Assembly (NCBI GenBank): GCA_964584785.1
Contig: CAZPBY010000012.1
Location: forward strand, 1-50,451
Source of the DNA: an uncultured Solibacteraceae bacterium
GTDB taxonomy: Bacteria > Acidobacteriota > Terriglobia > 20CM-2-55-15
DNA length: 50,451 nucleotides
Direction of reading: 5' to 3'
Shown here: positions 1 to 50,451 of the stretch, one piece after another
How the letters are laid out: the number at the start of each line of letters is the position of its first letter
How positions within the stretch are numbered: position 1 is the stretch's first letter
Translations under genes and position numbers: made by a program
The notes under the pieces: generated by a model
Database searches by the model: none
Seen by the model: only the letters and a program-made list of their open reading frames with translations
Told to the model about the DNA's origin: nothing

Positions 1-314
1 GCCGATGCGCGGACGATTGTCAGTTCGGTCCAGCCGAACAGAAAAGCGGGAAGCCGGCCGAATCCCTCACGAAGATAGACATAAACCCCGCCGGCCTGAG
101 GATACATCGCAGCGAGCTCCGCGTACGTCAACGCCCCGGCGAGGACGAATACTCCTCCGAGGATCCATGCCGTCAGGAACAGGCTTTGATCGGGGATGCG
201 CGTGGCAATTCCCGCCGGCGAACGGAAGATCCCGCTTCCGATCGTGGAACCGACCAGCACGGCAACGGCACTCCACAAACCAAGTCTGCGCGGGAGCGCG
301 TCTTCGAGCGGCAT
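1..314 (-). CDS. APC-family amino acid permease, N-terminal fragment; the gene runs off the window edge
   Basis: I translated the minus strand manually from the ATG (reverse complement of cat at 312-314). It gives MPLEDALPRRLGLWSAVAVLVGSTIGSGIFRSPAGIA..., which has the APC-family GSGIF motif and hydrophobic TM segments. It is absent from the ORF track because it has no stop inside the window. It lies 28 bp downstream of the amidohydrolase gene on the same strand. Confidence 0.6.
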   Translation of the reverse strand, partial: MPLEDALPRRLGLWSAVAVLVGSTIGSGIFRSPAGIATRIPDQSLFLTAWILGGVFVLAGALTYAELAAMYPQAGGVYVYLREGFGRLPAFLFGWTELTIVRAS

Positions 315-342
315 TTTGTCAGCCTGTTGGAACACGCGTTAT

Positions 343-1575
343 TTACCGGTTGCTCGTGTTCCGCGAAGGCACGACATTCTTATAAACCTTTCCGCTTTTC
401 ATCACGAAAACAACGCGGCGAACGGCTGTGATGTCCTCGATCGGATTTCCCTGAACCGCGATGATGTCGGCGTCCATACCTGGAGCGATACTTCCGATCT
501 GGCTTTGCATGCGAATGGACTCCGCCGCTCGAGACTCTGCTGCGACGAGCGCATCCATCGGCTTTTGTCCTCCGTCGCGGACACGATAAATGAACTCTTC
601 ATAATCGCGGCCCAGGGCGCCCGCCACCGAGTCGGTGCCGAAGACGATTTTCAGGTTCCTGGCGAGCGCCCGTTTGAAGGTATCGATGCCGATGGGAATT
701 CCTTTCTCCATATACGCGAAGCCCTCTTCGTTGTAATTTCCAATGCCCAGAAATTTTGCTTTGTTCTCGATGTAGTTATGGAGAAGCAGGCCGAAATTGG
801 GATCGAAGTACGTCCCGCGCTGGGCCATCAGATTGATGACCTCGTCGGTCAACCGATTGCCGTGCTCTATGGATGTGCAGCCCGCGAGTACCGCGGCCTT
901 CGCGCCTTCAGGGCCCTGCGCATGAACCAGCGACCGCTTTCCGAGCTTCGCCGCTTCTGAACACGCCGCCTGAATCTGTTCATCGGTCATGGTCTGTGCG
1001 CCGCCGTCGCGAATGCTGTTCGTTGCAAAAATCTTGATGAGGTCCGCGCCCTCCGCGACGGTCTTCCTGACAAACTCACGAATCTCGTCCGGCGATCCGG
1101 TGCGCTCATTGATCTGCCGCAGTGAAGTCAGCACACGGGGACCCGGAATACTTCCGCGGGAAATCGCATCCCGCAGATCCTTGTCGCGCGGTTCCCCGAC
1201 ACTCTGAACCGTTGTGAAGCCGGCATTCAGCAGGTTGTAAGCATTCTCCACCATGTACAGCATGGACTGTTCGGGGGATTCATTCCTGTTGGTGTGACTT
1301 CTGCCGTCAGGATCGAAGTGAGCACCGATGTGCAGGTGCGTATTGATCCAGCCCGGCATAACCGTCAGGCCCCGAAGGTCGTAAACGACGCCCTGCGCGT
1401 TCGGGTCGAGTTTAGCGATCTTACCGGCCTGCACGACAATCGCGGTGTCCTTCATCATGCCGCCCTTCCCGTCGAACACGGTCGAGGCTTTGAGCACGAT
1501 CGGCAGGTCCTGCGCCGAAGCGGATATGGAAAAGAAGAACAGAAAAATCACGATCGCCCATGCATGAATTCTCAT
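343..1575 (-). CDS. Secreted metal-dependent amidohydrolase (amidohydrolase-1 family)
   Basis: The ORF track places the start at 1689, but the internal Met at 1573-1575 begins a signal peptide, MRIHAWAIVIFLFFFSISASAQ. It has the HxH metal motif (WINTHLHIGAHFD) and a C-terminal DADIIAV..NP motif typical of amidohydrolases. An SD-like AGGAA lies upstream. Confidence 0.8.
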   Translation of the reverse strand: MRIHAWAIVIFLFFFSISASAQDLPIVLKASTVFDGKGGMMKDTAIVVQAGKIAKLDPNAQGVVYDLRGLTVMPGWINTHLHIGAHFDPDGRSHTNRNESPEQSMLYMVENAYNLLNAGFTTVQSVGEPRDKDLRDAISRGSIPGPRVLTSLRQINERTGSPDEIREFVRKTVAEGADLIKIFATNSIRDGGAQTMTDEQIQAACSEAAKLGKRSLVHAQGPEGAKAAVLAGCTSIEHGNRLTDEVINLMAQRGTYFDPNFGLLLHNYIENKAKFLGIGNYNEEGFAYMEKGIPIGIDTFKRALARNLKIVFGTDSVAGALGRDYEEFIYRVRDGGQKPMDALVAAESRAAESIRMQSQIGSIAPGMDADIIAVQGNPIEDITAVRRVVFVMKSGKVYKNVVPSRNTSNR

Positions 1576-1680
1576 CGTCGTTCCTTTCGCGGAGTTTGCT
1601 GGGGAGAAGATAGTCGTTTCAGGCGGGCAGCGCAACCAATCGGCGGCTTGGATCGCATCTTCGATTTTTGTCGACAAGCG

Positions 1681-1701
1681 TGATGTCATTGTGATATCAT
1701 T
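1681..1701. promoter_or_regulatory. Candidate tandem operator, GTGATgTCAT t GTGATaTCAT, in the SPFH operon promoter. TGATATCA is a perfect palindrome, and a TAATAT -10-like box follows at 1704-1709.
   Basis: Two 10-bp near-identical repeats sit 11 bp centre-to-centre, 25 bp upstream of the SPFH start codon. This geometry suits a ribbon-helix-helix repressor, such as the Arc-like protein encoded in the operon. Confidence 0.3.
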
Positions 1702-1725
1702 TTAATATCAACCAAGGAGAAGATC

Positions 1726-2580
1726 ATGCTTCGGGAACAGGAGATCAAAGGGCTGCCGGGCTGGGTAGTGGTGTTCGTTCTGGTCGGGACCATCATGACG
1801 TCGATCTACATGCTTGCGACGGGCGGAGAGCCTCTGGCTCTCTGGATCGTGTTGATCATCTTGGCCGGATTTTGTTTTGCAGGCTTGACGGTTGTGAATC
1901 CGAACGAGGCGAAGGTGATTCAGTTGTTCGGCGTCTACAAGGGTTCGCTCAAGCAGCCGGGCTTCTGGTGGGTCAATCCACTAACGCAGCGACGCCGCGT
2001 ATCGTTGCGGATTCGAAATTTCGAAAGCAACAAGTTGAAGGTGAACGATCAGGACGGCAACCCCATCGAGATTGCGGCCGTCATTGTCTGGCGCGTAGTC
2101 GAGACGGCAGAGGCGGTGTTCCAGGTGGACGATTACGAGCACTTTGTTCACGTGCAGAGCGAAGCCGCAGTTCGCAACCTGGCGACGAGTTACCCTTACG
2201 ACGCGCACCTTCCGGATCAGATGTCGCTTCGAATGTCGGTGCTCGAAATTGCGCACAAGCTTCGCGACGAGATTCAGGAACGGCTCGCCAAAGCCGGCGT
2301 GGAAGTCGTGGAAGCTCGGATCAGCCATCTCGCCTACGCGCCCGAGATTGCGAATGCGATGCTGCGGCGGCAGCAGGCGAACGCCATCATCGCCGCCCGT
2401 CAAAAAATTGTGGAGGGCGCCGTCGGCATGGTCGAGATGGCTCTGGACCAGCTGAACGAAAAACAAGTCGTCGCACTCGACGAAGAACGCAAGGCGGCCA
2501 TGGTGAGCAACCTTCTTGTCGTGCTCTGCAGCGACCGGGACGCTCAGCCGGTCGTGAATACGGGCACCCTGTATCAATAA
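1726..2580 (+). CDS. SPFH/band-7 (stomatin/prohibitin-like) membrane protein
   Basis: There is an N-terminal TM pair followed by an SPFH core ([31 protein letters not shown] ... [40 protein letters not shown]). An AGGAGA SD sits 5 nt upstream of the ATG. Confidence 0.85.
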
Positions 2581-2602
2581 AGTTACCGGAGGATAGTGTC
2601 AG

Positions 2603-2794
2603 GTGGGGGAAAGGAAGGCATTCCCGTTGCGATTGGAGCCGGAAACATACGAAGCGTTGCAACGCTGGGCCGATGCCGAATTGCGCAGTCTGAATGCGCA
2701 AATCGAATTCCTGCTGCGACGCGCTCTTCAGGACGCCGGCCGGCTCACGGAGTCCAAATCGAAAGCACGCCCTTACCAGACACGAAAGAAATGA
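2603..2794 (+). CDS. Arc-like ribbon-helix-helix DNA-binding protein (63 aa)
   Basis: The segment [36 protein letters not shown] matches the Arc-like DNA-binding domain pattern (FPLRLP...L...A....RSLNAEI). Its stop TGA overlaps the next gene's ATG (ATGA at 2791-2794). Confidence 0.7.
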
Positions 2795-3555
2795 CGAAAC
2801 CGCAAACAATCTGGGAACCGCCACTCGGCCTCGACCGCTTGCGGCCTCGCGACGTTCGTTTGACCGGCGAGGCGATTGCGCTGCTGGTCCTTGTTGGCGC
2901 GCTCTTGATCGGCGCAGTTGCTTCCCTTGTTCTTCTGACCGACGTCACGCGTGAACAGAATGAAGAACAGCGACTGCTTCGCGAAGAAGGGTCGGACGCC
3001 CAGGGCATCGTGACTCGACTCTGGCGGACGTCCGAGAAATCGAACCCGGGCTGGGCCTCGTACACCTTCACATCATCCAAAGATGGCGCGGTCCATGAAG
3101 GACGCTCTCGAATCCCCGTGCGGCTCTGGAACAGTTTGCGTACGGGATCCATGATTTCCATCCGCTTCGTCCCCACACGTCCGGAAATGAATCGTCCAGA
3201 AATGATCGAACGGAATCCCACACCCATCTGGGTCGCGCCGATGACGGCTGCCGCGCTCGCGGCTACTGCCGGCTTGCTGACGTTACCGCTGCGAAAACAG
3301 CGTTTTCTCCTGGTCGAAGGACGCCCGGCGCCAGGCCGGGTCACGGGTCTGAAGAAGACGGACAAGGGATCCATCGTTCAATTCGAGTATCAGGTTCTAA
3401 GCGGGGCGACGAGAAGCGGACGAAGCGGCCCGATGCGTAAGCCACCGGGCGTAGGATCGAATGTTGTTGTGATCTACGATCCCAATGATCCCGAACGTCA
3501 CGCCCTTTATCCGTTACGGTTGGTGAAGCTGACGAGCGAGCGCCCACTGAGATAG
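2791..3555 (+). CDS. DUF3592-like two-TM membrane protein (two repeats of a TM + beta-rich module)
   Basis: The ORF track extends it back to 2596, but the in-frame ATG at 2791 overlaps the Arc gene's stop. Two TM helices ([41 protein letters not shown]) each precede a beta-rich module ending in a DUF3592-like V.YDP..P motif ([15 protein letters not shown]). Confidence 0.55.
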
Positions 3556-3729
3556 CCGGGACTTTCGGAATTGTTTTACCTTTGAAGGCGAAGGCGGTTT
3601 GCTGGCCATTCGCGGGTTGAAAAGTGAAAGCAGCAGAATGCAACTCGAGATGCGCGATACCACAAATGTTCATCGGGCAGCGGATCATCATTATCCGAGG
3701 GAAGAATCAACCACTGGAATCCGCTCGAG

Positions 3730-4674
3730 CTATTCCGGATCGAATGGTTTTTCGGTAACCATCGCCAGCCAGGCTCGAGCGACCCGTTCGGTTGGAAGCC
3801 ACCCGGTAGCCTCTGTTCCGGTGGGCGCTCCTTCTGCAGGTCGAAAAGTCTTCGTTTTCAGATCGGCGATAAAGCCTGATTTCGCGTTTAACGGTTTGAG
3901 ATTTCCGCCGTCGAGACGCAGGCTGAGGACGTCTTCGTAAAGGATTCTGGCGACGTCGATCGACCGTCCAACCACATGCGCGACGGCTGATTCTTCCGCC
4001 AGTGCCCAAAGGGCGCCGGCGCGGCGATTCAGGTCGAAGAGGCCGGTGATGATGTGGACGCGTGAATCGAGATCTTTACCACCGATGAAAAGTATTCCCG
4101 GCACGTTGCGCGCAGCCTGCGAGGCCAGAGCGGTGTAGTAAATACCACCTTTATTCACGACAAACGCCAATACGCGCTCGGGCTTCCAGGCAACGAATTC
4201 ATAATTGAACTCGCCGCCGGCCGACATCCCCCACAGCAGCAACGGCGCTGTCGCAAGCTCGGGATGGTTGGAGCGTTCGGCAAACCTGTCCAGGGCCGTC
4301 AGCAGCGCCTGACCACTACCGCGGCTTACGTTGACGTAGTGTTCAATGAAGCTTTGGTCGTGCGCTTTATCTGTCAGGCGCACGCCGACCAAAGCGAGTC
4401 CGTGCCGGGTCGCGAAGGTCCGCCAGGTCTCGTCCTCAGCCATCGGACGGCCGTCGCCATTCGATCCGGGAACCAATATGAGCGCCGCCCGGACTGTTAG
4501 AACTTCCGGGGGCAGCCATAACCGGAACTCCGCCTTGTCGTAGTTTTCGCCGGGCGGGAGAGTTTGGTCGATCGACAATGCGCTCCCGGGAAGTCCCGCC
4601 GCGAACGAAACCGGCACCGCCCCAACCACCAGCATCACCAGTATTCCGAAACCCAACGCGTAGCTCGTCTTCAT
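3730..4674 (-). CDS. Secreted alpha/beta-hydrolase (esterase/peptidase-like)
   Basis: It has the GxSxG nucleophile elbow LWGMSAGGE. A signal peptide (MKTSYALGFGILVMLVVGAVPVSFAAG) begins at the internal Met at 4674, whereas the ORF track starts at 4713. Confidence 0.7.
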   Translation of the reverse strand: MKTSYALGFGILVMLVVGAVPVSFAAGLPGSALSIDQTLPPGENYDKAEFRLWLPPEVLTVRAALILVPGSNGDGRPMAEDETWRTFATRHGLALVGVRLTDKAHDQSFIEHYVNVSRGSGQALLTALDRFAERSNHPELATAPLLLWGMSAGGEFNYEFVAWKPERVLAFVVNKGGIYYTALASQAARNVPGILFIGGKDLDSRVHIITGLFDLNRRAGALWALAEESAVAHVVGRSIDVARILYEDVLSLRLDGGNLKPLNAKSGFIADLKTKTFRPAEGAPTGTEATGWLPTERVARAWLAMVTEKPFDPE

Positions 4675-4783
4675 TGATGCATCTCCCACTCCGGAGTCAG
4701 ACGATGTTATCAAATCCCCGGAAGCGTGGCAGCACTTAGCCTGTCGTCGGGCTATTTCAATTCTGTGTGAAGTATTCTCAGTC

Positions 4784-5944
4784 TTAGGAGCGTGTGAGAG
4801 AGGCCACGACCTGCTCGGCTACAAAATCGAGTTCGTCGTAGCCGATCGTCAGCGGGGGAAGAAAGCGCAGGACGGTACTGCCGGCGGGCATGGCGAGGAC
4901 GCCAAGGTCCATCAACTTCATCAGGTAAGGCTGGCCCTTTTCCTTGAGTTCGATCCCGACCATCAAGCCGAGGTGACGAATCTCGCGCACACTGTCGAAG
5001 GGATGCTCACGTAGCTTGCCCGTAAAGTAATCACCTTTCTGTTGCGCCTGCTTGTCGAGTTTGTTTTCCAGCATGAAGTCGATGGCCGCGCTCCCAGCGG
5101 CGCAAACAAGCGGATTGCCGCCAAACGTGCTGCCATGTTTGCCCATGGGGGGCTGAATCTTCTCCGAACAAACGGCAGCGCCCATTGGAAGGCCGCCGGC
5201 AATGGCCTTGGCAACGCACAGGATATCCGGCTCGAGGCCGAAGTGTTCGCACGCAAACATTCTGCCGGTGCGGCAGAAGCCGGTCTGAACTTCATCGATG
5301 ATCAATAAGAGATCCTTCTCGTCGCATAGTGTTCGGACCTGCCTGAAGTACTCGCCGCTTCCGACGTGCACGCCGCCCTCACCCTGAACGATTTCCAGAA
5401 TGATACCTGCAGTAGAGTCGTTTACCTTTTCCTGCAGCTTTTCGAAATTGTTGAATGGAACGTAAGTGAAACCGGGCACGACAGGTTCGAATTCCCTGCG
5501 ATATTCCGGATTGAATGTTGCGCTCATCGCGCCCATGGTACGGCCGTGGAAGCCGCGCATCGCACAGATGAACTCCGTTTTCCGGGTGGTGAAACGGGCG
5601 AACTTGATCGCGGCCTCAATGGTTTCCGTGCCGGAGTTGCACAGGAAAGCGCGCTTCAGGTTCCTCGGCGCAATGGACAAGAGTTTTTCCAGGAACGATG
5701 CCCGCGCATCGTTGTAGAGACTTGACGAGCAACTGATCAGGCGCCTTGCCTGCCGCTCCACTGCCGCTACGACGGTTTCATTGCCATGCCCAAGACTGGC
5801 CACACCGTGACCCGCAATGCAATCGATGTACTCGCGGCCGTTCTCGTCCCATACCTTCGCGTTCTTACCCCGCACGATCACGAGATCGCGCTTCGGGTAA
5901 ACGCTGAATTCGTACGCAGCTTCGAGTGCCTTGAAGTCCGTCAC
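4784..5944 (-). CDS. lysJ: Class III aminotransferase, acetylornithine / [LysW]-aminoadipate-semialdehyde aminotransferase
   Basis: It carries the PLP-enzyme motifs [20 protein letters not shown] and [11 protein letters not shown] (Lys). A GTG start overlaps the lysZ stop (GTGA), and it is the last gene of the lysW cluster. Confidence 0.85.
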
Positions 5945-6732
5945 TGAATAGTCGTCCCGTTTCCGGCAAGAGCATCGCGGATCGGGTGTTCCACCCTGCC
6001 GTCGCTGATGAAAATTCGGCTCGCGCCGTTGGCAGCGAGCCTTCGTAGGGCGAGCATCTTTCGTTTCATACGGCCTTCGACCTGAGCTTCCCGCAATTCC
6101 AGTTCTGCTTTAGAGATGTGCCGCACGAGAGAATCCGCGTTGTGAATATCGTCCATGAACCCCGGCGCCTCGATCAATTGGATGATCGTGCCCGCATGAA
6201 GGGTTTCCTGCAAGAGACTGACGATGTCGTCGTTTTCGGAATTAATCGCAGTGTTGTTTTCGTCGAGAATCGGGATGCAAAGCACCGGTATGTAGCCGTG
6301 GTCCAGCAACAGTGTGATCAGTTGGTGATTCACGCTTCTGGGCTTGCCGGAGTAGTCATGCATCATGATGGTCTTCTCGTTCTGGCGGACGCGGATGCCT
6401 TTGTTGCGGGCGCCTTGCACGATCTTGCCGTCGATTCCCGAGAGTCCGACCGCGTTGATGCCATATTGCTGGCACAGTTCGACGAGGCGCTTATTCTGAA
6501 GGCCGGCATAACCCATCATGATCGCATCGATGGCCTTCTCGTCCGTCAGTACGCTGCTGTAGCCGGACACCGACGTGACGGTTTTCGTCGGGTGTCCCAT
6601 CTTCGTCGCGATATCGTCGCGCACAGCATTCGCGCCGTGGACGATGATGTATTTTTCGTTCAGGCCCGCCAGATCCTGAACCACACCTTTCAAATTGACC
6701 TCTCTTCCGCCGCCGACTTTAACGATAATCAT
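5941..6732 (-). CDS. lysZ: Amino-acid kinase family, [LysW]-aminoadipate kinase / acetylglutamate kinase
   Basis: The N-terminus MIIVKVGGG and the motif IIVHGANAV match the ArgB/LysZ fold. Its start ATG overlaps the upstream gene's stop (ATGA). Confidence 0.85.
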   Translation of the reverse strand: MIIVKVGGGREVNLKGVVQDLAGLNEKYIIVHGANAVRDDIATKMGHPTKTVTSVSGYSSVLTDEKAIDAIMMGYAGLQNKRLVELCQQYGINAVGLSGIDGKIVQGARNKGIRVRQNEKTIMMHDYSGKPRSVNHQLITLLLDHGYIPVLCIPILDENNTAINSENDDIVSLLQETLHAGTIIQLIEAPGFMDDIHNADSLVRHISKAELELREAQVEGRMKRKMLALRRLAANGASRIFISDGRVEHPIRDALAGNGTTIQ

Positions 6733-7382
6733 CGCGCCCCCGACGTGATTCCGAACGACCGGAACGTTCCGCTCTCGATCTTCTCCCAGCGCTCCGGGCC
6801 TGGTAAGACTTCGGATGCGATCACCAGCCTCCCGCTGTCCGTGGTGAACTGCATGGTGAAATAGTCGGGGTCCTCGTTGAACAACGATGCGACGTAAACG
6901 GTCGACATGTCCGCCATAATGATGTTCATCGCTCGAATGTACGTGGTTCGTTTACGGATGACTTCCACGCCGCGCTCGAGAGCATCGATCATATCTCCGC
7001 GGTCGAAGCGCTTGATGAAGTTGAATATCTTCTCGGCACCGATCCTGCCTTTCTCCGAGATGCGCACTCCTCGAAGTTCGCCGTTGAAGATGAACACATG
7101 ACGATCGTCGTAGAAGGGCATGTTGTTCTCCACGGCAATGCCTTCGTCCTTGAACGCGCTCCGCGCGTGCGCCAGCAGGAGCCGGCTTTTTCCGAACTCA
7201 AAGCGGGATTCCCAGATCGGTTGAATGTTCTTGTAATGTTTCCACGCGCCGTCCTCGATGTACGCACAGCCCCAGCCGTGACCCTGAAATTCCCTGCTAT
7301 GTTTCGCGATGAAAGCGAGCCGCTCCAGTTGCTCCGCGACTGCAAATTCATGGTCGGACTTTACGAGCAGAAGCCGGCACAT
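6729..7382 (-). CDS. Class II glutamine amidotransferase-like Ntn hydrolase (GATase_4/YafJ type), embedded in the lysW cluster
   Basis: The N-terminal Met-Cys nucleophile (MCRLLLV), LAHARSAF, NNMPFY and FIFNGEL are all class II GATase hallmarks. It is coupled to argC upstream (1-nt gap) and to lysZ downstream (ATGA overlap). Confidence 0.75.
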   Translation of the reverse strand: MCRLLLVKSDHEFAVAEQLERLAFIAKHSREFQGHGWGCAYIEDGAWKHYKNIQPIWESRFEFGKSRLLLAHARSAFKDEGIAVENNMPFYDDRHVFIFNGELRGVRISEKGRIGAEKIFNFIKRFDRGDMIDALERGVEVIRKRTTYIRAMNIIMADMSTVYVASLFNEDPDYFTMQFTTDSGRLVIASEVLPGPERWEKIESGTFRSFGITSGAR

Positions 7383-7383
7383 T

Positions 7384-8448
7384 TTAAAGAGGATGAAGAC
7401 CGGGGAATTCCAGGCCCGCGGTTTCGTCGAATCCGTGCATCAGGTTGAACGCCTGGACCGCTTGACCGGCCGCGCCCTTCATCAAATTGTCGATGGCGCT
7501 GATGACGACAAGGCGATTCGATTTCTCGTCCCTCTGAAATCCGATATCGCAGTAGTTCGTGCCCGCAAGCCATTTGGGCTCCGGGTAACGGTACGTTCCT
7601 TCGGCTTCTTTAACGATCCGGATAAACGGCTCCTGACCGTAAACCTGCCGCAGGACTTTCCAGATGTCCTTGTCCGCCAGCTTGTCTTTCAAAAACACGT
7701 GAGACGTCGCGAGCGCACCGCGCACTAATTCAACTGAAGTGACCGACAGGTGAATCTGGATGGGGTTGCCGAAGCTTAATTCCTGCAGGACCTCGCCTGT
7801 GTGGCGATGCCCGGTAGGCATGAACGAACGCACGGCCCCACTGCGTTCCGGATGATGCGAGGAAGCGCTCGGTATATTGCCGCCTTCGCTCGACCCGACC
7901 TTGACTTCAACAACGGTGCGGTCCGGTTCAACGAGTCCGAGCTTATAAAAAGGATACAGCCCCAGGATGGTCGCGGTCGCGTTACAACCTGCACTGGATA
8001 CGAGATCGGCTCCTCTCATCTCATCTCGATGCAGTTCGGGTATGCCGTAAACAAACGTACCCAGAAGGTCGGGCCGTGCGTGGGGCTTGCCATACCAGTC
8101 CTTATAGGCAGTCTCGGTCCGCAAACGGAAGTCGGCGCTCAGATCGACGATTTTGCGGCCGACCGATTTGAAGAAATCGATCTTTCCCATGGCTTCGCCA
8201 TGCGGCAAGCAGCTGAACAGCACGTCGCACGAACGCAACTCGTCCAATTTCGAAAACTGCAGCTCGGTTTTCTTCCGCAGATTCGGGTGAGCCTTGAAAA
8301 CCAACTTGCCGGCCAGGCGCTCGGAAGTGACCTGCATTATTTCGACGCGCGGATGGCCCAGCAGCACTCGCAATAATTCGCCGCCGGTATAACCCGACCC
8401 GCCGGCTATGGCGCACTTTACTTTGTCCACCATGCTACTTTCCGGCAA
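7384..8448 (-). CDS. lysY: N-acetyl-gamma-glutamyl-phosphate / [LysW]-aminoadipyl-phosphate reductase
   Basis: It has the NAD(P) Rossmann motif [17 protein letters not shown] and the ArgC family fold, over 354 aa. Its start overlaps the lysX 3' end by 14 nt. Confidence 0.9.
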
Positions 8449-9283
8449 CCCGAAGCACGTAATCGACGATCATTTTCGGAATATCGACGCCGGTCGTGGT
8501 GATGCTGTTACGAAACTCCATGGTGTAGTTCACTTCGTTGACCTGGAGTCCGCGCTCGGTTTCGAAGATATCGATGGCGACAACTCCACCGCCCACAGCG
8601 TTTGCAGCTCGCACCGAAAGATCCTTCAGCTCGTTTGTCAACGGACAGTTGAATGCCTTGCCTCCCTGAGCGGTGTTCGTGATCCAGTGGTCCGAAACCC
8701 GATAGATGGCCGCGATGCATTCATCGCCGACGACGAAGCTTCGAATATCGCGCCCTTTTTTCTCGATGTATTTCTGAATGTAGAAAATCGAGTGATGGTA
8801 GCTTCCGAGCGTGACCTTGTGCTCGAGGATCGTTTCAGCAGCATCCCGATCATTGACCTTGGCGAGCAGCCTTCCCCACGAACCCACGGCCGGTTTCAGC
8901 ACGACCGGGTATCCCATCGCTTCGATGGCCTGCAGCGCCGATTCCTCCGTGAATGCGATCCGCACTTCCGGCTGCGGCACTTTGTGCTCTTCGAGCGCGA
9001 TCGACGTCAGCATCTTGTCGCCGCAGATCGTCGCGACGTGCGAAGTATTTACGCATTTCACTCCCGCCGATTCGAACAGTCGCAACGCGTGAAGCGCTCG
9101 AGAATGGTTGATGCATCTTTCCAGGACGACATCGAAAGGAAAGTGATCTCTGCCGAGGTTGAACGCCAGTTTCCGGTCGTCGAGCATCACGGTCTCAACG
9201 CCGCCACGACTCGCAAACTCCTTGAGGATGAATTTTTCCTCGGGACGAATGAGCGAGTGGAGAAAACCGACTTTGATGCTCAT
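8435..9283 (-). CDS. lysX: RimK/ATP-grasp ligase LysX (alpha-aminoadipate--LysW ligase)
   Basis: The ATP-grasp fold is evident ([41 protein letters not shown]). The true start is MSIKVGFLH at 9281-9283, with a GAGGAGG SD; the ORF track's extension to 9364 covers lysW. Its ATG overlaps the lysW stop (ATGA). Confidence 0.85.
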
Positions 9284-9444
9284 TGCCCCCAATCCTCCTC
9301 TTCGGTCGGGGCCTCGGCGAGTATCGCAGGATGGACCCCTTTGACTTCCAGTTCCGAACCGCATTCCTTGCAGGAAATGAGTTCTCCCACCACCGCATCG
9401 TCACCCAGGTTCACCGTGGCACCGCAAATGGGACACTCAGCCAT
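9280..9444 (-). CDS. lysW: Amino-group carrier protein LysW (54 aa, zinc ribbon plus acidic EDWGQ tail)
   Basis: Manual translation gives [54 protein letters not shown]. The CxxC...CxxC zinc ribbon and C-terminal EDWG tail are diagnostic of LysW. A GGAGGA SD sits upstream. The ORF is below the 60-aa cutoff of the supplied track. Confidence 0.85.
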
Positions 9445-9625
9445 TGTCGAATTCCTCCAGGTTCAATCAATCTCGCAAGACGTCAGCGCAGACTGTGAAG
9501 TTTAGCGTGAATAAGTCGAAGCCGTGTAGACTTTGAGCCGATGAGGCGGGCAGTCCCGTTGACCGCGCGGTTCTCTTACCAGCGTCCTTTTGTGGATCAC
9601 GGTCTGCGCATCCGGTCCCATTCAG

Positions 9626-10033
9626 CTACGTCGATGAACGATACCCCTTCAGCTCGATCGTATTGTGTTCAGGATCGTTCAAATAAACCGACGGTCCATT
9701 TCCTTCGGCGCCGTAATTGTCGTGAACGTTCCCGAGATCGATTCCGAATTGGTTGAAGTGGCGCCGGAGGCTGTCGATGTCGAAGGGTTCTATGCGAAGG
9801 CAAACGTGATCCATGTTATGGCCATCCGCAGCGGGAGCGGCGCCGCCCATCTTTCCGATCTCGCTATCGACGCTGACGAGGTCGATTAACTGCGAACCGG
9901 CACGAAGGTGTATCAGTCCGAGCCGCTCCACGCGTTTGTCCAGGGCGCAGCCGACGACGTCGCAATAAAACCGGGTCATCCGCTCCACGTCGCGGCATCG
10001 AATGACAATGTGGTCCAGGCCAATGATGTTCAT
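9626..10033 (-). CDS. VOC-family (glyoxalase/bleomycin-resistance/extradiol dioxygenase fold) protein
   Basis: The fold signature is MNIIGLDHIVIRCRDVERMTRFYCDVVGCAL ... NMDHVCLRIEPFD. The start is taken at the internal Met at 10033. Confidence 0.65.
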   Translation of the reverse strand: MNIIGLDHIVIRCRDVERMTRFYCDVVGCALDKRVERLGLIHLRAGSQLIDLVSVDSEIGKMGGAAPAADGHNMDHVCLRIEPFDIDSLRRHFNQFGIDLGNVHDNYGAEGNGPSVYLNDPEHNTIELKGYRSST

Positions 10034-10121
10034 GAACAATATTGTAGTAGCCCGAAATTCAAATGCTGTAACGTAACTGCCACCCAATTCGCTGGGTTAT
10101 TCATCAATAACGGCTGAACCC

Positions 10122-11918
10122 ATGGAGCAGCTGCGCCAACGTAAAGAGTGGAAATTCTTCGGTGTCTTGTGGAAGGCCCACGCCGGGCTTGCGTCCGTGT
10201 GGTGGCTGATTCTGTTCATGCGCGGCGTGCTGCCGGCGGTGCTGTCGATCGCCACCGGCCTGGTTATCCGAAATGTTCAGCAGAATGCCACTCTGACCGT
10301 GCCGCTGGTTTTTGCCGGAGCGGTGTTTCTGTTGCTGCAGATTCTCACGCCGCTTCATTTGGGTGTGGGGTCCAATCTCGGCGATCGAACGGCGTCGTGG
10401 CTTTACGACCGCCTCACCGAATCGTGCGTGCGGCCGCCCGGCATGGGACATCTCGAGGATCCCAAGCTGACAGGCGACCTGATGCTGGCGCGCGATTTCG
10501 ATCTGGCGATGATGGGACCACCCCTGTTTATATCGATGGATTTCATCGCAGGCGGACTGGTGGAAATGATCGGCGGTCTTGCCTCAGCTGTCGTGCTCGG
10601 CTGGTATCACTGGTGGGCTCCGATCCTTCTGGTCGGCGCCTGGTTCGCGACACATTGGCTTTTGCGTGAAAGCGCCGTGTGGCGCGACCGAAATACCGAT
10701 GAGGTGCGGGCGGCGCAACGCGAATCGGAATACGCGTATCGGATCGCAGTCGATCCGCCGGCTGCGAAGGAACTGAGACTGTTCGGCCTCGCCGGCTGGA
10801 TCATCGAGCGGTTCATCACACGGCGGACGCAGTTGCATAAACTGCAGTACGAAGCGACGCGGCTACGAGAGAAGCCGCTCGCGCTCAGCCTGCTGATCGT
10901 TGCTTCGGCGAATATCCTCTTGTTCTGGTCTATCGCAAACTCGGCGTCGACTGGAACCATCGCTCTCTCTCGGGCGATTGTTTTTGCGCAATGTGCGCTC
11001 GGGACGTCCATGATCGCGTTCGGTGGTCTGAATTGGGCTCTCGATTGGGCGGCTTCACCCGTCGGTGCGGTGCTGCGTCTCAAGGCATCGATGGATATCG
11101 CCGGCGCTTTGCATGCCGGGATCCGCGCGGCGGAGAAGATGCCCCGAAGCGAGATCCGTTTTCGCAACGTTACGTTTGCGTATCCGGGCGGCCAGGAAAT
11201 TCTGAAAGACTTCAACCTCACGATTCGCGCCGGCTCATCGCTCGCGATCGTCGGCAGAAACGGTGCAGGAAAGACGACGCTGGCGAAACTGCTTTGCCGG
11301 CTCTACGATCCGCAATCCGGCGCGATCGAAGTGGACGGCGTCGACATTCGAGAGTTGAATATCGAAAGCTGGCGGTCGCGGTTGGCCGCGGTGTTCCAGG
11401 ATTTCATTCGATTCGAACTCTCTCTTCGCGACAACGTGGCTCCGCAGGGCGCACCCGACGACGTGATTCAACGCGCGCTCGAATCCGCTCGAGCGGCAGG
11501 ACTGGCTCATCTGGACACCGTGCTGGCGCGCGGATACGACGGCGGGACCGATCTATCCGGCGGCCAGTGGCAGCGCGTCGCGTTGGCTCGGGCGCTGTGC
11601 GCGGTGGGCATGGGCGCTCGCGTGGTCCTTCTCGACGAGCCTACGGCTCAGCTCGACGTTCGAGGCGAATCGGAAATCTTCGACCGGCTTCTCGAAGCGA
11701 CGCGGAACTGCACCACGATTCTGATCTCGCATCGATTCTCGACCGTCCGGCATGCCGACCGGATCTGCGTTTTGGAAAACGGCTCAGTGACCGAACTCGG
11801 CACGCACGACGAATTGATGGCGCTCGGCGGACGGTATCGCACGATGTTCGATCTGCAGGCGCAGCGATTTGCGGCAACCGAAGACGAGGAAGGCAAAGCC
11901 TATGACGTCCTCGCCTAA
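10122..11918 (+). CDS. ABC exporter, fused permease + ATPase (subunit 1 of a heterodimer)
   Basis: A six-TM N-terminal domain is followed by Walker A GRNGAGKTTL, the signature LSGGQWQRVALARAL, Walker B VVLLDEPTAQLD and an H-loop SHRFST. Confidence 0.85.
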   Translation: MEQLRQRKEWKFFGVLWKAHAGLASVWWLILFMRGVLPAVLSIATGLVIRNVQQNATLTVPLVFAGAVFLLLQILTPLHLGVGSNLGDRTASWLYDRLTESCVRPPGMGHLEDPKLTGDLMLARDFDLAMMGPPLFISMDFIAGGLVEMIGGLASAVVLGWYHWWAPILLVGAWFATHWLLRESAVWRDRNTDEVRAAQRESEYAYRIAVDPPAAKELRLFGLAGWIIERFITRRTQLHKLQYEATRLREKPLALSLLIVASANILLFWSIANSASTGTIALSRAIVFAQCALGTSMIAFGGLNWALDWAASPVGAVLRLKASMDIAGALHAGIRAAEKMPRSEIRFRNVTFAYPGGQEILKDFNLTIRAGSSLAIVGRNGAGKTTLAKLLCRLYDPQSGAIEVDGVDIRELNIESWRSRLAAVFQDFIRFELSLRDNVAPQGAPDDVIQRALESARAAGLAHLDTVLARGYDGGTDLSGGQWQRVALARALCAVGMGARVVLLDEPTAQLDVRGESEIFDRLLEATRNCTTILISHRFSTVRHADRICVLENGSVTELGTHDELMALGGRYRTMFDLQAQRFAATEDEEGKAYDVLA

Positions 11919-13719
11919 GCCGGCTTCACGTAAAGTCATAGACGACCTGCCGCCGGCCCTGTCTTCGATGTGGCGACTGTGCAAACTCGGTTACCGCCAC
12001 GAGCCGGGAATGCTGCTGGCGTCATTTCTCATGTCTCTCTTTGCAGCCGTTCCCGACACCCTCACCGCCGTCTGGCTCGTCGTCCTTGGAAACGGCGTGC
12101 TGCAGCACAATCGAACGCGCGTGCTTGCCGCGGCGATAGCAATCGGTCTCTCGGCGACGGGCACATGGTTCCTGCGAATCGCCACTATGCGCGTGCAGCG
12201 CCGTTTTCGCGATAAGGTGACGATTGCTCTCGAGTCGCACGTTGCAAGACTCCAGGCGTCGACGGCGACCATCGAACATCACGAACGTCCCGAGTATCTC
12301 GACCGGCTCGCGATGCTGCGCAATCAGGTGTTCGTGCTGGATCACATGTATTTGTCGTTGTTCTCGACATGCGCATGGATACTCCGTCTCGCGATCGTGA
12401 TCGTGTTGCTGGTATCGATTCATCCCGGTCTGATCCTTCTGGCCGTATTCGGCGTCCCCGTTTTCTGGACTTCCGCGTGGCGTCCGGCCGTGGAGCGAAA
12501 AGCCTGGGAGAGCCGCGCTTGGGCACACCGTCTGGCGCGGCATCTGTTCGTCACCGCGACGACGGCGGCTTCCGGCAAGGAAGTGCGGGTCACCGGAATT
12601 GGTGAGCGTTTGATCGTCGATCGACGGTCGGCGTGGGAATGGTGGTATGCGGGCGTCTCCAGGGCCCGATGGGATACGGCCCGCTGGCACGCACTCGCAT
12701 GGGCCGTTTTCGGCAGCGCCTACATTGGAGCTGTTGTTTTTGTCGCCGCCGTATTGCACGCTTCCGCCGGCAACGTTCTGCTTGTCCTCGCAGCGGGCGC
12801 GCGGCTATCGGCTTACATCGGAGGCACTGTCGGCGAGATCGGATTCCTGCGTGGTATCTGGATGGATGGTTCGAAGCGGCTCGCCTGGCTCGAGAATTAC
12901 GTCGCCTCTCTGAGCGCTGCGGCGGATCTGCCGGTGCCGACGCGTCTCGCGAAAGGGATTCGTCTGGCCAATGTGTCCTTCGCTTATCCCGGCATCGATC
13001 GACTGGTTCTCAACGACGTGTCGCTGGATCTTCCCGCCGGTTCCGTTGTGGCGATCGTTGGCGAAAACGGAGCCGGCAAAACGACGCTGGTGAAGTTGCT
13101 CGGCAAGTTCTACGAACCGACGACGGGGACGATCTACGTCGACGACCAGCCGCTCGCACGCATACCCGCCGAAGGCTGGCGACAGCGTATTGCCGGCGCC
13201 TTTCAGGATTTTTTCCGTTTTGAATTGCGCGCGCGGCAAAGCATCGGCGTTGGTGACCTCCCGCATCTGGACGACACCGTTGCCGTCACGACCGCTGTGG
13301 ATCGCGCCGGGGCCGCCGACGTTGTGGCCAGATTGCCCGTCGGCCTGGATACGCAATTAGGTCCGACGTGGCCTCAAGGTGTCGAGGTTTCGTTTGGACA
13401 ATGGCAAAAAGTCGCGCTCGCCCGCGGCTTCATGCGCGAACAACCGCTGCTCATCGTTCTCGACGAACCGACCGCGGCTCTCGATGCGGAAACCGAACAC
13501 GCCCTGTTCGAACGATACGCCGAAGCGGCGCACGGCAACAAAAGCGCGGGCCGCATCACGATTCTCGTGTCCCACCGGTTCAGCACGGTCCGCATGGCCG
13601 ACCTCATCATCGTTCTCGACGGCTCACGCGTCGCCGAAGTGGGAACCCACCAAGAGTTAATGGCTCGTCGCGGCCCTTACTCCGAGCTGTACGGCATTCA
13701 GGCCGCGGCGTATCAGTGA
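11902..13719 (+). CDS. ABC exporter, fused permease + ATPase (subunit 2, degenerate signature)
   Basis: The ATG at 11902 is preceded by a GAGGAAGG SD and overlaps the subunit 1 stop by 17 nt. It has Walker A GENGAGKTTL, a degenerate signature VSFGQWQKVALARGF, and Walker B LIVLDEPTAALD. Confidence 0.85.
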   Translation: MTSSPKPASRKVIDDLPPALSSMWRLCKLGYRHEPGMLLASFLMSLFAAVPDTLTAVWLVVLGNGVLQHNRTRVLAAAIAIGLSATGTWFLRIATMRVQRRFRDKVTIALESHVARLQASTATIEHHERPEYLDRLAMLRNQVFVLDHMYLSLFSTCAWILRLAIVIVLLVSIHPGLILLAVFGVPVFWTSAWRPAVERKAWESRAWAHRLARHLFVTATTAASGKEVRVTGIGERLIVDRRSAWEWWYAGVSRARWDTARWHALAWAVFGSAYIGAVVFVAAVLHASAGNVLLVLAAGARLSAYIGGTVGEIGFLRGIWMDGSKRLAWLENYVASLSAAADLPVPTRLAKGIRLANVSFAYPGIDRLVLNDVSLDLPAGSVVAIVGENGAGKTTLVKLLGKFYEPTTGTIYVDDQPLARIPAEGWRQRIAGAFQDFFRFELRARQSIGVGDLPHLDDTVAVTTAVDRAGAADVVARLPVGLDTQLGPTWPQGVEVSFGQWQKVALARGFMREQPLLIVLDEPTAALDAETEHALFERYAEAAHGNKSAGRITILVSHRFSTVRMADLIIVLDGSRVAEVGTHQELMARRGPYSELYGIQAAAYQ

Positions 13720-14324
13720 GCGGGCGCCGGAGACCCCGTGACGGACACACCGAGGTCGCGCAACAGGCCGTTCCCAATCGAGTAAATCCAGCCGTGAATG
13801 CTGATGCTCTGCCCTCGAGCCCAGGCATCGCGAAGAGTGCTCGTCCGTCCGACATTGAACACCTGGGCTTGGACATTCAGCTCGCACAGGCGATTGAAAC
13901 GGCCGTCGCGATCGAGTTCGCCGAGTTCGCGCTGATGCTGATCATGCAAGTCGCGGACGGGCTTCAACCAGTTGTCGCTGAGTCCGAGCTTGCGGCCGTC
14001 CAGCGCGGCTTCGACGCCACCGCATCCATAATGGCCGCAGACGATGATGTGCCGTACCCGGAGCACATCCACGGCGAATTGAATGACGGAGAGGCAGTTG
14101 AGGTCGTCTAGCCCGACGACATTCGACACGTTGCGGTGAACGAAAAGCTCGCCGGGCAGCAACCCCACGATTTCGTTTGCGGGCACTCGACTGTCGGCAC
14201 AGCCAATCCACAAATACTTCGGCGTCTGCTGGCGGGAAAGCCTGAGGAAAAACTCGGGGTCCTTCGCCGTCATTCGTTCGACCCAGCGTCGATTGTTGTC
14301 GAAGAGTCCGTTCAATTCATCCAT
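13713..14324 (-). CDS. can: Beta-class carbonic anhydrase
   Basis: The zinc-ligand motifs are LWIGCADSRVP (CxDxR) and IIVCGHYGCGG (HxxC). The start is taken at MDELNGLF (14322-14324), which aligns with the E. coli Can N-terminus and avoids overlap with the upstream lipoprotein gene. Confidence 0.8.
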   Translation of the reverse strand: MDELNGLFDNNRRWVERMTAKDPEFFLRLSRQQTPKYLWIGCADSRVPANEIVGLLPGELFVHRNVSNVVGLDDLNCLSVIQFAVDVLRVRHIIVCGHYGCGGVEAALDGRKLGLSDNWLKPVRDLHDQHQRELGELDRDGRFNRLCELNVQAQVFNVGRTSTLRDAWARGQSISIHGWIYSIGNGLLRDLGVSVTGSPAPAH

Positions 14325-14340
14325 ACCGTTGGCGCATGGA

Positions 14341-14811
14341 TCAATTCTGCCGTTTAGCCACGACCGGATCTTCGCGACGGCCGTCAATGGTCGACTGTTC
14401 CATCAGGTCGCGATCGGGAGTCAGAGAGTAAATCATGGTGAGGGTCGTGCCACCGGCCGCTTTTGCGTCAACCTGTATTGTGGCGCCCACCACTCGCGCT
14501 GAGGTCTCGTATTGATCCTTGTCGCCGAACCATGGGCCATCGTCCTGAACTTTTCCATTCAGTTTGAGGGCGTGTTGCTCGGAGGTGACCGCGCCCAGGT
14601 ACCCGCTTTTCCGGATCATGGTGATGCGATCGCATCCACTCTGTTCGACAGAGATATGAACCTGTCCGTCTTCACCCTGAATCATGTAGTTTCCCGAGAG
14701 ATTCGCGCAGTCCGATCGGCCGCCCGCGGCATCCTTTCCGATTTTCGAGCAGCACGCAAGCGCAGCGGCCGTCGCCAGGAGTGCGATCCATCGAAGTCGA
14801 ATCCGCTTCAT
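14341..14811 (-). CDS. Hypothetical secreted protein / possible lipoprotein
   Basis: The signal peptide MKRIRLRWIALLATAAALACCSK has Cys directly after the hydrophobic core, and the protein has no recognisable domain. It sits 16 nt upstream of the carbonic anhydrase on the same strand. Confidence 0.5.
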   Translation of the reverse strand: MKRIRLRWIALLATAAALACCSKIGKDAAGGRSDCANLSGNYMIQGEDGQVHISVEQSGCDRITMIRKSGYLGAVTSEQHALKLNGKVQDDGPWFGDKDQYETSARVVGATIQVDAKAAGGTTLTMIYSLTPDRDLMEQSTIDGRREDPVVAKRQN

Positions 14812-14869
14812 GTCCTTCGATAATATCTAAGTCATGTCATTATTCGGAGAGTATTAAGGAGGAAAACGC

Positions 14870-15592
14870 ATGTCCGACGGCGGCTTCAAGGATCATCCCG
14901 TGGTTTCCCATGAGCAGTGGATTGCGGCGCGCACGGCATTTCTCGTAAAGGAGAAAGAGTTCACTCGATTGCGTGACGAACTCAGCCGGCAACGAAGGGA
15001 ACTTCCGTGGGAGAACGTCACGAAGACGTATATCTTCACCGGCGAAAACGGTACCGAGACACTCGCGGCTCTGTTCGAGAACCGCAGCCAGCTTGTGGTC
15101 TATCACTTCATGTTCGATCCCGCGTGGGACGCCGGGTGCCCGCACTGCTCGTTCTGGGCCGACAATTTCGATCCGATCATCATTCACCTGAATCATCGCG
15201 ACATCACCATGGTGGCGATTTCCCAGGCACCGTACGAGAAAATCGCCGCATACCGGAAGCGCATGGGATGGAGTTTCAAGTGGTTGTCGTCGGGCGGGAG
15301 CGATTTCAACTTCGATTATCAGGTGGCGTTCACGCCGAAAGAGGTCGCAAACAAGGACGCATTCTACAACTATACCCGCCAAAATCCGCAGGCCCCTCAG
15401 AGAGAAGGCGTGAGCGTTTTTTACAAGGACGGCAGCGGCAGCATTTTTCATACGTACTCCGCGTATGCCCGCGGCATCGATCTGGTCAACACGGCATACA
15501 ACTACGTCGACCTGACGCCGAAAGGCCGCGACGAAAACGGCCGCAATCAATTTTGGGTCCGCCGTCACGACGAATATGGCGGGTTGCCGTAA
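14870..15592 (+). CDS. DUF899 thioredoxin-like protein
   Basis: It has a CPHC dithiol motif in a DUF899-like context (VVYHFMFDPAWDAGCPHCSFWAD). A strong AAGGAGGA SD lies upstream. Confidence 0.7.
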   Translation: MSDGGFKDHPVVSHEQWIAARTAFLVKEKEFTRLRDELSRQRRELPWENVTKTYIFTGENGTETLAALFENRSQLVVYHFMFDPAWDAGCPHCSFWADNFDPIIIHLNHRDITMVAISQAPYEKIAAYRKRMGWSFKWLSSGGSDFNFDYQVAFTPKEVANKDAFYNYTRQNPQAPQREGVSVFYKDGSGSIFHTYSAYARGIDLVNTAYNYVDLTPKGRDENGRNQFWVRRHDEYGGLP

Positions 15593-15607
15593 CACGGCGG
15601 AGGCGTG

Positions 15608-16693
15608 CTACACCCTTGGCGACGCACCGGGAGTGATCTTGCCTAGAACCACAGGGCGGCTCGCTCCGGTTACCGACGGAATGTTCCCCACACGACCGCG
15701 AATCGCCTCAATCGCCAGGAGGGCAAAAGCGGCCGGCTCCTTCGCGAGAGGATGAATGCCGTAAGCTGCGATCGAAGTCACAGCCGCAGGTGCGAGCATC
15801 GACTCGAGGTGGTTCATGAGCGTGCGATTGAAAACGCCGCCGCCCGACACGATGATCTCTGTGATCTTGTGCTTCACGAATCGCGACCGCGCGTCGGCAA
15901 TGGTTCTCGCCGTGAAGAACGTAAGCGTCGCGACGACGTCCGCCGGCCGACGCCGCAGTTCCCCGCCCAACCGGTCCACCAGAAACTGGTGGCTGAACAA
16001 TTCACGGCCCGTCGATTTCGGGGGTGATATTCGAAAGTATTCGTGGTCAAGACGCGCGAGCCATTCGTGAACGACTTCTCCCGACTTCGCCACGCGGCCG
16101 GCGGCGTCGTACTCTTTCCTGAACGCGATTCGCATCGCTTCGTCGATGAGACAGTTGCCGGGGCCTGTATCGAACCCGATCGGTTTTTTCGAAACAGCCG
16201 TGAGGTTGGCGATACCGCCGATATTGAGAGTCGCCGCGGGACGAACGCCGAAAACGAACCGATCGAAGTACGGAACCAGCGGAGCGCCCTGGCCGCCCGC
16301 GGCGATGTCCGCCGGCCGGAAATCGCTGACCGTCGTGACTCCCGTTGCCGCGGCAATGTGCGCCGCCTCGCCCAGCTGCAGCGTGTGGCGGCCCGGCTCG
16401 TGCCACACGGTTTGTCCATGACAGCCGATGACGTCGATGCGACTGCGGCCAATGAAAATGGTGGCGACCTTCGCGAAGAACTTTCCCAAATCGGAATGCA
16501 GTTGCGAAAGGTCGGGCGTTCGAAGTTCCTGCGCCCTCAACACGCGCTCGCGCAGCGACGGCGGATACGCGAACGTCCGGTACGCGAGCAGCTTCATCCC
16601 GTTCCCGACACGGATTCTTGCGGCGGACACGCCGTCGGCGGACGTGCCGGACATGAGACCCACTGCAATCCAATTGAAAGTTCGCGGCATCAA
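15608..16693 (-). CDS. anmK: Anhydro-N-acetylmuramic acid kinase
   Basis: The N-terminal GLMSGTSADG motif and a family fold of about 360 aa support the call. Confidence 0.85.
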   Translation of the reverse strand: MMPRTFNWIAVGLMSGTSADGVSAARIRVGNGMKLLAYRTFAYPPSLRERVLRAQELRTPDLSQLHSDLGKFFAKVATIFIGRSRIDVIGCHGQTVWHEPGRHTLQLGEAAHIAAATGVTTVSDFRPADIAAGGQGAPLVPYFDRFVFGVRPAATLNIGGIANLTAVSKKPIGFDTGPGNCLIDEAMRIAFRKEYDAAGRVAKSGEVVHEWLARLDHEYFRISPPKSTGRELFSHQFLVDRLGGELRRRPADVVATLTFFTARTIADARSRFVKHKITEIIVSGGGVFNRTLMNHLESMLAPAAVTSIAAYGIHPLAKEPAAFALLAIEAIRGRVGNIPSVTGASRPVVLGKITPGASPRV

Positions 16694-16775
16694 TTCCCCT
16701 TTTCATAACTCAAAATCTCTGTTACAGGATGATCTATCAGTAGAGGGGGGAATGAATATTGGGAGGAACGCTACA

Positions 16776-19700
16776 ATGAAAAATAAAAAACAAATTCAAA
16801 TAATCATGTTTGTGTGCCTTGCCGCGTTGATTGGGAGTGCGGCGCTGTCGGCACAGACTGCGACGGGACGAATCGTGGGGAACATCACGGATCCAACGGG
16901 CGCCGTGATTCCCGGTGTTCGTGTGATCGCGACGAATGCCGGAACCGGAGTGAGCGTCGAGACTCTCACGAACGAAACAGGCGCGTATCAGATCCTGCTG
17001 CTGCCTGTGGGCAATTACGAGATCACAGCCGAGCTGGCCGGATTCCAGAAAGTTGTCACGAAACCGGAAAGGCTCGACGTCAATCAGTCGCTGCGCATTG
17101 ATGTCAAGCTGCAGGTCGGCGCTGTAACACAGGAGGTGGTCGTCGAAGAGGCGGCCACGCACATCGAGACGGAGTCGGCCACCTTGGGAATCGTCATCGG
17201 CGCCACGCAGATTTCGAACCTGCCGCTCAACGGACGCAACGTTCTCGATCTTGCGCTGCTCCAGCCCGGAGTCATTCCAAACACGTCCGGTAACGGAAGC
17301 TTCAGCGTTTCCGGAGGCCGGGGCGATTCCGTGACCTATTTGCTCGACGGCGGAGTGAACAACAACCTGCTCAGCAATGCGGCAGTGCTCAATCCGAATC
17401 CCGACGTCGTCGAAGAATTTCGGATCCTCACGAACAACTACGGCGCGGAGTACGGCCGCAATGCCGGCGGAATCGTGAGCGTGGTCACGAAGTCCGGAAC
17501 GAACCAGTTCCACGGCACCGCGTACGATTACGTTCGCAATGACGCGCTGAATGCGAATTCGTTCTTCAACAACGCGAACACGCTGAAGAAGGACATTCTG
17601 AAACGCAATCAATTCGGCGGCACCCTGGGAGGTCCGGTCTTCAAGGACAAGCTCTTCTTCTTCAGCGGCTGGCAGAGCCAGCGCCAGTCGCAACTGCAGA
17701 CGACCAGCAAAACAACAGTCTTCACGCCGGCGGAATTGAGAGGAGACTTTTCAAAATCCAATACGGCTGGGACCGGCCCCGACGCCAACGTGGTGGCATT
17801 CCTGCAGAAGTTTCCCTACTTCCAGCCCGATGCCAGTCTGGCAGCTCAGGGAATCATCGATCCGTCGCGCATCAATTCGGTTGCGAAGAACTACATCAGC
17901 AAGAGCCTGATTCCCACGTCCGACGTGGGTTATCTGTTCTCGCAGGGATCGGCCCGTGATAACCGCGATGAGATCACGAATAAGGTCGATTACTTCCTGA
18001 CGGACCGGGATCGAATATCCACGACACTGGGTTGGAACCGCCAAACAACGATCAGTCCGTTCTCGACGGCGAACGTACCCGGCTATCCCAATCAGACCCA
18101 GCGCAAGCAGTATTACTTCGCAACGAATTATGTGAAAACGATTTCGCCGACCATGGTCAACGACTTCCGCTTCACCGCGCAGCGAAACAACAGCCTGCAG
18201 TCGGTGCCCGTTTCAAAGAGACCGACGCCGCAGGAACTTGGAATTGGAATCATTCCGGATGAAGCGACGGGTCCCACCATTCTGGCGTTTTCCAGCGGAC
18301 TCACGGTCGGCTTCAGCCCGCAAGGCCCGTCCCGGCTGATCGACAACACATTCACCTGGACCGACAGCCTGACGTGGACCCACGGCAAGCACACGTTCAA
18401 GACAGGCGCCACGTTCACGCCGTATCAGGACAACCAGGTTTTCGACTTTTATATCGACGGGCAGTTCAACTTCAGGAACACCGGAGCTTCAAGTTCCAAG
18501 AACGATCGCGCGGACTTCCTGTTAGGAGTGCCCGATCAGTTCCGTCAGTATCCGGCGGCGCCCACGAACATCCGCACGAAGAACTTCGGCGGATACGTTC
18601 AGGATGAATGGAAGTTTTCGAGAACGGTCACGCTGTCGTTCGGTCTGCGGTACGAGTACAGCTCTCCGAAGTTCGACCGGTTCGGCCAGACGTTTTCGTA
18701 CGTGTACGGAGCAAAATCCACGGTCTTTCCCAATGCCCCGCTCGGGCTGGTGTTCCCCGGAGACTCGCAAGCTCCGAAGGGCTCGAACTTTCCCGATAAG
18801 AATGATGTTGCGCCGCGATTCGGATTCGCGTGGTCGCCGAGCGACAAGATGGTCATTCGCGGCGGAGCAGGCGTGTTCTATGACATCCTGAAGGCCGAAG
18901 ACAACTTCCAGTTCAACGGTCAAAAGCCGTTCTTCCCGACGGCCAGTTTCAATTTCAATGCGCTCGCAGCCAATCCGACGGCGGAAGTGAATTATCTGAC
19001 ACAGCCATTCGTGGCCGCGGGAATCAACAATCCATTCCCGACTCGGGCCACGCCTCGCGACATTGATTTCGTCAAAGCGGGATACTTGCCTTTCGGCGAT
19101 AGCGGTGTGTACTCGGTCGATGTGAATCTAAGGACGCCCTACATCTATCAGTACAACCTCGATATCCAACGCGAAGTGGCGCGGAACACCGTTGTGGACA
19201 TCGCATATGCCGGCAGCAGTTCTCACAAACTGACGGGCTTGTATGACGCGAATCCGTTCATCGTCGATAAGCCCGTGCCGACAACACGGTTGTTCAATGC
19301 CATTGCCGGCAACCCATCGAACGCGTTCAGTTACCTTACGACGTTTGCGAATGTCGGAACGGCAAACTACAACTCGCTGCAGTTGGGTCTGAACCGGCGA
19401 TACTCCGACATGCATGTTCTTGGCAATCTGGACTATCAGTTCTCGTACACGTACAGCAAATCGCTGGACACCGAATCCGGTTTCCGTGCCCGCAACGGCA
19501 CGGTTCCCACATACGATCGAAAGCGATTTCGCGCAGTGTCGGACTTCGATCTGACCAACTACGTATCGCTTTCGGGCAACTGGGAACTCCCGTTCATGAA
19601 GATGTGGCAGAGCGGGCCATCGCGATTGGTCAAAGGCTGGAACGTTCTGCCGATCGTGACGTATCGCACGGGTTCGCCGCTGGATGTGACCGCCGGCCTT

Positions 19701-20129
19701 TCGACGTCGATGACGCAGCCGGGACCGTCGGGCGCGGGCGATCGAAGTCTGGTGAGAGCGAATCTCGTTGCGCCAATCACGCTGTTCGACGCGCACAACG
19801 TTCAAACGCTGTCGAAAGGCAAGGGCAACTACTACTTCGATCCCGCGGATTTCTCAGCGCCGGCGAACGATCCGACGCTGCGCACATACGGCACGTTTGG
19901 ACGTAACGGCTTCCGCGGTCCGTCGCGCAGCAATTTCGATTTCAGTGTTTCGAAGGTGACGGGGATCACGGAAAGGACTTCGCTCGAATACCGAGCGGAT
20001 TTCTTCAACCTGCTCAACCATGCGGAATTCAATAATCCGAGCACCTCGATCACCGGCGGAACGTTCGGTCAGATCTCGGGTACCGCGTCGCCGAGAATCA
20101 TCCAGATGGCCCTGCGTCTGAAGTTCTAG
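16776..20129 (+). CDS. TonB-dependent outer-membrane receptor with N-terminal carboxypeptidase-regulatory-like domain
   Basis: The ORF track starts at 16428 and overlaps anmK. The ATG at 16776 has a GGGAGGA SD, and MKNKKQIQIIMFVCLAALIGSAALSAQ is a signal peptide. The CarboxypepD_reg segment TGRIVGNITDPTGAVIPGVRVIATNAGTG...GNYEITAELAGFQ follows. A C-terminal aromatic terminus (...ALRLKF) fits a beta-barrel. Confidence 0.85.
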   Translation: MKNKKQIQIIMFVCLAALIGSAALSAQTATGRIVGNITDPTGAVIPGVRVIATNAGTGVSVETLTNETGAYQILLLPVGNYEITAELAGFQKVVTKPERLDVNQSLRIDVKLQVGAVTQEVVVEEAATHIETESATLGIVIGATQISNLPLNGRNVLDLALLQPGVIPNTSGNGSFSVSGGRGDSVTYLLDGGVNNNLLSNAAVLNPNPDVVEEFRILTNNYGAEYGRNAGGIVSVVTKSGTNQFHGTAYDYVRNDALNANSFFNNANTLKKDILKRNQFGGTLGGPVFKDKLFFFSGWQSQRQSQLQTTSKTTVFTPAELRGDFSKSNTAGTGPDANVVAFLQKFPYFQPDASLAAQGIIDPSRINSVAKNYISKSLIPTSDVGYLFSQGSARDNRDEITNKVDYFLTDRDRISTTLGWNRQTTISPFSTANVPGYPNQTQRKQYYFATNYVKTISPTMVNDFRFTAQRNNSLQSVPVSKRPTPQELGIGIIPDEATGPTILAFSSGLTVGFSPQGPSRLIDNTFTWTDSLTWTHGKHTFKTGATFTPYQDNQVFDFYIDGQFNFRNTGASSSKNDRADFLLGVPDQFRQYPAAPTNIRTKNFGGYVQDEWKFSRTVTLSFGLRYEYSSPKFDRFGQTFSYVYGAKSTVFPNAPLGLVFPGDSQAPKGSNFPDKNDVAPRFGFAWSPSDKMVIRGGAGVFYDILKAEDNFQFNGQKPFFPTASFNFNALAANPTAEVNYLTQPFVAAGINNPFPTRATPRDIDFVKAGYLPFGDSGVYSVDVNLRTPYIYQYNLDIQREVARNTVVDIAYAGSSSHKLTGLYDANPFIVDKPVPTTRLFNAIAGNPSNAFSYLTTFANVGTANYNSLQLGLNRRYSDMHVLGNLDYQFSYTYSKSLDTESGFRARNGTVPTYDRKRFRAVSDFDLTNYVSLSGNWELPFMKMWQSGPSRLVKGWNVLPIVTYRTGSPLDVTAGLSTSMTQPGPSGAGDRSLVRANLVAPITLFDAHNVQTLSKGKGNYYFDPADFSAPANDPTLRTYGTFGRNGFRGPSRSNFDFSVSKVTGITERTSLEYRADFFNLLNHAEFNNPSTSITGGTFGQISGTASPRIIQMALRLKF

Positions 20130-20142
20130 GACGCTTCAATCG

Positions 20143-20175
20143 GAAATCGCGAGCCGGAAATCGACTCGCGATTTC
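20143..20175. terminator. Bidirectional stem-loop terminator between the convergent receptor and kinase genes
   Basis: A perfect 11-bp stem (gaaatcgcgag / ctcgcgatttc) with an 11-nt loop is followed by a T/C-rich tract. Confidence 0.5.
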
Positions 20176-20182
20176 TCTTTCC

Positions 20183-21349
20183 TTACGATCGCGAAAGACG
20201 TGATCGCGCGGTGTGATAGGAATCGAACACCATAAAGGCCCAAAATCCCATTGTCAGGTAAGAAAAAAATGAATGTATCGCGCTGATGGCGGTGGCGTCA
20301 CGAAGAGCCGTAATTGCGCCGAACGCGATGATGTGGATCGCAGCCTTCTTGTACTCCGCATTGTACAGAGCGCCGAACCCGGGAATCATTCCCAGCATGA
20401 ACGCCAGCCCGGGCTTGCGGCCGCCGACGCTGGGAACCGGTTCGGCAGCGCGAACCGGCGGTGTGACGTCGCGCACCTGCACCACTGTGGTCCTGCCGGC
20501 AATCCAGTCGCGTCGCAGCCGTTCGAGATCCGATCGCAGCTCGGAAGAACGTTGATACCGGTAGCTGCGATCTTTTTCGATCGCTTTCGAAATGGTGTGA
20601 TCCAACTGAGACGGAAGCGCGGGATTGAATCGGGCGGGCGCAACCGGTTCGCGATTCAAGATCGAATCGTAAACCACAGCAACACTCGGACCGCTGAATG
20701 CCTGCTGTCCCGTGGCCATCTCATACAACATCACTCCCATCGAAAAAAGGTCGGTACGCGAATCCACTTCCTCGGCTCGTGCCTGCTCGGGCGACATGTA
20801 CGCCACGGTGCCGACAGCCGTGCCGGCGGCGGTTTTCAAAGCACCGAGCGTCGTCGCCACGTCCATGCCGGCATCCTTGGGTGCGAGTTTCGCCAGACCG
20901 AAATCGAGGATCTTCGCCTGCCCGTGGCTGGTGAGAAAGACATTCGCCGGCTTCAGATCGCGATGAATGATGCCCCGGTTGTGAGCCGCTTCGAGGCCGT
21001 TGGAAATCTGTATGGAGATATCGAGCAGTTCCTGTGTCGGTATGGGACCTCGCGAAATGCGATCCTTCAACGATTCGCCTTCGAGGTATTCCATGACGAT
21101 GAAGGGCTGACCTTCATGCTCGCCGACATCATAGATCGTGCAAATCTGCGGATGGTTCAGAGCGGAGGCCGCTTTCGCCTCCTGCCGGAATCGTTCGAGC
21201 GCCTGCGGGTCCTTCGCGTAGTCCTGCGAAAGAAACTTCACCGCAACCGGACGATCCAATCGAGTGTCGACCGCCTTGTACACCACACCCATCCCGCCCT
21301 CGCCGAGCCGATCCACGATTTGGTAGTGAGAGACGCGTTGGTTGAGCAT
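20183..21349 (-). CDS. Ser/Thr protein kinase with C-terminal transmembrane segment
   Basis: The Hanks kinase motifs are present: GEGGMGVVYKA, VAVK, HRDLKPANV, DFGLA and SPEQ. Hydrophobic helices sit at the C-terminus. Confidence 0.85.
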   Translation of the reverse strand: MLNQRVSHYQIVDRLGEGGMGVVYKAVDTRLDRPVAVKFLSQDYAKDPQALERFRQEAKAASALNHPQICTIYDVGEHEGQPFIVMEYLEGESLKDRISRGPIPTQELLDISIQISNGLEAAHNRGIIHRDLKPANVFLTSHGQAKILDFGLAKLAPKDAGMDVATTLGALKTAAGTAVGTVAYMSPEQARAEEVDSRTDLFSMGVMLYEMATGQQAFSGPSVAVVYDSILNREPVAPARFNPALPSQLDHTISKAIEKDRSYRYQRSSELRSDLERLRRDWIAGRTTVVQVRDVTPPVRAAEPVPSVGGRKPGLAFMLGMIPGFGALYNAEYKKAAIHIIAFGAITALRDATAISAIHSFFSYLTMGFWAFMVFDSYHTARSRLSRS

Positions 21350-21466
21350 CGGTACAAGCGTTATATCAATAAGAGACGGTACGGGAGAGGAATTTTAAAA
21401 ATAGGACGAGTTCTGACTCGCGGGACTCGTCCGCCTTCGAAATCCCTTCTGTCCTATACTTTTTGA

Positions 21467-23107
21467 ATGAGTGCATTCCTCCTGCTTCTTGTATTGGTGC
21501 AAGCCCCACAATCCAAGCCTCCGGCGGCCTCGATCGAGGGGATCGTCAAAACCTCCGGCACGGGTGAACCGATATACAGGGCGCGCGTCATGTTGTCCGG
21601 TGGAAACAATACGCCAAAGACGGCGACCACCGATCGAAACGGGCGCTTCAGTTTTTCTGACGTGGACGCGGGCAGATACTCACTGAGCGCGTTTGCAAAC
21701 AGCTACGTTCGGCAGTTTTACGGACAGAAGGCGGCCAACGGACCTTCAACACCTGTCGTGCTGACAGCGGGGCAGCAAATGAAGGATGTTGTGTTCGAGA
21801 TGACGCCAACGGGAGTGGTCACGGGCCGGATCTATGATTTCGACAACGCGCCGCTGCCAAACGCCGACGTTGTCCTTCAACGACTGGCATACGACGCAAG
21901 CGGGAAGCGGACATTGCAACCGGAGCAGCAGGTCCGGACCAACGACCTCGGTGAATATCGGCTGTTCTGGGTTTCGCCAGGCAAATACTTTCTTCGAGTG
22001 GAATACACCGGCGGGCCGACGCCGGTCTTTCGCAATCCCAACGATTTCATGGGACCGGCCGAGGAAGGCTACGCGCCGATCTATTATCCCGGCACAACCG
22101 ATTCGTCGTCGGCCACGGAAATCGAGATCCTGCCGGGCGGTCAGCTGAGCGCGATCGACGTGACGATGATCCGCACCAAAACGTACTCCGTCCGCGGACG
22201 TGTGATCGTCACCGTTGCCAGTGCCGCAGCCGGCCGGCCGTTCGTTTCACTCCGTCCGCGACAGCCTTCCGGAACGCTGATGGGAATCAACGGCACTGTA
22301 CCCACCATCAACCCCGCTGACGGCACCTTCGAAATCCGCAATGTGCCGGCGGGTTCCTACATCCTTCAGGCGAATTCCGGGACTCCGACGTCGGGAATGC
22401 TGCGCGCGGAAAGGCCGCTTGAAGTGAATCAGGATCTCGAAGGCATTGTGATTACGCTCAGCCCCGGTTTTGATCTTCCGGGCCACGTAGTATTCGAAAA
22501 CGGACTGCCGCAGGCCGGCACCAACTCGGTGCCGATCACGTCGATGCGCGTCATGCTGAGGCCGGCAGGTGACGGCGGCCCGGGAATCCTCAGTGGTGTG
22601 GGCGGCCCACCGGTGCTTAAACCGGACGGCACCTTCACGATCACCCAGGTCATGCCGGGCACGTATCAGATTTCGATCTTACCGTTGCCGCCGGACTCCT
22701 ACGTCAAAGCCGTGACCCTTGGCCAAACGGATGCGTTGCGCGATGGCTTCACGGTCGACCGCACTCCCGATTCGCCGATCGAGATTCTGGTCGGCGCCAA
22801 TGCCGGCAAGCTGGAAGGATCGGTTGTCGATCGCGAAGGGAAACCCCTCGCCAGCACTCAAGTGACGCTGATTCCGTTGGAACCGAATCGTGCGGATCGC
22901 TACCGGCTCAACGTCACCGACACGACCGGACATTTCACGTTTCGCGGAGTCGTCCCCGGGGAATACAAAGTGTTCGCGTGGGAATCGATGGAGGCGAACG
23001 CGTATCGCGATCCCGAATTCATTCGGCGCTATGACAATCAAGGGAAAGTCGTGATCCTGACGGAAGGTTCCAACCCATCCATCGAGCTGCGCGTGATTAA
23101 GCCTTAA
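21467..23107 (+). CDS. Secreted protein with repeated carboxypeptidase-regulatory-like (CarboxypepD_reg) beta-sandwich domains
   Basis: After a signal-like N-terminus there are several repeats of the G.V....G.P...A.V.L pattern (GIVKTSGTGEPIYRARVML, GRIYDFDNAPLPNADVVL, GSVVDREGKPLASTQVTL). The start codon is uncertain because there is no SD. Confidence 0.6.
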   Translation: MSAFLLLLVLVQAPQSKPPAASIEGIVKTSGTGEPIYRARVMLSGGNNTPKTATTDRNGRFSFSDVDAGRYSLSAFANSYVRQFYGQKAANGPSTPVVLTAGQQMKDVVFEMTPTGVVTGRIYDFDNAPLPNADVVLQRLAYDASGKRTLQPEQQVRTNDLGEYRLFWVSPGKYFLRVEYTGGPTPVFRNPNDFMGPAEEGYAPIYYPGTTDSSSATEIEILPGGQLSAIDVTMIRTKTYSVRGRVIVTVASAAAGRPFVSLRPRQPSGTLMGINGTVPTINPADGTFEIRNVPAGSYILQANSGTPTSGMLRAERPLEVNQDLEGIVITLSPGFDLPGHVVFENGLPQAGTNSVPITSMRVMLRPAGDGGPGILSGVGGPPVLKPDGTFTITQVMPGTYQISILPLPPDSYVKAVTLGQTDALRDGFTVDRTPDSPIEILVGANAGKLEGSVVDREGKPLASTQVTLIPLEPNRADRYRLNVTDTTGHFTFRGVVPGEYKVFAWESMEANAYRDPEFIRRYDNQGKVVILTEGSNPSIELRVIKP

Positions 23108-23122
23108 ACCAAACGCGGGTTT

Positions 23123-24571
23123 TTGCGATACATTACCGGCCGTTCCATGAAGAAACCCGAAGCTCAACCCGAGTTTTTGCGCGCGGAGTCTGCGATCGAG
23201 CAGCGCAGCGATGTGTTCAAGAAGGAGCTTGGACTGATGGACCTCGCGCTGACGCAGATCCTGTTCATTGTCGGCCTCGGCTGGATCGGTACGGCCGCGA
23301 AGCTCGGCCCGTCTCACACCTTTTTCTGGCTGCTTGCCGCGGTTCTTTTCTATGTTCCTTCAGCGGTCGTCGTCATCTACCTGAATCAATTGATGCCGCT
23401 CGAAGGCGGCTTGTATCAATGGGCGAAGCTCGGCTTCAACGAGTTCGCCGGATTCATGGTGGCGTGGAACCTGTGGCTCTACGCCATGGTCCTCACATCC
23501 GAGGTCGGTTTACAAGCTGCGACCAATTTCGCCTATGCGTTCGGTCCGAACTATGCGTGGATGGCGGGAAACAAATGGTTCATCACGCTCATGGGCTGTC
23601 TGTTGATCGGAACGCTATCGCTGATTGCCATTGTCGGCCTCGGCATCGGCAAGTGGGTGCACAACGCCGGCGGTTTCGTGATGTTGGTCATTTTCGCGGC
23701 GCTCATCACGCTGCCGTTGATCAACCTGTCGCGTGGAACGATCGCAAAGTTTGAGCCCTTCCCTGTCGCTGTTCCGGCAATAACGCTTCTCAACCTGAAT
23801 ATTCTCGGCAAACTCGGATTCGGCGCGCTTGGCGGGTTCGAGTACGTCGCCATATTTGCCGGGGAGTGCCGGAACCCCGTGCGCACGATCGGACGGTCCG
23901 TTATCGTTGCCGCGCCGGTGATCGTTCTGATGTTCGTCGTGGGCACAAGCACCGTGCAGTCGTTCATTCAGCTCGACAAGATCGACTTGATTGCGCCGAT
24001 CCCCCAAGTCCTGAGCGCGGGCACAACATCGCTCGGCATCGCCTTTCGCATAATTCCCTTTGTGATCCTGTTCGTGCTCGGCCTTCGCGTGTCGCAGGCG
24101 AGCATCAATCTGACCGCCACGGCGCGGCTCCCTCTCGTTGCGGGGTGGGATCGCTTGCTGCCGGAGTGGTTCACAAAGGTATCGCCTCGATTCAAGACGC
24201 CGGTGAATTCGATCGTATTCGTCGGCGCGATCACTCTGATGCTCGGCGGCGCAAGCATCACCGGCGTCGGTCAGCAGGAGGCGTATCAGCTGTTGAATAA
24301 CGGCGCAGGGATTCTGTACGCCCTGACCTATCTGGTGATGTTTGCCATTCCGATGGCCGGACTGAAGCAAATTGAGAAGCGCCCGCCGCTCTGGTTGCGG
24401 ATTTCCTCGCTGTCGGGGTTTCTGATGACGCTGCTTTACGTCGTGCTTTCGGTATTTCCGATCATCGAAGTGGGCAGCCGGCTCCTTTTTGCATCCAAGA
24501 TTATCGGCGTGATCGTGGTAACGAATCTGATTGGGGCCGCCATCTTCCTGGTTGCGCACCGCAAGTCGTGA
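23123..24571 (+). CDS. APC-superfamily amino acid/polyamine permease
   Basis: It is a polytopic membrane protein of about 12 TM helices, with the typical TM1 (ILFIVGLGWIGTAAKLG). The start could instead be the Met at 23147. Confidence 0.7.
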   Translation: MRYITGRSMKKPEAQPEFLRAESAIEQRSDVFKKELGLMDLALTQILFIVGLGWIGTAAKLGPSHTFFWLLAAVLFYVPSAVVVIYLNQLMPLEGGLYQWAKLGFNEFAGFMVAWNLWLYAMVLTSEVGLQAATNFAYAFGPNYAWMAGNKWFITLMGCLLIGTLSLIAIVGLGIGKWVHNAGGFVMLVIFAALITLPLINLSRGTIAKFEPFPVAVPAITLLNLNILGKLGFGALGGFEYVAIFAGECRNPVRTIGRSVIVAAPVIVLMFVVGTSTVQSFIQLDKIDLIAPIPQVLSAGTTSLGIAFRIIPFVILFVLGLRVSQASINLTATARLPLVAGWDRLLPEWFTKVSPRFKTPVNSIVFVGAITLMLGGASITGVGQQEAYQLLNNGAGILYALTYLVMFAIPMAGLKQIEKRPPLWLRISSLSGFLMTLLYVVLSVFPIIEVGSRLLFASKIIGVIVVTNLIGAAIFLVAHRKS

Positions 24572-24933
24572 ACCGCAAGCGCACTGAGGCGAGTAAAAGG
24601 AGGGAGTGGCTCCGCGGAATTTAAAACAGAGCTCGCGAAGCCACCTTGGCGGGAGCGAATCCCTTCTTCTTTCGACGACGGAATTCGCCTGCTCGACCGC
24701 GACGGATGGAACCATCCATCGGGATGTTTAGGCTGTTGAAATCAGTTCCTCCAAAAATGGTTGTACGTCGGACTTCGGTGCACAGACCGGCCTAACGCAG
24801 GCTGAACAGACTGGAAAGGATGGAGTCGGCTGGTTCAAGCAGGCCTCCTTGCCACGTGTAGAGCGCTTCCTGCGCAGGCTCGCTTAGTGAACAACTTTGT
24901 CGGCTTTGGCGCAATAGGACTAAAGTCCAAATA

Positions 24934-24939
24934 TGACGG
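24934..24939 (+). promoter_or_regulatory. Candidate -10 box, TATAAT (ggTATAATcc), 15 bp upstream of the M2 peptidase ATG
   Basis: It is an exact TATAAT. The same GGTATAATCC decamer also precedes the GGT gene at 38148-38157. Call by sequence pattern only. Confidence 0.25.
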
Positions 24940-24953
24940 TATAATCCTGCCTC

Positions 24954-26771
24954 ATGCGAACAATTCCAATTGCCCTTTTGATGCTCGTGACGCTGTCGGC
25001 CTGTACGACGAACAGCAGCGGTGTCACTGCCAATCCGACCGCGGCTGACGCCGGGAAATTCATTAATGAAGTCAACCAGACGATCGAACGTCTGGCGACA
25101 GCGAGTTCGCAAGCCTCGTGGGTCGCCGAAAACTTCATCACCGACGACACGCAGGCGATCAATGCGCGGGAAAACCAGCGGTTCATCGATCAGATCGCGA
25201 AATATGCGAAGGAGGCGGTGAAGTACGACAAAGTCGACGTGCCGCCGGATATTCGACGCCAGCTCAACCTGTTAAAAAATTCGCTGACGATGGCGACGCC
25301 TTCGGATCCGAAGGAAGGCGAAGAACTGACCAGGATCGCCGCAAGCCTCGACGCCACGTACGGCAAAGGCAAATGGTGCGAAGACAATCCCGGCAAGCCC
25401 GAAACATGTCACGACATCGACAAGATCACCAACATCATGGCCGACACGAAGACCGACGAGAAGCGTTTGCGGCAGGTGTGGGAAGGCTGGCAGACGATCG
25501 CCCAGCCGATGCGAAAGGACTACACCCGCTTCGTCGAACTTTCGAACAAGGGCGCCAGGGAATTGGGATTCGTCGACACCGGCGCCATGTGGCGGTCGAA
25601 ATACGACATGACGCCGGAAGAGTTCACGAAGGAACTCGATCGCCTGTGGGAGCAGGTGAAGCCGTTCTATCTGTCGCTCCACGCGTACGTCCGCATGAAG
25701 CTTCACGACAAGTACGGCGACATCGTTCCGGCGAACGGCCCCATCCCTGCACACCTCCTGGGGAACATCTGGGCGCAACAGTGGGGCAACATTTACCCGC
25801 TCGTCAAACCCGCGAACGCCGATGCCGGCTATTCGCTCACGGACATTTTGAAGCGGCGCAACACCAAACCCCTCGATATGGTCCGAATCGGCGAGCGGTT
25901 CTACACATCCCTGGGTTTTGCCCCGCTGCCGCCGACATTCTTTGAACGATCGTTGCTTGTGCGTCCTCGCGACCGCGACGTGGTCTGCCATGCGAGCGCC
26001 TGGGACATCGATAACGTCGACGACCTGCGCATCAAGATGTGCATCGAGCCGAAGGAAGAAGACTTCGACACGATCCATCACGAACTCGGGCACAACTTCT
26101 ATCAACGCGCTTATAACAAATTGCCGATGATGTTCCGGGACAGCGCGAACGACGGCTTCCACGAAGCGATCGGCGACACGATTGCGCTGTCGGTGACGCC
26201 GGAGTATCTCGTCAAAATCGGCCTGCTCGACAAGGCGCCCGATCAATCGCGCGACATCGGCCTGCTGCTGACACGCGCGCTCGACAAAATCGCGTTCCTT
26301 CCCTTCGGTCTGCTGATCGATCAGTGGCGTTGGAAGGTTTTTTCGGGAGAAGTGAAACCGGAGGACTACAACAAAGCCTGGTGGGATCTGCGGCTGAAGT
26401 ATCAGGGCGTCGCTCCGCCGTCAAATCGGGCTGAGGAGTTCTTCGATCCGGGGGCCAAATACCATGTGCCGGGCAACGTGCCGTACACGCGTTATTTTCT
26501 CGCGGACATCCTGCAGTTCCAGTTTCATCGAGCGCTTGCCAAGACCGCTGGTTGCACCACCGCTCTTCACCGATGCTCGATCTACGAGAGCAAGGAAGCC
26601 GGTGCGAAACTGAACGCGATGCTGTCGATGGGCGTTTCCAAGCCGTGGCCCGAGGCACTCGAAGCCATTGCGGGGACTCGTCAGATGGATGCGACGGCAA
26701 TCACCGACTATTTCGCGCCGCTGAAAGCCTGGATGGACGAGCAGACCAAAGGGAAACCCGTCGGTTGGTAA
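24954..26771 (+). CDS. Peptidase M2 (angiotensin-converting-enzyme-like peptidyl-dipeptidase) lipoprotein
   Basis: The zinc motif is HHELGHNFYQ...HEAIGDT (HExxH + E, with the spacing of M2/ACE). The signal peptide has a lipobox, MRTIPIALLMLVTLSAC. Confidence 0.8.
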   Translation: MRTIPIALLMLVTLSACTTNSSGVTANPTAADAGKFINEVNQTIERLATASSQASWVAENFITDDTQAINARENQRFIDQIAKYAKEAVKYDKVDVPPDIRRQLNLLKNSLTMATPSDPKEGEELTRIAASLDATYGKGKWCEDNPGKPETCHDIDKITNIMADTKTDEKRLRQVWEGWQTIAQPMRKDYTRFVELSNKGARELGFVDTGAMWRSKYDMTPEEFTKELDRLWEQVKPFYLSLHAYVRMKLHDKYGDIVPANGPIPAHLLGNIWAQQWGNIYPLVKPANADAGYSLTDILKRRNTKPLDMVRIGERFYTSLGFAPLPPTFFERSLLVRPRDRDVVCHASAWDIDNVDDLRIKMCIEPKEEDFDTIHHELGHNFYQRAYNKLPMMFRDSANDGFHEAIGDTIALSVTPEYLVKIGLLDKAPDQSRDIGLLLTRALDKIAFLPFGLLIDQWRWKVFSGEVKPEDYNKAWWDLRLKYQGVAPPSNRAEEFFDPGAKYHVPGNVPYTRYFLADILQFQFHRALAKTAGCTTALHRCSIYESKEAGAKLNAMLSMGVSKPWPEALEAIAGTRQMDATAITDYFAPLKAWMDEQTKGKPVGW

Positions 26772-26820
26772 AGCGTTTAAGCGCTTTGCTTCAAAGTCCT
26801 AATGAGGAACCAAGACAGTA

Positions 26821-26872
26821 CCCGAGCGAAGCGAGCGGCATCCTGGTAAGTGCCCCACTCGCTTCGCTCGGG
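26821..26872 (+). terminator. Stem-loop terminator after the M2 peptidase gene
   Basis: A perfect 15-bp inverted repeat (cccgagcgaagcgag ... ctcgcttcgctcggg) with a 22-nt loop is followed by ttctattgg. Confidence 0.55.
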
Positions 26873-26892
26873 TTCTATTGGCGTCCGAACTC

Positions 26893-29085
26893 ATGACGCT
26901 GCTCCTCACGTCGACATTCTTTCTCAGCGCGTTCCTTCTTTTCTCATGCGAGCCGATGGTCGCCAAAATGGTGCTGCCCGTTCTGGGCGGCTCCGCATCC
27001 GTTTGGACGACGTGCGTGGTCTTCTTCCAGATCATGCTGCTGGTGGGATACGCCTACGCGCATTTCGTCGGAAAGATCCGGCTTGGCCGTCAATACGGAC
27101 TTCACCTTTTGCTGATGTTGCTCGCATTTACATTTCTTCCGATACGGTTCAGCGCGGCACCCGGCAATCCTTCGGGAGCGCCGATTACGTGGACCCTGCT
27201 GCACCTCTTGGCCGCGGCCGGACTCCCGTTCGCGATTCTTTCGGCTACAGCGCCGCTTCTTCAAACATGGCTCGCGCAAACGACACTGCCATGGGCCGAC
27301 GATCCTTATTTTCTCTACGCGGTCAGCAACGCCGGAAGTCTGCTCGCGTTGGCGGCATATCCAACCGTATTCGAGCCGCGATTCGGCGTCAGCGATCAAA
27401 GCCGGTTGTGGCTTTACGGTTATGCGCTGCTGCTTGCCGTTTTTGCGGCCTCGATGTGGATGATGTGGGGGAGCAGGATCCGTAGCGCGATGGACCGGAA
27501 ACCGAGAGTCACCGAAGACTCGCCGCTCGAAGCAGCCACATGGACGACGCGGCTGCAGTGGCTGGCCGCGGCGTTCGTGCCGTCCGCGCTGACGCTGGCA
27601 GTGACGAATCACATATCGCTCAATCTCGGTTCGTTTCCTTTTCTTTGGGTCGCGCCATTGGGCTTGTACCTGTTGACATTCGTTTTGGCCTTCGCACGAA
27701 AGTTTCGGATGCCGTTGACTATCGTGTCATCGGCCGCAACCATCGTGATCGTGCTGCTTTTTCCAATCGCCACGGTTGGAGCGCCCGTCCGCTCCAGCGA
27801 ACTGTGGCCGCTGATCGCCGCGCATCTGTTGATTCTTTTTGTCGCGGCGCTGCTGTGTCATTCGTTCGTGGCCGTCCGTCGTCCACAAACATCGCAGTTG
27901 ACCGAGTTTTACTTCATCCTCGCGCTGGGCGGCGTGCTCGGCGGAGTGTTCACGGCGATCATCGCTCCGGCGGTGTTCAGTACGGTACTTGAATATCCAT
28001 TGCTTGTCGCCGCTGCCGGTTTCTTCCGGCAGTTGCGCAAACCGGGCGCTGCTTTCGGTTTTTCGGATGCCTTCGATTTGTTGCTGTTCGGACTCTTTGT
28101 CGGGTTGGTGATGACGGCAGTTCTGAGTTGGGGAAAGGTGGATGTCACGCTGCAGACCGCAAGCGTCCCCGTGCTGGCGGCGCAATCCGTCCTGGTCCTG
28201 GCGCTCGCGCTGTTTCGCTGGAAGCGGCTTTTGTTCGGGATGGCGTTCTCCGCCCTCGTTCTGACCTACGCTATCGTGCTGCCGAGAGAATTCGAAGGCG
28301 CAACGCGCGTCCATATCGCTCGCGATTTCTTCGGCGTGAAGAAGGTGCTATTCGAGCCGGACATCAATATGCGAAAGCTGCTGCACGGCGACACGCTCCA
28401 CGGACGGCAGAGCCTCGATCCGGCATTGACCAACGAGCCGCTCACCTACTATCACCGGACAGGACCCGTAGGCGACGCCATGACGCTGATCGTCAATCGC
28501 CCGAGCCAGAACGTCGGCGTTGTCGGGCTCGGCACGGGGTCCATCGCCGCATACGGGACGAAGCAGCGGCACATCTCGTTTTTTGATATCGATCCTCAGA
28601 TGATCGACGTCGCGACGTCCTTCTTCACGTACGTCCGCCATTGCGGCGAAGCATGCGGGATCGTGATCGGCGACGGCCGGCTGTCGATTCAAGCACAGCC
28701 CGACGGCAAGTTTGACCTTCTGATTCTCGACGCCTTCAATTCCGATTCGATTCCCGCTCACCTTGTGTCGCGCGAGGCGGTGCGGTCTTATATGTCGAAG
28801 CTGAAGCCCGATGGGCTGCTGATGTTTCATGTGTCGAATCGGTATCTCGACGTGGAGAAACTTGTCTCGAGCGTCCTGGCGGCGGAAGGAATTCCGGCGT
28901 TCGTGCGTCATGACACCGACGAGGAGCCGCCGGGAAAATCAGGCTCGCACTATGTGCTCGCCCTGAAACACCCGGAAGCACTGGAACACATCCCGCATCG
29001 TGATGAATGGATTCCCATCCAAACCAACACGGGAATTCGCCCATGGACGGACGATTTTTCAAACCTGGTAAGCATCATCAAGTAA
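26893..29085 (+). CDS. Fused polytopic membrane domain + spermidine-synthase-like (class I SAM-MTase/aminopropyltransferase fold) protein
   Basis: The first roughly 480 aa form many TM helices. The C-terminus carries VGLGTGSIAAYG...FFDIDPQMIDVA...DLLILDAFNSDSIPAHL...LKPDGLLMFHV, which is typical of spermidine synthase-type folds. The ORF track starts at a TTG at 26878, but the ATG at 26893 is more likely. Confidence 0.7.
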   Translation: MTLLLTSTFFLSAFLLFSCEPMVAKMVLPVLGGSASVWTTCVVFFQIMLLVGYAYAHFVGKIRLGRQYGLHLLLMLLAFTFLPIRFSAAPGNPSGAPITWTLLHLLAAAGLPFAILSATAPLLQTWLAQTTLPWADDPYFLYAVSNAGSLLALAAYPTVFEPRFGVSDQSRLWLYGYALLLAVFAASMWMMWGSRIRSAMDRKPRVTEDSPLEAATWTTRLQWLAAAFVPSALTLAVTNHISLNLGSFPFLWVAPLGLYLLTFVLAFARKFRMPLTIVSSAATIVIVLLFPIATVGAPVRSSELWPLIAAHLLILFVAALLCHSFVAVRRPQTSQLTEFYFILALGGVLGGVFTAIIAPAVFSTVLEYPLLVAAAGFFRQLRKPGAAFGFSDAFDLLLFGLFVGLVMTAVLSWGKVDVTLQTASVPVLAAQSVLVLALALFRWKRLLFGMAFSALVLTYAIVLPREFEGATRVHIARDFFGVKKVLFEPDINMRKLLHGDTLHGRQSLDPALTNEPLTYYHRTGPVGDAMTLIVNRPSQNVGVVGLGTGSIAAYGTKQRHISFFDIDPQMIDVATSFFTYVRHCGEACGIVIGDGRLSIQAQPDGKFDLLILDAFNSDSIPAHLVSREAVRSYMSKLKPDGLLMFHVSNRYLDVEKLVSSVLAAEGIPAFVRHDTDEEPPGKSGSHYVLALKHPEALEHIPHRDEWIPIQTNTGIRPWTDDFSNLVSIIK

Positions 29086-29102
29086 ACACCGTTCAAAGGC
29101 GG

Positions 29103-29591
29103 CTAGGAAGAAACCTCCGTAAACCGCACCCGCTTGACCTCGTTTTCCACAACAACCGAGGCATAAAACGCGCGGACATTGACGCCGCGAATACCAATTC
29201 GGATCCGGTGGGCGGCCTGCAAAAGATGCTCTCGCTGCAGGTCCTGGACTGTCTTGCCGGTGAGGCGTTTCAGGGCGCTTGCGACGAGCGACATGCGCTC
29301 GACTTTGTACGCGCCGCAATCCTCATGGGCAACGAGGATGATTTCCCGAACGCTCTTCGCGTCGACGACGCGTTCGATGATCTTGTCGATCGCCTTGGAG
29401 AGAAAGTTAAAGGCAGCGGCAAGTGGAAGCGTCAACACGGCGCCCGAAGGAACCTGCAGCACATGGGGGTATTTGAAATTAAGAAGACGCGCCAGTTCCC
29501 TGGTCTGACGCTCGAAACGGTGATCCGAGCAGGATACGATCAGGCAGTCCGGCGCAGTGTCCTCCCACGGGATTTCGCTGACAAGCTCCAT
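29103..29591 (-). CDS. Minimal (Cab-type) beta-carbonic-anhydrase-like protein, 162 aa
   Basis: The beta-CA zinc-ligand motifs are present in the correct order and spacing: IVSCSDHRF (CxDxR) and LVAHEDCGAY (HxxCG). In M. thermoautotrophicum Cab the equivalent motifs are CMDSR and HTDCG. Its start lies 2 nt after the flotillin stop. Confidence 0.55.
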   Translation of the reverse strand: MELVSEIPWEDTAPDCLIVSCSDHRFERQTRELARLLNFKYPHVLQVPSGAVLTLPLAAAFNFLSKAIDKIIERVVDAKSVREIILVAHEDCGAYKVERMSLVASALKRLTGKTVQDLQREHLLQAAHRIRIGIRGVNVRAFYASVVVENEVKRVRFTEVSS

Positions 29592-29593
29592 GC

Positions 29594-31267
29594 CTATTTC
29601 TCGTTCTTGCTGGGCGCAGTTTTAGTCGTTGCTGTCTTGCTCAGCGTGCCGAGCAGTCCCTCTAATGCGTTCTGGGGCATCCCCAGCCGCTCCAGCACGG
29701 ACGATACATCCAGACCGAGCGCCTTTGCCTGCGCTAGGACACCGAAAACCGTCTTCGGAACGTTCATGGCGAACCTTGAAACCGGATCTTCACTGTTGCC
29801 GTTTTGATGAGTGCCCAGGTCGATGATGTGAATCGAATCGATGCGCGACAACCCGGCGCCGATGTGTTCGAACGCCGAACCAACGACTTTCTCACCGGCT
29901 TCGCCGACTCTGTCGATGATCTGCGGCAGGTGTTCCAAAATGATGATCATCCGGGCCGCATCGCTCATCTGGGCAAGCGCCTGGTTTTTCGCCGTGAGGC
30001 CGTTGGCCTCGGCGAGCAAGCGGGCTCGAATCGCTTCGCCGTCCGCTTTACCACGGGCTTCGGTCGCGGTGGCTTCCGCGAGCAGCTTCGCTTTGGTGGC
30101 TTCCGCTTCGGCTCGACCGCGGGCTTCCGAAGCAGCGGCTTCCGCTTCACCCATTTGCCGAGTGCGCGCGGCGTCGGCTGCAGCGCGGCCTTCGCCTTCA
30201 AGGGTCAGCTTCTGTTTTTCGGCTTCGGCCTGGATCTTGATCGCCTCCGCCTGTTTGATTGCCGCGTTGGCGTTACCTTCAGCGGTGATGGTTGAAGCCC
30301 GGCTGTTGGCTTCGGCCGGTTTGATGGTGGTCGTGACGAGTTCCTTCTCTTTGCGCAAAGCCTCCTGCTCGGCAAGCGCGATCTTCGCTTTCGTCTCGGC
30401 CTCTTCCGCGGCCACTCGGCGCTGACGCAATTCGCGGTCGATTTCCGCATCCTTCAGAGCCTTCGCCATGTCGGCTTCAGCCTGAGCCGTTTCCGTTTCT
30501 CTCTTGAAGGCCGCTTTCTTCAGGTCCAGATCGCGGTTGGACTGCGCGATTCTTTCGTCAGCGGCGAGACGCGCGGTTTCGGCTTCCTGCTTTGCGGCGG
30601 ACGATTTGACGACCGACTCGCGATCCGCCTCGGCCTTGGCGATTTCGGCGTCGCGCTTGACCTCCGCGGTCCTCTTGGCGCCGAGCGCTTTGATGTAACC
30701 TTCCTTGTCGTCGACTTTGTTGACGACGAAGACATCGATCTGAAAACCCAGCTTGTTCAATTCAGTCTGAGCGCCGGCGAGAACCTCCTGCGCGAGCTTC
30801 TCGCGGTTGCGGACGATGTCTTCGACCGTCAGCGTTCCGATGATCTGGCGCAGCAAACCGTCCAGAGTGGTTTTCAACATCGTGTGGATTTCCTGCTGCG
30901 TCTTTCCGAGCATGCGCTCAACGGCCGCATCCAACCGTCCGGGATCGGAACTGACTTTGATATTCGCCGTCGCTTCAACCGATACCGGCACGCCATCTTT
31001 GTTGGGCGTATCGCTCACGCTCGATTCGACAGAAAACGTTTCCAGGCCGATGTAAGTGAAGTCCTCGAAGAGCGGCAGCACGAATGCCGAGCCGCCATTG
31101 ATCAGCCGATAGCCTTTGTCGGCGTGCTTCCGTCCATAGACCACCAGGACTTTGTTCGGCGGACATTTCCGGTAATTCCTCGCGAAGGCGACAAACGTCG
31201 ACAGACCTGCCAGCAGCAGCCCGACGACAACAATGGGAAGCCCGAAGGCTTGAAGCAATTGCTGCAT
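29594..31267 (-). CDS. Flotillin-like SPFH protein (FloT/YqiK type) with long Ala/Glu-rich coiled-coil region
   Basis: It has an N-terminal TM and an SPFH core (VLVVYGRKHADKGYRLINGGSAFVLPLFE...). An extended EA-rich heptad region follows (AEAEADRESVVK...EAEAAASEARGRAEAEATKAKLLAEA). Confidence 0.85.
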   Translation of the reverse strand: MQQLLQAFGLPIVVVGLLLAGLSTFVAFARNYRKCPPNKVLVVYGRKHADKGYRLINGGSAFVLPLFEDFTYIGLETFSVESSVSDTPNKDGVPVSVEATANIKVSSDPGRLDAAVERMLGKTQQEIHTMLKTTLDGLLRQIIGTLTVEDIVRNREKLAQEVLAGAQTELNKLGFQIDVFVVNKVDDKEGYIKALGAKRTAEVKRDAEIAKAEADRESVVKSSAAKQEAETARLAADERIAQSNRDLDLKKAAFKRETETAQAEADMAKALKDAEIDRELRQRRVAAEEAETKAKIALAEQEALRKEKELVTTTIKPAEANSRASTITAEGNANAAIKQAEAIKIQAEAEKQKLTLEGEGRAAADAARTRQMGEAEAAASEARGRAEAEATKAKLLAEATATEARGKADGEAIRARLLAEANGLTAKNQALAQMSDAARMIIILEHLPQIIDRVGEAGEKVVGSAFEHIGAGLSRIDSIHIIDLGTHQNGNSEDPVSRFAMNVPKTVFGVLAQAKALGLDVSSVLERLGMPQNALEGLLGTLSKTATTKTAPSKNEK

Positions 31268-31300
31268 GTGTTACTTCCTTTCAAAATGGCCTACAGAAAA

Positions 31301-31951
31301 CTAACGCTGCGCTTCGGGTTGGGCGCCTGTCGAAACAATCAGCGTTCCTCCCGTCACCCGACTGACGGAGACCTGCGAACCGGACCGAATGGGTTTGCCA
31401 TCGTGCGACATTGCAGGCCGGAACATCTCCATGCCGGATACGACCAGGCTGACCTCTCCCATTCCACCCTCGGGAATAGACACGGTGACGACGCCCTGAG
31501 AGCCGACGGCCGACTTCATGTTGATCAGAGAATTTGCTTGTTGAGCCTTGAAGACTTTCAACGTGTACAAAACAATGAAAGCGAAAACATAACCGCCGAC
31601 GAACGCTCCGGCCGTCGAGAAATACACTCTTCGCGTCGCGGTAAATAAAAGGAAGCCGATTCCGCCGAATCCGGTGCACAACAGCGCGACACCGCGCACC
31701 GAAAACATGCCGACCGAAAATGTGCCGCCTCCGTGATCGCCGGATGAATCCGAGCCGTGGTCCGCGCCGGTATCGTGACCTGAGACGTCGTGGCCGATAT
31801 CGTGACCGATGTCGTGGTCGACACCGTGATCGCTGCCGTGACCGCCCATGATGAGCGAAAACGCGCTGAACACCACGCCAACCAGAAACAGGGTGAAGAA
31901 CGTGATCGCCGTCGTCGCCGAGGCAAGCACGCTACTCAGCCAACCGAACAT
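31301..31951 (-). CDS. NfeD-like (YuaF/YqiJ type) membrane protein with His/Asp-rich insert and C-terminal OB-fold
   Basis: It has an N-terminal TM region. A low-complexity GHGSDHGVDHDIGHDIGHDVSGHDTGADHGSDSSGDHGGG stretch follows, then two more TM segments. A C-terminal beta-barrel (GVVTVSIPEGGMGEVSLVVSGMEMFRPAMSHDGKPIRSGSQVSVSRVTGGTLIVS) matches the NfeD OB-fold. It lies directly upstream of the flotillin gene, which is the classic partner arrangement. Confidence 0.7.
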   Translation of the reverse strand: MFGWLSSVLASATTAITFFTLFLVGVVFSAFSLIMGGHGSDHGVDHDIGHDIGHDVSGHDTGADHGSDSSGDHGGGTFSVGMFSVRGVALLCTGFGGIGFLLFTATRRVYFSTAGAFVGGYVFAFIVLYTLKVFKAQQANSLINMKSAVGSQGVVTVSIPEGGMGEVSLVVSGMEMFRPAMSHDGKPIRSGSQVSVSRVTGGTLIVSTGAQPEAQR

Positions 31952-32055
31952 ATCTAGTCCTTTCGAAAACGGAGAAACTCGGGGTCAGTCTAAGAACGCG
32001 CATACGATTTAGCAAGGCGAAACAAGACCCGGAAGTCCTGCGGATTCCCACTTCT

Positions 32056-34521
32056 CTACGACGGAAGGTAGTGCAAAAGTTTCAAAATATCCGAAAACAC
32101 TCCCATGGCGGTGACGTCCGCGCCGGCGCCGGGACCCTGCACAACGAGCGGTGTGTTGTGATAACGCTCGGTGGTGAACACGATGATGTTGTCGCTGCCT
32201 TTGGTGGACGCCAGAGAATGCGAATACGGAACTTCTTTCAAACCCGCAGAGCCGATACCATCCGAAAGACTGCCGATGTAGCGCAACACCATGTTCCGTG
32301 AACTCGCCGCCGCCGATCGTCGACGCATATCGGAATCGAACGAAGCCAGCTTGTCGAAGAAATCGCTCGAGAACGCGCCGCCGCGCAGTTTCCTGGGGAC
32401 TAGGCTCTCGACTCGAATATCTTCGAGTTCCATTTTCGCGCCGAGCTGCCTCGCCAGTATCAGCAGCTTTCGACCGACGTCGATTCCCGACAGATCGTCG
32501 CGCGGATCCGGCTCGGTGTAGCCCTTCAAATGGGCGTCGCGCACCAGTTCGCTGAAACGGCGCGTTCCATCGTAATTATTGAAGAGGTAACTCATCGTGC
32601 CGGAAAAGATCCCGTCGATCCGGTGGATGGTGTCGCCGCTCGAAATCAAATCCTTCAGCGTCGAGATGATCGGAAGACCCGCGCCCACATTGGCCTCGTA
32701 GAGAAAATGCTTCTGCCGTCTCCGGAGCAGATCCACCAGTTCCCGGTAGCTCTCCCAAGGCAACACGTTCGCTTTCTTGTTTGGCGTGACGATGTGCATG
32801 TTGGCTTTCACGAAGCCGGGATAGGAGCTCACAATTTCCGGACTCGCCGTGCAATCGACCAGCGCAACGTTGGTCAGGTCCATCTTCGCCACTTCGTCCG
32901 CCAGAGTTTGCGAGCTGAAGGATTGCTTGCTCTTTGCAAACTCTTCCCTCCAGCCTTGCAGATTGACGCCGTCGCGCTTCAGCAGAAGTTGTTTGCGGTT
33001 CGCAATACCGCAAACTCGAACGTCGAAAGCCTGCGCGCGAAGGAACGCCTGCTGCTGATCGAGCTGTTTCAACAGCGCCGCTCCGATGTTTCCGATGCCG
33101 ACCACAAAGAGAGCCAGATGTTTCCGCTTTTCGAAGAACGCTTCATGGATAACGTTCAGCGCGCGGGTTCTGTTCCGGGCGTCAACCACAAGCGAGATGT
33201 TGAGTTCGGACGCTCCCTGCGCGATCGCATCGACGTTGATATTATTCCTTCCGAGCGCCTGAAAGACGCTCCCCGCAACACCGGGCGTTCCCTTCATGCC
33301 TTCACCGACAATGGCCACGATGGTTTGCGACGGCTTCTCATCCAGCGACGTCAGCGCATGTTGAAGCTCGTAGCGGAATTCATGCTGGATCGCACGACGC
33401 GCGCGCCCGACGTCCGGCGAGTTCACCGCGAAGCAGATGGTGTGCTCGGACGACGCCTGGGAAATCAGAATGACGTTGACCTGATTCGATGCCAGTGAGC
33501 GAAACAGCCGTTCGGCGGTACCGGGCACGCCGACCATACTCATGCCGCGCAGCGTCAGGAGGGTGATGTCGTCGACTGCGGTAATTCCTTTCGCCACGAT
33601 GTACCGTTCGTCGACCTGCTTCGAGATCATCGTCCCGGGCGTGGACGGGTTCATCGTGTTCTTGATGAGTATCGGGATGTTCTTCGCCACAGCGGGAGCG
33701 ATCGTGGACGAGTGAAGAACCTTTGCGCCGAAATAAGACAATTCCATCGCCTCTTCGTACGAAAGCCTGGGCTGAACGAACGCGGCCGGAACCGCGCGCG
33801 GATCGGCGCTGTACACGCCATCGACGTCGGTCCAGATTTCGATCACGGATGCGTCGAGAGCCGCGCCGACAATCGCCGCGGAATAATCCGAACCGTTGCG
33901 GCCGATCGTCGTGGTTCGTCCGTCGGCCGTGCGCGCGATGAAGCCGGTCACGATCGGTATGGTGTTCCTGTTCGCTCGATCAAAATGTTTTTTGAAATAA
34001 GTCTGAATGGCTTTGTTGGTCTGATCGAACTGCACGGCCGCATGCGTGAACTGATCGTCGGTGATAATGATGTCGCGAGAGTCGACATACTCCGCGGGGT
34101 TCTTCGACCGCAGGTAAGAGGCGATGGTTATTGCGGAGAGGCGCTCGCCGAAACTTCCAACAATGTCCAGAGCGCTCGGAGGACAGTCGCGCAGAAGGTA
34201 AATTCCCTGCAGGACATTCCGCAACTCCTGCAGCTCCGATTCAATTCGGGCGCGAGTTTCACGGCCCGCAGGCCTCTTATCGTGAAGAGACTTCACTGCA
34301 TCGATGTGGCGCTGGAGCAGTTTGTCGTAGCCTTTGGTGTAGTCCGCGTCTCCGGAAGCCGCTCGCTGCGCACATTCGAGCAGCTGATTCGTAATACCCT
34401 GAAAGGCAGACACCACGACCGCGACGCGTTCTTTTTTTGCGGCCTGAAGCACGATGGCGCAAACGTCACGGATACGGCCGGGAGTGGATACCGAAGAACC
34501 GCCGAACTTGAGGACTCGCAT
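32056..34521 (-). CDS. thrA: Bifunctional aspartokinase / homoserine dehydrogenase
   Basis: The N-terminal aspartokinase motif MRVLKFGGSSV and ACT region are followed by a C-terminal homoserine dehydrogenase domain (VVGIGNIGAALLKQL...GAGLPIISTL). The start is taken at the Met at 34519-34521. Confidence 0.88.
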   Translation of the reverse strand: MRVLKFGGSSVSTPGRIRDVCAIVLQAAKKERVAVVVSAFQGITNQLLECAQRAASGDADYTKGYDKLLQRHIDAVKSLHDKRPAGRETRARIESELQELRNVLQGIYLLRDCPPSALDIVGSFGERLSAITIASYLRSKNPAEYVDSRDIIITDDQFTHAAVQFDQTNKAIQTYFKKHFDRANRNTIPIVTGFIARTADGRTTTIGRNGSDYSAAIVGAALDASVIEIWTDVDGVYSADPRAVPAAFVQPRLSYEEAMELSYFGAKVLHSSTIAPAVAKNIPILIKNTMNPSTPGTMISKQVDERYIVAKGITAVDDITLLTLRGMSMVGVPGTAERLFRSLASNQVNVILISQASSEHTICFAVNSPDVGRARRAIQHEFRYELQHALTSLDEKPSQTIVAIVGEGMKGTPGVAGSVFQALGRNNINVDAIAQGASELNISLVVDARNRTRALNVIHEAFFEKRKHLALFVVGIGNIGAALLKQLDQQQAFLRAQAFDVRVCGIANRKQLLLKRDGVNLQGWREEFAKSKQSFSSQTLADEVAKMDLTNVALVDCTASPEIVSSYPGFVKANMHIVTPNKKANVLPWESYRELVDLLRRRQKHFLYEANVGAGLPIISTLKDLISSGDTIHRIDGIFSGTMSYLFNNYDGTRRFSELVRDAHLKGYTEPDPRDDLSGIDVGRKLLILARQLGAKMELEDIRVESLVPRKLRGGAFSSDFFDKLASFDSDMRRRSAAASSRNMVLRYIGSLSDGIGSAGLKEVPYSHSLASTKGSDNIIVFTTERYHNTPLVVQGPGAGADVTAMGVFSDILKLLHYLPS

Positions 34522-34769
34522 CGGAACAGCATACTTGAATCGCAAAGGGAGAGCGGAATTTGGAAACCGGCGATGTGTGTCACAATGAAACGGGGATGGA
34601 ATCAGCCAAGCGCCGGCGCCTTTCGATGCTGCGTTCGTACACGGTCGCCGATCTTTTTACCATCGGCAATGCGACGTGCGGAACGATTTATCCGTTGACC
34701 TTTATATATGCTCTGAGTGGAATGGGCATGATCAGCGCAACCATTCGAATTCCAAAACCTTAAAAACAG

Positions 34770-36758
34770 ATGAGTACAGCAGCACGATCTCGCCAGCCCG
34801 TCACAGCTGAAACGATGGCCGCCAAGCAGCGCGACATCTCCGTCAGCGAGTTTTTCGCGAAGAATCGTCACTTGCTGGGATTCGACAATCCGCGCAAGGC
34901 ACTGCTGACGGCGGTGAAGGAAGCCGTCGACAACTCGCTCGACGCCTGCGAAGAGGCCGCTATCGTTCCCGAAATCTGGGTGCACATCGAAACCACGGGA
35001 ACCAATCGCTACAAAGTCGGCGTGCAGGACAACGGACCGGGTATCGTGCGGAAACAGATCCCGCTGATCTTCGGAAAACTCCTCTACGGATCGAAGTTCC
35101 ATCGATTGCGCATGAGCCGCGGCCAGCAAGGCATCGGCATCAGCGCCGCGGGCATGTATGGGATGCTCACGACAGGGAAGCCGGTGAAGATCATCTCGAT
35201 GACTTCGCCGAAAAAGCCCGCGCATTACTTCGAAATCCAGATCGATACGCGGCGCAACCAGCCGGAAATCGTAAACGGAAAAGGCGACGGCGAGGATATT
35301 CCGTCCGGTGACGCGGGCCGAGCCTACATTGCGGAACACGGAATCGAATGGAAGGTACACTACCCCGACGGCGACGAGCAAGCCCATCATCGCAACGACG
35401 TTCGAAGCGGCACGCGTGTAACGATCGAGCTGGAAGGCCGATACGTTCGCGGACGCGGCAGCGTCGACGAATATCTGGCGCAGACCGCGATCGCGAATCC
35501 TCACGTCACGATTCATTACGTGGACCCGGAAGGAACCGAAACAACGTACGCGAGATCCTCCACGCAACTTCCGCCGGAACCGGTCGAGATCAAGCCGCAT
35601 CCCTACGGCATCGAGCTCGGCCAGCTGGTAACGATGTTGAAGAACTCTACCGGGGGGACGATGTCGCAATTCCTGACGACTTCGTTTTCACGCGTCAGTC
35701 CCGCCGTGGCGCAGAAGATTTGTGAGACCGCGAAAATCACGACGCGATCGAATCCCAAACGCATCGGGCGGCAGGAAGCAGACGCGCTGTACCACGCGAT
35801 TCAGGAAACCAGGATCAGCGCGCCGTCCACCGATTGCATCTCGCCGATCGGCGAAGCCCTGATCCTCAAAGGACTCCATCAGCAGGTGCCGGGCGAGTTT
35901 TTCACCGCCGCGACTCGTCCACCGGCGGTTTATCGCGGCAATCCGTTTCTGATCGAAGTCGGCCTGGCGTACGGAGCGGCCAGTCCCACACAGAAAGTGG
36001 CGCTCGATCAATTGACCGATCTGCTCGGCGAGAGCGATGCGCGGTCGGTCAAACAGTTTCTGCTGACGACATTCGACGGTATCGGCTCCTCGGGAGCGGA
36101 CAAAATTCTCTCGGAAGCTCGAATGGGGCCGCGGCAGGCGCCGTCGAAGCTGAAGACGGAAGAAATCGCCAGTCTCCACGCATCGATGAAAAACGTGAAT
36201 CTCTCCGAAGGTCAAACCATGCAGGTCCTGCGCTATGCGAATCGCGTGCCCCTTCAGTTTCAGCCCGCAGCCTGCGCTATCACGCAGGCGGTGATCGGCA
36301 ACAACTGGCGTTCTTACGGTCTGTCGCAGTCGCGGGGGCAAATGCCGGTCGGCCCGGTTACCGTGATGGTCCACATGGCCAGCGTTTGGGTGCCGTTCAC
36401 GAGCGAGTCGAAAGAAGCGATCGCGTCGTATCCGGAAATCATGAGAGAGCTGCGGCTCGGACTTCAGGCCGTCGGACGAAAGCTCGCGATTTACCTGAAT
36501 CGGCGGAAGCGCGTCCGACAGGAGGGCGAACGGCGTGAAATCTTCCTTCGCTATCTCGGCGAAGTTGCAGGCGCTGTCGCATCGATCAAGGAATACAGTG
36601 AAAGATCGAAGAAGGAGCTCTACGGCCGTCTGGTGGACGTCGCGAAGCGTAAGACCGCCGTCGCGGACGTTCAGATGGATCAGCGAGGGAAGAAGATCGA
36701 ACAGGTCGAGGAAGAACTCGGAGAGAATGTGTTGATAGTGGAGACTGAAGAAATTTAG
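34770..36758 (+). CDS. top6B: DNA topoisomerase VI subunit B (GHKL/Bergerat ATPase)
   Basis: The N-terminus aligns to archaeal Top6B (ISVSEFFAKNRHLLGFDNP). The Bergerat-fold motifs are present: the N-box KEAVDNSLDACEE, the G1 box VQDNGPGI and the G2 box GQQGIGISAAG. A transducer-like C-terminal half follows, over 662 aa. The start is uncertain between the ATG at 34770 and the ATG at 34815, and there is no SD. Confidence 0.85.
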   Translation: MSTAARSRQPVTAETMAAKQRDISVSEFFAKNRHLLGFDNPRKALLTAVKEAVDNSLDACEEAAIVPEIWVHIETTGTNRYKVGVQDNGPGIVRKQIPLIFGKLLYGSKFHRLRMSRGQQGIGISAAGMYGMLTTGKPVKIISMTSPKKPAHYFEIQIDTRRNQPEIVNGKGDGEDIPSGDAGRAYIAEHGIEWKVHYPDGDEQAHHRNDVRSGTRVTIELEGRYVRGRGSVDEYLAQTAIANPHVTIHYVDPEGTETTYARSSTQLPPEPVEIKPHPYGIELGQLVTMLKNSTGGTMSQFLTTSFSRVSPAVAQKICETAKITTRSNPKRIGRQEADALYHAIQETRISAPSTDCISPIGEALILKGLHQQVPGEFFTAATRPPAVYRGNPFLIEVGLAYGAASPTQKVALDQLTDLLGESDARSVKQFLLTTFDGIGSSGADKILSEARMGPRQAPSKLKTEEIASLHASMKNVNLSEGQTMQVLRYANRVPLQFQPAACAITQAVIGNNWRSYGLSQSRGQMPVGPVTVMVHMASVWVPFTSESKEAIASYPEIMRELRLGLQAVGRKLAIYLNRRKRVRQEGERREIFLRYLGEVAGAVASIKEYSERSKKELYGRLVDVAKRKTAVADVQMDQRGKKIEQVEEELGENVLIVETEEI

Positions 36759-36792
36759 AAATCGGACTCGTCCGACTTTCAATTCCCCTCGG
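36756..36792. repeat. Short palindromic element after top6B sharing a 17-mer (GAAATTTAGAAATCGGAC-like) with the termini of the large palindrome at 50297-50440
   Basis: It reads aatttagaaatcggac tcg tccgactttcaattcccc. Its ends match the outer ends of the 50297-50440 element, and it contains the hairpin tcggac-tc-gtccga. Confidence 0.4.
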
Positions 36793-36802
36793 GATCAGAA
36801 CC

Positions 36803-37936
36803 ATGGCGAAAAAAACGAAGAAAACTGAAACCCCGACTCTGACTGCCAAAGACAAGAAGACGTTGGGTTCCATCCGCGGGCTGGCGGATAGCGTGGCGCA
36901 ATCGGCGGATAAAGGTCGCGCGCCTTACGTCGATATTCCGTCGCGGTCGTTATCGAACGTTCGGTTCAATCAATCGAAACGCATCATCGAAATGGGCGCC
37001 GGCTCCAACCGCCGCGAACTTTTCAATCTCGCTCAGGCCCGAAGTTATATGCAGACCTTGCTCGTGGGATCCGGATGCAAGCAACTGATCGATCAATCCA
37101 AGACCACCAGCATCCGAGGTCTTTTCTATTTGTTGAAACACACCATCGAGGGCACGAACGAGGAAACGTTCGACACTCAGGCAGAATGCGATCCCATCAT
37201 CGAAGACATCGAGGTTTCGCTCGACGCGATGCGTGAAGAGCTTCATCTCTATGCGAAGAACGCCGGGGCTATGGTCGGCAACATCACGCTCGTCGACAGC
37301 GGCGACGAAATCGATTGCTCGCGGATGGGGTCCGGCGGCTACAGCATACCTTCCATCGTCGAACCCGACATCGTGCAGTTCAAGAAAAACACCGCCGAAT
37401 TCGTGCTGCACGTCGAAAAGGACACTGTCTGGCGGCGCTTCAATGAAGACAAATTCTGGCGCAAATACAACTGCATCCTCACCCACGGAGGCGGCCAGCC
37501 GCCTCGCGGCGTTCGACGCATGCTGCATCGACTGAATCATGAACTGAAACTGCCGGTGTACTGCCTTCTCGATAACGATCCGTGGGGATACTACATTTAC
37601 AGCGTCATCAAGCAGGGTTCGATCAATCTGGCGTATGAATCGCGACGCATGGCGATTCCCGAAGCCCGATTCCTTGGCCTTCGCAGCAACGACTACGAAC
37701 GATGCCAGCTCACGCCCAGCGTGCAGATCAAGCTAAACGACCAGGACATCAAGCGCGCGCGGCAAATCGCGCAGTACCCGTGGTTCGCGAACAAGAAGCC
37801 ATGGCAGAAGGAGCTCGATCTGATGCTCAAGAACGGCTTCAAGCTCGAAGTCGAAGCCCTGATCAGCAAAGACATCAGCTACGTCACCGAAACCTACGTA
37901 CCCGCGCGGTTGGAGGACGGCAACTTTCTGGACTAG
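36803..37936 (+). CDS. top6A: DNA topoisomerase VI subunit A (Spo11-like, 5Y-CAP + Toprim)
   Basis: The catalytic-Tyr context TSIRGLFYLLKH resembles Spo11 R-x-(I/F)-(F/Y)-Y. The Toprim acidic motifs are FVLHVEKDTVW (E) and VYCLLDNDPWGYYIY (DxD). It follows top6B in the archaeal B-A order, over 377 aa. Confidence 0.85.
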   Translation: MAKKTKKTETPTLTAKDKKTLGSIRGLADSVAQSADKGRAPYVDIPSRSLSNVRFNQSKRIIEMGAGSNRRELFNLAQARSYMQTLLVGSGCKQLIDQSKTTSIRGLFYLLKHTIEGTNEETFDTQAECDPIIEDIEVSLDAMREELHLYAKNAGAMVGNITLVDSGDEIDCSRMGSGGYSIPSIVEPDIVQFKKNTAEFVLHVEKDTVWRRFNEDKFWRKYNCILTHGGGQPPRGVRRMLHRLNHELKLPVYCLLDNDPWGYYIYSVIKQGSINLAYESRRMAIPEARFLGLRSNDYERCQLTPSVQIKLNDQDIKRARQIAQYPWFANKKPWQKELDLMLKNGFKLEVEALISKDISYVTETYVPARLEDGNFLD

Positions 37937-37980
37937 TGTCTCAATAAGGAGCGTTACGCGATCTTCTAAGGAGGCTCCGG

Positions 37981-38089
37981 GACTATCGTCCCTGCGCATC
38001 TGTTAAGAACCACCCCGTCTTCGCCTTCGGCTCAGACGCCTGAAGGGCGCAGCGGGGGTGGTTTGAAAAGATGCGAGCGGACGATAGTC
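37981..38089. repeat. Long imperfect inverted repeat (about 37-bp arms, 35-nt internally palindromic spacer) after top6A; a terminator or REP/MITE-like element
   Basis: The left arm gactatcgtccctgcgcatctgttaagaaccaccccg faces the right arm cgggggtggtttgaaaagatgcgagcggacgatagtc. The spacer contains ccttcggctcagacgcctgaagg. Confidence 0.5.
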
Positions 38090-38149
38090 GGCAAGCCACC
38101 TAAAAAGCCGCGCGAAGCGCATCCGATCCAGCCACGTCAGACTGTCGGG

Positions 38150-38155
38150 TATAAT
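38150..38155 (+). promoter_or_regulatory. Candidate -10 box, TATAAT (ggTATAATcc), 24 bp upstream of the GGT ATG; an AAAGGAGA SD lies at 38163-38170
   Basis: It is an exact TATAAT with good spacing to the SD and ATG. Call by sequence pattern only. Confidence 0.3.
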
Positions 38156-38179
38156 CCCGCGCAAAGGAGAAACTAATTT

Positions 38180-40078
38180 ATGTTTCGCGCTCGTACACTC
38201 GCCCTGGCGTCGCTGCTGGCTGCGTCTCTCTTTGTCGAAGCCCGGCAGGTCCCCGTACAAGACAGGCAACCCGCGGGCTCCGCGCTTCGTCCTGCCGTCA
38301 TGGGACCGACAGCCGGTGTATCGACCGGCCATCCGCTGACGACTGCCGCCGCTTTCCAGATCCTGCTCAAAGGCGGAAATGCGTTTGATGCGGGTGCGGC
38401 ATCGCTGCTGGCCGGCGGTGTGCTCGAGCAGGATCTCTACAGTCTTGGAGGCGAGGCGCTCGTTCTCGTGTATCCGAAGAAGGACGGCAAGGTCACGTCC
38501 GTGGTCGGTCAGGGCTGGGCGCCGAGCGCGGTGAACGTCGAGTGGTACAAATCGCGCAACAAAACACTCGACGGCGCGGGCCTGGATCCTGCCGTCGTGC
38601 CGGGCGCGATGCATGCGACGCTCACGGTGCTGGAAAAGTGGGGCACCATGAGCTTCGAAGAAGTGGCCGGCCCCGCGATCGAATATGCGGAGAAGGGATT
38701 TCCGATTCGTCAAAGCACTGCGCAGGCGATTCGCAATCAGCTGAAGTTCTTCGAGAAGTGGCCGGACAATCAAAAATATTGGCTGAAGCCTGACGGCTCG
38801 CAATACAAGCCCGGCGAAACGATCAAGCTGCCGACGCTCGCCAGAACGCTTCATCGAATGGTCGACGCGGAGCGCGCTGCAAAATCGAAAGGACGCGCGG
38901 CCGGCGTCATTGCCGCGCGAGACGTCTTCTATAAAGGCGAGATCGGCCATGAAATGGTCGCGTTCCTGAAGAAGAGCGGAGCGCCGTTCAACGAAGCCGA
39001 CTTCGCGGAATTTTTCGCCAAAGTCGAAGAGCCCGCAAAGACCACTTATCGTGGCTACACCGTTTACAAGCACGGCTTCGGCAGTCAGGGGCCGGTTCTT
39101 CTGCAGACCCTCAATATTCTCGAAAACTTCGATTTGCACGCGATGGGCTATGGCAGCGCCGACTACCTCCATACCATCACCGAAGCGATGAAGCTGGCGT
39201 ATGCCGATCGCGACACGTATTACGCCGATCCTGCATTCGTCAACGTTCCCGGCGAAGGACTGCTGTCGAAAGACTACGCGAAGGAACGTGCGCGACTGAT
39301 CGATCCGCGGCACGCGTCGAAGACGTTCATTGCGGGAAATCCGCTGCCCTACGACTCGAAGGTGAAGGAATGGAAGTATTGGAAGGCCGACGTGAAGGAC
39401 GTCAGCAACGATCGCGCTCAACTTGAAGCTTCGGACTACGACAGGCTCGCTTCACTCGGTTTGGATTCCGCGGGCGTTTCCAAAGACACGACGCACATGT
39501 CCGTCATCGATAAAGACGGCAACATCTTCGACGTCACGCCGAGCGGCGGCTGGATCAACGGTGCCGTGATTCTCGGCGACACCGGCATCGGCATGAGCGT
39601 TCGCGGCGAGCAGTTCTGGCTCGACTCCACGCGAGCCGCGCAGATCCGGCCGCGATCGCGTCCACGGTACACGCTGACACCGAGCATGGTGTTCAAGGGT
39701 GATGTACCGATGATGGGACTCGGCACTCCCGGCGGCGACAATCAGGACCAAACGATCCTGCAGGCGTTCCTCAGCATCGTCGATTTCTGGAATGACTGGT
39801 ATCCGAATCTGCATGCCGCCTTCGAACGGCCTCGAGTTCAGACGCTGCACTTCTACGGCTCGTTCTGGCCGCACACCGCAGGATTCAACAAGCTGAACGT
39901 CGAAGCAACGATCCCGGATGCGGTCTACAACGAACTGAAGGCCCGCGGCCACGACGTCAGCCGGTTGAGGGCATTCGGAATGTCGGGCTGCGCCACGGGC
40001 GTGATGATCGATCCCACGACGCACAATCGGTTCGCGGGCGCGGACCCCCGCCGGGACTGCTACGCCATCGCGTATTAA
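38180..40078 (+). CDS. ggt: Gamma-glutamyltranspeptidase (Ntn hydrolase), secreted
   Basis: It has a signal peptide, MFRARTLALASLLAASLFVEA. The catalytic-Thr autoprocessing site is DTTHMSVIDKDGN, and T-P-S-G-G and GSPGG family motifs are present. The long antisense ORF at 38003-39421 is spurious. Confidence 0.85.
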   Translation: MFRARTLALASLLAASLFVEARQVPVQDRQPAGSALRPAVMGPTAGVSTGHPLTTAAAFQILLKGGNAFDAGAASLLAGGVLEQDLYSLGGEALVLVYPKKDGKVTSVVGQGWAPSAVNVEWYKSRNKTLDGAGLDPAVVPGAMHATLTVLEKWGTMSFEEVAGPAIEYAEKGFPIRQSTAQAIRNQLKFFEKWPDNQKYWLKPDGSQYKPGETIKLPTLARTLHRMVDAERAAKSKGRAAGVIAARDVFYKGEIGHEMVAFLKKSGAPFNEADFAEFFAKVEEPAKTTYRGYTVYKHGFGSQGPVLLQTLNILENFDLHAMGYGSADYLHTITEAMKLAYADRDTYYADPAFVNVPGEGLLSKDYAKERARLIDPRHASKTFIAGNPLPYDSKVKEWKYWKADVKDVSNDRAQLEASDYDRLASLGLDSAGVSKDTTHMSVIDKDGNIFDVTPSGGWINGAVILGDTGIGMSVRGEQFWLDSTRAAQIRPRSRPRYTLTPSMVFKGDVPMMGLGTPGGDNQDQTILQAFLSIVDFWNDWYPNLHAAFERPRVQTLHFYGSFWPHTAGFNKLNVEATIPDAVYNELKARGHDVSRLRAFGMSGCATGVMIDPTTHNRFAGADPRRDCYAIAY

Positions 40079-40082
40079 TCAA

Positions 40083-40182
40083 GGTGACGGCACGAAGCCC
40101 GTCGCTGCGCTCCGGGTTCTGAACACCGTCCTTATAAGACACGTGTGCGGAACCCGGAGCTCAGCGACGGGGCTTCGTGCTA
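40083..40182. repeat. REP-like palindromic element A (about 100 bp) between the convergent GGT and acylase genes; a bidirectional terminator that also encodes the acylase's last codons and stop
   Basis: The arm cacgaagcccgtcgctgcgctccgggttc faces gaacccggagctcagcgacggggcttcgtg across a 30-nt loop. It is an inverted copy of element B at 42401-42490. Confidence 0.6.
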
Positions 40183-42371
40183 TCAACCGCCGGGTGATAC
40201 TCCTTTTCGGTGTGACCCTTCAGTTGTGACTTGTAGAAGTACACCTCCCGCAGATCGCCGGTGCTGTACCGCTTGGCTTGATCGTTGAAGTGCGGCGACT
40301 GCGGATTTCCGCTCTCGCCGCCGGCCGTGACGGCTTTGGCCTTCACGGTCGGTCCGAACTCCACGACCGCGACGAAGCTGTTTCCGGTGGTGCCGTAAAT
40401 CTTCTTCGATCCGCGATAGCTTCGCGCGCCGAACGAAGCCAGTGAACCCCAGGTAGCGGAGGTGAATCCTACCGGAATGCTGGGGCCGGAGTCCGTAAAC
40501 GGATGAACGATATCGTCCGTCAGCCGCTGGAATCGATTGATATCGCCCCACGGCGTTTGCCACTTGCCGAAATCCGCAACGAGTTTGTCCGACCCACCCG
40601 CCAGCGACTGCAACACTTGATCGGCCGGCACTTTCGTGGCGATGTATTCATCGACGGACATCCCGCTGCCTCTTGCGGCGCCGCCGATCCTCGTCTGAAT
40701 GTCCTCTCCCCAATACACGGCGAGGGATGTCGGAACGGATGTCGCACTCCAGCGCAGATTCCAGTCGCGCAGCATCGCGATCTGATCGGCAACTTTCGCC
40801 TTCAGCGGATTGGACGCCGGAGTCTGATCCCAAGCCTTGATCAGCGCCGGCATCGGCTTTTCGAACCAGGTGAGATAACTATCGTAAGCCGCAGCGATCA
40901 GGCCGTCGAGCGTGAAGTCTTTCTTGTTCTGCAGGACTCGAATGGCGTGAAGCCCGCGAGCGGACTCGTTGCCCGAATCGACGTAGACGGGATAGTCGGA
41001 CTTCTTCGGACTGTTCGCGCCGGCGGCCGACCAGGGCCAGTTATTCGAGTTGTAGAGCCAGCCGACGCCGGGATTCAGGAGGTTCGGCGATTGATCGACA
41101 GCCAGCAGGCCATTCCAATCGGTGGCGGGATCGCTGCCGTCGACGGGCTTCGTCCAGTCGAATTTCGTGTCGCGTTTCGGAATGAAGTTGGCGTGAAAAT
41201 AAGCGATGTTGCCGTCGCCGTCCGCGAAGATCGTGTTGTTGGAAGAATTCGTGTGCAATTCCATGATCTGCTTGAACGACTTGTAATCCTTCGCCTTCGT
41301 CCGCGTGTACGATTGCGTGAGCGCCTTCACCGGCTCCTGCATGATCCGGAAGCTCACCCACTTTCCGTCGGCGGCGCGAATGACCGGTCCGTGCTGCGTA
41401 AAATACCCGGTGATCTTTCGTTCGGCCATTCCCTTGTCCGTCTTGTAAGGAATGATGATGACGCGTTCGGTTACGGGACGTTCCTCCGAGCCATATTTGT
41501 AGAAATAGCGATCGCCCTTCTTGACGATCGTTTCGAGATACTCGTCCGTCGCGTCGACGGCGCTCGACGTATGCATCCAGCCGGTGTGCTCGTTGAATCC
41601 CTGATAGATGAAAAACTGGCCCCACGTCGCGGCACCGTATGCGTTCAGGCCTTCATCGCTCGTCATCTGCAGTTCCGATCGGAAGTAAAAAGAAGTATGG
41701 GGATTGATCAACAGCAGCGCGTGGTGACCAACCGTATTCGATGGCGCCACCGCGGCGCCGTTCGAGCCGCGCGGTTCGGTATCGGGATCGCTCTCTTCCA
41801 TGTTTTGTTCAACCACGGCTGCAGAAGTGGACTCTTTCCCGTAGAACGCCTGAAGGTTGTTCAGATTCACTTTCTCGATATCGCCGCCGATGCTGCCTTC
41901 GCTGAACGTCAGCGCCATCCAGGGTTCGAAGCGTTTGATGACTCGCGGTTTGACTTCGGGATGTTTCGCAAGATAGAAGTTCAGGCCGTCGGCCCACGCG
42001 TTCATCAGCGTCTTCAGCCATGCGGGACTCGATTCGTACTGCGATTTGATGACGGCGGGATCGATGAAGAGCTTCATTCGGAGGTCTCGCCAGATTTCGG
42101 CCTCGCCTTCCGCTTCCGCGAGCCGGCCCTGCGAATTGATGAAGTTCGTCTCGACACGATTGAAATCGTCTTCGGCCTGGGCGTAGATCATGCCGAAGAC
42201 GGCATCGGCATCGGTCTTGCCGGTGACGTGCGCGATGCCCCAGTCGTCGCGCACAATCGTGACGTTGCGGGCCTGTTGCTCCCATCGCTTGAGATCCGGA
42301 TTGTTGACCGTCTGCGGCGCGGCATGCGAAACGAACGCGACGGCGAGAAGCAGAACGACGAGCTTTTTCAT
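40161..42371 (-). CDS. Penicillin-acylase-family (peptidase S45) Ntn hydrolase, secreted
   Basis: The start is taken at MKKLVVLLLAVAFVSHAAPQ (42369-42371), with a GGGGAGGA SD. The S45 autoprocessing context is EPRGSNGAAVAPS. It is about 735 aa long, which is typical for penicillin/cephalosporin or AHL acylases. Confidence 0.85.
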   Translation of the reverse strand: MKKLVVLLLAVAFVSHAAPQTVNNPDLKRWEQQARNVTIVRDDWGIAHVTGKTDADAVFGMIYAQAEDDFNRVETNFINSQGRLAEAEGEAEIWRDLRMKLFIDPAVIKSQYESSPAWLKTLMNAWADGLNFYLAKHPEVKPRVIKRFEPWMALTFSEGSIGGDIEKVNLNNLQAFYGKESTSAAVVEQNMEESDPDTEPRGSNGAAVAPSNTVGHHALLLINPHTSFYFRSELQMTSDEGLNAYGAATWGQFFIYQGFNEHTGWMHTSSAVDATDEYLETIVKKGDRYFYKYGSEERPVTERVIIIPYKTDKGMAERKITGYFTQHGPVIRAADGKWVSFRIMQEPVKALTQSYTRTKAKDYKSFKQIMELHTNSSNNTIFADGDGNIAYFHANFIPKRDTKFDWTKPVDGSDPATDWNGLLAVDQSPNLLNPGVGWLYNSNNWPWSAAGANSPKKSDYPVYVDSGNESARGLHAIRVLQNKKDFTLDGLIAAAYDSYLTWFEKPMPALIKAWDQTPASNPLKAKVADQIAMLRDWNLRWSATSVPTSLAVYWGEDIQTRIGGAARGSGMSVDEYIATKVPADQVLQSLAGGSDKLVADFGKWQTPWGDINRFQRLTDDIVHPFTDSGPSIPVGFTSATWGSLASFGARSYRGSKKIYGTTGNSFVAVVEFGPTVKAKAVTAGGESGNPQSPHFNDQAKRYSTGDLREVYFYKSQLKGHTEKEYHPAVDSTKPRR

Positions 42372-42400
42372 GAGCGATCCTCCCCAAGAAGGCCAGATTA

Positions 42401-42490
42401 TGTCACGAAGCCCGCCGCTGAGCTCCGGTTCTGACGGTCTTCGCCCGAAAGTACAGAACCCGGAGCGCAGCGACGGGCTTCGTGACGTAT
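42401..42490. repeat. REP-like palindromic element B in the divergent acylase / S9 peptidase promoter region; an inverted copy of element A
   Basis: It reads cacgaagcccgccgctgagctccggttctg ... cagaacccggagcgcagcgacgggcttcgtg. Its right arm is a near-exact reverse complement of element A's left arm. The same NPERSDGLR peptide appears in spurious ORFs over both copies. Confidence 0.6.
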
Positions 42491-42494
42491 CCTT

Positions 42495-44660
42495 ATGGCC
42501 ATGAAAACCCATATATGCCGACTGTCGATCCTTGTGGCGCTGAGCTTCAGTCTTGCGCAGGCGCAAACCCGCTCGCCGAGGTTCACGATCGATCAGGTGC
42601 TCAGCCCGGCCTTTCCTTACGGGCTTGTTGCCGCGCGGACCACGGACCGCATCGCGTGGATTGAAAACGAGCGCGGCAAACGGAACGTGTACACGGCCGC
42701 GGCGCCGTCATTCGCGCCGGTCCGTTTGACGGCGACAACTCAAGACGACGGCGTGGATTTGCGTCCAATGCAGATCTCCGACGATGGATCGATCGTGGCG
42801 TATATCCGCGGCCATGCGCCCGGCGTGGGTGGCGAAAGCGACATGCCCGGATGGATCGCCAATCCCGCGGGTGATCCGGACGGCGGAAAGAACGAAGTGT
42901 GGGCAGCAAGCACAAAAAATGATCGGCGGCCGTGGCGTGTCGTCGAGGCGCGGAACTTCACGCTGTCGCCGGACGGACGCTGGGTCTTATACGTAAAGGA
43001 TGGCCAGGTCTATCGTGCAGCCGTGGAGCCAGGCCCCACAGCATCGACGAAGGCTGCGCCGCTGTTTCGCGACTTCGGTGTCAACGGCAATCCGGTCTGG
43101 TCGCCCGACGGCCGGAAGGTCGCGTATGTGAGCACCCGCAAGGATCACGCGTTCATCGGCATCTACGACGTCGCAACACGACGGATCTCTTACATGGCGC
43201 CGGGCGTCGACCTCGATTCCGCGCCCGTATGGTCCGCGGACGGCAAGCGGATCGCTTTCCTGCGACGTCCGGGCCTGCCGTTCGGAGTCAGCTTCAACCG
43301 TCCGCGCGATCTCGGGCGCGATGCTTTGCCCGCCGGTTTTATCGATTCGAAATTCCGCGGCGGCTACACTCTCGCCATCTGGATAGCCGACGTCGCAACC
43401 GGCGAAGGTGCGGAACTCTGGCACAATTCTCCGGGCGACACGATCTGGTCGCGTATCACTCGCATCTACTGGCCGGGTAATCACATCGTTTTCGATGCCG
43501 AACCGAACGACTGGCGTCATTACTTCTCCGTCCCGGTAACGAACCCGCGTCCGGAGCCGCTGCTCTTGACGCCCGGCGAAGGCGAGGTCGAACATGTGGC
43601 GTTCTCCGACGATGGACGCTGGCTCTACTATGCCGCCAACATCGGCGATCTCGACAGGCGGCATCTCTGGCGCGTCTCCGTCGCTGGTGGAACAGCCGAG
43701 CAACTGACCCGCGGGCCCGGCCTCGATACATTCCCGGCAGTGCTGTCGTCGGGCGAACAAGTCGCGGTCATGCACGCGGAAACCCGGCGCCCGCTGCTGG
43801 TGGCACTTGTGCCGTCGCGCGGCGGCGAACCGCGGACGATCACAAAACCGCCTGCGCAATTCCCCGCGGATCTCCACGTCGATCCGCAGCCGGTGATGGT
43901 CACCGCCGCCGATGGACTCCAAACGCACGCCCAGGTCTTTCTGCCGCCCGATTTACAACCCGGCGAAAAGCGGCCGGCGCTTCTTTTCATTCACGGCGGC
44001 TCACGCCAGCAGACACTACTGGGCTATCACTATCAGCAGCCGCACGGCTTCTACCATCTGGCATATGCGATGTGCGAGTACTTCGCGAACAAAGGCTACA
44101 TTGCGCTGTCGATCAACTATCGGACAGGAATCGGTTACGGACGCGCATTCCGCGAAGCACCCGGCGTCGAGGCCGCGGGCAACGCCGAGTATCGGGATAT
44201 TCTCGCGGCCGGCCTCTATCTTAAGCAGCGCGCTGACGTGGACCCGGAGCGCGTCGGTGTTTGGGGCTTGTCTTATGGAGGGATTCTTACCGCGCAGGCT
44301 CTGGCACGGAATTCAGACCTGTTCGCTGCCGGTGCCGATATCGGCGGACAGCATCTGCTCGGCAATTCCGTCGATCCGGCCAGCCTTTCGTTTCAATCAT
44401 CGTCCATTTCAGCGATCGAAAAATGGCGCTCGCCCGTGATCTTGTTTCACGGCGACGACGATCGCAACGTCCGCTTCAATCAAACCGTGGGTCTGGTTCA
44501 ACTCCTCCGTGCCCATAATGTCCCGTTTGAACTTCACGTCTATCCGAATGAAACGCACTACCTTCAACTCTTCGGCCATTGGACGCAGACGTTCAAACAA
44601 ATCGACGACTTTTTCGACCGCACGCTCATTCGTAAAGAAGCGGTGCGCTCGTCGCAGTAG
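42495..44660 (+). CDS. Prolyl-oligopeptidase-family (S9) peptidase with N-terminal beta-propeller, secreted
   Basis: It has a signal peptide, MAMKTHICRLSILVALSFSLAQA. TolB-like propeller repeats carry WSPDG/WSADG motifs. The catalytic triad context is GLSYGG (Ser), HGDDDRNV (Asp) and NETHYL (His). Confidence 0.85.
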   Translation: MAMKTHICRLSILVALSFSLAQAQTRSPRFTIDQVLSPAFPYGLVAARTTDRIAWIENERGKRNVYTAAAPSFAPVRLTATTQDDGVDLRPMQISDDGSIVAYIRGHAPGVGGESDMPGWIANPAGDPDGGKNEVWAASTKNDRRPWRVVEARNFTLSPDGRWVLYVKDGQVYRAAVEPGPTASTKAAPLFRDFGVNGNPVWSPDGRKVAYVSTRKDHAFIGIYDVATRRISYMAPGVDLDSAPVWSADGKRIAFLRRPGLPFGVSFNRPRDLGRDALPAGFIDSKFRGGYTLAIWIADVATGEGAELWHNSPGDTIWSRITRIYWPGNHIVFDAEPNDWRHYFSVPVTNPRPEPLLLTPGEGEVEHVAFSDDGRWLYYAANIGDLDRRHLWRVSVAGGTAEQLTRGPGLDTFPAVLSSGEQVAVMHAETRRPLLVALVPSRGGEPRTITKPPAQFPADLHVDPQPVMVTAADGLQTHAQVFLPPDLQPGEKRPALLFIHGGSRQQTLLGYHYQQPHGFYHLAYAMCEYFANKGYIALSINYRTGIGYGRAFREAPGVEAAGNAEYRDILAAGLYLKQRADVDPERVGVWGLSYGGILTAQALARNSDLFAAGADIGGQHLLGNSVDPASLSFQSSSISAIEKWRSPVILFHGDDDRNVRFNQTVGLVQLLRAHNVPFELHVYPNETHYLQLFGHWTQTFKQIDDFFDRTLIRKEAVRSSQ

Positions 44661-44669
44661 GGAGTGAAC

Positions 44670-46355
44670 ATGAAAGCAGCATCGATATGCTTGTTGTGCA
44701 TCGCGGTCGCCGCGTGCAACGGACCTAATGAGGAGCCAAAAGTGTCTTTAAAAGCAACCGGTGATTCGACTCTTTCGAAGCAGATTCGGCAGTTTGCACC
44801 GACGGACATAACGGCCGGCACGTCGCATCTGTCAGAAGGCGATCGCAAAGCACTCGGCATGCTGATCGAGGCCGCAAAACTGCTCGATCCGCTTTTCCTG
44901 CGTCAGGTTTGGAGCGGCAACGAGACGCTTCGAAAAAGGCTCGAAGCCGATACGAGCCCGGATGGCCGTGAACGATTGCATTACTTCACGATCAACAAAG
45001 GCCCCTGGTCGAGAAACGAGCAGAACAAGCCGTTCATCGACGGCGTACCTTCCGAGAAACCCGCCCCTGCGGCTTTCTATCCGGACGACATCACCAAGGA
45101 TGAATTCAATGCCTGGCTCGCCACACTACCGGAGAACGAAAGGCTGCGGGCGACGGGCTTCTTCACCGTCATTCGACGCGACACCGATCGCAAGTTAAAG
45201 ATCGTTCCGTATCACGAGGAGTACCGTGAATTCCTTGAACCGGCTTCGAAGCTATTGAAGGAAGCGGCCGAGCTCACGACGAACGCCACGCTGAAGACCT
45301 TTCTCACGAAACGTGCCGATGCTTTCCTGTCCGACGACTACTACGCAAGCGACGTCGCGTGGATGGATCTCGACGCGCCGATCGACGTCACGATCGGGCC
45401 GTACGAAACGTACGAAGATGAGTTGTTCGGATACAAGGCCGCATTCGAAGCGTTCATCACGCTGCGTGACGATGCGGAGTCCGCCAAACTCGTCAAGTTC
45501 AGCGGCTACCTCCAGGAGCTCGAAAACAACCTCCCGTTCGATCCCCGGTACCGCAATCCCAAACTCGGAGCCGCGTCACCGATTCGCGTCGTCGACAACG
45601 TGTTTTCGTCGGCCGATGGCAACCGCGGCGTTCAAACCGCCGCGTTCAACCTTCCGAACGACGAGAAGGTGATCAAGGAAAAGGGATCGAAGCGCGTCAT
45701 GCTGAAGAACATTCAGGAGGCAAAGTTCGACAAGGTGCTCGTACCGATTTCGAAGATCGTGATGGACCCGTCACAGCAGTCGCAGATCGCGTTCGACGCT
45801 TTCTTCACACAGATTCTCACCCACGAACTGATGCACGGACTGGGGCCGCACAACATCAAAGTCGCGGGCCGCGATACGAACGTCCGGAAGGAACTGAAGG
45901 AACTTTACTCTGCGATCGAAGAGGCGAAAGCCGATATCACCGGCCTTTGGGCGCTGCAGTATCTCATCGACAAAGGCGCGGTCGATAAAGCGATGGAAAG
46001 GGATCTCTACACCACCTACCTGGCGAGTTCGTTTCGTTCCGTTCGTTTCGGAATAAACGAAGCGCATGGCAAAGGTCAGGCGCTTCAGTTCAATTACCTG
46101 CTCGACGAAAGCGCCGTCCGAGCCGACGAAGCCGCCGCAACATTTGCCGTCGATGCCGCGAAGATCAAGGACGGCGTTCGCAAGCTGACCGGTGAGATAT
46201 TGACCATCGAAGCCGAGGGATCGTACGACAAAGCGAAGGCGCTCCTCGACAAGTACGGCGTGATCCGCCCGGTAATGCAGAAAGGCCTCGACAAACTGAG
46301 GGATGTACCGGTCGATATCGAACCGAACTTTTTACTGGCGAAGGGGCCTCGATGA
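44670..46355 (+). CDS. Zinc metallopeptidase lipoprotein, DPP III (M49)-like HExxH + EExKAD motifs
   Basis: The ATG at 44670 has a GGGAG SD; the ORF track starts at a GTG at 44664. The lipobox is LCIAVAAC. The zinc motifs are LTHELMHGLGPH and IEEAKADITG, which resemble the M49 HExxGH/EEcRAE pair. Confidence 0.55.
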   Translation: MKAASICLLCIAVAACNGPNEEPKVSLKATGDSTLSKQIRQFAPTDITAGTSHLSEGDRKALGMLIEAAKLLDPLFLRQVWSGNETLRKRLEADTSPDGRERLHYFTINKGPWSRNEQNKPFIDGVPSEKPAPAAFYPDDITKDEFNAWLATLPENERLRATGFFTVIRRDTDRKLKIVPYHEEYREFLEPASKLLKEAAELTTNATLKTFLTKRADAFLSDDYYASDVAWMDLDAPIDVTIGPYETYEDELFGYKAAFEAFITLRDDAESAKLVKFSGYLQELENNLPFDPRYRNPKLGAASPIRVVDNVFSSADGNRGVQTAAFNLPNDEKVIKEKGSKRVMLKNIQEAKFDKVLVPISKIVMDPSQQSQIAFDAFFTQILTHELMHGLGPHNIKVAGRDTNVRKELKELYSAIEEAKADITGLWALQYLIDKGAVDKAMERDLYTTYLASSFRSVRFGINEAHGKGQALQFNYLLDESAVRADEAAATFAVDAAKIKDGVRKLTGEILTIEAEGSYDKAKALLDKYGVIRPVMQKGLDKLRDVPVDIEPNFLLAKGPR

Positions 46356-46382
46356 ATAGCCCGTCCAAGGAAATCCGGTTAT

Positions 46383-46509
46383 TTGCATATCACGTTTGAG
46401 ATGGGACATCCCGACGTTTAAACATATTTTCGGACGCAGCTTCCGAAGAATGTCAAACGTCGGGATGTCCCATCTCAAACGTGATATGCAAATAGCCGGA
46501 TGGATAATT
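46383..46509. repeat. 127-bp near-perfect palindrome (about 48-bp arms, 1 mismatch, 33-nt internally palindromic loop) between the M49-like peptidase and the acyl-CoA ligase
   Basis: The left arm atccggttatttgcatatcacgtttgagatgggacatcccgacgttt faces its reverse complement aaacgtcgggatgtcccatctcaaacgtgatatgcaaatagccggat. The 40-bp core is perfect. Confidence 0.65.
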
Positions 46510-46540
46510 GCTCCCGACTGGAGGCCCTGTGCGCGGATTA

Positions 46541-48169
46541 ATGATGAATACGCCCCTGCTTGTCACGCCCTTCATTGATCGAGCGGCGGACATATTTGGC
46601 GATGTGGAGATCGTGTCGAGGTCCGCCGATCGTTCGATCTTTCGTTATACGTATAAGGAATGCGCGAATCGTGCCCGGCGGCTCGCGATGGCATTGCGTG
46701 CTTTTGGTCTGCAGCCCGGCGATCGCGTGGGCACTCTGATGTGGAATCACTATGCGCACCTGGAAGCGTACTTCGGCATTCCGCTGGCGGGCGGGGTGTT
46801 CCACACGCTGAATCTACGCTTGCATCCCACCGACATCGCACGAATTGCCGGTCACGCGGGTGATCGTTTCGTCATCGTCGATGAAGTGCTGCTGCCGTTG
46901 TGGGAACAAGTCGCTGCCGGCTTCAAGCCGGAACGCGTGATGGTTGTATCCGGTTCGCGAGAAAAAAATCAGAACGCGTACGACGATTATGAAACCGTGA
47001 TCGATTCCGCCGCTGCACCGTTTGTACCTCTGGCGGCGCACGAAGACGACGCGATTGGCCTTTGCTACACCTCGGGAACAACGGGCATGCCCAAGGGCGT
47101 CCTTTATTCGCATCGCGCTTTGGCTCTGCATGCTATGACGGTTGCGCTTCCGGACGTGCTCGGTTTGCGGCAAGCCGACGTGCTGCTCCCGATTGTTCCG
47201 ATGTTTCACGTGAACGCCTGGGGCTTGCCTTTTGCCGCGGCAATGCTTGGATTGAAACTCGTGCTGCCGGGCCCGTGTCTGGATCCGCTGAGCATCTGCG
47301 AACTCTTCCGCTCCGAGCGTGTAACCGTTGCCGCCGGTGTGCCGACGGTCTGGCTGACGATGTTGCGCTACATCGAGGAGCACCCGGAAGCATGGCAGCC
47401 ACAGCCGGGCATGCGCATTCTTGTCGGCGGTGCGGCGCCCCCCGAGATGTTGATTCGCGAACTCCGGAAGCGTGGGGTCCATCTGGTTCAAGGCTGGGGA
47501 ATGACCGAAACCAGCCCTGTGGCCACGATCAGCAGCGGCGTGAAATCGACCGTGCCCAACGTCACCGACGACACTCGCGTGGCCATCAATGCCAAGCAAG
47601 GCTTGCCCGTGCCGTTCATCGATATACGGATCGTCAATACGAGCGGCATCTGTCCGCAGGATGGGAAGACAATGGGCGAATTGGAGGTTCGCGGTCCGTG
47701 GGTCGCTTCGGCTTACTTCAACTCCACGGGTGATCGTGAGAAGTGGACGGACGACGGCTGGTTCCGGACAGGCGACGTGGCCACGATCGATAGCGACAAT
47801 TACATGCGCATCACGGATCGGACCAAAGACCTGATCAAGTCCGGCGGCGAGTGGATCAGCTCCGTCGATCTCGAAAACGCCTTGATGTCGCATCCGTCGG
47901 TGTACGAATCCGCTGTGATCGCGATCCCCGACCCGAAGTGGCAAGAGCGTCCCCTCGCCGTTGTGGTGCTCAAGACCGGTGCCGCCGCCACAGCGGAAGA
48001 CCTGCGAGCTCATCTTGCGACGCGATTCCCCAAGTGGTGGCTTCCCGAACGATTCGTATTCGCCAATGAGATTCCGCGAACCGGGACCGGCAAGTTCCTC
48101 AAGAGCAAGCTGCGGGAATTGTATGGCAGCGGCAGTTCAGGAGACGACGATGGCCAAGACAGACTTTAA
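46541..48169 (+). CDS. AMP-dependent acyl-CoA synthetase/ligase (medium/long-chain fatty-acid--CoA ligase-like)
   Basis: The AMP-binding motif is LCYTSGTTGMPKGV, and WGMTE, GEWISS and the conserved C-terminal K (GKFLK) are present. The start could instead be the GTG at 46529, which lies 4 nt after a GGAGG; the ATG at 46541 is chosen conservatively. Confidence 0.85.
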   Translation: MMNTPLLVTPFIDRAADIFGDVEIVSRSADRSIFRYTYKECANRARRLAMALRAFGLQPGDRVGTLMWNHYAHLEAYFGIPLAGGVFHTLNLRLHPTDIARIAGHAGDRFVIVDEVLLPLWEQVAAGFKPERVMVVSGSREKNQNAYDDYETVIDSAAAPFVPLAAHEDDAIGLCYTSGTTGMPKGVLYSHRALALHAMTVALPDVLGLRQADVLLPIVPMFHVNAWGLPFAAAMLGLKLVLPGPCLDPLSICELFRSERVTVAAGVPTVWLTMLRYIEEHPEAWQPQPGMRILVGGAAPPEMLIRELRKRGVHLVQGWGMTETSPVATISSGVKSTVPNVTDDTRVAINAKQGLPVPFIDIRIVNTSGICPQDGKTMGELEVRGPWVASAYFNSTGDREKWTDDGWFRTGDVATIDSDNYMRITDRTKDLIKSGGEWISSVDLENALMSHPSVYESAVIAIPDPKWQERPLAVVVLKTGAAATAEDLRAHLATRFPKWWLPERFVFANEIPRTGTGKFLKSKLRELYGSGSSGDDDGQDRL

Positions 48170-48890
48170 GTCCGTGACCGATTACATCGCTTCGAAACCG
48201 AGGGACGCGCAAGCCGCGCTTAAGCTGGTGCGCAGCGCGATCCGCAAGGCTTTACCGGAGGCCGAAGAAGCGATTGCTTACCAGATTGCCGTGTACAAAC
48301 TGAATGGTGTTCCGGTGCTCTTTTTCGCCGGGTGGAAGGAACACTACTCGCTCTACCCCGCAAGCGACGCGCTCGTCGCGGCATTCAAGGACGAACTTGC
48401 CGGACTCAAGATCAGCAAAGGCACCATCCGGTTTTCACTATCGGAACCAGTCCCTGTGAAGTTGATCGAGCGCATCGCGAAGTTCCGCGTCGAGCAAATC
48501 GCAAAGCGCGACAAAGGCAAAGGAAGCAAGAAGACGGGGCGCGACGCGCAGCTCGAGCGTGTTCGCCGTATCTGCGGCACCATGCCGAGCGTCGCGGAAA
48601 AACCATCGCACGGTGCCCCGACGTTTTTTGTGAAGAAGGACAAAGGCGTTTTCACGATGTTCGTCGACAATCATCACGAGGACGGTCACCTCGCGGTGTG
48701 GCTGCCGGTGCCGGCCGGCATGCAGTCCGCGCTCATCGATGACGCTCCAGCCACGTATTTCAAACCGCCTTACGTCGGTGTGAACGGTTGGGTAGGAATC
48801 GAGCTGAATCAAATCAGTGATGAAACGCTTGAGATCCATGTGCGGGAAGCCTGGGAACTTGCCGCACGCCAAAAGAAAAAGACCCGGTGA
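48150..48890 (+). CDS. Fusion protein: DUF1801 (YdhG-like) + MmcQ/YjbR-like domain
   Basis: The ATG at 48150 has a GGAGA SD and overlaps the ligase 3' end by 20 nt. The N-terminal half reads MAKTDFKSVTDYIASKPRDAQAALKLVRSAIRKALPEAEEAIAYQIAVYKLNGVPVLFFAGWKEHYSLYP. The C-terminal half reads PSHGAPTFFVKKDKGVFTMFVDNHHEDGHLAVWLP...YFKPPYVGVNGWVGIEL. Confidence 0.6.
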   Translation: MAKTDFKSVTDYIASKPRDAQAALKLVRSAIRKALPEAEEAIAYQIAVYKLNGVPVLFFAGWKEHYSLYPASDALVAAFKDELAGLKISKGTIRFSLSEPVPVKLIERIAKFRVEQIAKRDKGKGSKKTGRDAQLERVRRICGTMPSVAEKPSHGAPTFFVKKDKGVFTMFVDNHHEDGHLAVWLPVPAGMQSALIDDAPATYFKPPYVGVNGWVGIELNQISDETLEIHVREAWELAARQKKKTR

Positions 48891-48893
48891 GTT

Positions 48894-50285
48894 TCACCAC
48901 AGGCCAAGAATTTTCCACCAGACGAGGCCGATGCCCAGCCAGAACGCGAGGTTCATCAGCGAAATCAGAAAGCCGAGCTTCCACCACGTCGTCTGCTCGA
49001 CGTAGCCGGCGCCGAAAAACACGGGAGCCGAGCCAGTGCCGTAGTGAGTGATGCCGGCATCGAGGTTCGAGAAGTATGCGAAGGGAAGCGCGGAGAGCAA
49101 CGGCGGGACGCCCGCGGCGACCGCCGCCGCTGCGAAACCCGGATACAACGCCGTGACGTGCGCAGTCATGCTGGCGAAGCCGTAGTGAAGATAAAGGTAA
49201 AGCATGACGAGAACGATCAGTGTGGGAAGCCAGTTCCAGCCTTGAACCAGCCCGAACACGCGACCCGACAGGATCGTAATCACTCCGGTTTCGTTCAACG
49301 CGTCCGCCATCATCAGAAGCGGCGCGAACCAGATCAGCGCATCCCATGATTTTTTTTCGGACAGCAAATCGTCCCACGTCAGCACTCCGCAAAGCAGAAT
49401 CGCGCTGACGCCGGCGAGAGCGACGAACGCGTTCGGTATTCCGTGAAGATCGGACGTGACCCATCCCGCCATGACGGCCAACAGAATCACCACAAGACAA
49501 CGCTCGTTGCGATTCATCGGCCCCCTCTTCGCCAACTCACCTCGCGCGAGTTCGCGCGCCGACTCCGTATCCTTGATCTCCGGCGGATGCAGACGATAGA
49601 TGAGCTGCGGCATGAAGAATAGAGTCAACAATCCGGGAACGGATGCGCCGAGCGCCCATCGCATCCACGTCAGTTGGACGTGCGCGATCTTTTGCGCGAA
49701 GTCGGCGATCAGCGGATTCGCGGCCATGCCGGTCAGGAACATCGCGGACGCGGTGTACGTGGCGTGAAACCCGACGAGCATGAGGAACGATCCCAGACGA
49801 TTTGCCGTCGGCCCGGGCTCCGAATTGAATGCCTGCGCCAGACTACGCGTGATCGGAAACATGATGGCGCCGCCCCGGGCCGTATCGGACGGAACAAACG
49901 GTGCGAGAACGACGTCGGATGCGGCAAGCGAGTAGGCCAGAGTGAGGGAGCTCCGTCCAAACCGGCTGACGAACATGTAGGCGACGCGCATGCCGAAGCC
50001 GGTCGTCGTCACCGCCCGTGAGAAAAGGAACGCCGTGAAAACCAGCCAGACCGTGGGATTCCCAAATCCGGACAGGACGCGCGTCGCGGGCAGCGTGTTG
50101 GTCAGGACCAGTATCGTCATCGCCAGGACGACGCTAACGCCCATCTCGATGGGCCTCGCCACCAGGGCCACAATCGTTGCCACGAAGATCGCGAGGAGAT
50201 GCCGCTGTGCGGCGTTTAGCAAAGGGAGAGGTGCGAGATAGATGAAGAATCCAGGAAGGAGCACCGCGGCCCATCGAATTCTCAA
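48894..50285 (-). CDS. Anion permease of the ArsB/NhaD superfamily (DASS/CitMHS-like transporter)
   Basis: It is a polytopic membrane protein of 463 aa with an internal inverted-repeat topology and a central charged loop (RLHPPEIKDTESARELARGELAKRGPMNRNER). FSNLDAG and TGFG hairpin-like motifs are present. Confidence 0.65.
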   Translation of the reverse strand: MRIRWAAVLLPGFFIYLAPLPLLNAAQRHLLAIFVATIVALVARPIEMGVSVVLAMTILVLTNTLPATRVLSGFGNPTVWLVFTAFLFSRAVTTTGFGMRVAYMFVSRFGRSSLTLAYSLAASDVVLAPFVPSDTARGGAIMFPITRSLAQAFNSEPGPTANRLGSFLMLVGFHATYTASAMFLTGMAANPLIADFAQKIAHVQLTWMRWALGASVPGLLTLFFMPQLIYRLHPPEIKDTESARELARGELAKRGPMNRNERCLVVILLAVMAGWVTSDLHGIPNAFVALAGVSAILLCGVLTWDDLLSEKKSWDALIWFAPLLMMADALNETGVITILSGRVFGLVQGWNWLPTLIVLVMLYLYLHYGFASMTAHVTALYPGFAAAAVAAGVPPLLSALPFAYFSNLDAGITHYGTGSAPVFFGAGYVEQTTWWKLGFLISLMNLAFWLGIGLVWWKILGLW

Positions 50286-50296
50286 AAACCGGCCAC

Positions 50297-50440
50297 AGAA
50301 TTTAGAAATCGGACCAGTCCTGCATTTCTAAGCCGAAAGCCGAAAACTTGAATTGGACGCGTCGCCCGTGTCCAATTTCGGCTTTCGGATTTCGGCTTAG
50401 AAATGCAGGACTGGTCCAATTTCAAAATTCCTCCTGCAAA
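50297..50440. repeat. Palindromic MITE/REP-like element (about 145 bp) upstream of the permease start, at the window edge
   Basis: It has a 28-bp perfect core (ggaccagtcctgcatttctaagccgaaa / tttcggcttagaaatgcaggactggtcc). The extended imperfect arms carry the termini gaatttagaaatcggacc ... ggtccaatttcaaaattc. A central aattggacgcgtcgcccgtgtccaatt is itself a palindrome. Confidence 0.6.
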
Positions 50441-50451
50441 TCAGAATTCGT

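Follow-up and report, generated by a model that had tools for sequence, protein, structure and literature searches.

A conserved Ntn hydrolase of LysW operons is a candidate [LysW]-lysine hydrolase and LysW deamidase

How is lysine released from the carrier protein LysW in operons that contain no gene for LysK, the M20 metallo-enzyme that normally performs this final step of the pathway? The question is raised by a locus in DNA from an uncultured Solibacteraceae bacterium (the window, a stretch of 50,451 nucleotides analysed over its whole length), in which an additional gene sits between lysY and lysZ. This gene encodes a 217-residue protein resembling class II glutamine amidotransferases (GATases) and is here labelled NTN. 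Analysis of the sequence and its open reading frames gave the order lysW-lysX-lysY-NTN-lysZ-lysJ on the minus strand; profile matches confirmed this order, which had been proposed in a sequence-only reading of the same DNA. The lysW gene (9280..9444) encodes a carrier protein of 54 residues, with a zinc ribbon and an acidic tail, and matches TIGR01206 with 62.2 bits (cut-off 53.2) and the Pfam family Zn_ribbon_LysW (PF21344) with 59 bits. By family match, the product of lysX (8435..9283; TIGR02144 LysX_arch, 355.5 bits, cut-off 275.6; Pfam LysX_preATP_grasp and RimK) is the ATP-grasp ligase that joins α-aminoadipate (or glutamate) to the C-terminal γ-carboxyl of LysW. The [LysW]-aminoadipyl-phosphate reductase is encoded by lysY (7384..8433; argC family, TIGR01850, 383 bits) and the [LysW]-aminoadipate kinase by lysZ (5941..6732; NF010659, 243.3 bits, cut-off 223); each of LysX, LysY and LysZ scores above the curated threshold of its own model. 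The operon ends with lysJ (4784..5944; Pfam Aminotran_3, 364 bits), which is assigned to the [LysW]-aminoadipate-semialdehyde aminotransferase. Its top NCBIfam match is LysJ_Th_th at 440 bits, under the cut-off of 700 for that model; the protein scores below both LysJ-specific models and is accepted only by TIGR00707, the general argD model (425 bits, cut-off 410).

The genes are tightly packed. An ATGA overlap joins lysW to lysX and another joins NTN (6729..7382) to lysZ, with the lysZ ATG lying on the NTN stop codon; the lysJ GTG likewise lies on the lysZ stop (GTGA), and lysY and NTN are separated by one nucleotide (TAA-A-ATG). These junctions were confirmed from the sequence as originally read. 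Between lysX and lysY a 14-nt overlap, with a TTG start at 8448, had been suggested. The ATG at 8433 is the more likely start, because on L081, an independent but identical contig, lysY is called with a product of 349 residues; the junction then becomes TAG-C-ATG with a 1-nt gap. The earlier view that the extra gene truly belongs to the operon and is expressed with it was right. The gene downstream of the operon (3730-4713) has an N-terminal hydrophobic segment and no Pfam match, and is not kept beside the operon in other genomes.

LysX, LysZ, LysY and LysJ together cover all the carrier-bound steps except release, a step that published genome analyses have left open. Pfam analysis of all 36 large open reading frames in the 50-kb window found no Peptidase_M20 (LysK) gene, and phmmer searches of the window with two LysK proteins returned nothing at E ≤ 1, in agreement with the sequence-only reading. 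The search was extended to around 1.97 Mb of loci (about 200, each ±10 kb), where no LysK-like reading frame was found at E ≤ 1 except in two control operons; as a positive control, the two LysK queries recover each other at E 1e-75. In the canonical operon L083 an M20 lysK directly follows lysJ. Two control LysW operons, L204 and L205, have neither lysK nor NTN locally, so an unlinked M20 LysK/ArgE is conceivable, and this observation counts against NTN as a replacement for LysK. Genes for homocitrate synthase, homoaconitase and homoisocitrate dehydrogenase are also absent from the 50-kb window. A homocitrate-synthase-like gene (HMGL-like plus HCS_D2) is embedded in 53 of 80 related operons, and in operons of a second NTN clade (clade B), which indicates that the product is lysine.

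NTN is a single-domain protein with the four-layer Ntn fold, and it scores above the Pfam gathering cut-off for GATase_4 (PF13230, 26.1 bits, cut-off 23). Its N-terminus reads MCRLL. At least 90% of 47 homologues have Met1 and Cys2, and clade B keeps both; Cys2 (TGC codon, 7377..7379, minus strand) is the predicted N-terminal nucleophile after removal of Met1. This conservation settles an earlier worry that the N-terminus had been mis-called: the start is correct. The motifs MC-, HARSA, NNMPF and FNGEL, picked out when the sequence was first read, are all present and are invariant or nearly so among the 47 homologues. The top structural match and the best sequence-profile match of NTN are both to EgtC, the Ntn amidohydrolase of the ergothioneine pathway. 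Arg74 of NTN, at the place of the arginine that binds the substrate α-carboxylate, is invariant and aligns with Arg88 of EgtC and, in a short local match, with Arg73 of GlmS; the oxyanion-hole residues Asn100-Gly101, also invariant, align with Asn114-Gly115 of EgtC. For the α-amino-binding Asp133 of EgtC, hhalign and MAFFT give different NTN columns, neither of them Asp, and the alignment is ambiguous at this point. NTN is not itself EgtC: it scores 39.7 bits against a cut-off of 218.65 (TIGR03442) and lies in a LysW operon, with no egt genes near it. NTN carries no fused synthase or acceptor domain and none is encoded nearby, the neighbours being the standard Lys enzymes.

The conservation of this arrangement was assessed in 80 loci from species-representative genomes, whose record titles span about ten phyla. 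NTN is followed by lysZ in 75 of 75 loci and preceded by lysY in 70 of 73, and each of the 51 loci with enough flanking sequence has the full set of five lys genes. NTN is thus a fixed member of the operon and not a strain-specific insertion, and the synteny check proposed with the original reading comes out in favour of a conserved GATase-like gene. The titles name Binatia/'Deltaproteobacteria', Ignavibacteriota, Bacteroidota, Calditrichota, Chlorobiota, Rhodothermaceae, Planctomycetota, Thermodesulfobacteriota, Deferribacteres and a gammaproteobacterium. In the first NTN clade (clade A) every locus examined lies in a LysW operon; in L008 and L031 a block of NTN-lysZ(-lysJ) stands apart from lysWXY. 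Clade B, at 33-34% identity, is found in Patescibacteria and Aminicenantales, and four of its five examined loci are LysW operons. In these four (L095; L126, Levybacteria; L207, Aminicenantales; L209, Shapirobacteria) NTN directly follows lysJ, the slot that lysK occupies in canonical operons. The fifth homologue (L208, Caldilineaceae) is outside any LysW operon, an observation that counts against the function proposed below. No link between an NTN-type hydrolase and LysW operons was found in the literature searched, which accords with the previous description of the arrangement as undescribed.

A second feature of the locus, missed in the sequence-only reading, is the C-terminus of LysW itself. 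The protein in the window ends ...TEEEDWGQ, with Gln54 (CAA codon, 9283..9285, minus strand) in place of the canonical Glu, and the same protein is encoded on the independent contig L081. Canonical LysW is loaded through the γ-carboxyl of the residue at this position, and all three solved LysW structures end EDWGE. Among NTN-type genome loci LysW ends in Gln in 13 of 62 cases and in Glu in 49 (about 79%), whereas all 86 intact Thermus-type LysW proteins, a control set in which the operon context of four was examined, end in Glu (Fisher p = 2e-6). Scanning metagenomes for a DNA pattern encoding EEDWGQ-stop identified 72 loci with Gln-terminated LysW, 22 of them with at least 3.3 kb of downstream sequence. 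NTN is present in 21 of the 22; in the remaining one the sequence ends before the expected NTN position, so that all 21 informative operons have NTN. These metagenomic loci contain no M20 gene. In the sets examined, Gln-terminated LysW is therefore associated exclusively with NTN. In a tree built for 81 NTN operons, Glu and Gln changed places at least 15 times, which fits near-neutral change where a γ-amidase is always present.

From this context we infer the substrate of NTN and two reactions: it probably hydrolyses the γ-amide on the C-terminal residue of LysW, both releasing lysine and deamidating Gln-terminated LysW. Removal of Met1 would expose Cys2 as the N-terminal nucleophile, and Arg74 would grip the free α-carboxylate of the terminal residue of LysW. 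The Cys2 thiol would then attack the γ-carbonyl, with Asn100 and Gly101 stabilising the oxyanion; the amine would depart, and hydrolysis of the γ-glutamyl thioester would restore LysW-Glu. With L-lysine as leaving group the reaction would be the last step of the pathway, making NTN a non-homologous replacement for LysK. With ammonia as leaving group, newly made Gln-terminated LysW would be turned into its Glu form, ready for loading by LysX, which would explain the occurrence of Gln-terminated LysW. The release role is supported by the EgtC fold, the absence of a synthase partner, the location of clade B in the lysK slot and the co-occurrence with Gln-terminated LysW. EgtC and glutaminases bind γ-glutamyl groups with a free α-amino group; the terminal residue of LysW is N-acylated by the rest of the protein, a difference that counts against the proposal.

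It is unlikely that NTN merely deamidates Gln-terminated LysW to the Glu form while an unlinked M20 LysK/ArgE frees lysine. Such an arrangement would suit the finding of Gln-terminated LysW solely with NTN, operons such as L204 and L205 that keep their release enzyme elsewhere, and the paper on Caldithrix, which describes further homologues of the pathway as dispersed over the genome. Yet the 49 of 62 NTN-type operons that already encode Glu-terminated LysW need no maturation and all retain NTN, and both the placement of clade-B NTN in the lysK slot and the absence of a LysK-like gene from some 200 loci, each covering ±10 kb, argue against it. We give a slim chance to the idea that NTN is an editing hydrolase, stripping misloaded amino acids (for example Glu in place of α-aminoadipate) or dead-end adducts from LysW. 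Editing and release share the same bond chemistry, and LysX-family ligases and the downstream enzymes are promiscuous between Glu and α-aminoadipate (PMC12998189). Editing would, however, leave the release step of NTN operons without an enzyme, would need an added deamidase activity of NTN to account for the link to Gln-terminated LysW, and is a function that canonical LysK-type operons (L083) do without.

A true glutamine amidotransferase, supplying ammonia to or amidating a carrier-bound intermediate on the way to a non-lysine product, is very improbable, even though NTN has the class II GATase fold and all the glutaminase catalytic residues. In Streptomyces, carriers of the LysW type serve in the synthesis of secondary metabolites. 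LysZ, LysY and LysJ are all kept in the NTN operons, however, so transamination already provides the side-chain amino group; NTN comes with neither a synthase nor an acceptor domain, the homocitrate synthase in the operons indicates lysine, and EgtC, the characterised stand-alone relative, is a hydrolase. Furthermore, the operon is a core-genome feature in many phyla, reduced CPR genomes included, and does not lie in biosynthetic gene clusters. Of the two roles offered by the sequence-only reading, release or hydrolysis thus gains from the EgtC fold, the lysK slot and Gln-terminated LysW, while amidation of a carrier-bound intermediate is not supported: LysZ, LysY and LysJ are retained, an acceptor domain is missing, and the embedded homocitrate synthase genes suggest ordinary lysine and not a new metabolite. 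That NTN is unrelated to LysW and simply carried in the operon is scarcely credible, since its position and translational coupling are conserved across about ten phyla and two clades and, although L208 lies outside a LysW operon and NTN-lysZ(-lysJ) is split from lysWXY in L008 and L031, NTN still sits beside lysZ or lysJ in the split loci.

Among known systems, LysK (M20, ArgE/DapE family; Thermus, Sulfolobus, Thermococcus) catalyses the reaction proposed for NTN, hydrolysis of the isopeptide between the γ-carboxyl of the C-terminal Glu of LysW and the α-amino group of lysine, and its slot after lysJ is the one also held by clade-B NTN. The folds are unrelated: LysK is a di-metal M20 enzyme, whereas NTN has no Peptidase_M20 domain and is a Cys Ntn hydrolase that would work through a thioester. 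No LysW ending in Gln turned up in the sets of LysK-type and Thermus-type sequences that were inspected. EgtC (PDB 4ZFJ, 4ZFK, 4ZFL), at about 20% identity to NTN, also cleaves a γ-glutamyl amide; the Glu of its substrate has a free α-amino group, whereas the terminal residue of LysW is part of a protein. Dug3p of the yeast glutathione degradosome participates in cleavage of the γ-glutamyl bond of glutathione. Dug3p and the GATase_4/YafJ-type structures 3MDN and 1TE5 belong to the same Pfam family as NTN but are distant and differ in substrate; DUG3 has been called a class II GATase (PMC12653102), and no function has been assigned to the YafJ-type structures from bacteria.

The logic of the scheme proposed for NTN and LysW resembles that of Pup and Dop. 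Pup is a small protein ligated through the γ-carboxyl of its C-terminal Glu; some lineages encode Gln, which is deamidated first, and others encode Glu. In the Pup-proteasome system a single enzyme, Dop, deamidates the Gln form and cuts the γ-isopeptide. Dop has the glutamine-synthetase fold, binds ATP and is a homologue of the ligase PafA, whereas NTN belongs to the Ntn hydrolases and is not related to LysX, the ligase of its pathway; the conjugate of LysW is the α-amine of a free amino acid, that of Pup a protein lysine.

On balance, we favour NTN as a previously unrecognised enzyme family, spread over some ten or more phyla with CPR bacteria among them, that would free lysine from LysW in a second form of the carrier-protein pathway that does without LysK, and would also deamidate the pro-carrier, thereby activating Gln-terminated LysW. 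If this is correct, the system would be convergent with Dop and Pup, and an apparent gap in lysine synthesis would be filled in many bacterial phyla; many genomes scored as being without a complete lysine pathway would in fact belong to prototrophs.

Six closely spaced genes fill positions 4784-9444 on the minus strand of the window: lysW (9280-9444), the lysine carrier gene and first in the operon, lysX (8435-9283), lysY/argC (7384-8433), a GATase_4-like gene encoding a class II amidotransferase-like protein of 217 aa, here called NTN (6729-7382), lysZ (5941-6732) and lysJ (4784-5944). ORF reading and Pfam confirmed this order, with its embedded gene and no local M20 gene, as the sequence-only reading had described it. 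The lysW/lysX and NTN/lysZ junctions are ATGA overlaps and lysZ/lysJ a GTGA overlap; lysX/lysY reads TAG-C-ATG and lysY/NTN TAA-A-ATG. The 14-nt lysX/lysY overlap proposed earlier rests on a TTG start at 8448, and is replaced by a 1-nt gap when the ATG at 8433 is used, the start assigned on an independent contig of identical sequence. In Pfam scans, none of the 36 large window ORFs matched Peptidase_M20, homocitrate synthase (HCS) or homoaconitase. Scanning the window plus four related loci with Rfam revealed neither a lysine riboswitch nor any other family, and a sigma-70 promoter/terminator scan of 3500-10300 gave no signal above shuffled expectation. The gene at 3730-4713 was rejected as a candidate for the release enzyme: its N-terminus is signal-like, it matches no family and it is not conserved beside other operons. 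This agrees with the earlier judgement that the hydrolase-like downstream neighbour is an unlikely substitute for LysK, the M20 metallo-enzyme that usually frees lysine from LysW.

Elsewhere in the window, a bifunctional aspartokinase/homoserine dehydrogenase with two ACT domains was identified by Pfam (32056-34545, minus strand). The aspartate-family branch exists in this organism, which has no bearing on the DAP route to lysine. Adjoining plus-strand genes encode subunits B and A of topoisomerase VI (34770-36758 and 36803-37936; Pfam Topo-VIb_trans, TP6A_N and TOP6A Toprim), an archaeal/eukaryotic-type enzyme uncommon among bacteria. A full-length Peptidase_M2 of the angiotensin-converting-enzyme family, with a signal-like N-terminus, lies at 24954-26771 on the plus strand (745 bits); the peptidases further downstream are GGT (38180-40078), penicillin amidase (40161-42566), S9 (42495-44660) and M49 (44664-46355).

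The protein collection contains over 3,000 homologues of NTN, none annotated more precisely than ‘glutamine amidotransferase’ or ‘hypothetical’. Scanning species-representative genomes, one per species, gave 138 relatives, and loci were retrieved for the best 80. Synteny across phyla, the check proposed from the sequence alone, identified the gene as a constant operon member: among these best 80, lysZ directly follows NTN in 75/75 loci, lysY lies upstream in 70/73, and the 51/51 loci with sufficient flank carry the full set of five lys genes. The loci are labelled Binatia/‘Deltaproteobacteria’, Ignavibacteriota (including the isolates Melioribacter sp. OK-6-Me and Rosettibacter primus), Bacteroidota, Calditrichota, Chlorobiota, Rhodothermaceae, Planctomycetota, Thermodesulfobacteriota, Deferribacteres and an Ectothiorhodospiraceae MAG. 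An HCS-like gene (HMGL-like plus HCS_D2) sits between lysW and lysX in 53 of the 80, which assigns the NTN operon to the alpha-aminoadipate lysine route. A few genomes have the operon split, with NTN-lysZ-lysJ (L008, 2345-4907) or NTN-lysJ (L031, 6093-7531) apart from lysW-lysX-lysY; NTN then remains with the downstream genes. In another (L035, 3299-4486) a second lysX paralogue between lysY and NTN suggests dual Lys/Arg use.

The N-terminal half of NTN matches Pfam GATase_4, barely over the cut-off. In NCBIfam (June 2026) there is no model for the family, and the sole match is EgtC, the ergothioneine-pathway Ntn amidohydrolase, with a score far under the cut-off. A PDB search with the single NTN sequence likewise returned only a weak EgtC match (E 0.07), which made it necessary to use a family profile and a structure model. 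With hhalign the NTN profile matches EgtC at 95% probability, pairing R74 with R88 and N100-G101 with N114-G115; the match to the GlmS glutaminase domain is local and covers 33 columns only. The AlphaFold model is confident (pLDDT 87.6, pTM 0.88); its top structural match is EgtC, followed by the GlmS and PurF glutaminase domains and by 3MDN and 1TE5, YafJ-type proteins with no assigned function. Homologues vary little or not at all at Cys2, Arg74 (HARSA), Asn100-Gly101 (FNGEL) and several further motifs. EgtC is not a glutamine-dependent amidotransferase but an Ntn enzyme that works on its own, splitting a gamma-glutamyl amide to an amino-acid derivative; NTN, like EgtC, lacks a synthase domain or partner. 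With a median pI of 7.7 NTN is close to neutral, against 5.1 for EgtC, which is suggestive of binding to the acidic LysW and not decisive. Loss of the alpha-amino-binding Asp, which would suit a protein-bound substrate, was dropped as an argument because the alignments disagree there.

A divergent clade of NTN (clade B, as distinct from the window type, clade A) keeps these residues and occupies a different position. The metagenome operons L095 and L126, from the scan selecting a Gln-terminated LysW tail, are ordered lysW-lysX-lysY-(HCS)-lysZ-lysJ-NTN; their NTN proteins are 33-34% identical to that of the window. The L126 protein retrieved 356 relatives, all named ‘hypothetical’; their taxon labels are Levybacteria, Gottesmanbacteria, Shapirobacteria, Microgenomates, Aminicenantales and Caldilineaceae. 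The NTN-last order recurs in two of the three clade B contexts looked up (Aminicenantales L207 and Shapirobacteria L209); the third, L208, is outside any LysW operon. At L208 (7527-8666; Caldilineaceae, in a record listed as 14.3 Mb) the homologue directly follows a GNAT acetyltransferase gene, and its substrate may be another gamma-glutamyl or N-acyl compound. Complete lysW-X-Y-HCS-Z-J-NTN or lysW-X-Y-Z-J-NTN operons in CPR Shapirobacteria (L209, 2706-8666) and Levybacteria (L126, 4699-9349) are unexpected, since these lineages are generally portrayed as devoid of amino-acid biosynthesis. In the canonical Gemmatimonadota control L083 lysJ is followed by the gene for the M20 enzyme LysK, and a second control, L206, also has an M20 gene within the LysW operon. 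The L083 operon also carries hisS between lysY and lysZ (13153-14412). The two control LysK proteins match each other at E 1e-75; used as queries against every ORF of the window and of 210 loci (1.97 Mb), they gave no other match at E<=1. A local M20 gene is also missing from two control LysW operons that have no NTN (L204 and L205), thus local absence alone is no proof that a genome lacks LysK.

In the characterised system the C-terminal Glu of LysW provides the gamma-carboxyl to which LysX ligates the substrate. E53 of LysW from T. kodakarensis was shown to be attached to AAA (PMC12998189), and all three solved LysW structures have the tail EDWGE. The window LysW ends EEEDWGQ. Gln in that position offers no gamma-carboxylate, and such a carrier cannot be loaded without prior deamidation. 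Among NTN-type genome loci LysW ends in Gln in 13/62 and Glu in 49/62, whereas 86 of 91 Thermus-type homologues end EDWGE and none in Gln, the remainder being truncated or erroneous (Fisher p = 2e-6 for the Gln excess). Representatives of LysW 50%-identity clusters (n = 150) include 104 DWGE and 11 DWGQ. Metagenome contigs were then scanned for DNA encoding EEDWGQ-stop, a selection on the tail alone, and 72 of 120 pattern-matched loci held a true Gln-terminated LysW. NTN is present in 21 of the 22 such loci with at least 3.3 kb downstream and in 15/15 with at least 4.5 kb; none of the 22 has an M20 gene. The sole exception (L148) ends inside lysZ, in a clade-B-like arrangement where NTN would come later. 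Both LysW ends occur in both clades, and a neighbour-joining tree built on the LysX+LysY+NTN sequences of 81 operons, a sample enriched for Gln, requires at least 15 Glu/Gln swaps. The simplest reading is that NTN operons always hold an enzyme able to hydrolyse the LysW terminal gamma-amide, which would render the single-base GAA/CAA change nearly neutral. Many Deinococcus/Trueperaceae-type LysW (P0178-P0210) lack all four zinc-ribbon cysteines (MLETIETPYG...) and keep the EDWGE tail, thus the zinc ribbon is dispensable in that lineage.

From the observed context, conservation, fold, catalytic residues and Gln association, we infer that NTN probably hydrolyses the gamma-amide on the C-terminal residue of LysW. 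Its Cys would form a thioester during hydrolysis. With lysine as leaving group NTN would stand in place of LysK; with ammonia, it would serve to activate LysW that ends in Gln. The proposal would parallel the logic of the Pup system, in which mycobacterial Pup has a C-terminal Gln, Pup of other actinobacteria has a C-terminal Glu, and a single enzyme, Dop, catalyses both the deamidation of Pup and the cleavage of its gamma-isopeptide. A deamidase serving maturation only, beside an unlinked LysK, would account for the Gln tails, but leaves unexplained why NTN is retained in the 79% of operons with Glu-LysW, and we consider it improbable. An editing hydrolase is somewhat less probable again, as the release step would be left without an enzyme. 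Amidation of a new product, suggested earlier, is very unlikely: NTN has no acceptor domain, LysZ, LysY and LysJ are all retained, and HCS lies within operons. That NTN is a hitch-hiker gene is contradicted by synteny across phyla and is scarcely credible.

To our knowledge, no enzyme other than the M20 ArgE type has been described for the release step of LysW pathways. A full-text search of an incomplete library found no paper linking LysW or ‘amino-group carrier protein’ with amidotransferase, Ntn, EgtC or YafJ, and within the same scope ‘[LysW]-lysine hydrolase’ literature was found for Deinococcus-Thermus and Streptomyces only. The Melioribacter genome paper makes no statement on lysine. 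The proposal is a version of the known LysW pathway with a putative non-homologous release enzyme and a putative Gln-terminated pro-carrier. If correct, this would close the pathway hole behind incomplete-lysine or auxotrophy calls such as that for Caldithrix abyssi, where a ‘LysWXZYJ and Hcs’ locus was reported with a remark on possible non-orthologous displacement (PMC5317091). Ignavibacterium album, judged unable to make lysine (PMC3362086), would be a further candidate case. Automated pathway calls would improve for Ignavibacteriota, Calditrichota, Binatia, Aminicenantales and Patescibacteria, and the more than 3,000 homologues would gain a function. A Gln-terminated carrier requiring activation would be a second, independent case of the Pup/Dop logic.

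Follow-up and report, generated by a model that had tools for sequence, protein, structure and literature searches.

How can a carrier protein serve lysine biosynthesis when it is encoded without the residue to which its cargo is attached? This question is raised by a 54-codon reading frame on the minus strand of the window (the whole stretch of DNA analysed here, 50,451 nt), which codes for a homologue of the carrier LysW that ends in glutamine, and by the operon that it heads, which contains a gene for a stand-alone Ntn hydrolase-like protein, hereafter GAT.

The lysW gene and its operon

The features discussed below are as follows.

9453..9458, minus strand: Shine-Dalgarno-like GGAGGA, read from the sequence, 8 nt 5' of the lysW ATG (9444-9442)
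9280..9444, minus strand: lysW, 54 aa, identified by a score above the 53.2-bit TIGR01206 cutoff, alignment with PDB LysW chains, gene calls and codon pattern
9283..9285, minus strand: codon CAA of the C-terminal residue Gln54, the last A of which is the A of the lysX ATG
8435..9283, minus strand: lysX, ATP-grasp [LysW]-aminoadipate ligase, 282 aa, with a start that overlaps the lysW stop
7384..8433, minus strand: lysY, argC-type semialdehyde-forming reductase, 349 aa (TIGR01850, 383 bits)
6729..7382, minus strand: GAT, stand-alone class-II-glutamine-amidotransferase-like Ntn hydrolase, 217 aa, beginning MCRLL
5941..6732, minus strand: lysZ, [LysW]-aminoadipate kinase, 263 aa (NF010659, 243.3 bits, cutoff 223)
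4784..5944, minus strand: lysJ, class-III aminotransferase, 386 aa (TIGR00707, 425 bits, cutoff 410)

Translation of the minus strand from 9280 to 9444 yields the 54-residue protein that the first-pass annotation had read from this region and assigned to LysW, and HMM searches bear this assignment out with 62.2 bits against the curated TIGR01206 model (cutoff 53.2) and 59 bits against PF21344 (cutoff 27). The score against the archaeal LysW model NF041070 is 62.7 bits, which is under its cutoff of 75. The LysW chains of PDB entries 3wwl, 5k2m and 3vpb align to the window protein with E values of 1e-11 to 1e-8, and four cysteines that align with these structures (C4, C7, C25 and C28) are invariant across 15 homologues and form a putative zinc ribbon. 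Acidic residues (12) outnumber basic ones (2) in the protein, its pI is 4.05, and it has an acidic C-terminal tail ending in EEEDWGQ. Its homologues are 65-87% identical, so the call stands against the lack of conservation in relatives that had been named as grounds for abandoning it. Comparison with 13 orthologues gave 187, 141 and 430 differences at codon positions 1, 2 and 3, respectively, and this excess at the third position indicates a coding-type substitution pattern. An identical 54-aa lysW is also called as a gene in five Logan assemblies. Overall, we are nearly certain that 9280..9444 is a real lysW gene that heads a lysine-biosynthesis operon, and no second lysW copy was found in the 50-kb window.

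The opposite reading, in which these 54 codons are no gene and the region belongs either to a longer LysX starting at 9364 or to a 69-aa frame at 9195..9404, draws on a mechanical list of open reading frames where both the 69-aa frame and the extended lysX (8435..9364, 309 aa) do appear. That these entries could mislead an annotator was rightly noted, although the frame at 9195..9404 had been described as antisense and in fact lies on the minus strand as well, in another frame; the genuine antisense shadow of this region is 8408..9505 on the plus strand (365 aa). We give this reading virtually no credence, given that the LysW frame scores above the curated HMM cutoffs and is conserved at the protein level with substitutions piling up at third positions, that gene callers pick lysW together with the 282-aa lysX, and that LysX models begin at residue 4-6 of the 282-aa form. 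Specifically, the TIGR02144 match begins at residue 6, which agrees with the independent gene calls in placing the lysX start, as had been proposed, at 9283 and not at 9364.

The order of the operon is lysW-lysX-lysY-GAT-lysZ-lysJ, with gaps or overlaps of only 1-4 nt between its six genes. Its description as a six-gene operon headed by lysW is thus correct in regards to the packing, but the fourth gene, GAT, falls outside the canonical Lys set. At the head of the operon, the ribosome-binding sequence and the stop/start overlap were both found as originally described: the lysW TGA (9282-9280) shares the sequence ATGA with the lysX ATG (9283-9281), and lysW is translationally coupled to lysX. 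The lysX product scores 355.5 bits against TIGR02144 (cutoff 275.6) and 294.6 bits against TIGR00768 and contains PF22626 and PF08443. lysY begins 1 nt from the lysX stop and is also called as a 349-aa gene in locus L001, while lysZ overlaps the GAT gene by 4 nt and lysJ, the last conserved gene of the operon, has a GTG start that overlaps lysZ by 4 nt. The lysJ product belongs to PF00202 and scores 439.8 bits against the LysJ_Th_th model, below that model's cutoff of 700.

Scans for regulatory elements yielded no candidates that we retained. The whole window has no Rfam match at gathering thresholds, and no sigma-70-like promoter site was found in a scan of positions 3500-10300. The 191-nt leader 5' of lysW was discarded as a regulatory leader because it folds like shuffled sequence (z = 0.17), and a hairpin past lysJ (4737-4754) was discarded as the operon terminator because its T-run is present on the plus strand only and is not canonical.

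Assignment to the aminoadipate pathway

The specificity motif of the window LysX, F-I-T-N-S, is that of Thermus LysX (F182, I192, T203, N258 and S259). Since this is the motif of an aminoadipate-specific enzyme, and since the orthologous operons of Melioribacter and Caldithrix include homocitrate synthase, we conclude that the operon serves the alpha-aminoadipate route to lysine. In the Melioribacter operon hcs is located between lysW and lysX; the paper on the Melioribacter genome is silent on lysine. In Caldithrix, LysWXZYJ and Hcs are reported to occupy one locus with homologues of other pathway proteins scattered in the genome.

Glutamine at the attachment site

Characterised LysW proteins carry the intermediate on the gamma-carboxyl of their last residue, a Glu. 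The EDWGQ tail had been described as this ligation site, and conservation of the acceptor Glu had been named as a check; the acceptor is not conserved, as residue 54 is Gln and aligns with the attachment residues of the three LysW structures (E54, E53 and E56), all of which end in EDWGE. The presence of the identical protein in five independent assemblies indicates that Gln54 is not a read error. Since Gln has no gamma-carboxyl, LysW as encoded here is without its defining acceptor, while its remaining sequence features and its gene context are those of the LysW family. Because LysX needs the gamma-carboxyl of the last residue for formation of an acyl-phosphate, the window protein appears to be a LysW homologue in a "pro-LysW" form that would acquire LysW function only after conversion of Gln to Glu.

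One could argue instead that Gln54 marks a loss-of-function allele, with a dead carrier and an operon in decay in this population. A change from Glu to Gln needs only a single G-to-C substitution (GAA to CAA), and the closest homologue, at 87% identity, is Glu-ended. However, the same allele is fixed across five separate assemblies, each of which keeps the six genes whole and overlapping, and Gln termini recur in at least seven independent lineages of intact operons and in ~10% of diverse representatives, which makes decay very improbable. It is likewise improbable that LysX bypasses the side chain of residue 54 altogether and ligates aminoadipate, with no deamidation, to the alpha-carboxylate of the terminal residue or to one of Glu48-50. 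In favor of such chemistry, LysX belongs to the RimK family by its TIGR00768 match, RimK modifies the alpha-carboxylate of ribosomal protein S6, and the EEED stretch is invariant or almost so. Yet this stretch is equally conserved in LysW proteins that are known to use the terminal Glu, and Glu- and Gln-ended LysW can differ by as little as 13% (P0001 versus the window protein), so that it is implausible for the chemistry of attachment to have changed with every one of the 15 or more switches between Glu and Gln (see below).

Gln termini and GAT occur together

We analyzed the distribution of the terminal residue and of GAT across related loci. Each of the 80 related genome loci contains GAT, which comes immediately after lysY in every locus with a visible upstream flank, and these loci derive from Binatia, Ignavibacteria/Melioribacter, Bacteroidota, Calditrichota, Acidobacteriota, Gammaproteobacteria and Gemmatimonadota. 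The operon type lysW-lysX-lysY-GAT-lysZ-lysJ is conserved in at least seven bacterial phyla, and the clade with GAT-type operons extends over 570 species-level genomes. A Gln-ended LysW is encoded by 11 of the 64 GAT-containing genome operons but by none of the 120 best matches to a profile of Thermus, Thermococcus and Sulfurisphaera (Sulfolobales) LysW, a control with a possible slight bias, since sequences containing EDWGE can be favored by the word prefilter used in that search (Fisher p = 6e-6, with phylogeny ignored). The Thermus, Anaerolineales, Metallosphaera and Thermococcus loci are without GAT. Among 72 metagenomic LysW genes ending in EEDWGQ, a pattern that leaves AEDWGQ and GEDWGQ variants of Thermus or Sulfolobus type outside it, GAT is present in all 22 informative loci, the other 50 being too short to judge. 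An exhaustive HMMER scan gave a terminal Gln in 11 of 113 representatives ending in DWG[EQ], and the LysX tree of GAT-type operons has at least 15 switches between Glu and Gln, at least seven of them among unselected genome loci. Gln termini and GAT thus go together.

One of the 50 short loci, with a Gln-type LysW and no lysX within 2.9 kb (L137), was considered as a counter-example and set aside, as it is an archaeal-looking lysW-hcs-homoaconitase arrangement on a contig that ends before the deciding region. Two other loci (L141 and L154) belong to a lineage in which GAT follows lysJ, and both end too soon to be informative.

The active site of GAT

The structural model of GAT (AF2, pLDDT 85.8) has EgtC as its best PDB fold match with TM scores of 0.76-0.79, and Foldseek relates it with a probability of 1.0 to EgtC and to the glutaminase domains of GlmS and PurF. 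At the sequence level the match to PF13230 is marginal (26.1 bits, cutoff 23), the score against the EgtC model TIGR03442 is 39.7 bits relative to a cutoff of 218.65, with lys rather than egt genes as the context, and hhalign of the GAT family with YafJ gives a probability of 98.4%. At least 90% of 26 family members have Cys2, which directly follows the initiator Met, and Arg74 and Asn100-Gly101 are invariant, as in class-II amidotransferases. GAT is a single domain of 217 aa with no fused or adjacent synthase, which makes it more like hydrolases of the EgtC kind than like genuine amidotransferases. The pI of GAT (7.0, family median 7.7) is uninformative in regards to LysW binding.

The glutamine site of GlmS is formed by Arg73, Asn98-Gly99 and Asp123, and in GlmS and YafJ this Asp binds the free alpha-amino group of the substrate. 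In GAT the invariant Gly115 aligns with the Asp of the TD(S/T)E motif of YafJ and GlmS (IGAEK versus TDSEK and TDTEV, by hhalign with YafJ and by MAFFT), an equivalence drawn from sequence alignment and secondary-structure prediction and not from superposition. The hhalign alignment with the GlmS glutaminase domain covers residues 70-104 only, with a probability of 1.3%, and is too short to reach Asp123. Judged from these alignments, the GAT site seems to have been adapted to a substrate that has no free alpha-amino group, and Gly in place of Asp would fit a glutamyl residue with its alpha-nitrogen in a peptide bond.

LysK and the position of GAT

LysK, an M20 enzyme, releases lysine from LysW in Thermus and archaea. 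No M20/LysK-like reading frame is present in the 50-kb window or in ~200 loci, and phmmer with the Metallosphaera and Thermococcus LysK proteins gave no match in the window or in the other examined loci. In Thermus and Anaerolineales lysK lies outside the cluster, and local absence of LysK is weak evidence.

The gene order of a second lineage (L101 and L132) is W-X-Y-(hcs)-Z-J-GAT, while that of Thermococcus is W-X-Y-Z-J-K, so that in L101 and L132 GAT occupies the LysK slot after lysJ. That GAT replaces LysK is a suggestion that we make tentatively. GAT could in any case be only an analogue of LysK and not a family member, as it has no Peptidase_M20 homology.

A proposed role for GAT

GAT probably acts on the C-terminus of LysW by deamidation. 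In regards to the locus as a whole, the explanation that we favor on balance is that GAT, in analogy to a known deamidase discussed below, both deamidates Gln54 and releases lysine from LysW in the manner of LysK. Specifically, the primary product with its encoded Gln54 would be pro-LysW, and the N-terminal Cys of GAT would hydrolyse the gamma-amide of Gln54 to give Glu54 and NH3. LysX would then join aminoadipate to Glu54, and LysZ, LysY and LysJ would turn the carrier-bound aminoadipate into lysine. Finally, GAT would most likely also cleave the chemically equivalent gamma-glutamyl-(N-alpha)-lysine bond, yielding lysine and LysW-Glu. Such a dual role would explain why GAT is kept even where LysW is Glu-ended, and also why free exchange between Glu and Gln is confined to operons with GAT. 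A literature search found no description of such a role of GAT on LysW. For the wider group, we suggest with some reserve that a large clade of bacterial LysW operons may have swapped LysK for a Cys-Ntn amidohydrolase and that the same enzyme deamidates terminal Gln.

A different role for GAT than maturation and recycling of LysW, such as proofreading of mis-charged LysW-gamma-Glu or a task for which LysW is not the focus, with LysK encoded elsewhere, is in our view unlikely but far from negligible. Deamidation of Gln54 would then be spontaneous or fall to another enzyme, or else the work would be done by a second LysW, ending in Glu and encoded elsewhere in the genome. A need for proofreading is conceivable in that Thermus LysX mis-loads glutamate at <10% of the aminoadipate rate and LysZ and LysY process the product, and remote pathway genes have precedents in the lysK genes of Thermus and Anaerolineales and in the scattered homologues that the Caldithrix paper reports. 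A proofreader of this kind would nevertheless still be a gamma-glutamyl amidohydrolase acting on the LysW C-terminus, and as such would deamidate Gln54 anyway. A different role also leaves unexplained both the location of GAT in the LysK slot of L101 and L132 and the confinement of Gln termini to GAT operons, and the window is without a second lysW that could take over.

As a gene call, lysW is routine, being a known small gene that length-filtered reading-frame lists overlook, although its recognition corrects the start of lysX and makes the source organism's carrier-dependent pathway to lysine complete. What gives the locus broader interest is the combination of a Gln terminus, an invariant Ntn amidohydrolase encoded in the operon and the lack of LysK. 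If deamidation and lysine release by GAT are correct, then ~10-17% of the carriers of this clade, including that of the window, would be made as inactive pro-LysW that needs maturation, and the LysW acceptor would drift freely between Glu and Gln. There would also be a new last-step enzyme for lysine synthesis by the aminoadipate route in some cultured bacteria (Melioribacter and Caldithrix) and in many that are uncultured. It would fill what automated annotation would list as a missing pathway step, and a family whose only name is "class II glutamine amidotransferase" would gain a function. LysW would moreover become the second, independent carrier protein that requires C-terminal deamidation, a convergent metabolic counterpart of Pup-Gln and Dop.

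Comparison with known systems

The LysW proteins of Thermus thermophilus, Thermococcus kodakarensis and Sulfurisphaera tokodaii (3wwl, 5k2m and 3vpb) are, like the window protein, small (53-56 aa), with a CxxC...CxxC arrangement and an acidic EDWG tail, and in known LysW loci, as in the window, lysW is located just 5' of lysX with lysY, lysZ and lysJ following. The window differs from them in that the acceptor Glu is encoded as Gln and in that the operon adds an Ntn amidohydrolase and is without LysK. The reaction proposed for GAT, hydrolysis of LysW-gamma-Lys, is that of LysK, and the position of GAT after lysJ in the second lineage is that of LysK in Thermococcus and Metallosphaera, but LysK is a di-metal M20 peptidase and GAT a Cys Ntn hydrolase, so the two are unrelated in fold and mechanism.

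EgtC, an Ntn hydrolase of ergothioneine biosynthesis, hydrolyses a gamma-glutamyl amide in a biosynthetic intermediate. Along with stand-alone class-II amidotransferase-like proteins (E. coli YafJ, PDB 3mdn and 1te5), EgtC has in common with GAT the fold, the N-terminal Cys, the Arg and the Asn-Gly, as well as the lack of a synthase domain. However, EgtC and GAT are only 18-20% identical, and the GAT family is located in lysW operons and not in egt clusters.

A parallel to the role proposed for GAT is the Pup/Dop/PafA system of Actinobacteria, where Pup has a C-terminal Gln in some species and Dop both deamidates Pup and removes it from its substrates. Like LysW, Pup is a small protein that ends in Gln or Glu depending on the species, and the gamma-carboxyl of its C-terminal Glu is ligated via an acyl-phosphate. 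Dop, as one hydrolase for both Gln deamidation and gamma-glutamyl isopeptide cleavage, is the model for what GAT may do. There is no homology between the two systems: Dop and PafA resemble glutamine synthetase, GAT is a Cys Ntn hydrolase and LysX belongs to the ATP-grasp enzymes. Moreover, while Pup is a degradation tag, LysW is the carrier of a biosynthetic intermediate.

The lysW gene and its operon

The minus strand at 9280..9444 runs ATG...CAA TGA and encodes a 54-aa protein, with GGAGGA at 9458-9453 spaced 8 nt from the ATG and a TGA that shares ATGA (9283-9280) with the start of lysX; both signals that the first-pass annotation had named are readable in the sequence. The model search that it proposed also bears out the call, as the ORF exceeds the cutoffs of both TIGR01206 (62.2 bits, cutoff 53.2) and PF21344 (59 bits, cutoff 27). 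Public data hold 14 proteins that are 65-87% identical to it, two of them labelled LysW by JGI, and comparison with 13 orthologous genes gave 187, 141 and 430 differences at codon positions 1, 2 and 3, respectively. In addition, five independent metagenome assemblies call a gene for exactly this 54-aa protein, with a 282-aa lysX behind it, and the sequence has also been recorded from a 124,484-bp NCBI contig. Thus, the gene had been "missed" only by the 60-aa ORF track used in the first pass. We conclude that the ORF is a LysW orthologue by sequence and context.

Genes downstream of lysW:
8435..9283, minus strand: lysX (TIGR02144, 355 bits)
7384..8433, minus strand: lysY (argC model, 383 bits)
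6729..7382, minus strand: GAT, a 217-aa ORF (PF13230, marginal)
5941..6732, minus strand: lysZ ([LysW]-aminoadipate kinase NF010659, 243 bits, cutoff 223)
4784..5944, minus strand: lysJ (argD-family model, 425 bits, cutoff 410)

Competing entries in the mechanical ORF list:
9195..9404, minus strand, other frame than lysW: 69 aa
8435..9364, minus strand: lysX with an N-terminal extension, 309 aa
8408..9505, plus strand: antisense shadow ORF, 365 aa

The start of lysX at 9283 is backed by the assembly gene calls and by the LysX models, whose matches set in at residue 4-6 of the shorter protein. The 69-aa ORF does exist, but it was wrongly termed antisense since it lies on the lysW strand in another frame. 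Adjoining genes are separated by a 1-nt gap or overlap by 4 nt, forming the packed six-gene operon lysW-X-Y-GAT-Z-J that lysW had been proposed to head. The five-residue LysX specificity motif, F-I-T-N-S, is identical to F182/I192/T203/N258/S259 of Thermus LysX, which prefers aminoadipate. Melioribacter has a homocitrate synthase gene (hcs) between lysW and lysX, and the Caldithrix genome paper describes LysWXZYJ and Hcs in one locus. On these three grounds the operon is assigned to lysine synthesis by the aminoadipate route. If aminoadipate is the source of lysine, a bifunctional aspartokinase-homoserine dehydrogenase (32056-34545, minus strand; AA_kinase, ACT and Homoserine_dh domains) would serve threonine and methionine only.

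The region upstream of lysW showed neither a promoter-like site nor an Rfam element, and the fold of its leader was not unusual. Directly after the lysJ stop is a GC-rich 7-bp hairpin (4737-4754) with a T-run on the plus strand only, and it therefore resembles a terminator of the opposite orientation and not one for the lys operon. An ORF at 3730-4713 (minus strand) begins ~110 nt beyond lysJ, probably at an ATG near 4673, and its first residues (MKTSYALGFGILVMLVV...) resemble a signal peptide. No Pfam family matches this ORF, and the NCBIfam matches are all far under curated cutoffs (E 0.005-0.009). The ORF is likewise next to lysJ in locus L001 but is not in the conserved operon of other lineages.

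Other genes in the window

The window has a GC content of 58%. Topoisomerase VI, an archaeal/eukaryotic-type enzyme uncommon in bacteria, is represented by adjoining genes for subunit B (34770-36758, plus strand; Topo-VIb_trans and HATPase_c) and subunit A (36803-37936, plus strand; TP6A_N and Toprim). A 605-aa protein (24954-26771, plus strand) matches Peptidase_M2, the angiotensin-converting enzyme family, end to end (745 bits) and is a bacterial ACE homologue. A Ser/Thr kinase gene (20183-21349, minus strand) is flanked by genes for an outer-membrane beta-barrel protein of 1233 aa that carries a CarboxypepD_reg domain (16428-20129, plus strand) and for another protein with many CarboxypepD_reg repeats (21467-23107, plus strand). 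Two more Ntn-type hydrolases, a gamma-glutamyltranspeptidase (38180-40078, plus strand) and a penicillin-amidase-family protein (40161-42566, minus strand), lie nearby. Next come an S9 peptidase, a protein with a weaker match to the M49 family, and an AMP-binding enzyme; no link of this group to the lys operon was evident.

A glutamine terminus associated with GAT

LysX of characterised systems couples aminoadipate, through its alpha-amino group, to LysW, where the acceptor is the gamma-carboxyl of the C-terminal Glu. All three structure-solved LysW proteins end in EDWGE, and Gln54 of the window protein aligns to that Glu, so the conservation of the acceptor Glu, which the first pass proposed to check, does not hold at this position. 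Because the ATP-grasp enzyme could not activate a Gln side chain, which offers no carboxyl, LysW as encoded lacks its defining acceptor, making it a putative "pro-LysW" variant by this residue. Gln54 is not a read error, since the same protein occurs in five assemblies; the nearest homologue (87% identity) ends in Glu.

We scanned one genome per species and obtained 570 loci encoding GAT relatives, the best 80 of which were analysed. These 80 derive from Binatia, Ignavibacteria/Melioribacter, Bacteroidota, Calditrichota, Acidobacteriota, Gammaproteobacteria, Gemmatimonadota and others. Each has GAT within a lys operon, immediately 3' of lysY at every locus with a visible upstream flank and usually followed by lysZ and lysJ. 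LysW ends in Glu at 53 and in Gln at 11 of the 64 loci with a visible lysW, versus 116 and none, respectively, in a control set of the 120 best matches to a profile of Thermus, Thermococcus and Sulfurisphaera (Sulfolobales) LysW (Fisher p = 6e-6 for Gln, uncorrected for phylogeny). GAT is absent from the Thermus and Anaerolineales operons (W-X-Y-Z and W-X-Y-Z-J). A metagenome scan for ...EEDWGQ-stop recovered 72 true lysW genes, with GAT present at 22 of the 22 loci long enough to judge (the other 50 being too short), and an exhaustive HMMER search across 1.84 billion cluster representatives gave 113 DWG[EQ]-ended matches, 11 of them Gln-ended. A neighbour-joining LysX tree requires no fewer than 15 E/Q switches, of which at least 7 fall among unselected genome loci. 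Together these results show a conserved W-X-Y-GAT-Z-J operon in which Gln can replace the acceptor Glu, and an association of Gln termini with GAT.

Several variants were seen alongside. The closest operon relatives are in Binatia or "Deltaproteobacteria" MAGs (66-69% identity). Six loci of Gammaproteobacteria MAGs (L030, L039, L048, L057, L073, L075) have lysW-lysX-lysY-GAT with no lysZ or lysJ detectable within 8 kb, and the operon seems split in this clade, where four of five visible LysW are Gln-ended. On a low-GC groundwater contig (L137:1655-4464), a Gln-ended LysW precedes a homocitrate synthase of 490 aa that has an additional C-terminal domain, and then a homoaconitase large subunit; this contig stops short of lysX. 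Two Thermus loci (L086:7693-8007, L087:7690-8007) carry a 104-105-aa LysW-like zinc-ribbon paralogue immediately upstream of, and overlapping, lysW, with toxin-antitoxin pairs (HicAB, HEPN/NTase, PIN/RHH) inserted among the lys genes. In the long proteins P0323 (1052 aa) and P0356 (1805 aa), the LysW zinc-ribbon profile matches at 13 and 8 separate places, respectively; both are tandem arrays of LysW-like ribbons.

The GAT protein and its proposed role

GAT is a member of the class-II amidotransferase-like Ntn hydrolase superfamily. It begins MCRLL, matches PF13230 marginally (26.1 bits, cutoff 23) and belongs to a well-conserved family (3192 matches) whose members are called no more than "class II glutamine amidotransferase" or "hypothetical protein" in NCBI sources and "(predicted) glutamine amidotransferase" in JGI sources. 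Cys2, Arg74 and Asn100-Gly101 are conserved. Its AlphaFold model (pLDDT 85.8) is nearest to EgtC, a stand-alone Ntn hydrolase (TM 0.76-0.79), followed by the PurF and GlmS glutaminase domains. We rejected assignment as EgtC (the score is far under that model's cutoff), as a true amidotransferase (there is no synthase partner) and as LysK. In the GAT family, the invariant IGAEK lines up with TDSEK/TDTEV when aligned by profile to E. coli YafJ (probability 98.4%) and by MAFFT to GlmS. In GlmS, the Asp of this TD motif binds the free alpha-amino group of glutamine. This Asp position is Gly115 in GAT, while the alpha-carboxylate-binding Arg is retained, a pattern that would fit the C-terminal glutamyl residue of a protein as substrate.

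The canonical pathway needs LysK, an M20 hydrolase, for release of lysine from LysW, and lysK is inside the operon in Metallosphaera (W-X-J-K) and Thermococcus (W-X-Y-Z-J-K). The metagenome scan revealed a second, more divergent lineage in which GAT occupies the LysK slot of the Thermococcus operon:
L101:1815-7758 (W-X-Y-hcs-Z-J-GAT) and L132:4684-9349 (W-X-Y-Z-J-GAT): lysW-lysX-lysY-(hcs)-lysZ-lysJ-GAT

The start of GAT and the stop of lysJ overlap in L132. A local search of the window and ~200 loci revealed no M20/LysK-like ORF. LysW of this lineage is divergent (...SEI[IL]xCxEC...EAPx[IV]EEDWGQ), and all those sampled are Gln-ended in a sample chosen for Gln.

We propose that GAT would hydrolyse the gamma-amide of Gln54 to give a ligation-competent Glu54, on which LysX, LysZ, LysY and LysJ would then build lysine, and that GAT may also cleave the chemically equivalent gamma-glutamyl-lysine bond, thereby replacing LysK. 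Such a dual role would explain why GAT is invariant even where LysW is already Glu-ended and why E and Q drift freely only with GAT present. A proofreading or other role for GAT, with LysK and a deamidase encoded elsewhere, seems less probable. There is poor support for LysX using a different carboxyl or for a dead Gln allele, and also for the 54-codon ORF not being a gene, given its model scores, codon-position pattern and gene calls.

The first-pass gene call is correct and, taken alone, ordinary; what it overlooked is the Gln terminus and the conserved amidohydrolase, features that make this locus likely a new variant of the LysW pathway and worth experimental work. Our literature search, with subscription journals mostly outside it, found no paper linking LysW to a GAT-like enzyme or noting a Gln-ended LysW, and the link may have been described before. 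A precedent for the proposed dual activity is Pup: some actinobacteria encode it with a Gln at the C-terminus, and Dop catalyses both its deamidation and its removal from substrates.

Follow-up and report, generated by a model that had tools for sequence, protein, structure and literature searches.

Bacterial topoisomerase VI (Topo VI) is a known yet poorly understood oddity, and its role in bacterial hosts was raised as a question in a 2024 survey (PMC11302465). The window analysed here, a stretch of 50,451 nucleotides of bacterial chromosome, carries two adjacent genes originally predicted to encode an archaeal-type Topo VI, and so raises the questions of whether the pair is genuine, where it came from and what it does for its host. 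We hold with considerable confidence that it is a working type IIB topoisomerase, most likely in an acidobacterial host and perhaps standing in for Topo IV there, and that it belongs to an old, probably planctomycete-derived lineage with a duplicated H2TH domain. The window enzyme is a further copy of a bacterial lineage already known from planctomycetes, with the duplicated H2TH as its one unusual feature; the current understanding of bacterial Topo VI is not overturned but receives three modest additions.

A complete Topo VI gene pair

The genes top6B (34770..36758, plus strand, 662 aa) and top6A (36803..37936, plus strand, 377 aa) encode Topo VI subunits B and A. They are co-oriented and adjacent in B-then-A order with a gap of 44 nt, exactly as first described, and form a two-gene chromosomal operon. 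The spacer (36759..36802, plus strand), which holds a weak 5-bp-stem hairpin at 36762-36775, probably lies inside a single transcript; the corresponding gap in relatives is just 4 to 14 nt. Sequence conservation supports the ATG at 34770 as the start of top6B: ahead of Met16, all 39 aligned homologues except the database entry P0001 keep the motif R.RVTAE.MAAKQRD, so that the 647-aa call of Top6B in that entry (start at 34815) is likely to be truncated. Divergent from top6B, as also noted originally, lies thrA (32056..34545, minus strand; Pfam AA_kinase, ACT and Homoserine_dh). The host is most likely an acidobacterium living in soil.

Profile, domain and structural-sequence matches identify both products as genuine Topo VI subunits. 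Top6B scores 670.8 bits against NCBIfam NF003218 (cut-off 274) and 506.8 bits against TIGR01052 (cut-off 380.7), clearing the equivalog threshold of a curated whole-protein family, with Pfam matches to Topo-VIb_trans (8.7e-51) and HATPase_c (8.4e-10) and a PDB sequence match to 2q2e_B (5e-141). All motifs quoted in the original prediction are present, in Top6B SEFF at residue 26, EAVDNSLDA at 51, DNGPGI at 87 and GQQGIGISAAG at 118. The GHKL/Bergerat ATPase domain (residues about 1-265) is evidenced by E51 and N55 of the N-box, D87 of G1 and a G2 box from G118, in columns that are invariant or nearly so in a 60-sequence alignment. The transducer (residues about 350-608, with a second H2TH set into it) has the switch lysine K548 within FTSESKEA, at least 90% conserved, a WKxY-type stalk motif reading WRSY (513-516) with W513 invariant, and a long helix at 555-607 in the AF2 model. 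That model (pLDDT 84.9, pTM 0.82) finds its best fold matches in the Top6B subunits of Methanosarcina mazei and Saccharolobus shibatae, with target-normalised TM-scores of 0.7-0.9 against archaeal Top6B, and ends in a short acidic tail, with no modelled counterpart of the Ig-like C-terminal domain found in M. mazei.

Between these two domains lies the canonical H2TH (35568..35807, plus strand, residues about 267-346), which aligns to that of M. mazei and is matched at 267-346 by the H2TH-containing Pfam family NFACT_N. Its AF2 helices span 283-291, 298-305, 311-321 and 334-346. The M. mazei DNA-contact residues R263, K268 and K308 correspond to T303, R308 and R348, so that one of the three contacts is lost (T303), and the KGRR T-segment-sensing loop is kept in part, reading RGRG here.

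Top6A scores 557.9 bits against NF003333 (cut-off 465), matches Pfam TOP6A-Spo11_Toprim over the full profile (2.9e-61), TP6A_N (2.3e-14) and Topo_VI_alpha (6e-9), and finds 2zbk_A in the PDB (2.7e-75). It contains RGLFY at 105-109, VEKD at 204 and DNDPWG at 257. In its 5Y-CAP/winged-helix domain, the catalytic tyrosine Y109 and partner arginine R105 (IRGLFY) align with Y106 and R102 of S. shibatae 2zbk_A, the former of which we take to be the catalytic tyrosine of that enzyme; in the Toprim domain, E205 and D257/D259 align with its VVEKD and DADPYG motifs. The catalytic tyrosine, the Toprim acidic residues and a transducer with its switch lysine distinguish the pair from generic GHKL and Toprim proteins.

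Two insertions in Top6B, one of them a duplicated H2TH

The enzyme has the same domains, catalytic residues and separate A and B subunits as archaeal Topo VI (M. mazei 2Q2E/9O0G, S. shibatae 2ZBK), but Top6B carries two additional, clade-specific insertions. Insertion 1 (35274..35405, plus strand, residues 169-212) lies in the GHKL domain, bears the conserved motif NG(K/R)G(D/E)G.DI..G..G......(I/L)(E/D)W, and forms an alignment gap against M. mazei Top6B, in which query residue 168 aligns to 161 and 213 to 172. Of 40 related loci holding that part of top6B, 39 have the insertion, which is modelled as a short strand and a helix (180-189) followed by low confidence to about residue 212, with pLDDT <50 at 197-209.

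Insertion 2 (35982..36209, plus strand, residues 405-480) lies within the transducer and is, as judged from sequence similarity and predicted fold, a duplicated H2TH domain. It aligns without gaps to the canonical H2TH of the same protein (BLASTP, E 3e-10, 27% identity over 74 residues), matches Pfam H2TH (4.8e-4) and ribosomal S13 (3.8e-3), and, used as a phmmer query, picks out the canonical H2TH in some 40 distant Top6B representatives. In the AF2 model its helices repeat the pattern of the canonical copy, shifted by about +129 residues. Modelled alone (pLDDT 86), it has the M. mazei Top6B H2TH as top match (TMq 0.89, rmsd 0.8 A), followed by Fpg/MutM and then S13. All 40 related loci holding top6B, from two phyla, encode this second H2TH. 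The combination of a GHKL insertion with a second H2TH in the transducer places Top6B in a Planctomycetota-type clade; among 150 representatives at 50% identity, both insertions are confined to the cluster of the query and its fragments.

The second H2TH is probably the "unique alpha-helical bundle" of Pirellula staleyi Top6B, which reportedly projects into the enzyme's central cavity (PMC11302465). In that report the bundle was ascribed to P. staleyi and Cladocopium goreaui alone and was not named an H2TH duplicate (PMC11302465), whereas here it is present in every related locus holding top6B, across two phyla. The second copy is roughly neutral in charge and has lost all three basic residues with which the canonical H2TH contacts DNA and grips the gate-DNA arms. 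Given these losses, the domain might gauge or gate the transported duplex within the cavity, or alternatively might dock a bacterial partner protein. It is conceivable, though we would not favour it, that the duplication is a functional innovation altering DNA handling, one that perhaps enabled Topo IV replacement and inter-phylum spread; if so, the change may have let an archaeal-type enzyme replace Topo IV and cross bacterial phyla. A second H2TH devoid of the DNA-contact residues also offers a concrete target for mutagenesis.

A lineage common to Planctomycetota and Acidobacteriota

A total of 522 genome loci were confirmed to encode relatives. The original label "archaeal-type" calls for qualification: the nearest relatives are bacterial (hundreds of genomes, 71-91% identity), and identity to the archaeal structures is only 40% for Top6A (S. 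shibatae) and 49% for Top6B (M. mazei). Top6A identity is 88-91% to Acidobacteriota and 73-88% to Planctomycetota, and Top6B is about 65-76% identical to Planctomycetota loci. Among the planctomycetes, the Pirellulales enzymes of P. staleyi, Thermogutta terrifontis and Lacipirellula parvula, from a group catalogued by Allen and Maxwell in 2024 (PMC11302465), belong to the same clade as the window pair, have both Top6B insertions in common with it and likewise lack the Ig-like C-terminal domain. In the 38 related loci with a near-complete top6B, this gene lies directly upstream of top6A; in a similar number of Planctomycetota loci, top6B is missing within 6 kb.

The host phylum most likely differs from that of the catalogued enzymes: Acidobacteriota are missing from the 17 bacterial families of the published host list (PMC11302465 and its supplement). 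Topo VI nevertheless appears to be abundant in this phylum, probably in its soil members, and metagenomes yielded over 120 Top6B clusters whose identity of 81-88% matches that of named acidobacterial genomes. The conservation of top6B and top6A points to a widespread pair under purifying selection.

Simple neighbour-joining trees of the best 80 of the 522 loci, dependent for taxonomy on the labels of metagenome-assembled genomes and rooted with one distant archaeal sequence, carried out the phylogenetic check first proposed for this locus and placed both subunits within bacterial, planctomycete, diversity. In the Top6A tree, Acidobacteriota are monophyletic (100/100 bootstraps), nested among Planctomycetota (100/100) and sister to two of the other loci (L004 and L006) in 82/100; in the Top6B tree they are likewise monophyletic (100/100) and nested (100/100). 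Since the acidobacterial clade nests inside planctomycete diversity in both subunit trees, these data suggest that the whole operon passed long ago from a planctomycete to an acidobacterial ancestor, and the single acidobacterial clade argues for inheritance after one old event. The two subunits appear to have moved jointly and then become ordinary chromosomal genes. The pair is thus part of one bacterial Topo VI lineage, common to Planctomycetota and Acidobacteriota and marked by the two Top6B insertions.

We consider it improbable that Acidobacteriota instead donated the operon to Planctomycetota, or that both phyla obtained it separately from a third lineage. Such histories gain some room from the weak determination of the bacterial root, which hangs on a single long archaeal branch, from the five acidobacterial genomes in the tree that remain when the best 80 loci are retained, and from a clade member in a genome labelled Deltaproteobacteria (L063). 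They are opposed by the shape of the diversity, in which a shallow acidobacterial set (88-91% identical among themselves) sits inside a deeper, mostly planctomycete radiation (68-99% identical), with Acidobacteriota-to-other identities of 73-88% falling within that range; a basal acidobacterial position is contradicted by 100/100 bootstraps in both subunit trees.

Predicted role and chromosomal setting

By analogy with characterised Topo VI (PMC5922973, PMC13040014), described as a preferential decatenase (PMC8837201), the pair is likely an ATP-dependent decatenase and relaxase. Going by the archaeal homologues of solved structure, the subunits would assemble in pairs into an A2B2 enzyme, in which the Top6A dimer would bind and bend the gate duplex. 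Once ATP was bound, the GHKL clamp of Top6B would shut on a second duplex, and the transducer would signal closure to Top6A via K548. Y109 would then cut both strands, with Mg2+ held by E205, D257 and D259, and the second duplex would pass through the break before resealing, the net outcome being decatenation and relaxation of supercoils. The most probable cellular role would be chromosome unlinking and removal of positive supercoils beside gyrase, perhaps as a substitute for Topo IV. Outside Pseudomonadota and Terrabacteria, bacteria with Topo VI are reported to be without Topo IV (PMC11302465). Topo IV (ParC/ParE, type IIA) has the same expected job, ATP-dependent decatenation and relaxation, but its DNA-cleavage subunits are non-homologous to those of Topo VI, and the GHKL and transducer part of Top6B reaches query-normalised TM-scores of only about 0.35-0.38 against ParE and GyrB ATPase fragments.

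Relatives of Topo VI also serve in other capacities (PMC7671362, PMC10123090, PMC13040014), and the clade-specific insertions mark a modified enzyme; the pair could on these grounds be a derived nuclease or defence module (Topo VIII/Mini-A, MksG/Wadjet-type or Spo11-like) or an accessory beside Topo IV. We regard this as very unlikely. Each subunit scores at equivalog level as a true Topo VI, and, in contrast to TopoVIB-like proteins, Top6B retains intact ATPase motifs, switch lysine, H2TH and stalk motif. The genes next to the pair include no defence genes, of Mks/Wadjet or other type, and the sequence is extremely conserved over two phyla.

Comparison with individual systems led to the same rejections. 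Topo VIII/Mini-A, also bacterial, has GHKL, H2TH, transducer, 5Y-CAP and Toprim modules in common with the window pair but joins its B-like and A-like parts in one polypeptide, or consists of an A-like module alone, and is carried by plasmids or integrated elements (PMC7671362, PMC4117785), in contrast to the two separate full-length genes, equivalog-level scores and chromosomal housekeeping context seen here. Phage records held no relatives, and plasmid records held relatives on haloarchaeal megaplasmids only (31-33% identity), with none on bacterial plasmids. A Spo11/TopoVIB-like break-forming complex, in which the GHKL fold is degenerate, the H2TH is missing and the B-like subunit stays under the Top6B family thresholds, was rejected on the intact ATPase motifs and H2TH and the equivalog-level Top6B scores.

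The chromosomal setting bears on whether the operon could instead be a recent import, a foreign island perhaps taken straight from an archaeon. Bacterial Topo VI has a patchy distribution, and published trees place it inside archaeal diversity (PMC11302465), on which literature any archaeal origin, a remote one, rests; moreover, upstream of the operon the window has thrA where its closest relative has a CDP-alcohol phosphatidyltransferase gene, and farther acidobacterial loci have no flanking genes in common with the window. Against this, the order top6B, top6A, a GGT gene and a penicillin amidase gene recurs on an independent contig of that closest relative, whose Top6B is 88% identical. The pair also resembles its neighbours on the GC3 and codon-usage check proposed originally: GC3 is 0.71 in top6B and 0.73 in top6A (about 0.70-0.76 in most neighbouring genes), and in nearness of codon usage to the rest of the window they rank 3rd and 14th among 34 genes. 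No transposase, integrase or phage genes and no tRNA-border signs of integration were seen near them. With archaeal homologues 40-49% identical as opposed to 73-91% for bacterial ones, and the acidobacterial sequences forming a single clade, recent import is already largely refuted and scarcely credible; top6B and top6A are not recent arrivals but long-settled chromosomal genes.

The local hints of foreign origin first put forward fare poorly beside composition, gene order and the absence of mobile genes. Neither top6B nor top6A has a Shine-Dalgarno-like motif, as observed then, but the accompanying statement that most neighbours do is unsupported because such a motif occurs at 5 of the 34 window genes (longest-ORF starts), and its rarity removes the contrast. 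The palindrome described at 36756-36792 reduces to the 5-bp-stem spacer hairpin, of a site type that is not enriched in the region (five terminator-like sites against 4.9 expected in shuffles).

The evidence for an acidobacterial host is indirect: an outer-membrane protein gene in the window has relatives named Acidobacteria, and the overall GC of 0.58 equals that of Bryobacteraceae and Sulfopaludibacter loci. Against it, the nearest named relatives of thrA are from Ignavibacteria and Bacteroidota.

The repeat noted at 37981-38089 is real and extends to a long imperfect hairpin (37963..38107, 55-nt arms) between top6A and the GGT gene. Folding of 37937-38179 gives z = -5.6; no Rfam match to the hairpin was found. 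The hairpin could mark the end of a transcript or represent a REP-like element, and its membership of the operon is uncertain. There is one copy within the window, and the hairpin core (38007-38031) has 18-23 nt in common with two related loci (L002 and L003), at unrelated positions.

Identity and catalytic residues of Top6B and Top6A

Bacterial topoisomerase VI (Topo VI) is established knowledge, and annotation pipelines already name such proteins (for example the database protein P0026, 'DNA topoisomerase VI subunit B [Terriglobia bacterium]'). Novelty here comes down to three points: the Acidobacteriota as a host phylum, which is not included in the published host list (PMC11302465) and for which our literature search found no paper making a link to Topo VI; tree evidence from both subunits for a planctomycete-to-acidobacterium transfer; and the assignment of a helical bundle in Top6B as a second H2TH domain devoid of the DNA-contact residues.

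Both subunit genes lie exactly where the original prediction placed them, a 662-aa top6B ORF (34770..36758, + strand) being followed after 44 nt by a co-oriented 377-aa top6A ORF (36803..37936, + strand). Profile searches place both proteins in their families beyond doubt: Top6B scores 670.8 bits against NCBIfam NF003218 (cut-off 274) and 506.8 bits against TIGR01052 (cut-off 380.7) and matches Pfam Topo-VIb_trans at 8.7e-51, while Top6A scores 557.9 bits against NF003333 (cut-off 465) and matches TOP6A-Spo11_Toprim (2.9e-61), TP6A_N and Topo_VI_alpha. The closest solved structures agree, namely M. mazei Top6B (2q2e_B, 5e-141) and S. shibatae Top6A (2zbk_A, 2.7e-75). The AlphaFold2 model of Top6B (mean pLDDT 84.9, pTM 0.82) likewise has M. 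mazei and S. shibatae Top6B as its best fold matches (target-normalised TM-scores 0.7–0.9), with gyrase/ParE ATPase fragments ranking far below.

The motifs read from the DNA beforehand are all present, comprising SEFF at residue 26, EAVDNSLDA at 51, DNGPGI at 87 and GQQGIGISAAG at 118 in Top6B, and RGLFY at 105–109, VEKD at 204 and DNDPWG at 257 in Top6A. The catalytic tyrosine and the transducer are both there, so the pair is not a generic GHKL ATPase and Toprim protein. Top6B retains the general base E51, the Mg-binding N55, D87 of the G1 box and the G2 box, and in a 60-sequence alignment the switch lysine K548 (FTSESKEA) is conserved in at least 90% of sequences and W513 of the stalk motif WRSY (513–516; WKxY in M. 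mazei) is invariant. In Top6A, R105 and Y109 align with S. shibatae R102 and Y106, and the Toprim residues E205, D257 and D259 are retained. Top6B differs from the M. mazei protein in that the KGRR loop reads RGRG, and its model has no Ig-like C-terminal domain, the tail being short and acidic.

The database copy of this Top6B, P0001 (647 aa), begins at Met16 of the ORF and leaves out 34770–34814. The sequence upstream of Met16, 'R.RVTAE.MAAKQRDISVSEFF', is kept in 39 of 39 other aligned homologues, which makes the ATG at 34770 the better start and suggests that the P0001 gene call is probably 15 residues too short.

By homology with the archaeal enzymes, the subunits would form an A2B2 complex in which the Top6A dimer binds a gate duplex and bends it sharply while the H2TH domain and stalk of Top6B hold its arms. 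Upon ATP binding the GHKL clamp would close on a second duplex, and closure would be coupled via K548 and the transducer to Mg2+-dependent cleavage by Y109, after which the second duplex would pass through and the break be resealed. Topo VI acts preferentially as a decatenase (PMC8837201). Because a 2024 survey found no Topo IV in bacteria that carry Topo VI and belong to neither Pseudomonadota nor Terrabacteria (PMC11302465), the enzyme is likely, by analogy, to serve as the cell's decatenase and positive-supercoil relaxer beside gyrase.

Of the six NCBIfam PRK04342 sub-models that Top6A matches, five carry the name 'DNA topoisomerase IV subunit A', the top-scoring NF003333 among them, and so do the haloarchaeal plasmid matches; the sub-models so named actually describe Topo VI subunit A. 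Such labels could mask bacterial Topo VI in text searches.

A second H2TH domain in the Top6B transducer

Relative to M. mazei, Top6B carries two insertions, at residues 169–212 and ~405–480, the latter inside the transducer. Insertion 2 is the one unusual trait of this enzyme, and sequence comparison and structure prediction together indicate that it is a duplicated H2TH domain. It aligns with the protein's own canonical H2TH (~276–350) by BLASTP over 74 ungapped residues (27% identity, E 3e-10), it matches the Pfam families H2TH (4.8e-4) and ribosomal S13, itself an H2TH protein (3.8e-3), and when used alone in phmmer it finds the canonical H2TH of ~40 distant Top6B representatives. In the full AlphaFold2 model its helices (412–421, 427–434, 439–450 and 463–475) mirror those of the canonical copy (283–291, 298–305, 311–321 and 334–346) at an offset of ~+129 residues. 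Modelled in isolation (pLDDT 86), insertion 2 best matches the M. mazei Top6B H2TH (query-normalised TM-score 0.89, rmsd 0.8 A, 71 columns), followed in order by S. shibatae Top6B, Fpg/MutM glycosylases and S13.

The insertion is present in all 40 related loci that cover that part of top6B, in both phyla, and insertion 1 in 39 of the 40. Among the best 150 representatives at 50% identity, both are limited to the query's own cluster and its fragments. Insertion 2 is very probably the same element as the alpha-helical bundle published for Pirellula staleyi Top6B, where it is reported to face the central cavity; the authors name the dinoflagellate Cladocopium goreaui as its only other carrier (PMC11302465). 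That study does not recognise the bundle as an H2TH, whereas we assign it as one.

R263, K268 and K308 of the M. mazei H2TH touch the bent arms of the gate DNA (PMC5922973; cryo-EM PMC13040014). Their counterparts in the canonical H2TH of the window protein are T303, R308 and R348; the second copy has L432, G437 and N477 at these positions and is approximately neutral, compared with a charge of about +4 for the canonical domain. An additional DNA-arm contact of the canonical type is thus disfavoured. With the contact residues replaced and the charge near neutral, the second H2TH is conserved yet probably does not bind DNA canonically. We considered as possible roles the sensing or gating of the transported duplex, or the docking of a partner protein.

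Relatives and origin of the operon

The top genome matches to Top6A come from Bryobacteraceae, Candidatus Sulfopaludibacter and other Acidobacteriota (88–91% identity), followed by a long series of Planctomycetota (71–86%). Identity to the archaeal structures is 40% for Top6A (S. shibatae) and 49% for Top6B (M. mazei), compared with 73–91% for bacterial relatives. The original prediction had left it to phylogeny whether the proteins belong to a bacterial or an archaeal clade, and neighbour-joining trees (100 bootstraps) of proteins extracted from related loci nest the acidobacterial sequences of both subunits among those of other bacteria. The five acidobacterial sequences in the Top6A tree (82 sequences) are monophyletic in 100/100 replicates, are never basal to other bacterial sequences (100/100) and are sister to the planctomycete-labelled loci L004 and L006 in 82/100. 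The Top6B tree (38 sequences) recovers acidobacterial monophyly and nesting, each in 100/100. These values come from a simple method, a root formed by one long branch, the best 80 of 522 loci, and labels from metagenome-assembled genomes that may be wrong.

The acidobacterial sequences are shallow, being 88–91% identical among themselves. Their 73–88% identity to the other bacterial sequences, nearly all labelled Planctomycetota, falls inside the 68–99% that those others show among one another. The simplest reading of these sequences is a single event in which a Pirellulales-like planctomycete passed the complete operon to an ancestor of the acidobacterial group, with vertical descent thereafter. 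This fits the published account in which archaea gave Topo VI to bacteria on at least two occasions and secondary transfers between bacteria came afterwards (PMC11302465).

No top6B was found near top6A in about half of the Planctomycetota loci (L017, L020–L029, L031, L032, L034–L036, L038, L041, L043–L045, L048, L051, L053–L056, L059–L062, L064–L066, L068, L069, L072 and L076), of which L020, L025–L029, L041, L043 and L044, for example, cover 6 kb upstream of top6A, other loci being short or truncated contigs; the two genes are therefore unlinked in one large planctomycete subclade. Some clade members bear other labels (L063 a Deltaproteobacteria MAG, L066 Chitinophaga, and L022, L029, L044 and L045 Kuenenia), reflecting either further transfers or binning or labelling errors. 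For the 90%-identity cluster to which the window Top6A belongs, the representative is P0122 (MEI9904778.1, 54 aa, annotated 'hypothetical protein'), taken from the metagenome-assembled genome of an Asticcacaulis sp.; it is probably an acidobacterial fragment that strayed into this alphaproteobacterial bin.

Residence and genomic surroundings

Local clues had been taken as consistent with a foreign origin, and GC3, codon usage, Shine-Dalgarno (SD) and palindrome evidence all fail to bear this out. GC3 is 0.71 in top6B and 0.73 in top6A against ~0.70–0.76 in most neighbouring genes, and when genes are ranked by how close their codon usage is to that of the remaining window, the two come 3rd and 14th of 34. 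Both genes do lack an SD-like motif; the assertion that most neighbours have one does not hold, and since only 5 of the 34 window genes carry it (longest-ORF starts), its absence is normal here. The supposed palindrome in the top6B–top6A spacer is merely a 5-bp hairpin, no more than in shuffles.

The closest Top6B relative (P0002, 88% identical) is encoded on an independent contig in the order CDP-alcohol phosphatidyltransferase, top6B, top6A, gamma-glutamyltranspeptidase (GGT) and penicillin amidase, and the gene order 3' of top6A is the same as in the window. Only this closest metagenomic relative's contig has the window's downstream genes; the flanks of more distant acidobacterial relatives differ, and none of the 80 related genome loci contains a counterpart of thrA, GGT or the other genes around the operon. 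Plasmid or phage carriage was rejected: the phage records searched contain no relative of the Topo VI genes, and plasmid records match only haloarchaeal megaplasmids (31–33% identity). Given the native composition, the downstream synteny with P0002 and the lack of close phage or plasmid relatives, the operon is a long-resident chromosomal feature.

The surrounding genes are ordinary metabolic genes, and the window holds no integrase, transposase or phage gene and no gyrase or Topo IV gene; an Rfam scan of its whole length found no RNA family. The Bryobacteraceae and Sulfopaludibacter loci have the same GC as the window, 0.58, and an outer-membrane protein gene has Acidobacteria-named relatives at 56–64% identity. 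With thrA (below) pointing to other phyla, the signals on the host are mixed, and it is taken, with moderate confidence, to be an acidobacterium. Besides GGT and penicillin amidase, the window encodes several peptidases and Oar-like TonB-type outer-membrane proteins. A full-length angiotensin-converting-enzyme-like M2 peptidase is encoded at 24954–26771 (+ strand; Pfam Peptidase_M2 745 bits, whole profile). A LysX/LysY/LysZ/LysJ-type cluster (4784–9364, - strand) resembles the LysW-carrier (alpha-aminoadipate type) lysine/arginine pathway and comprises, all on the - strand, a RimK/LysX ATP-grasp gene (8435–9364), a semialdehyde dehydrogenase (7384–8448), a GATase-like ORF (6729–7382), an amino-acid kinase (5941–6732) and a class-III aminotransferase (4784–5944).

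As predicted, top6B is divergent from thrA (bifunctional aspartokinase/homoserine dehydrogenase; 32056–34545, - strand). The closest named relatives of thrA are Ignavibacteria/Bacteroidota (63–73% identity; best match overall 77%), and its history may be more exotic than that of the Topo VI genes. It is solitary in the window and the first gene of a thrA-thrB-thrC operon in the Ignavibacteriae contig L081. A 67-aa ORF (34560–34763, + strand) ends 6 nt before top6B, at the site that holds the 221-aa CDP-alcohol phosphatidyltransferase gene in the closest relative. The idea that it is a gene remnant gained no support, Pfam giving nothing even at E = 10 and tblastn no meaningful match.

A long hairpin (37963–38107; z = -5.6) lies 3' of top6A. 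Its core, GAACCACCCCGTCTTCGCCTTCGG, is matched over 18–23 bases in two acidobacterial loci, at unrelated positions (L002:2017–2039 and L003:3230–3247), where the copies adjoin other GC-rich palindromes, and may belong to a REP-like repeat family.
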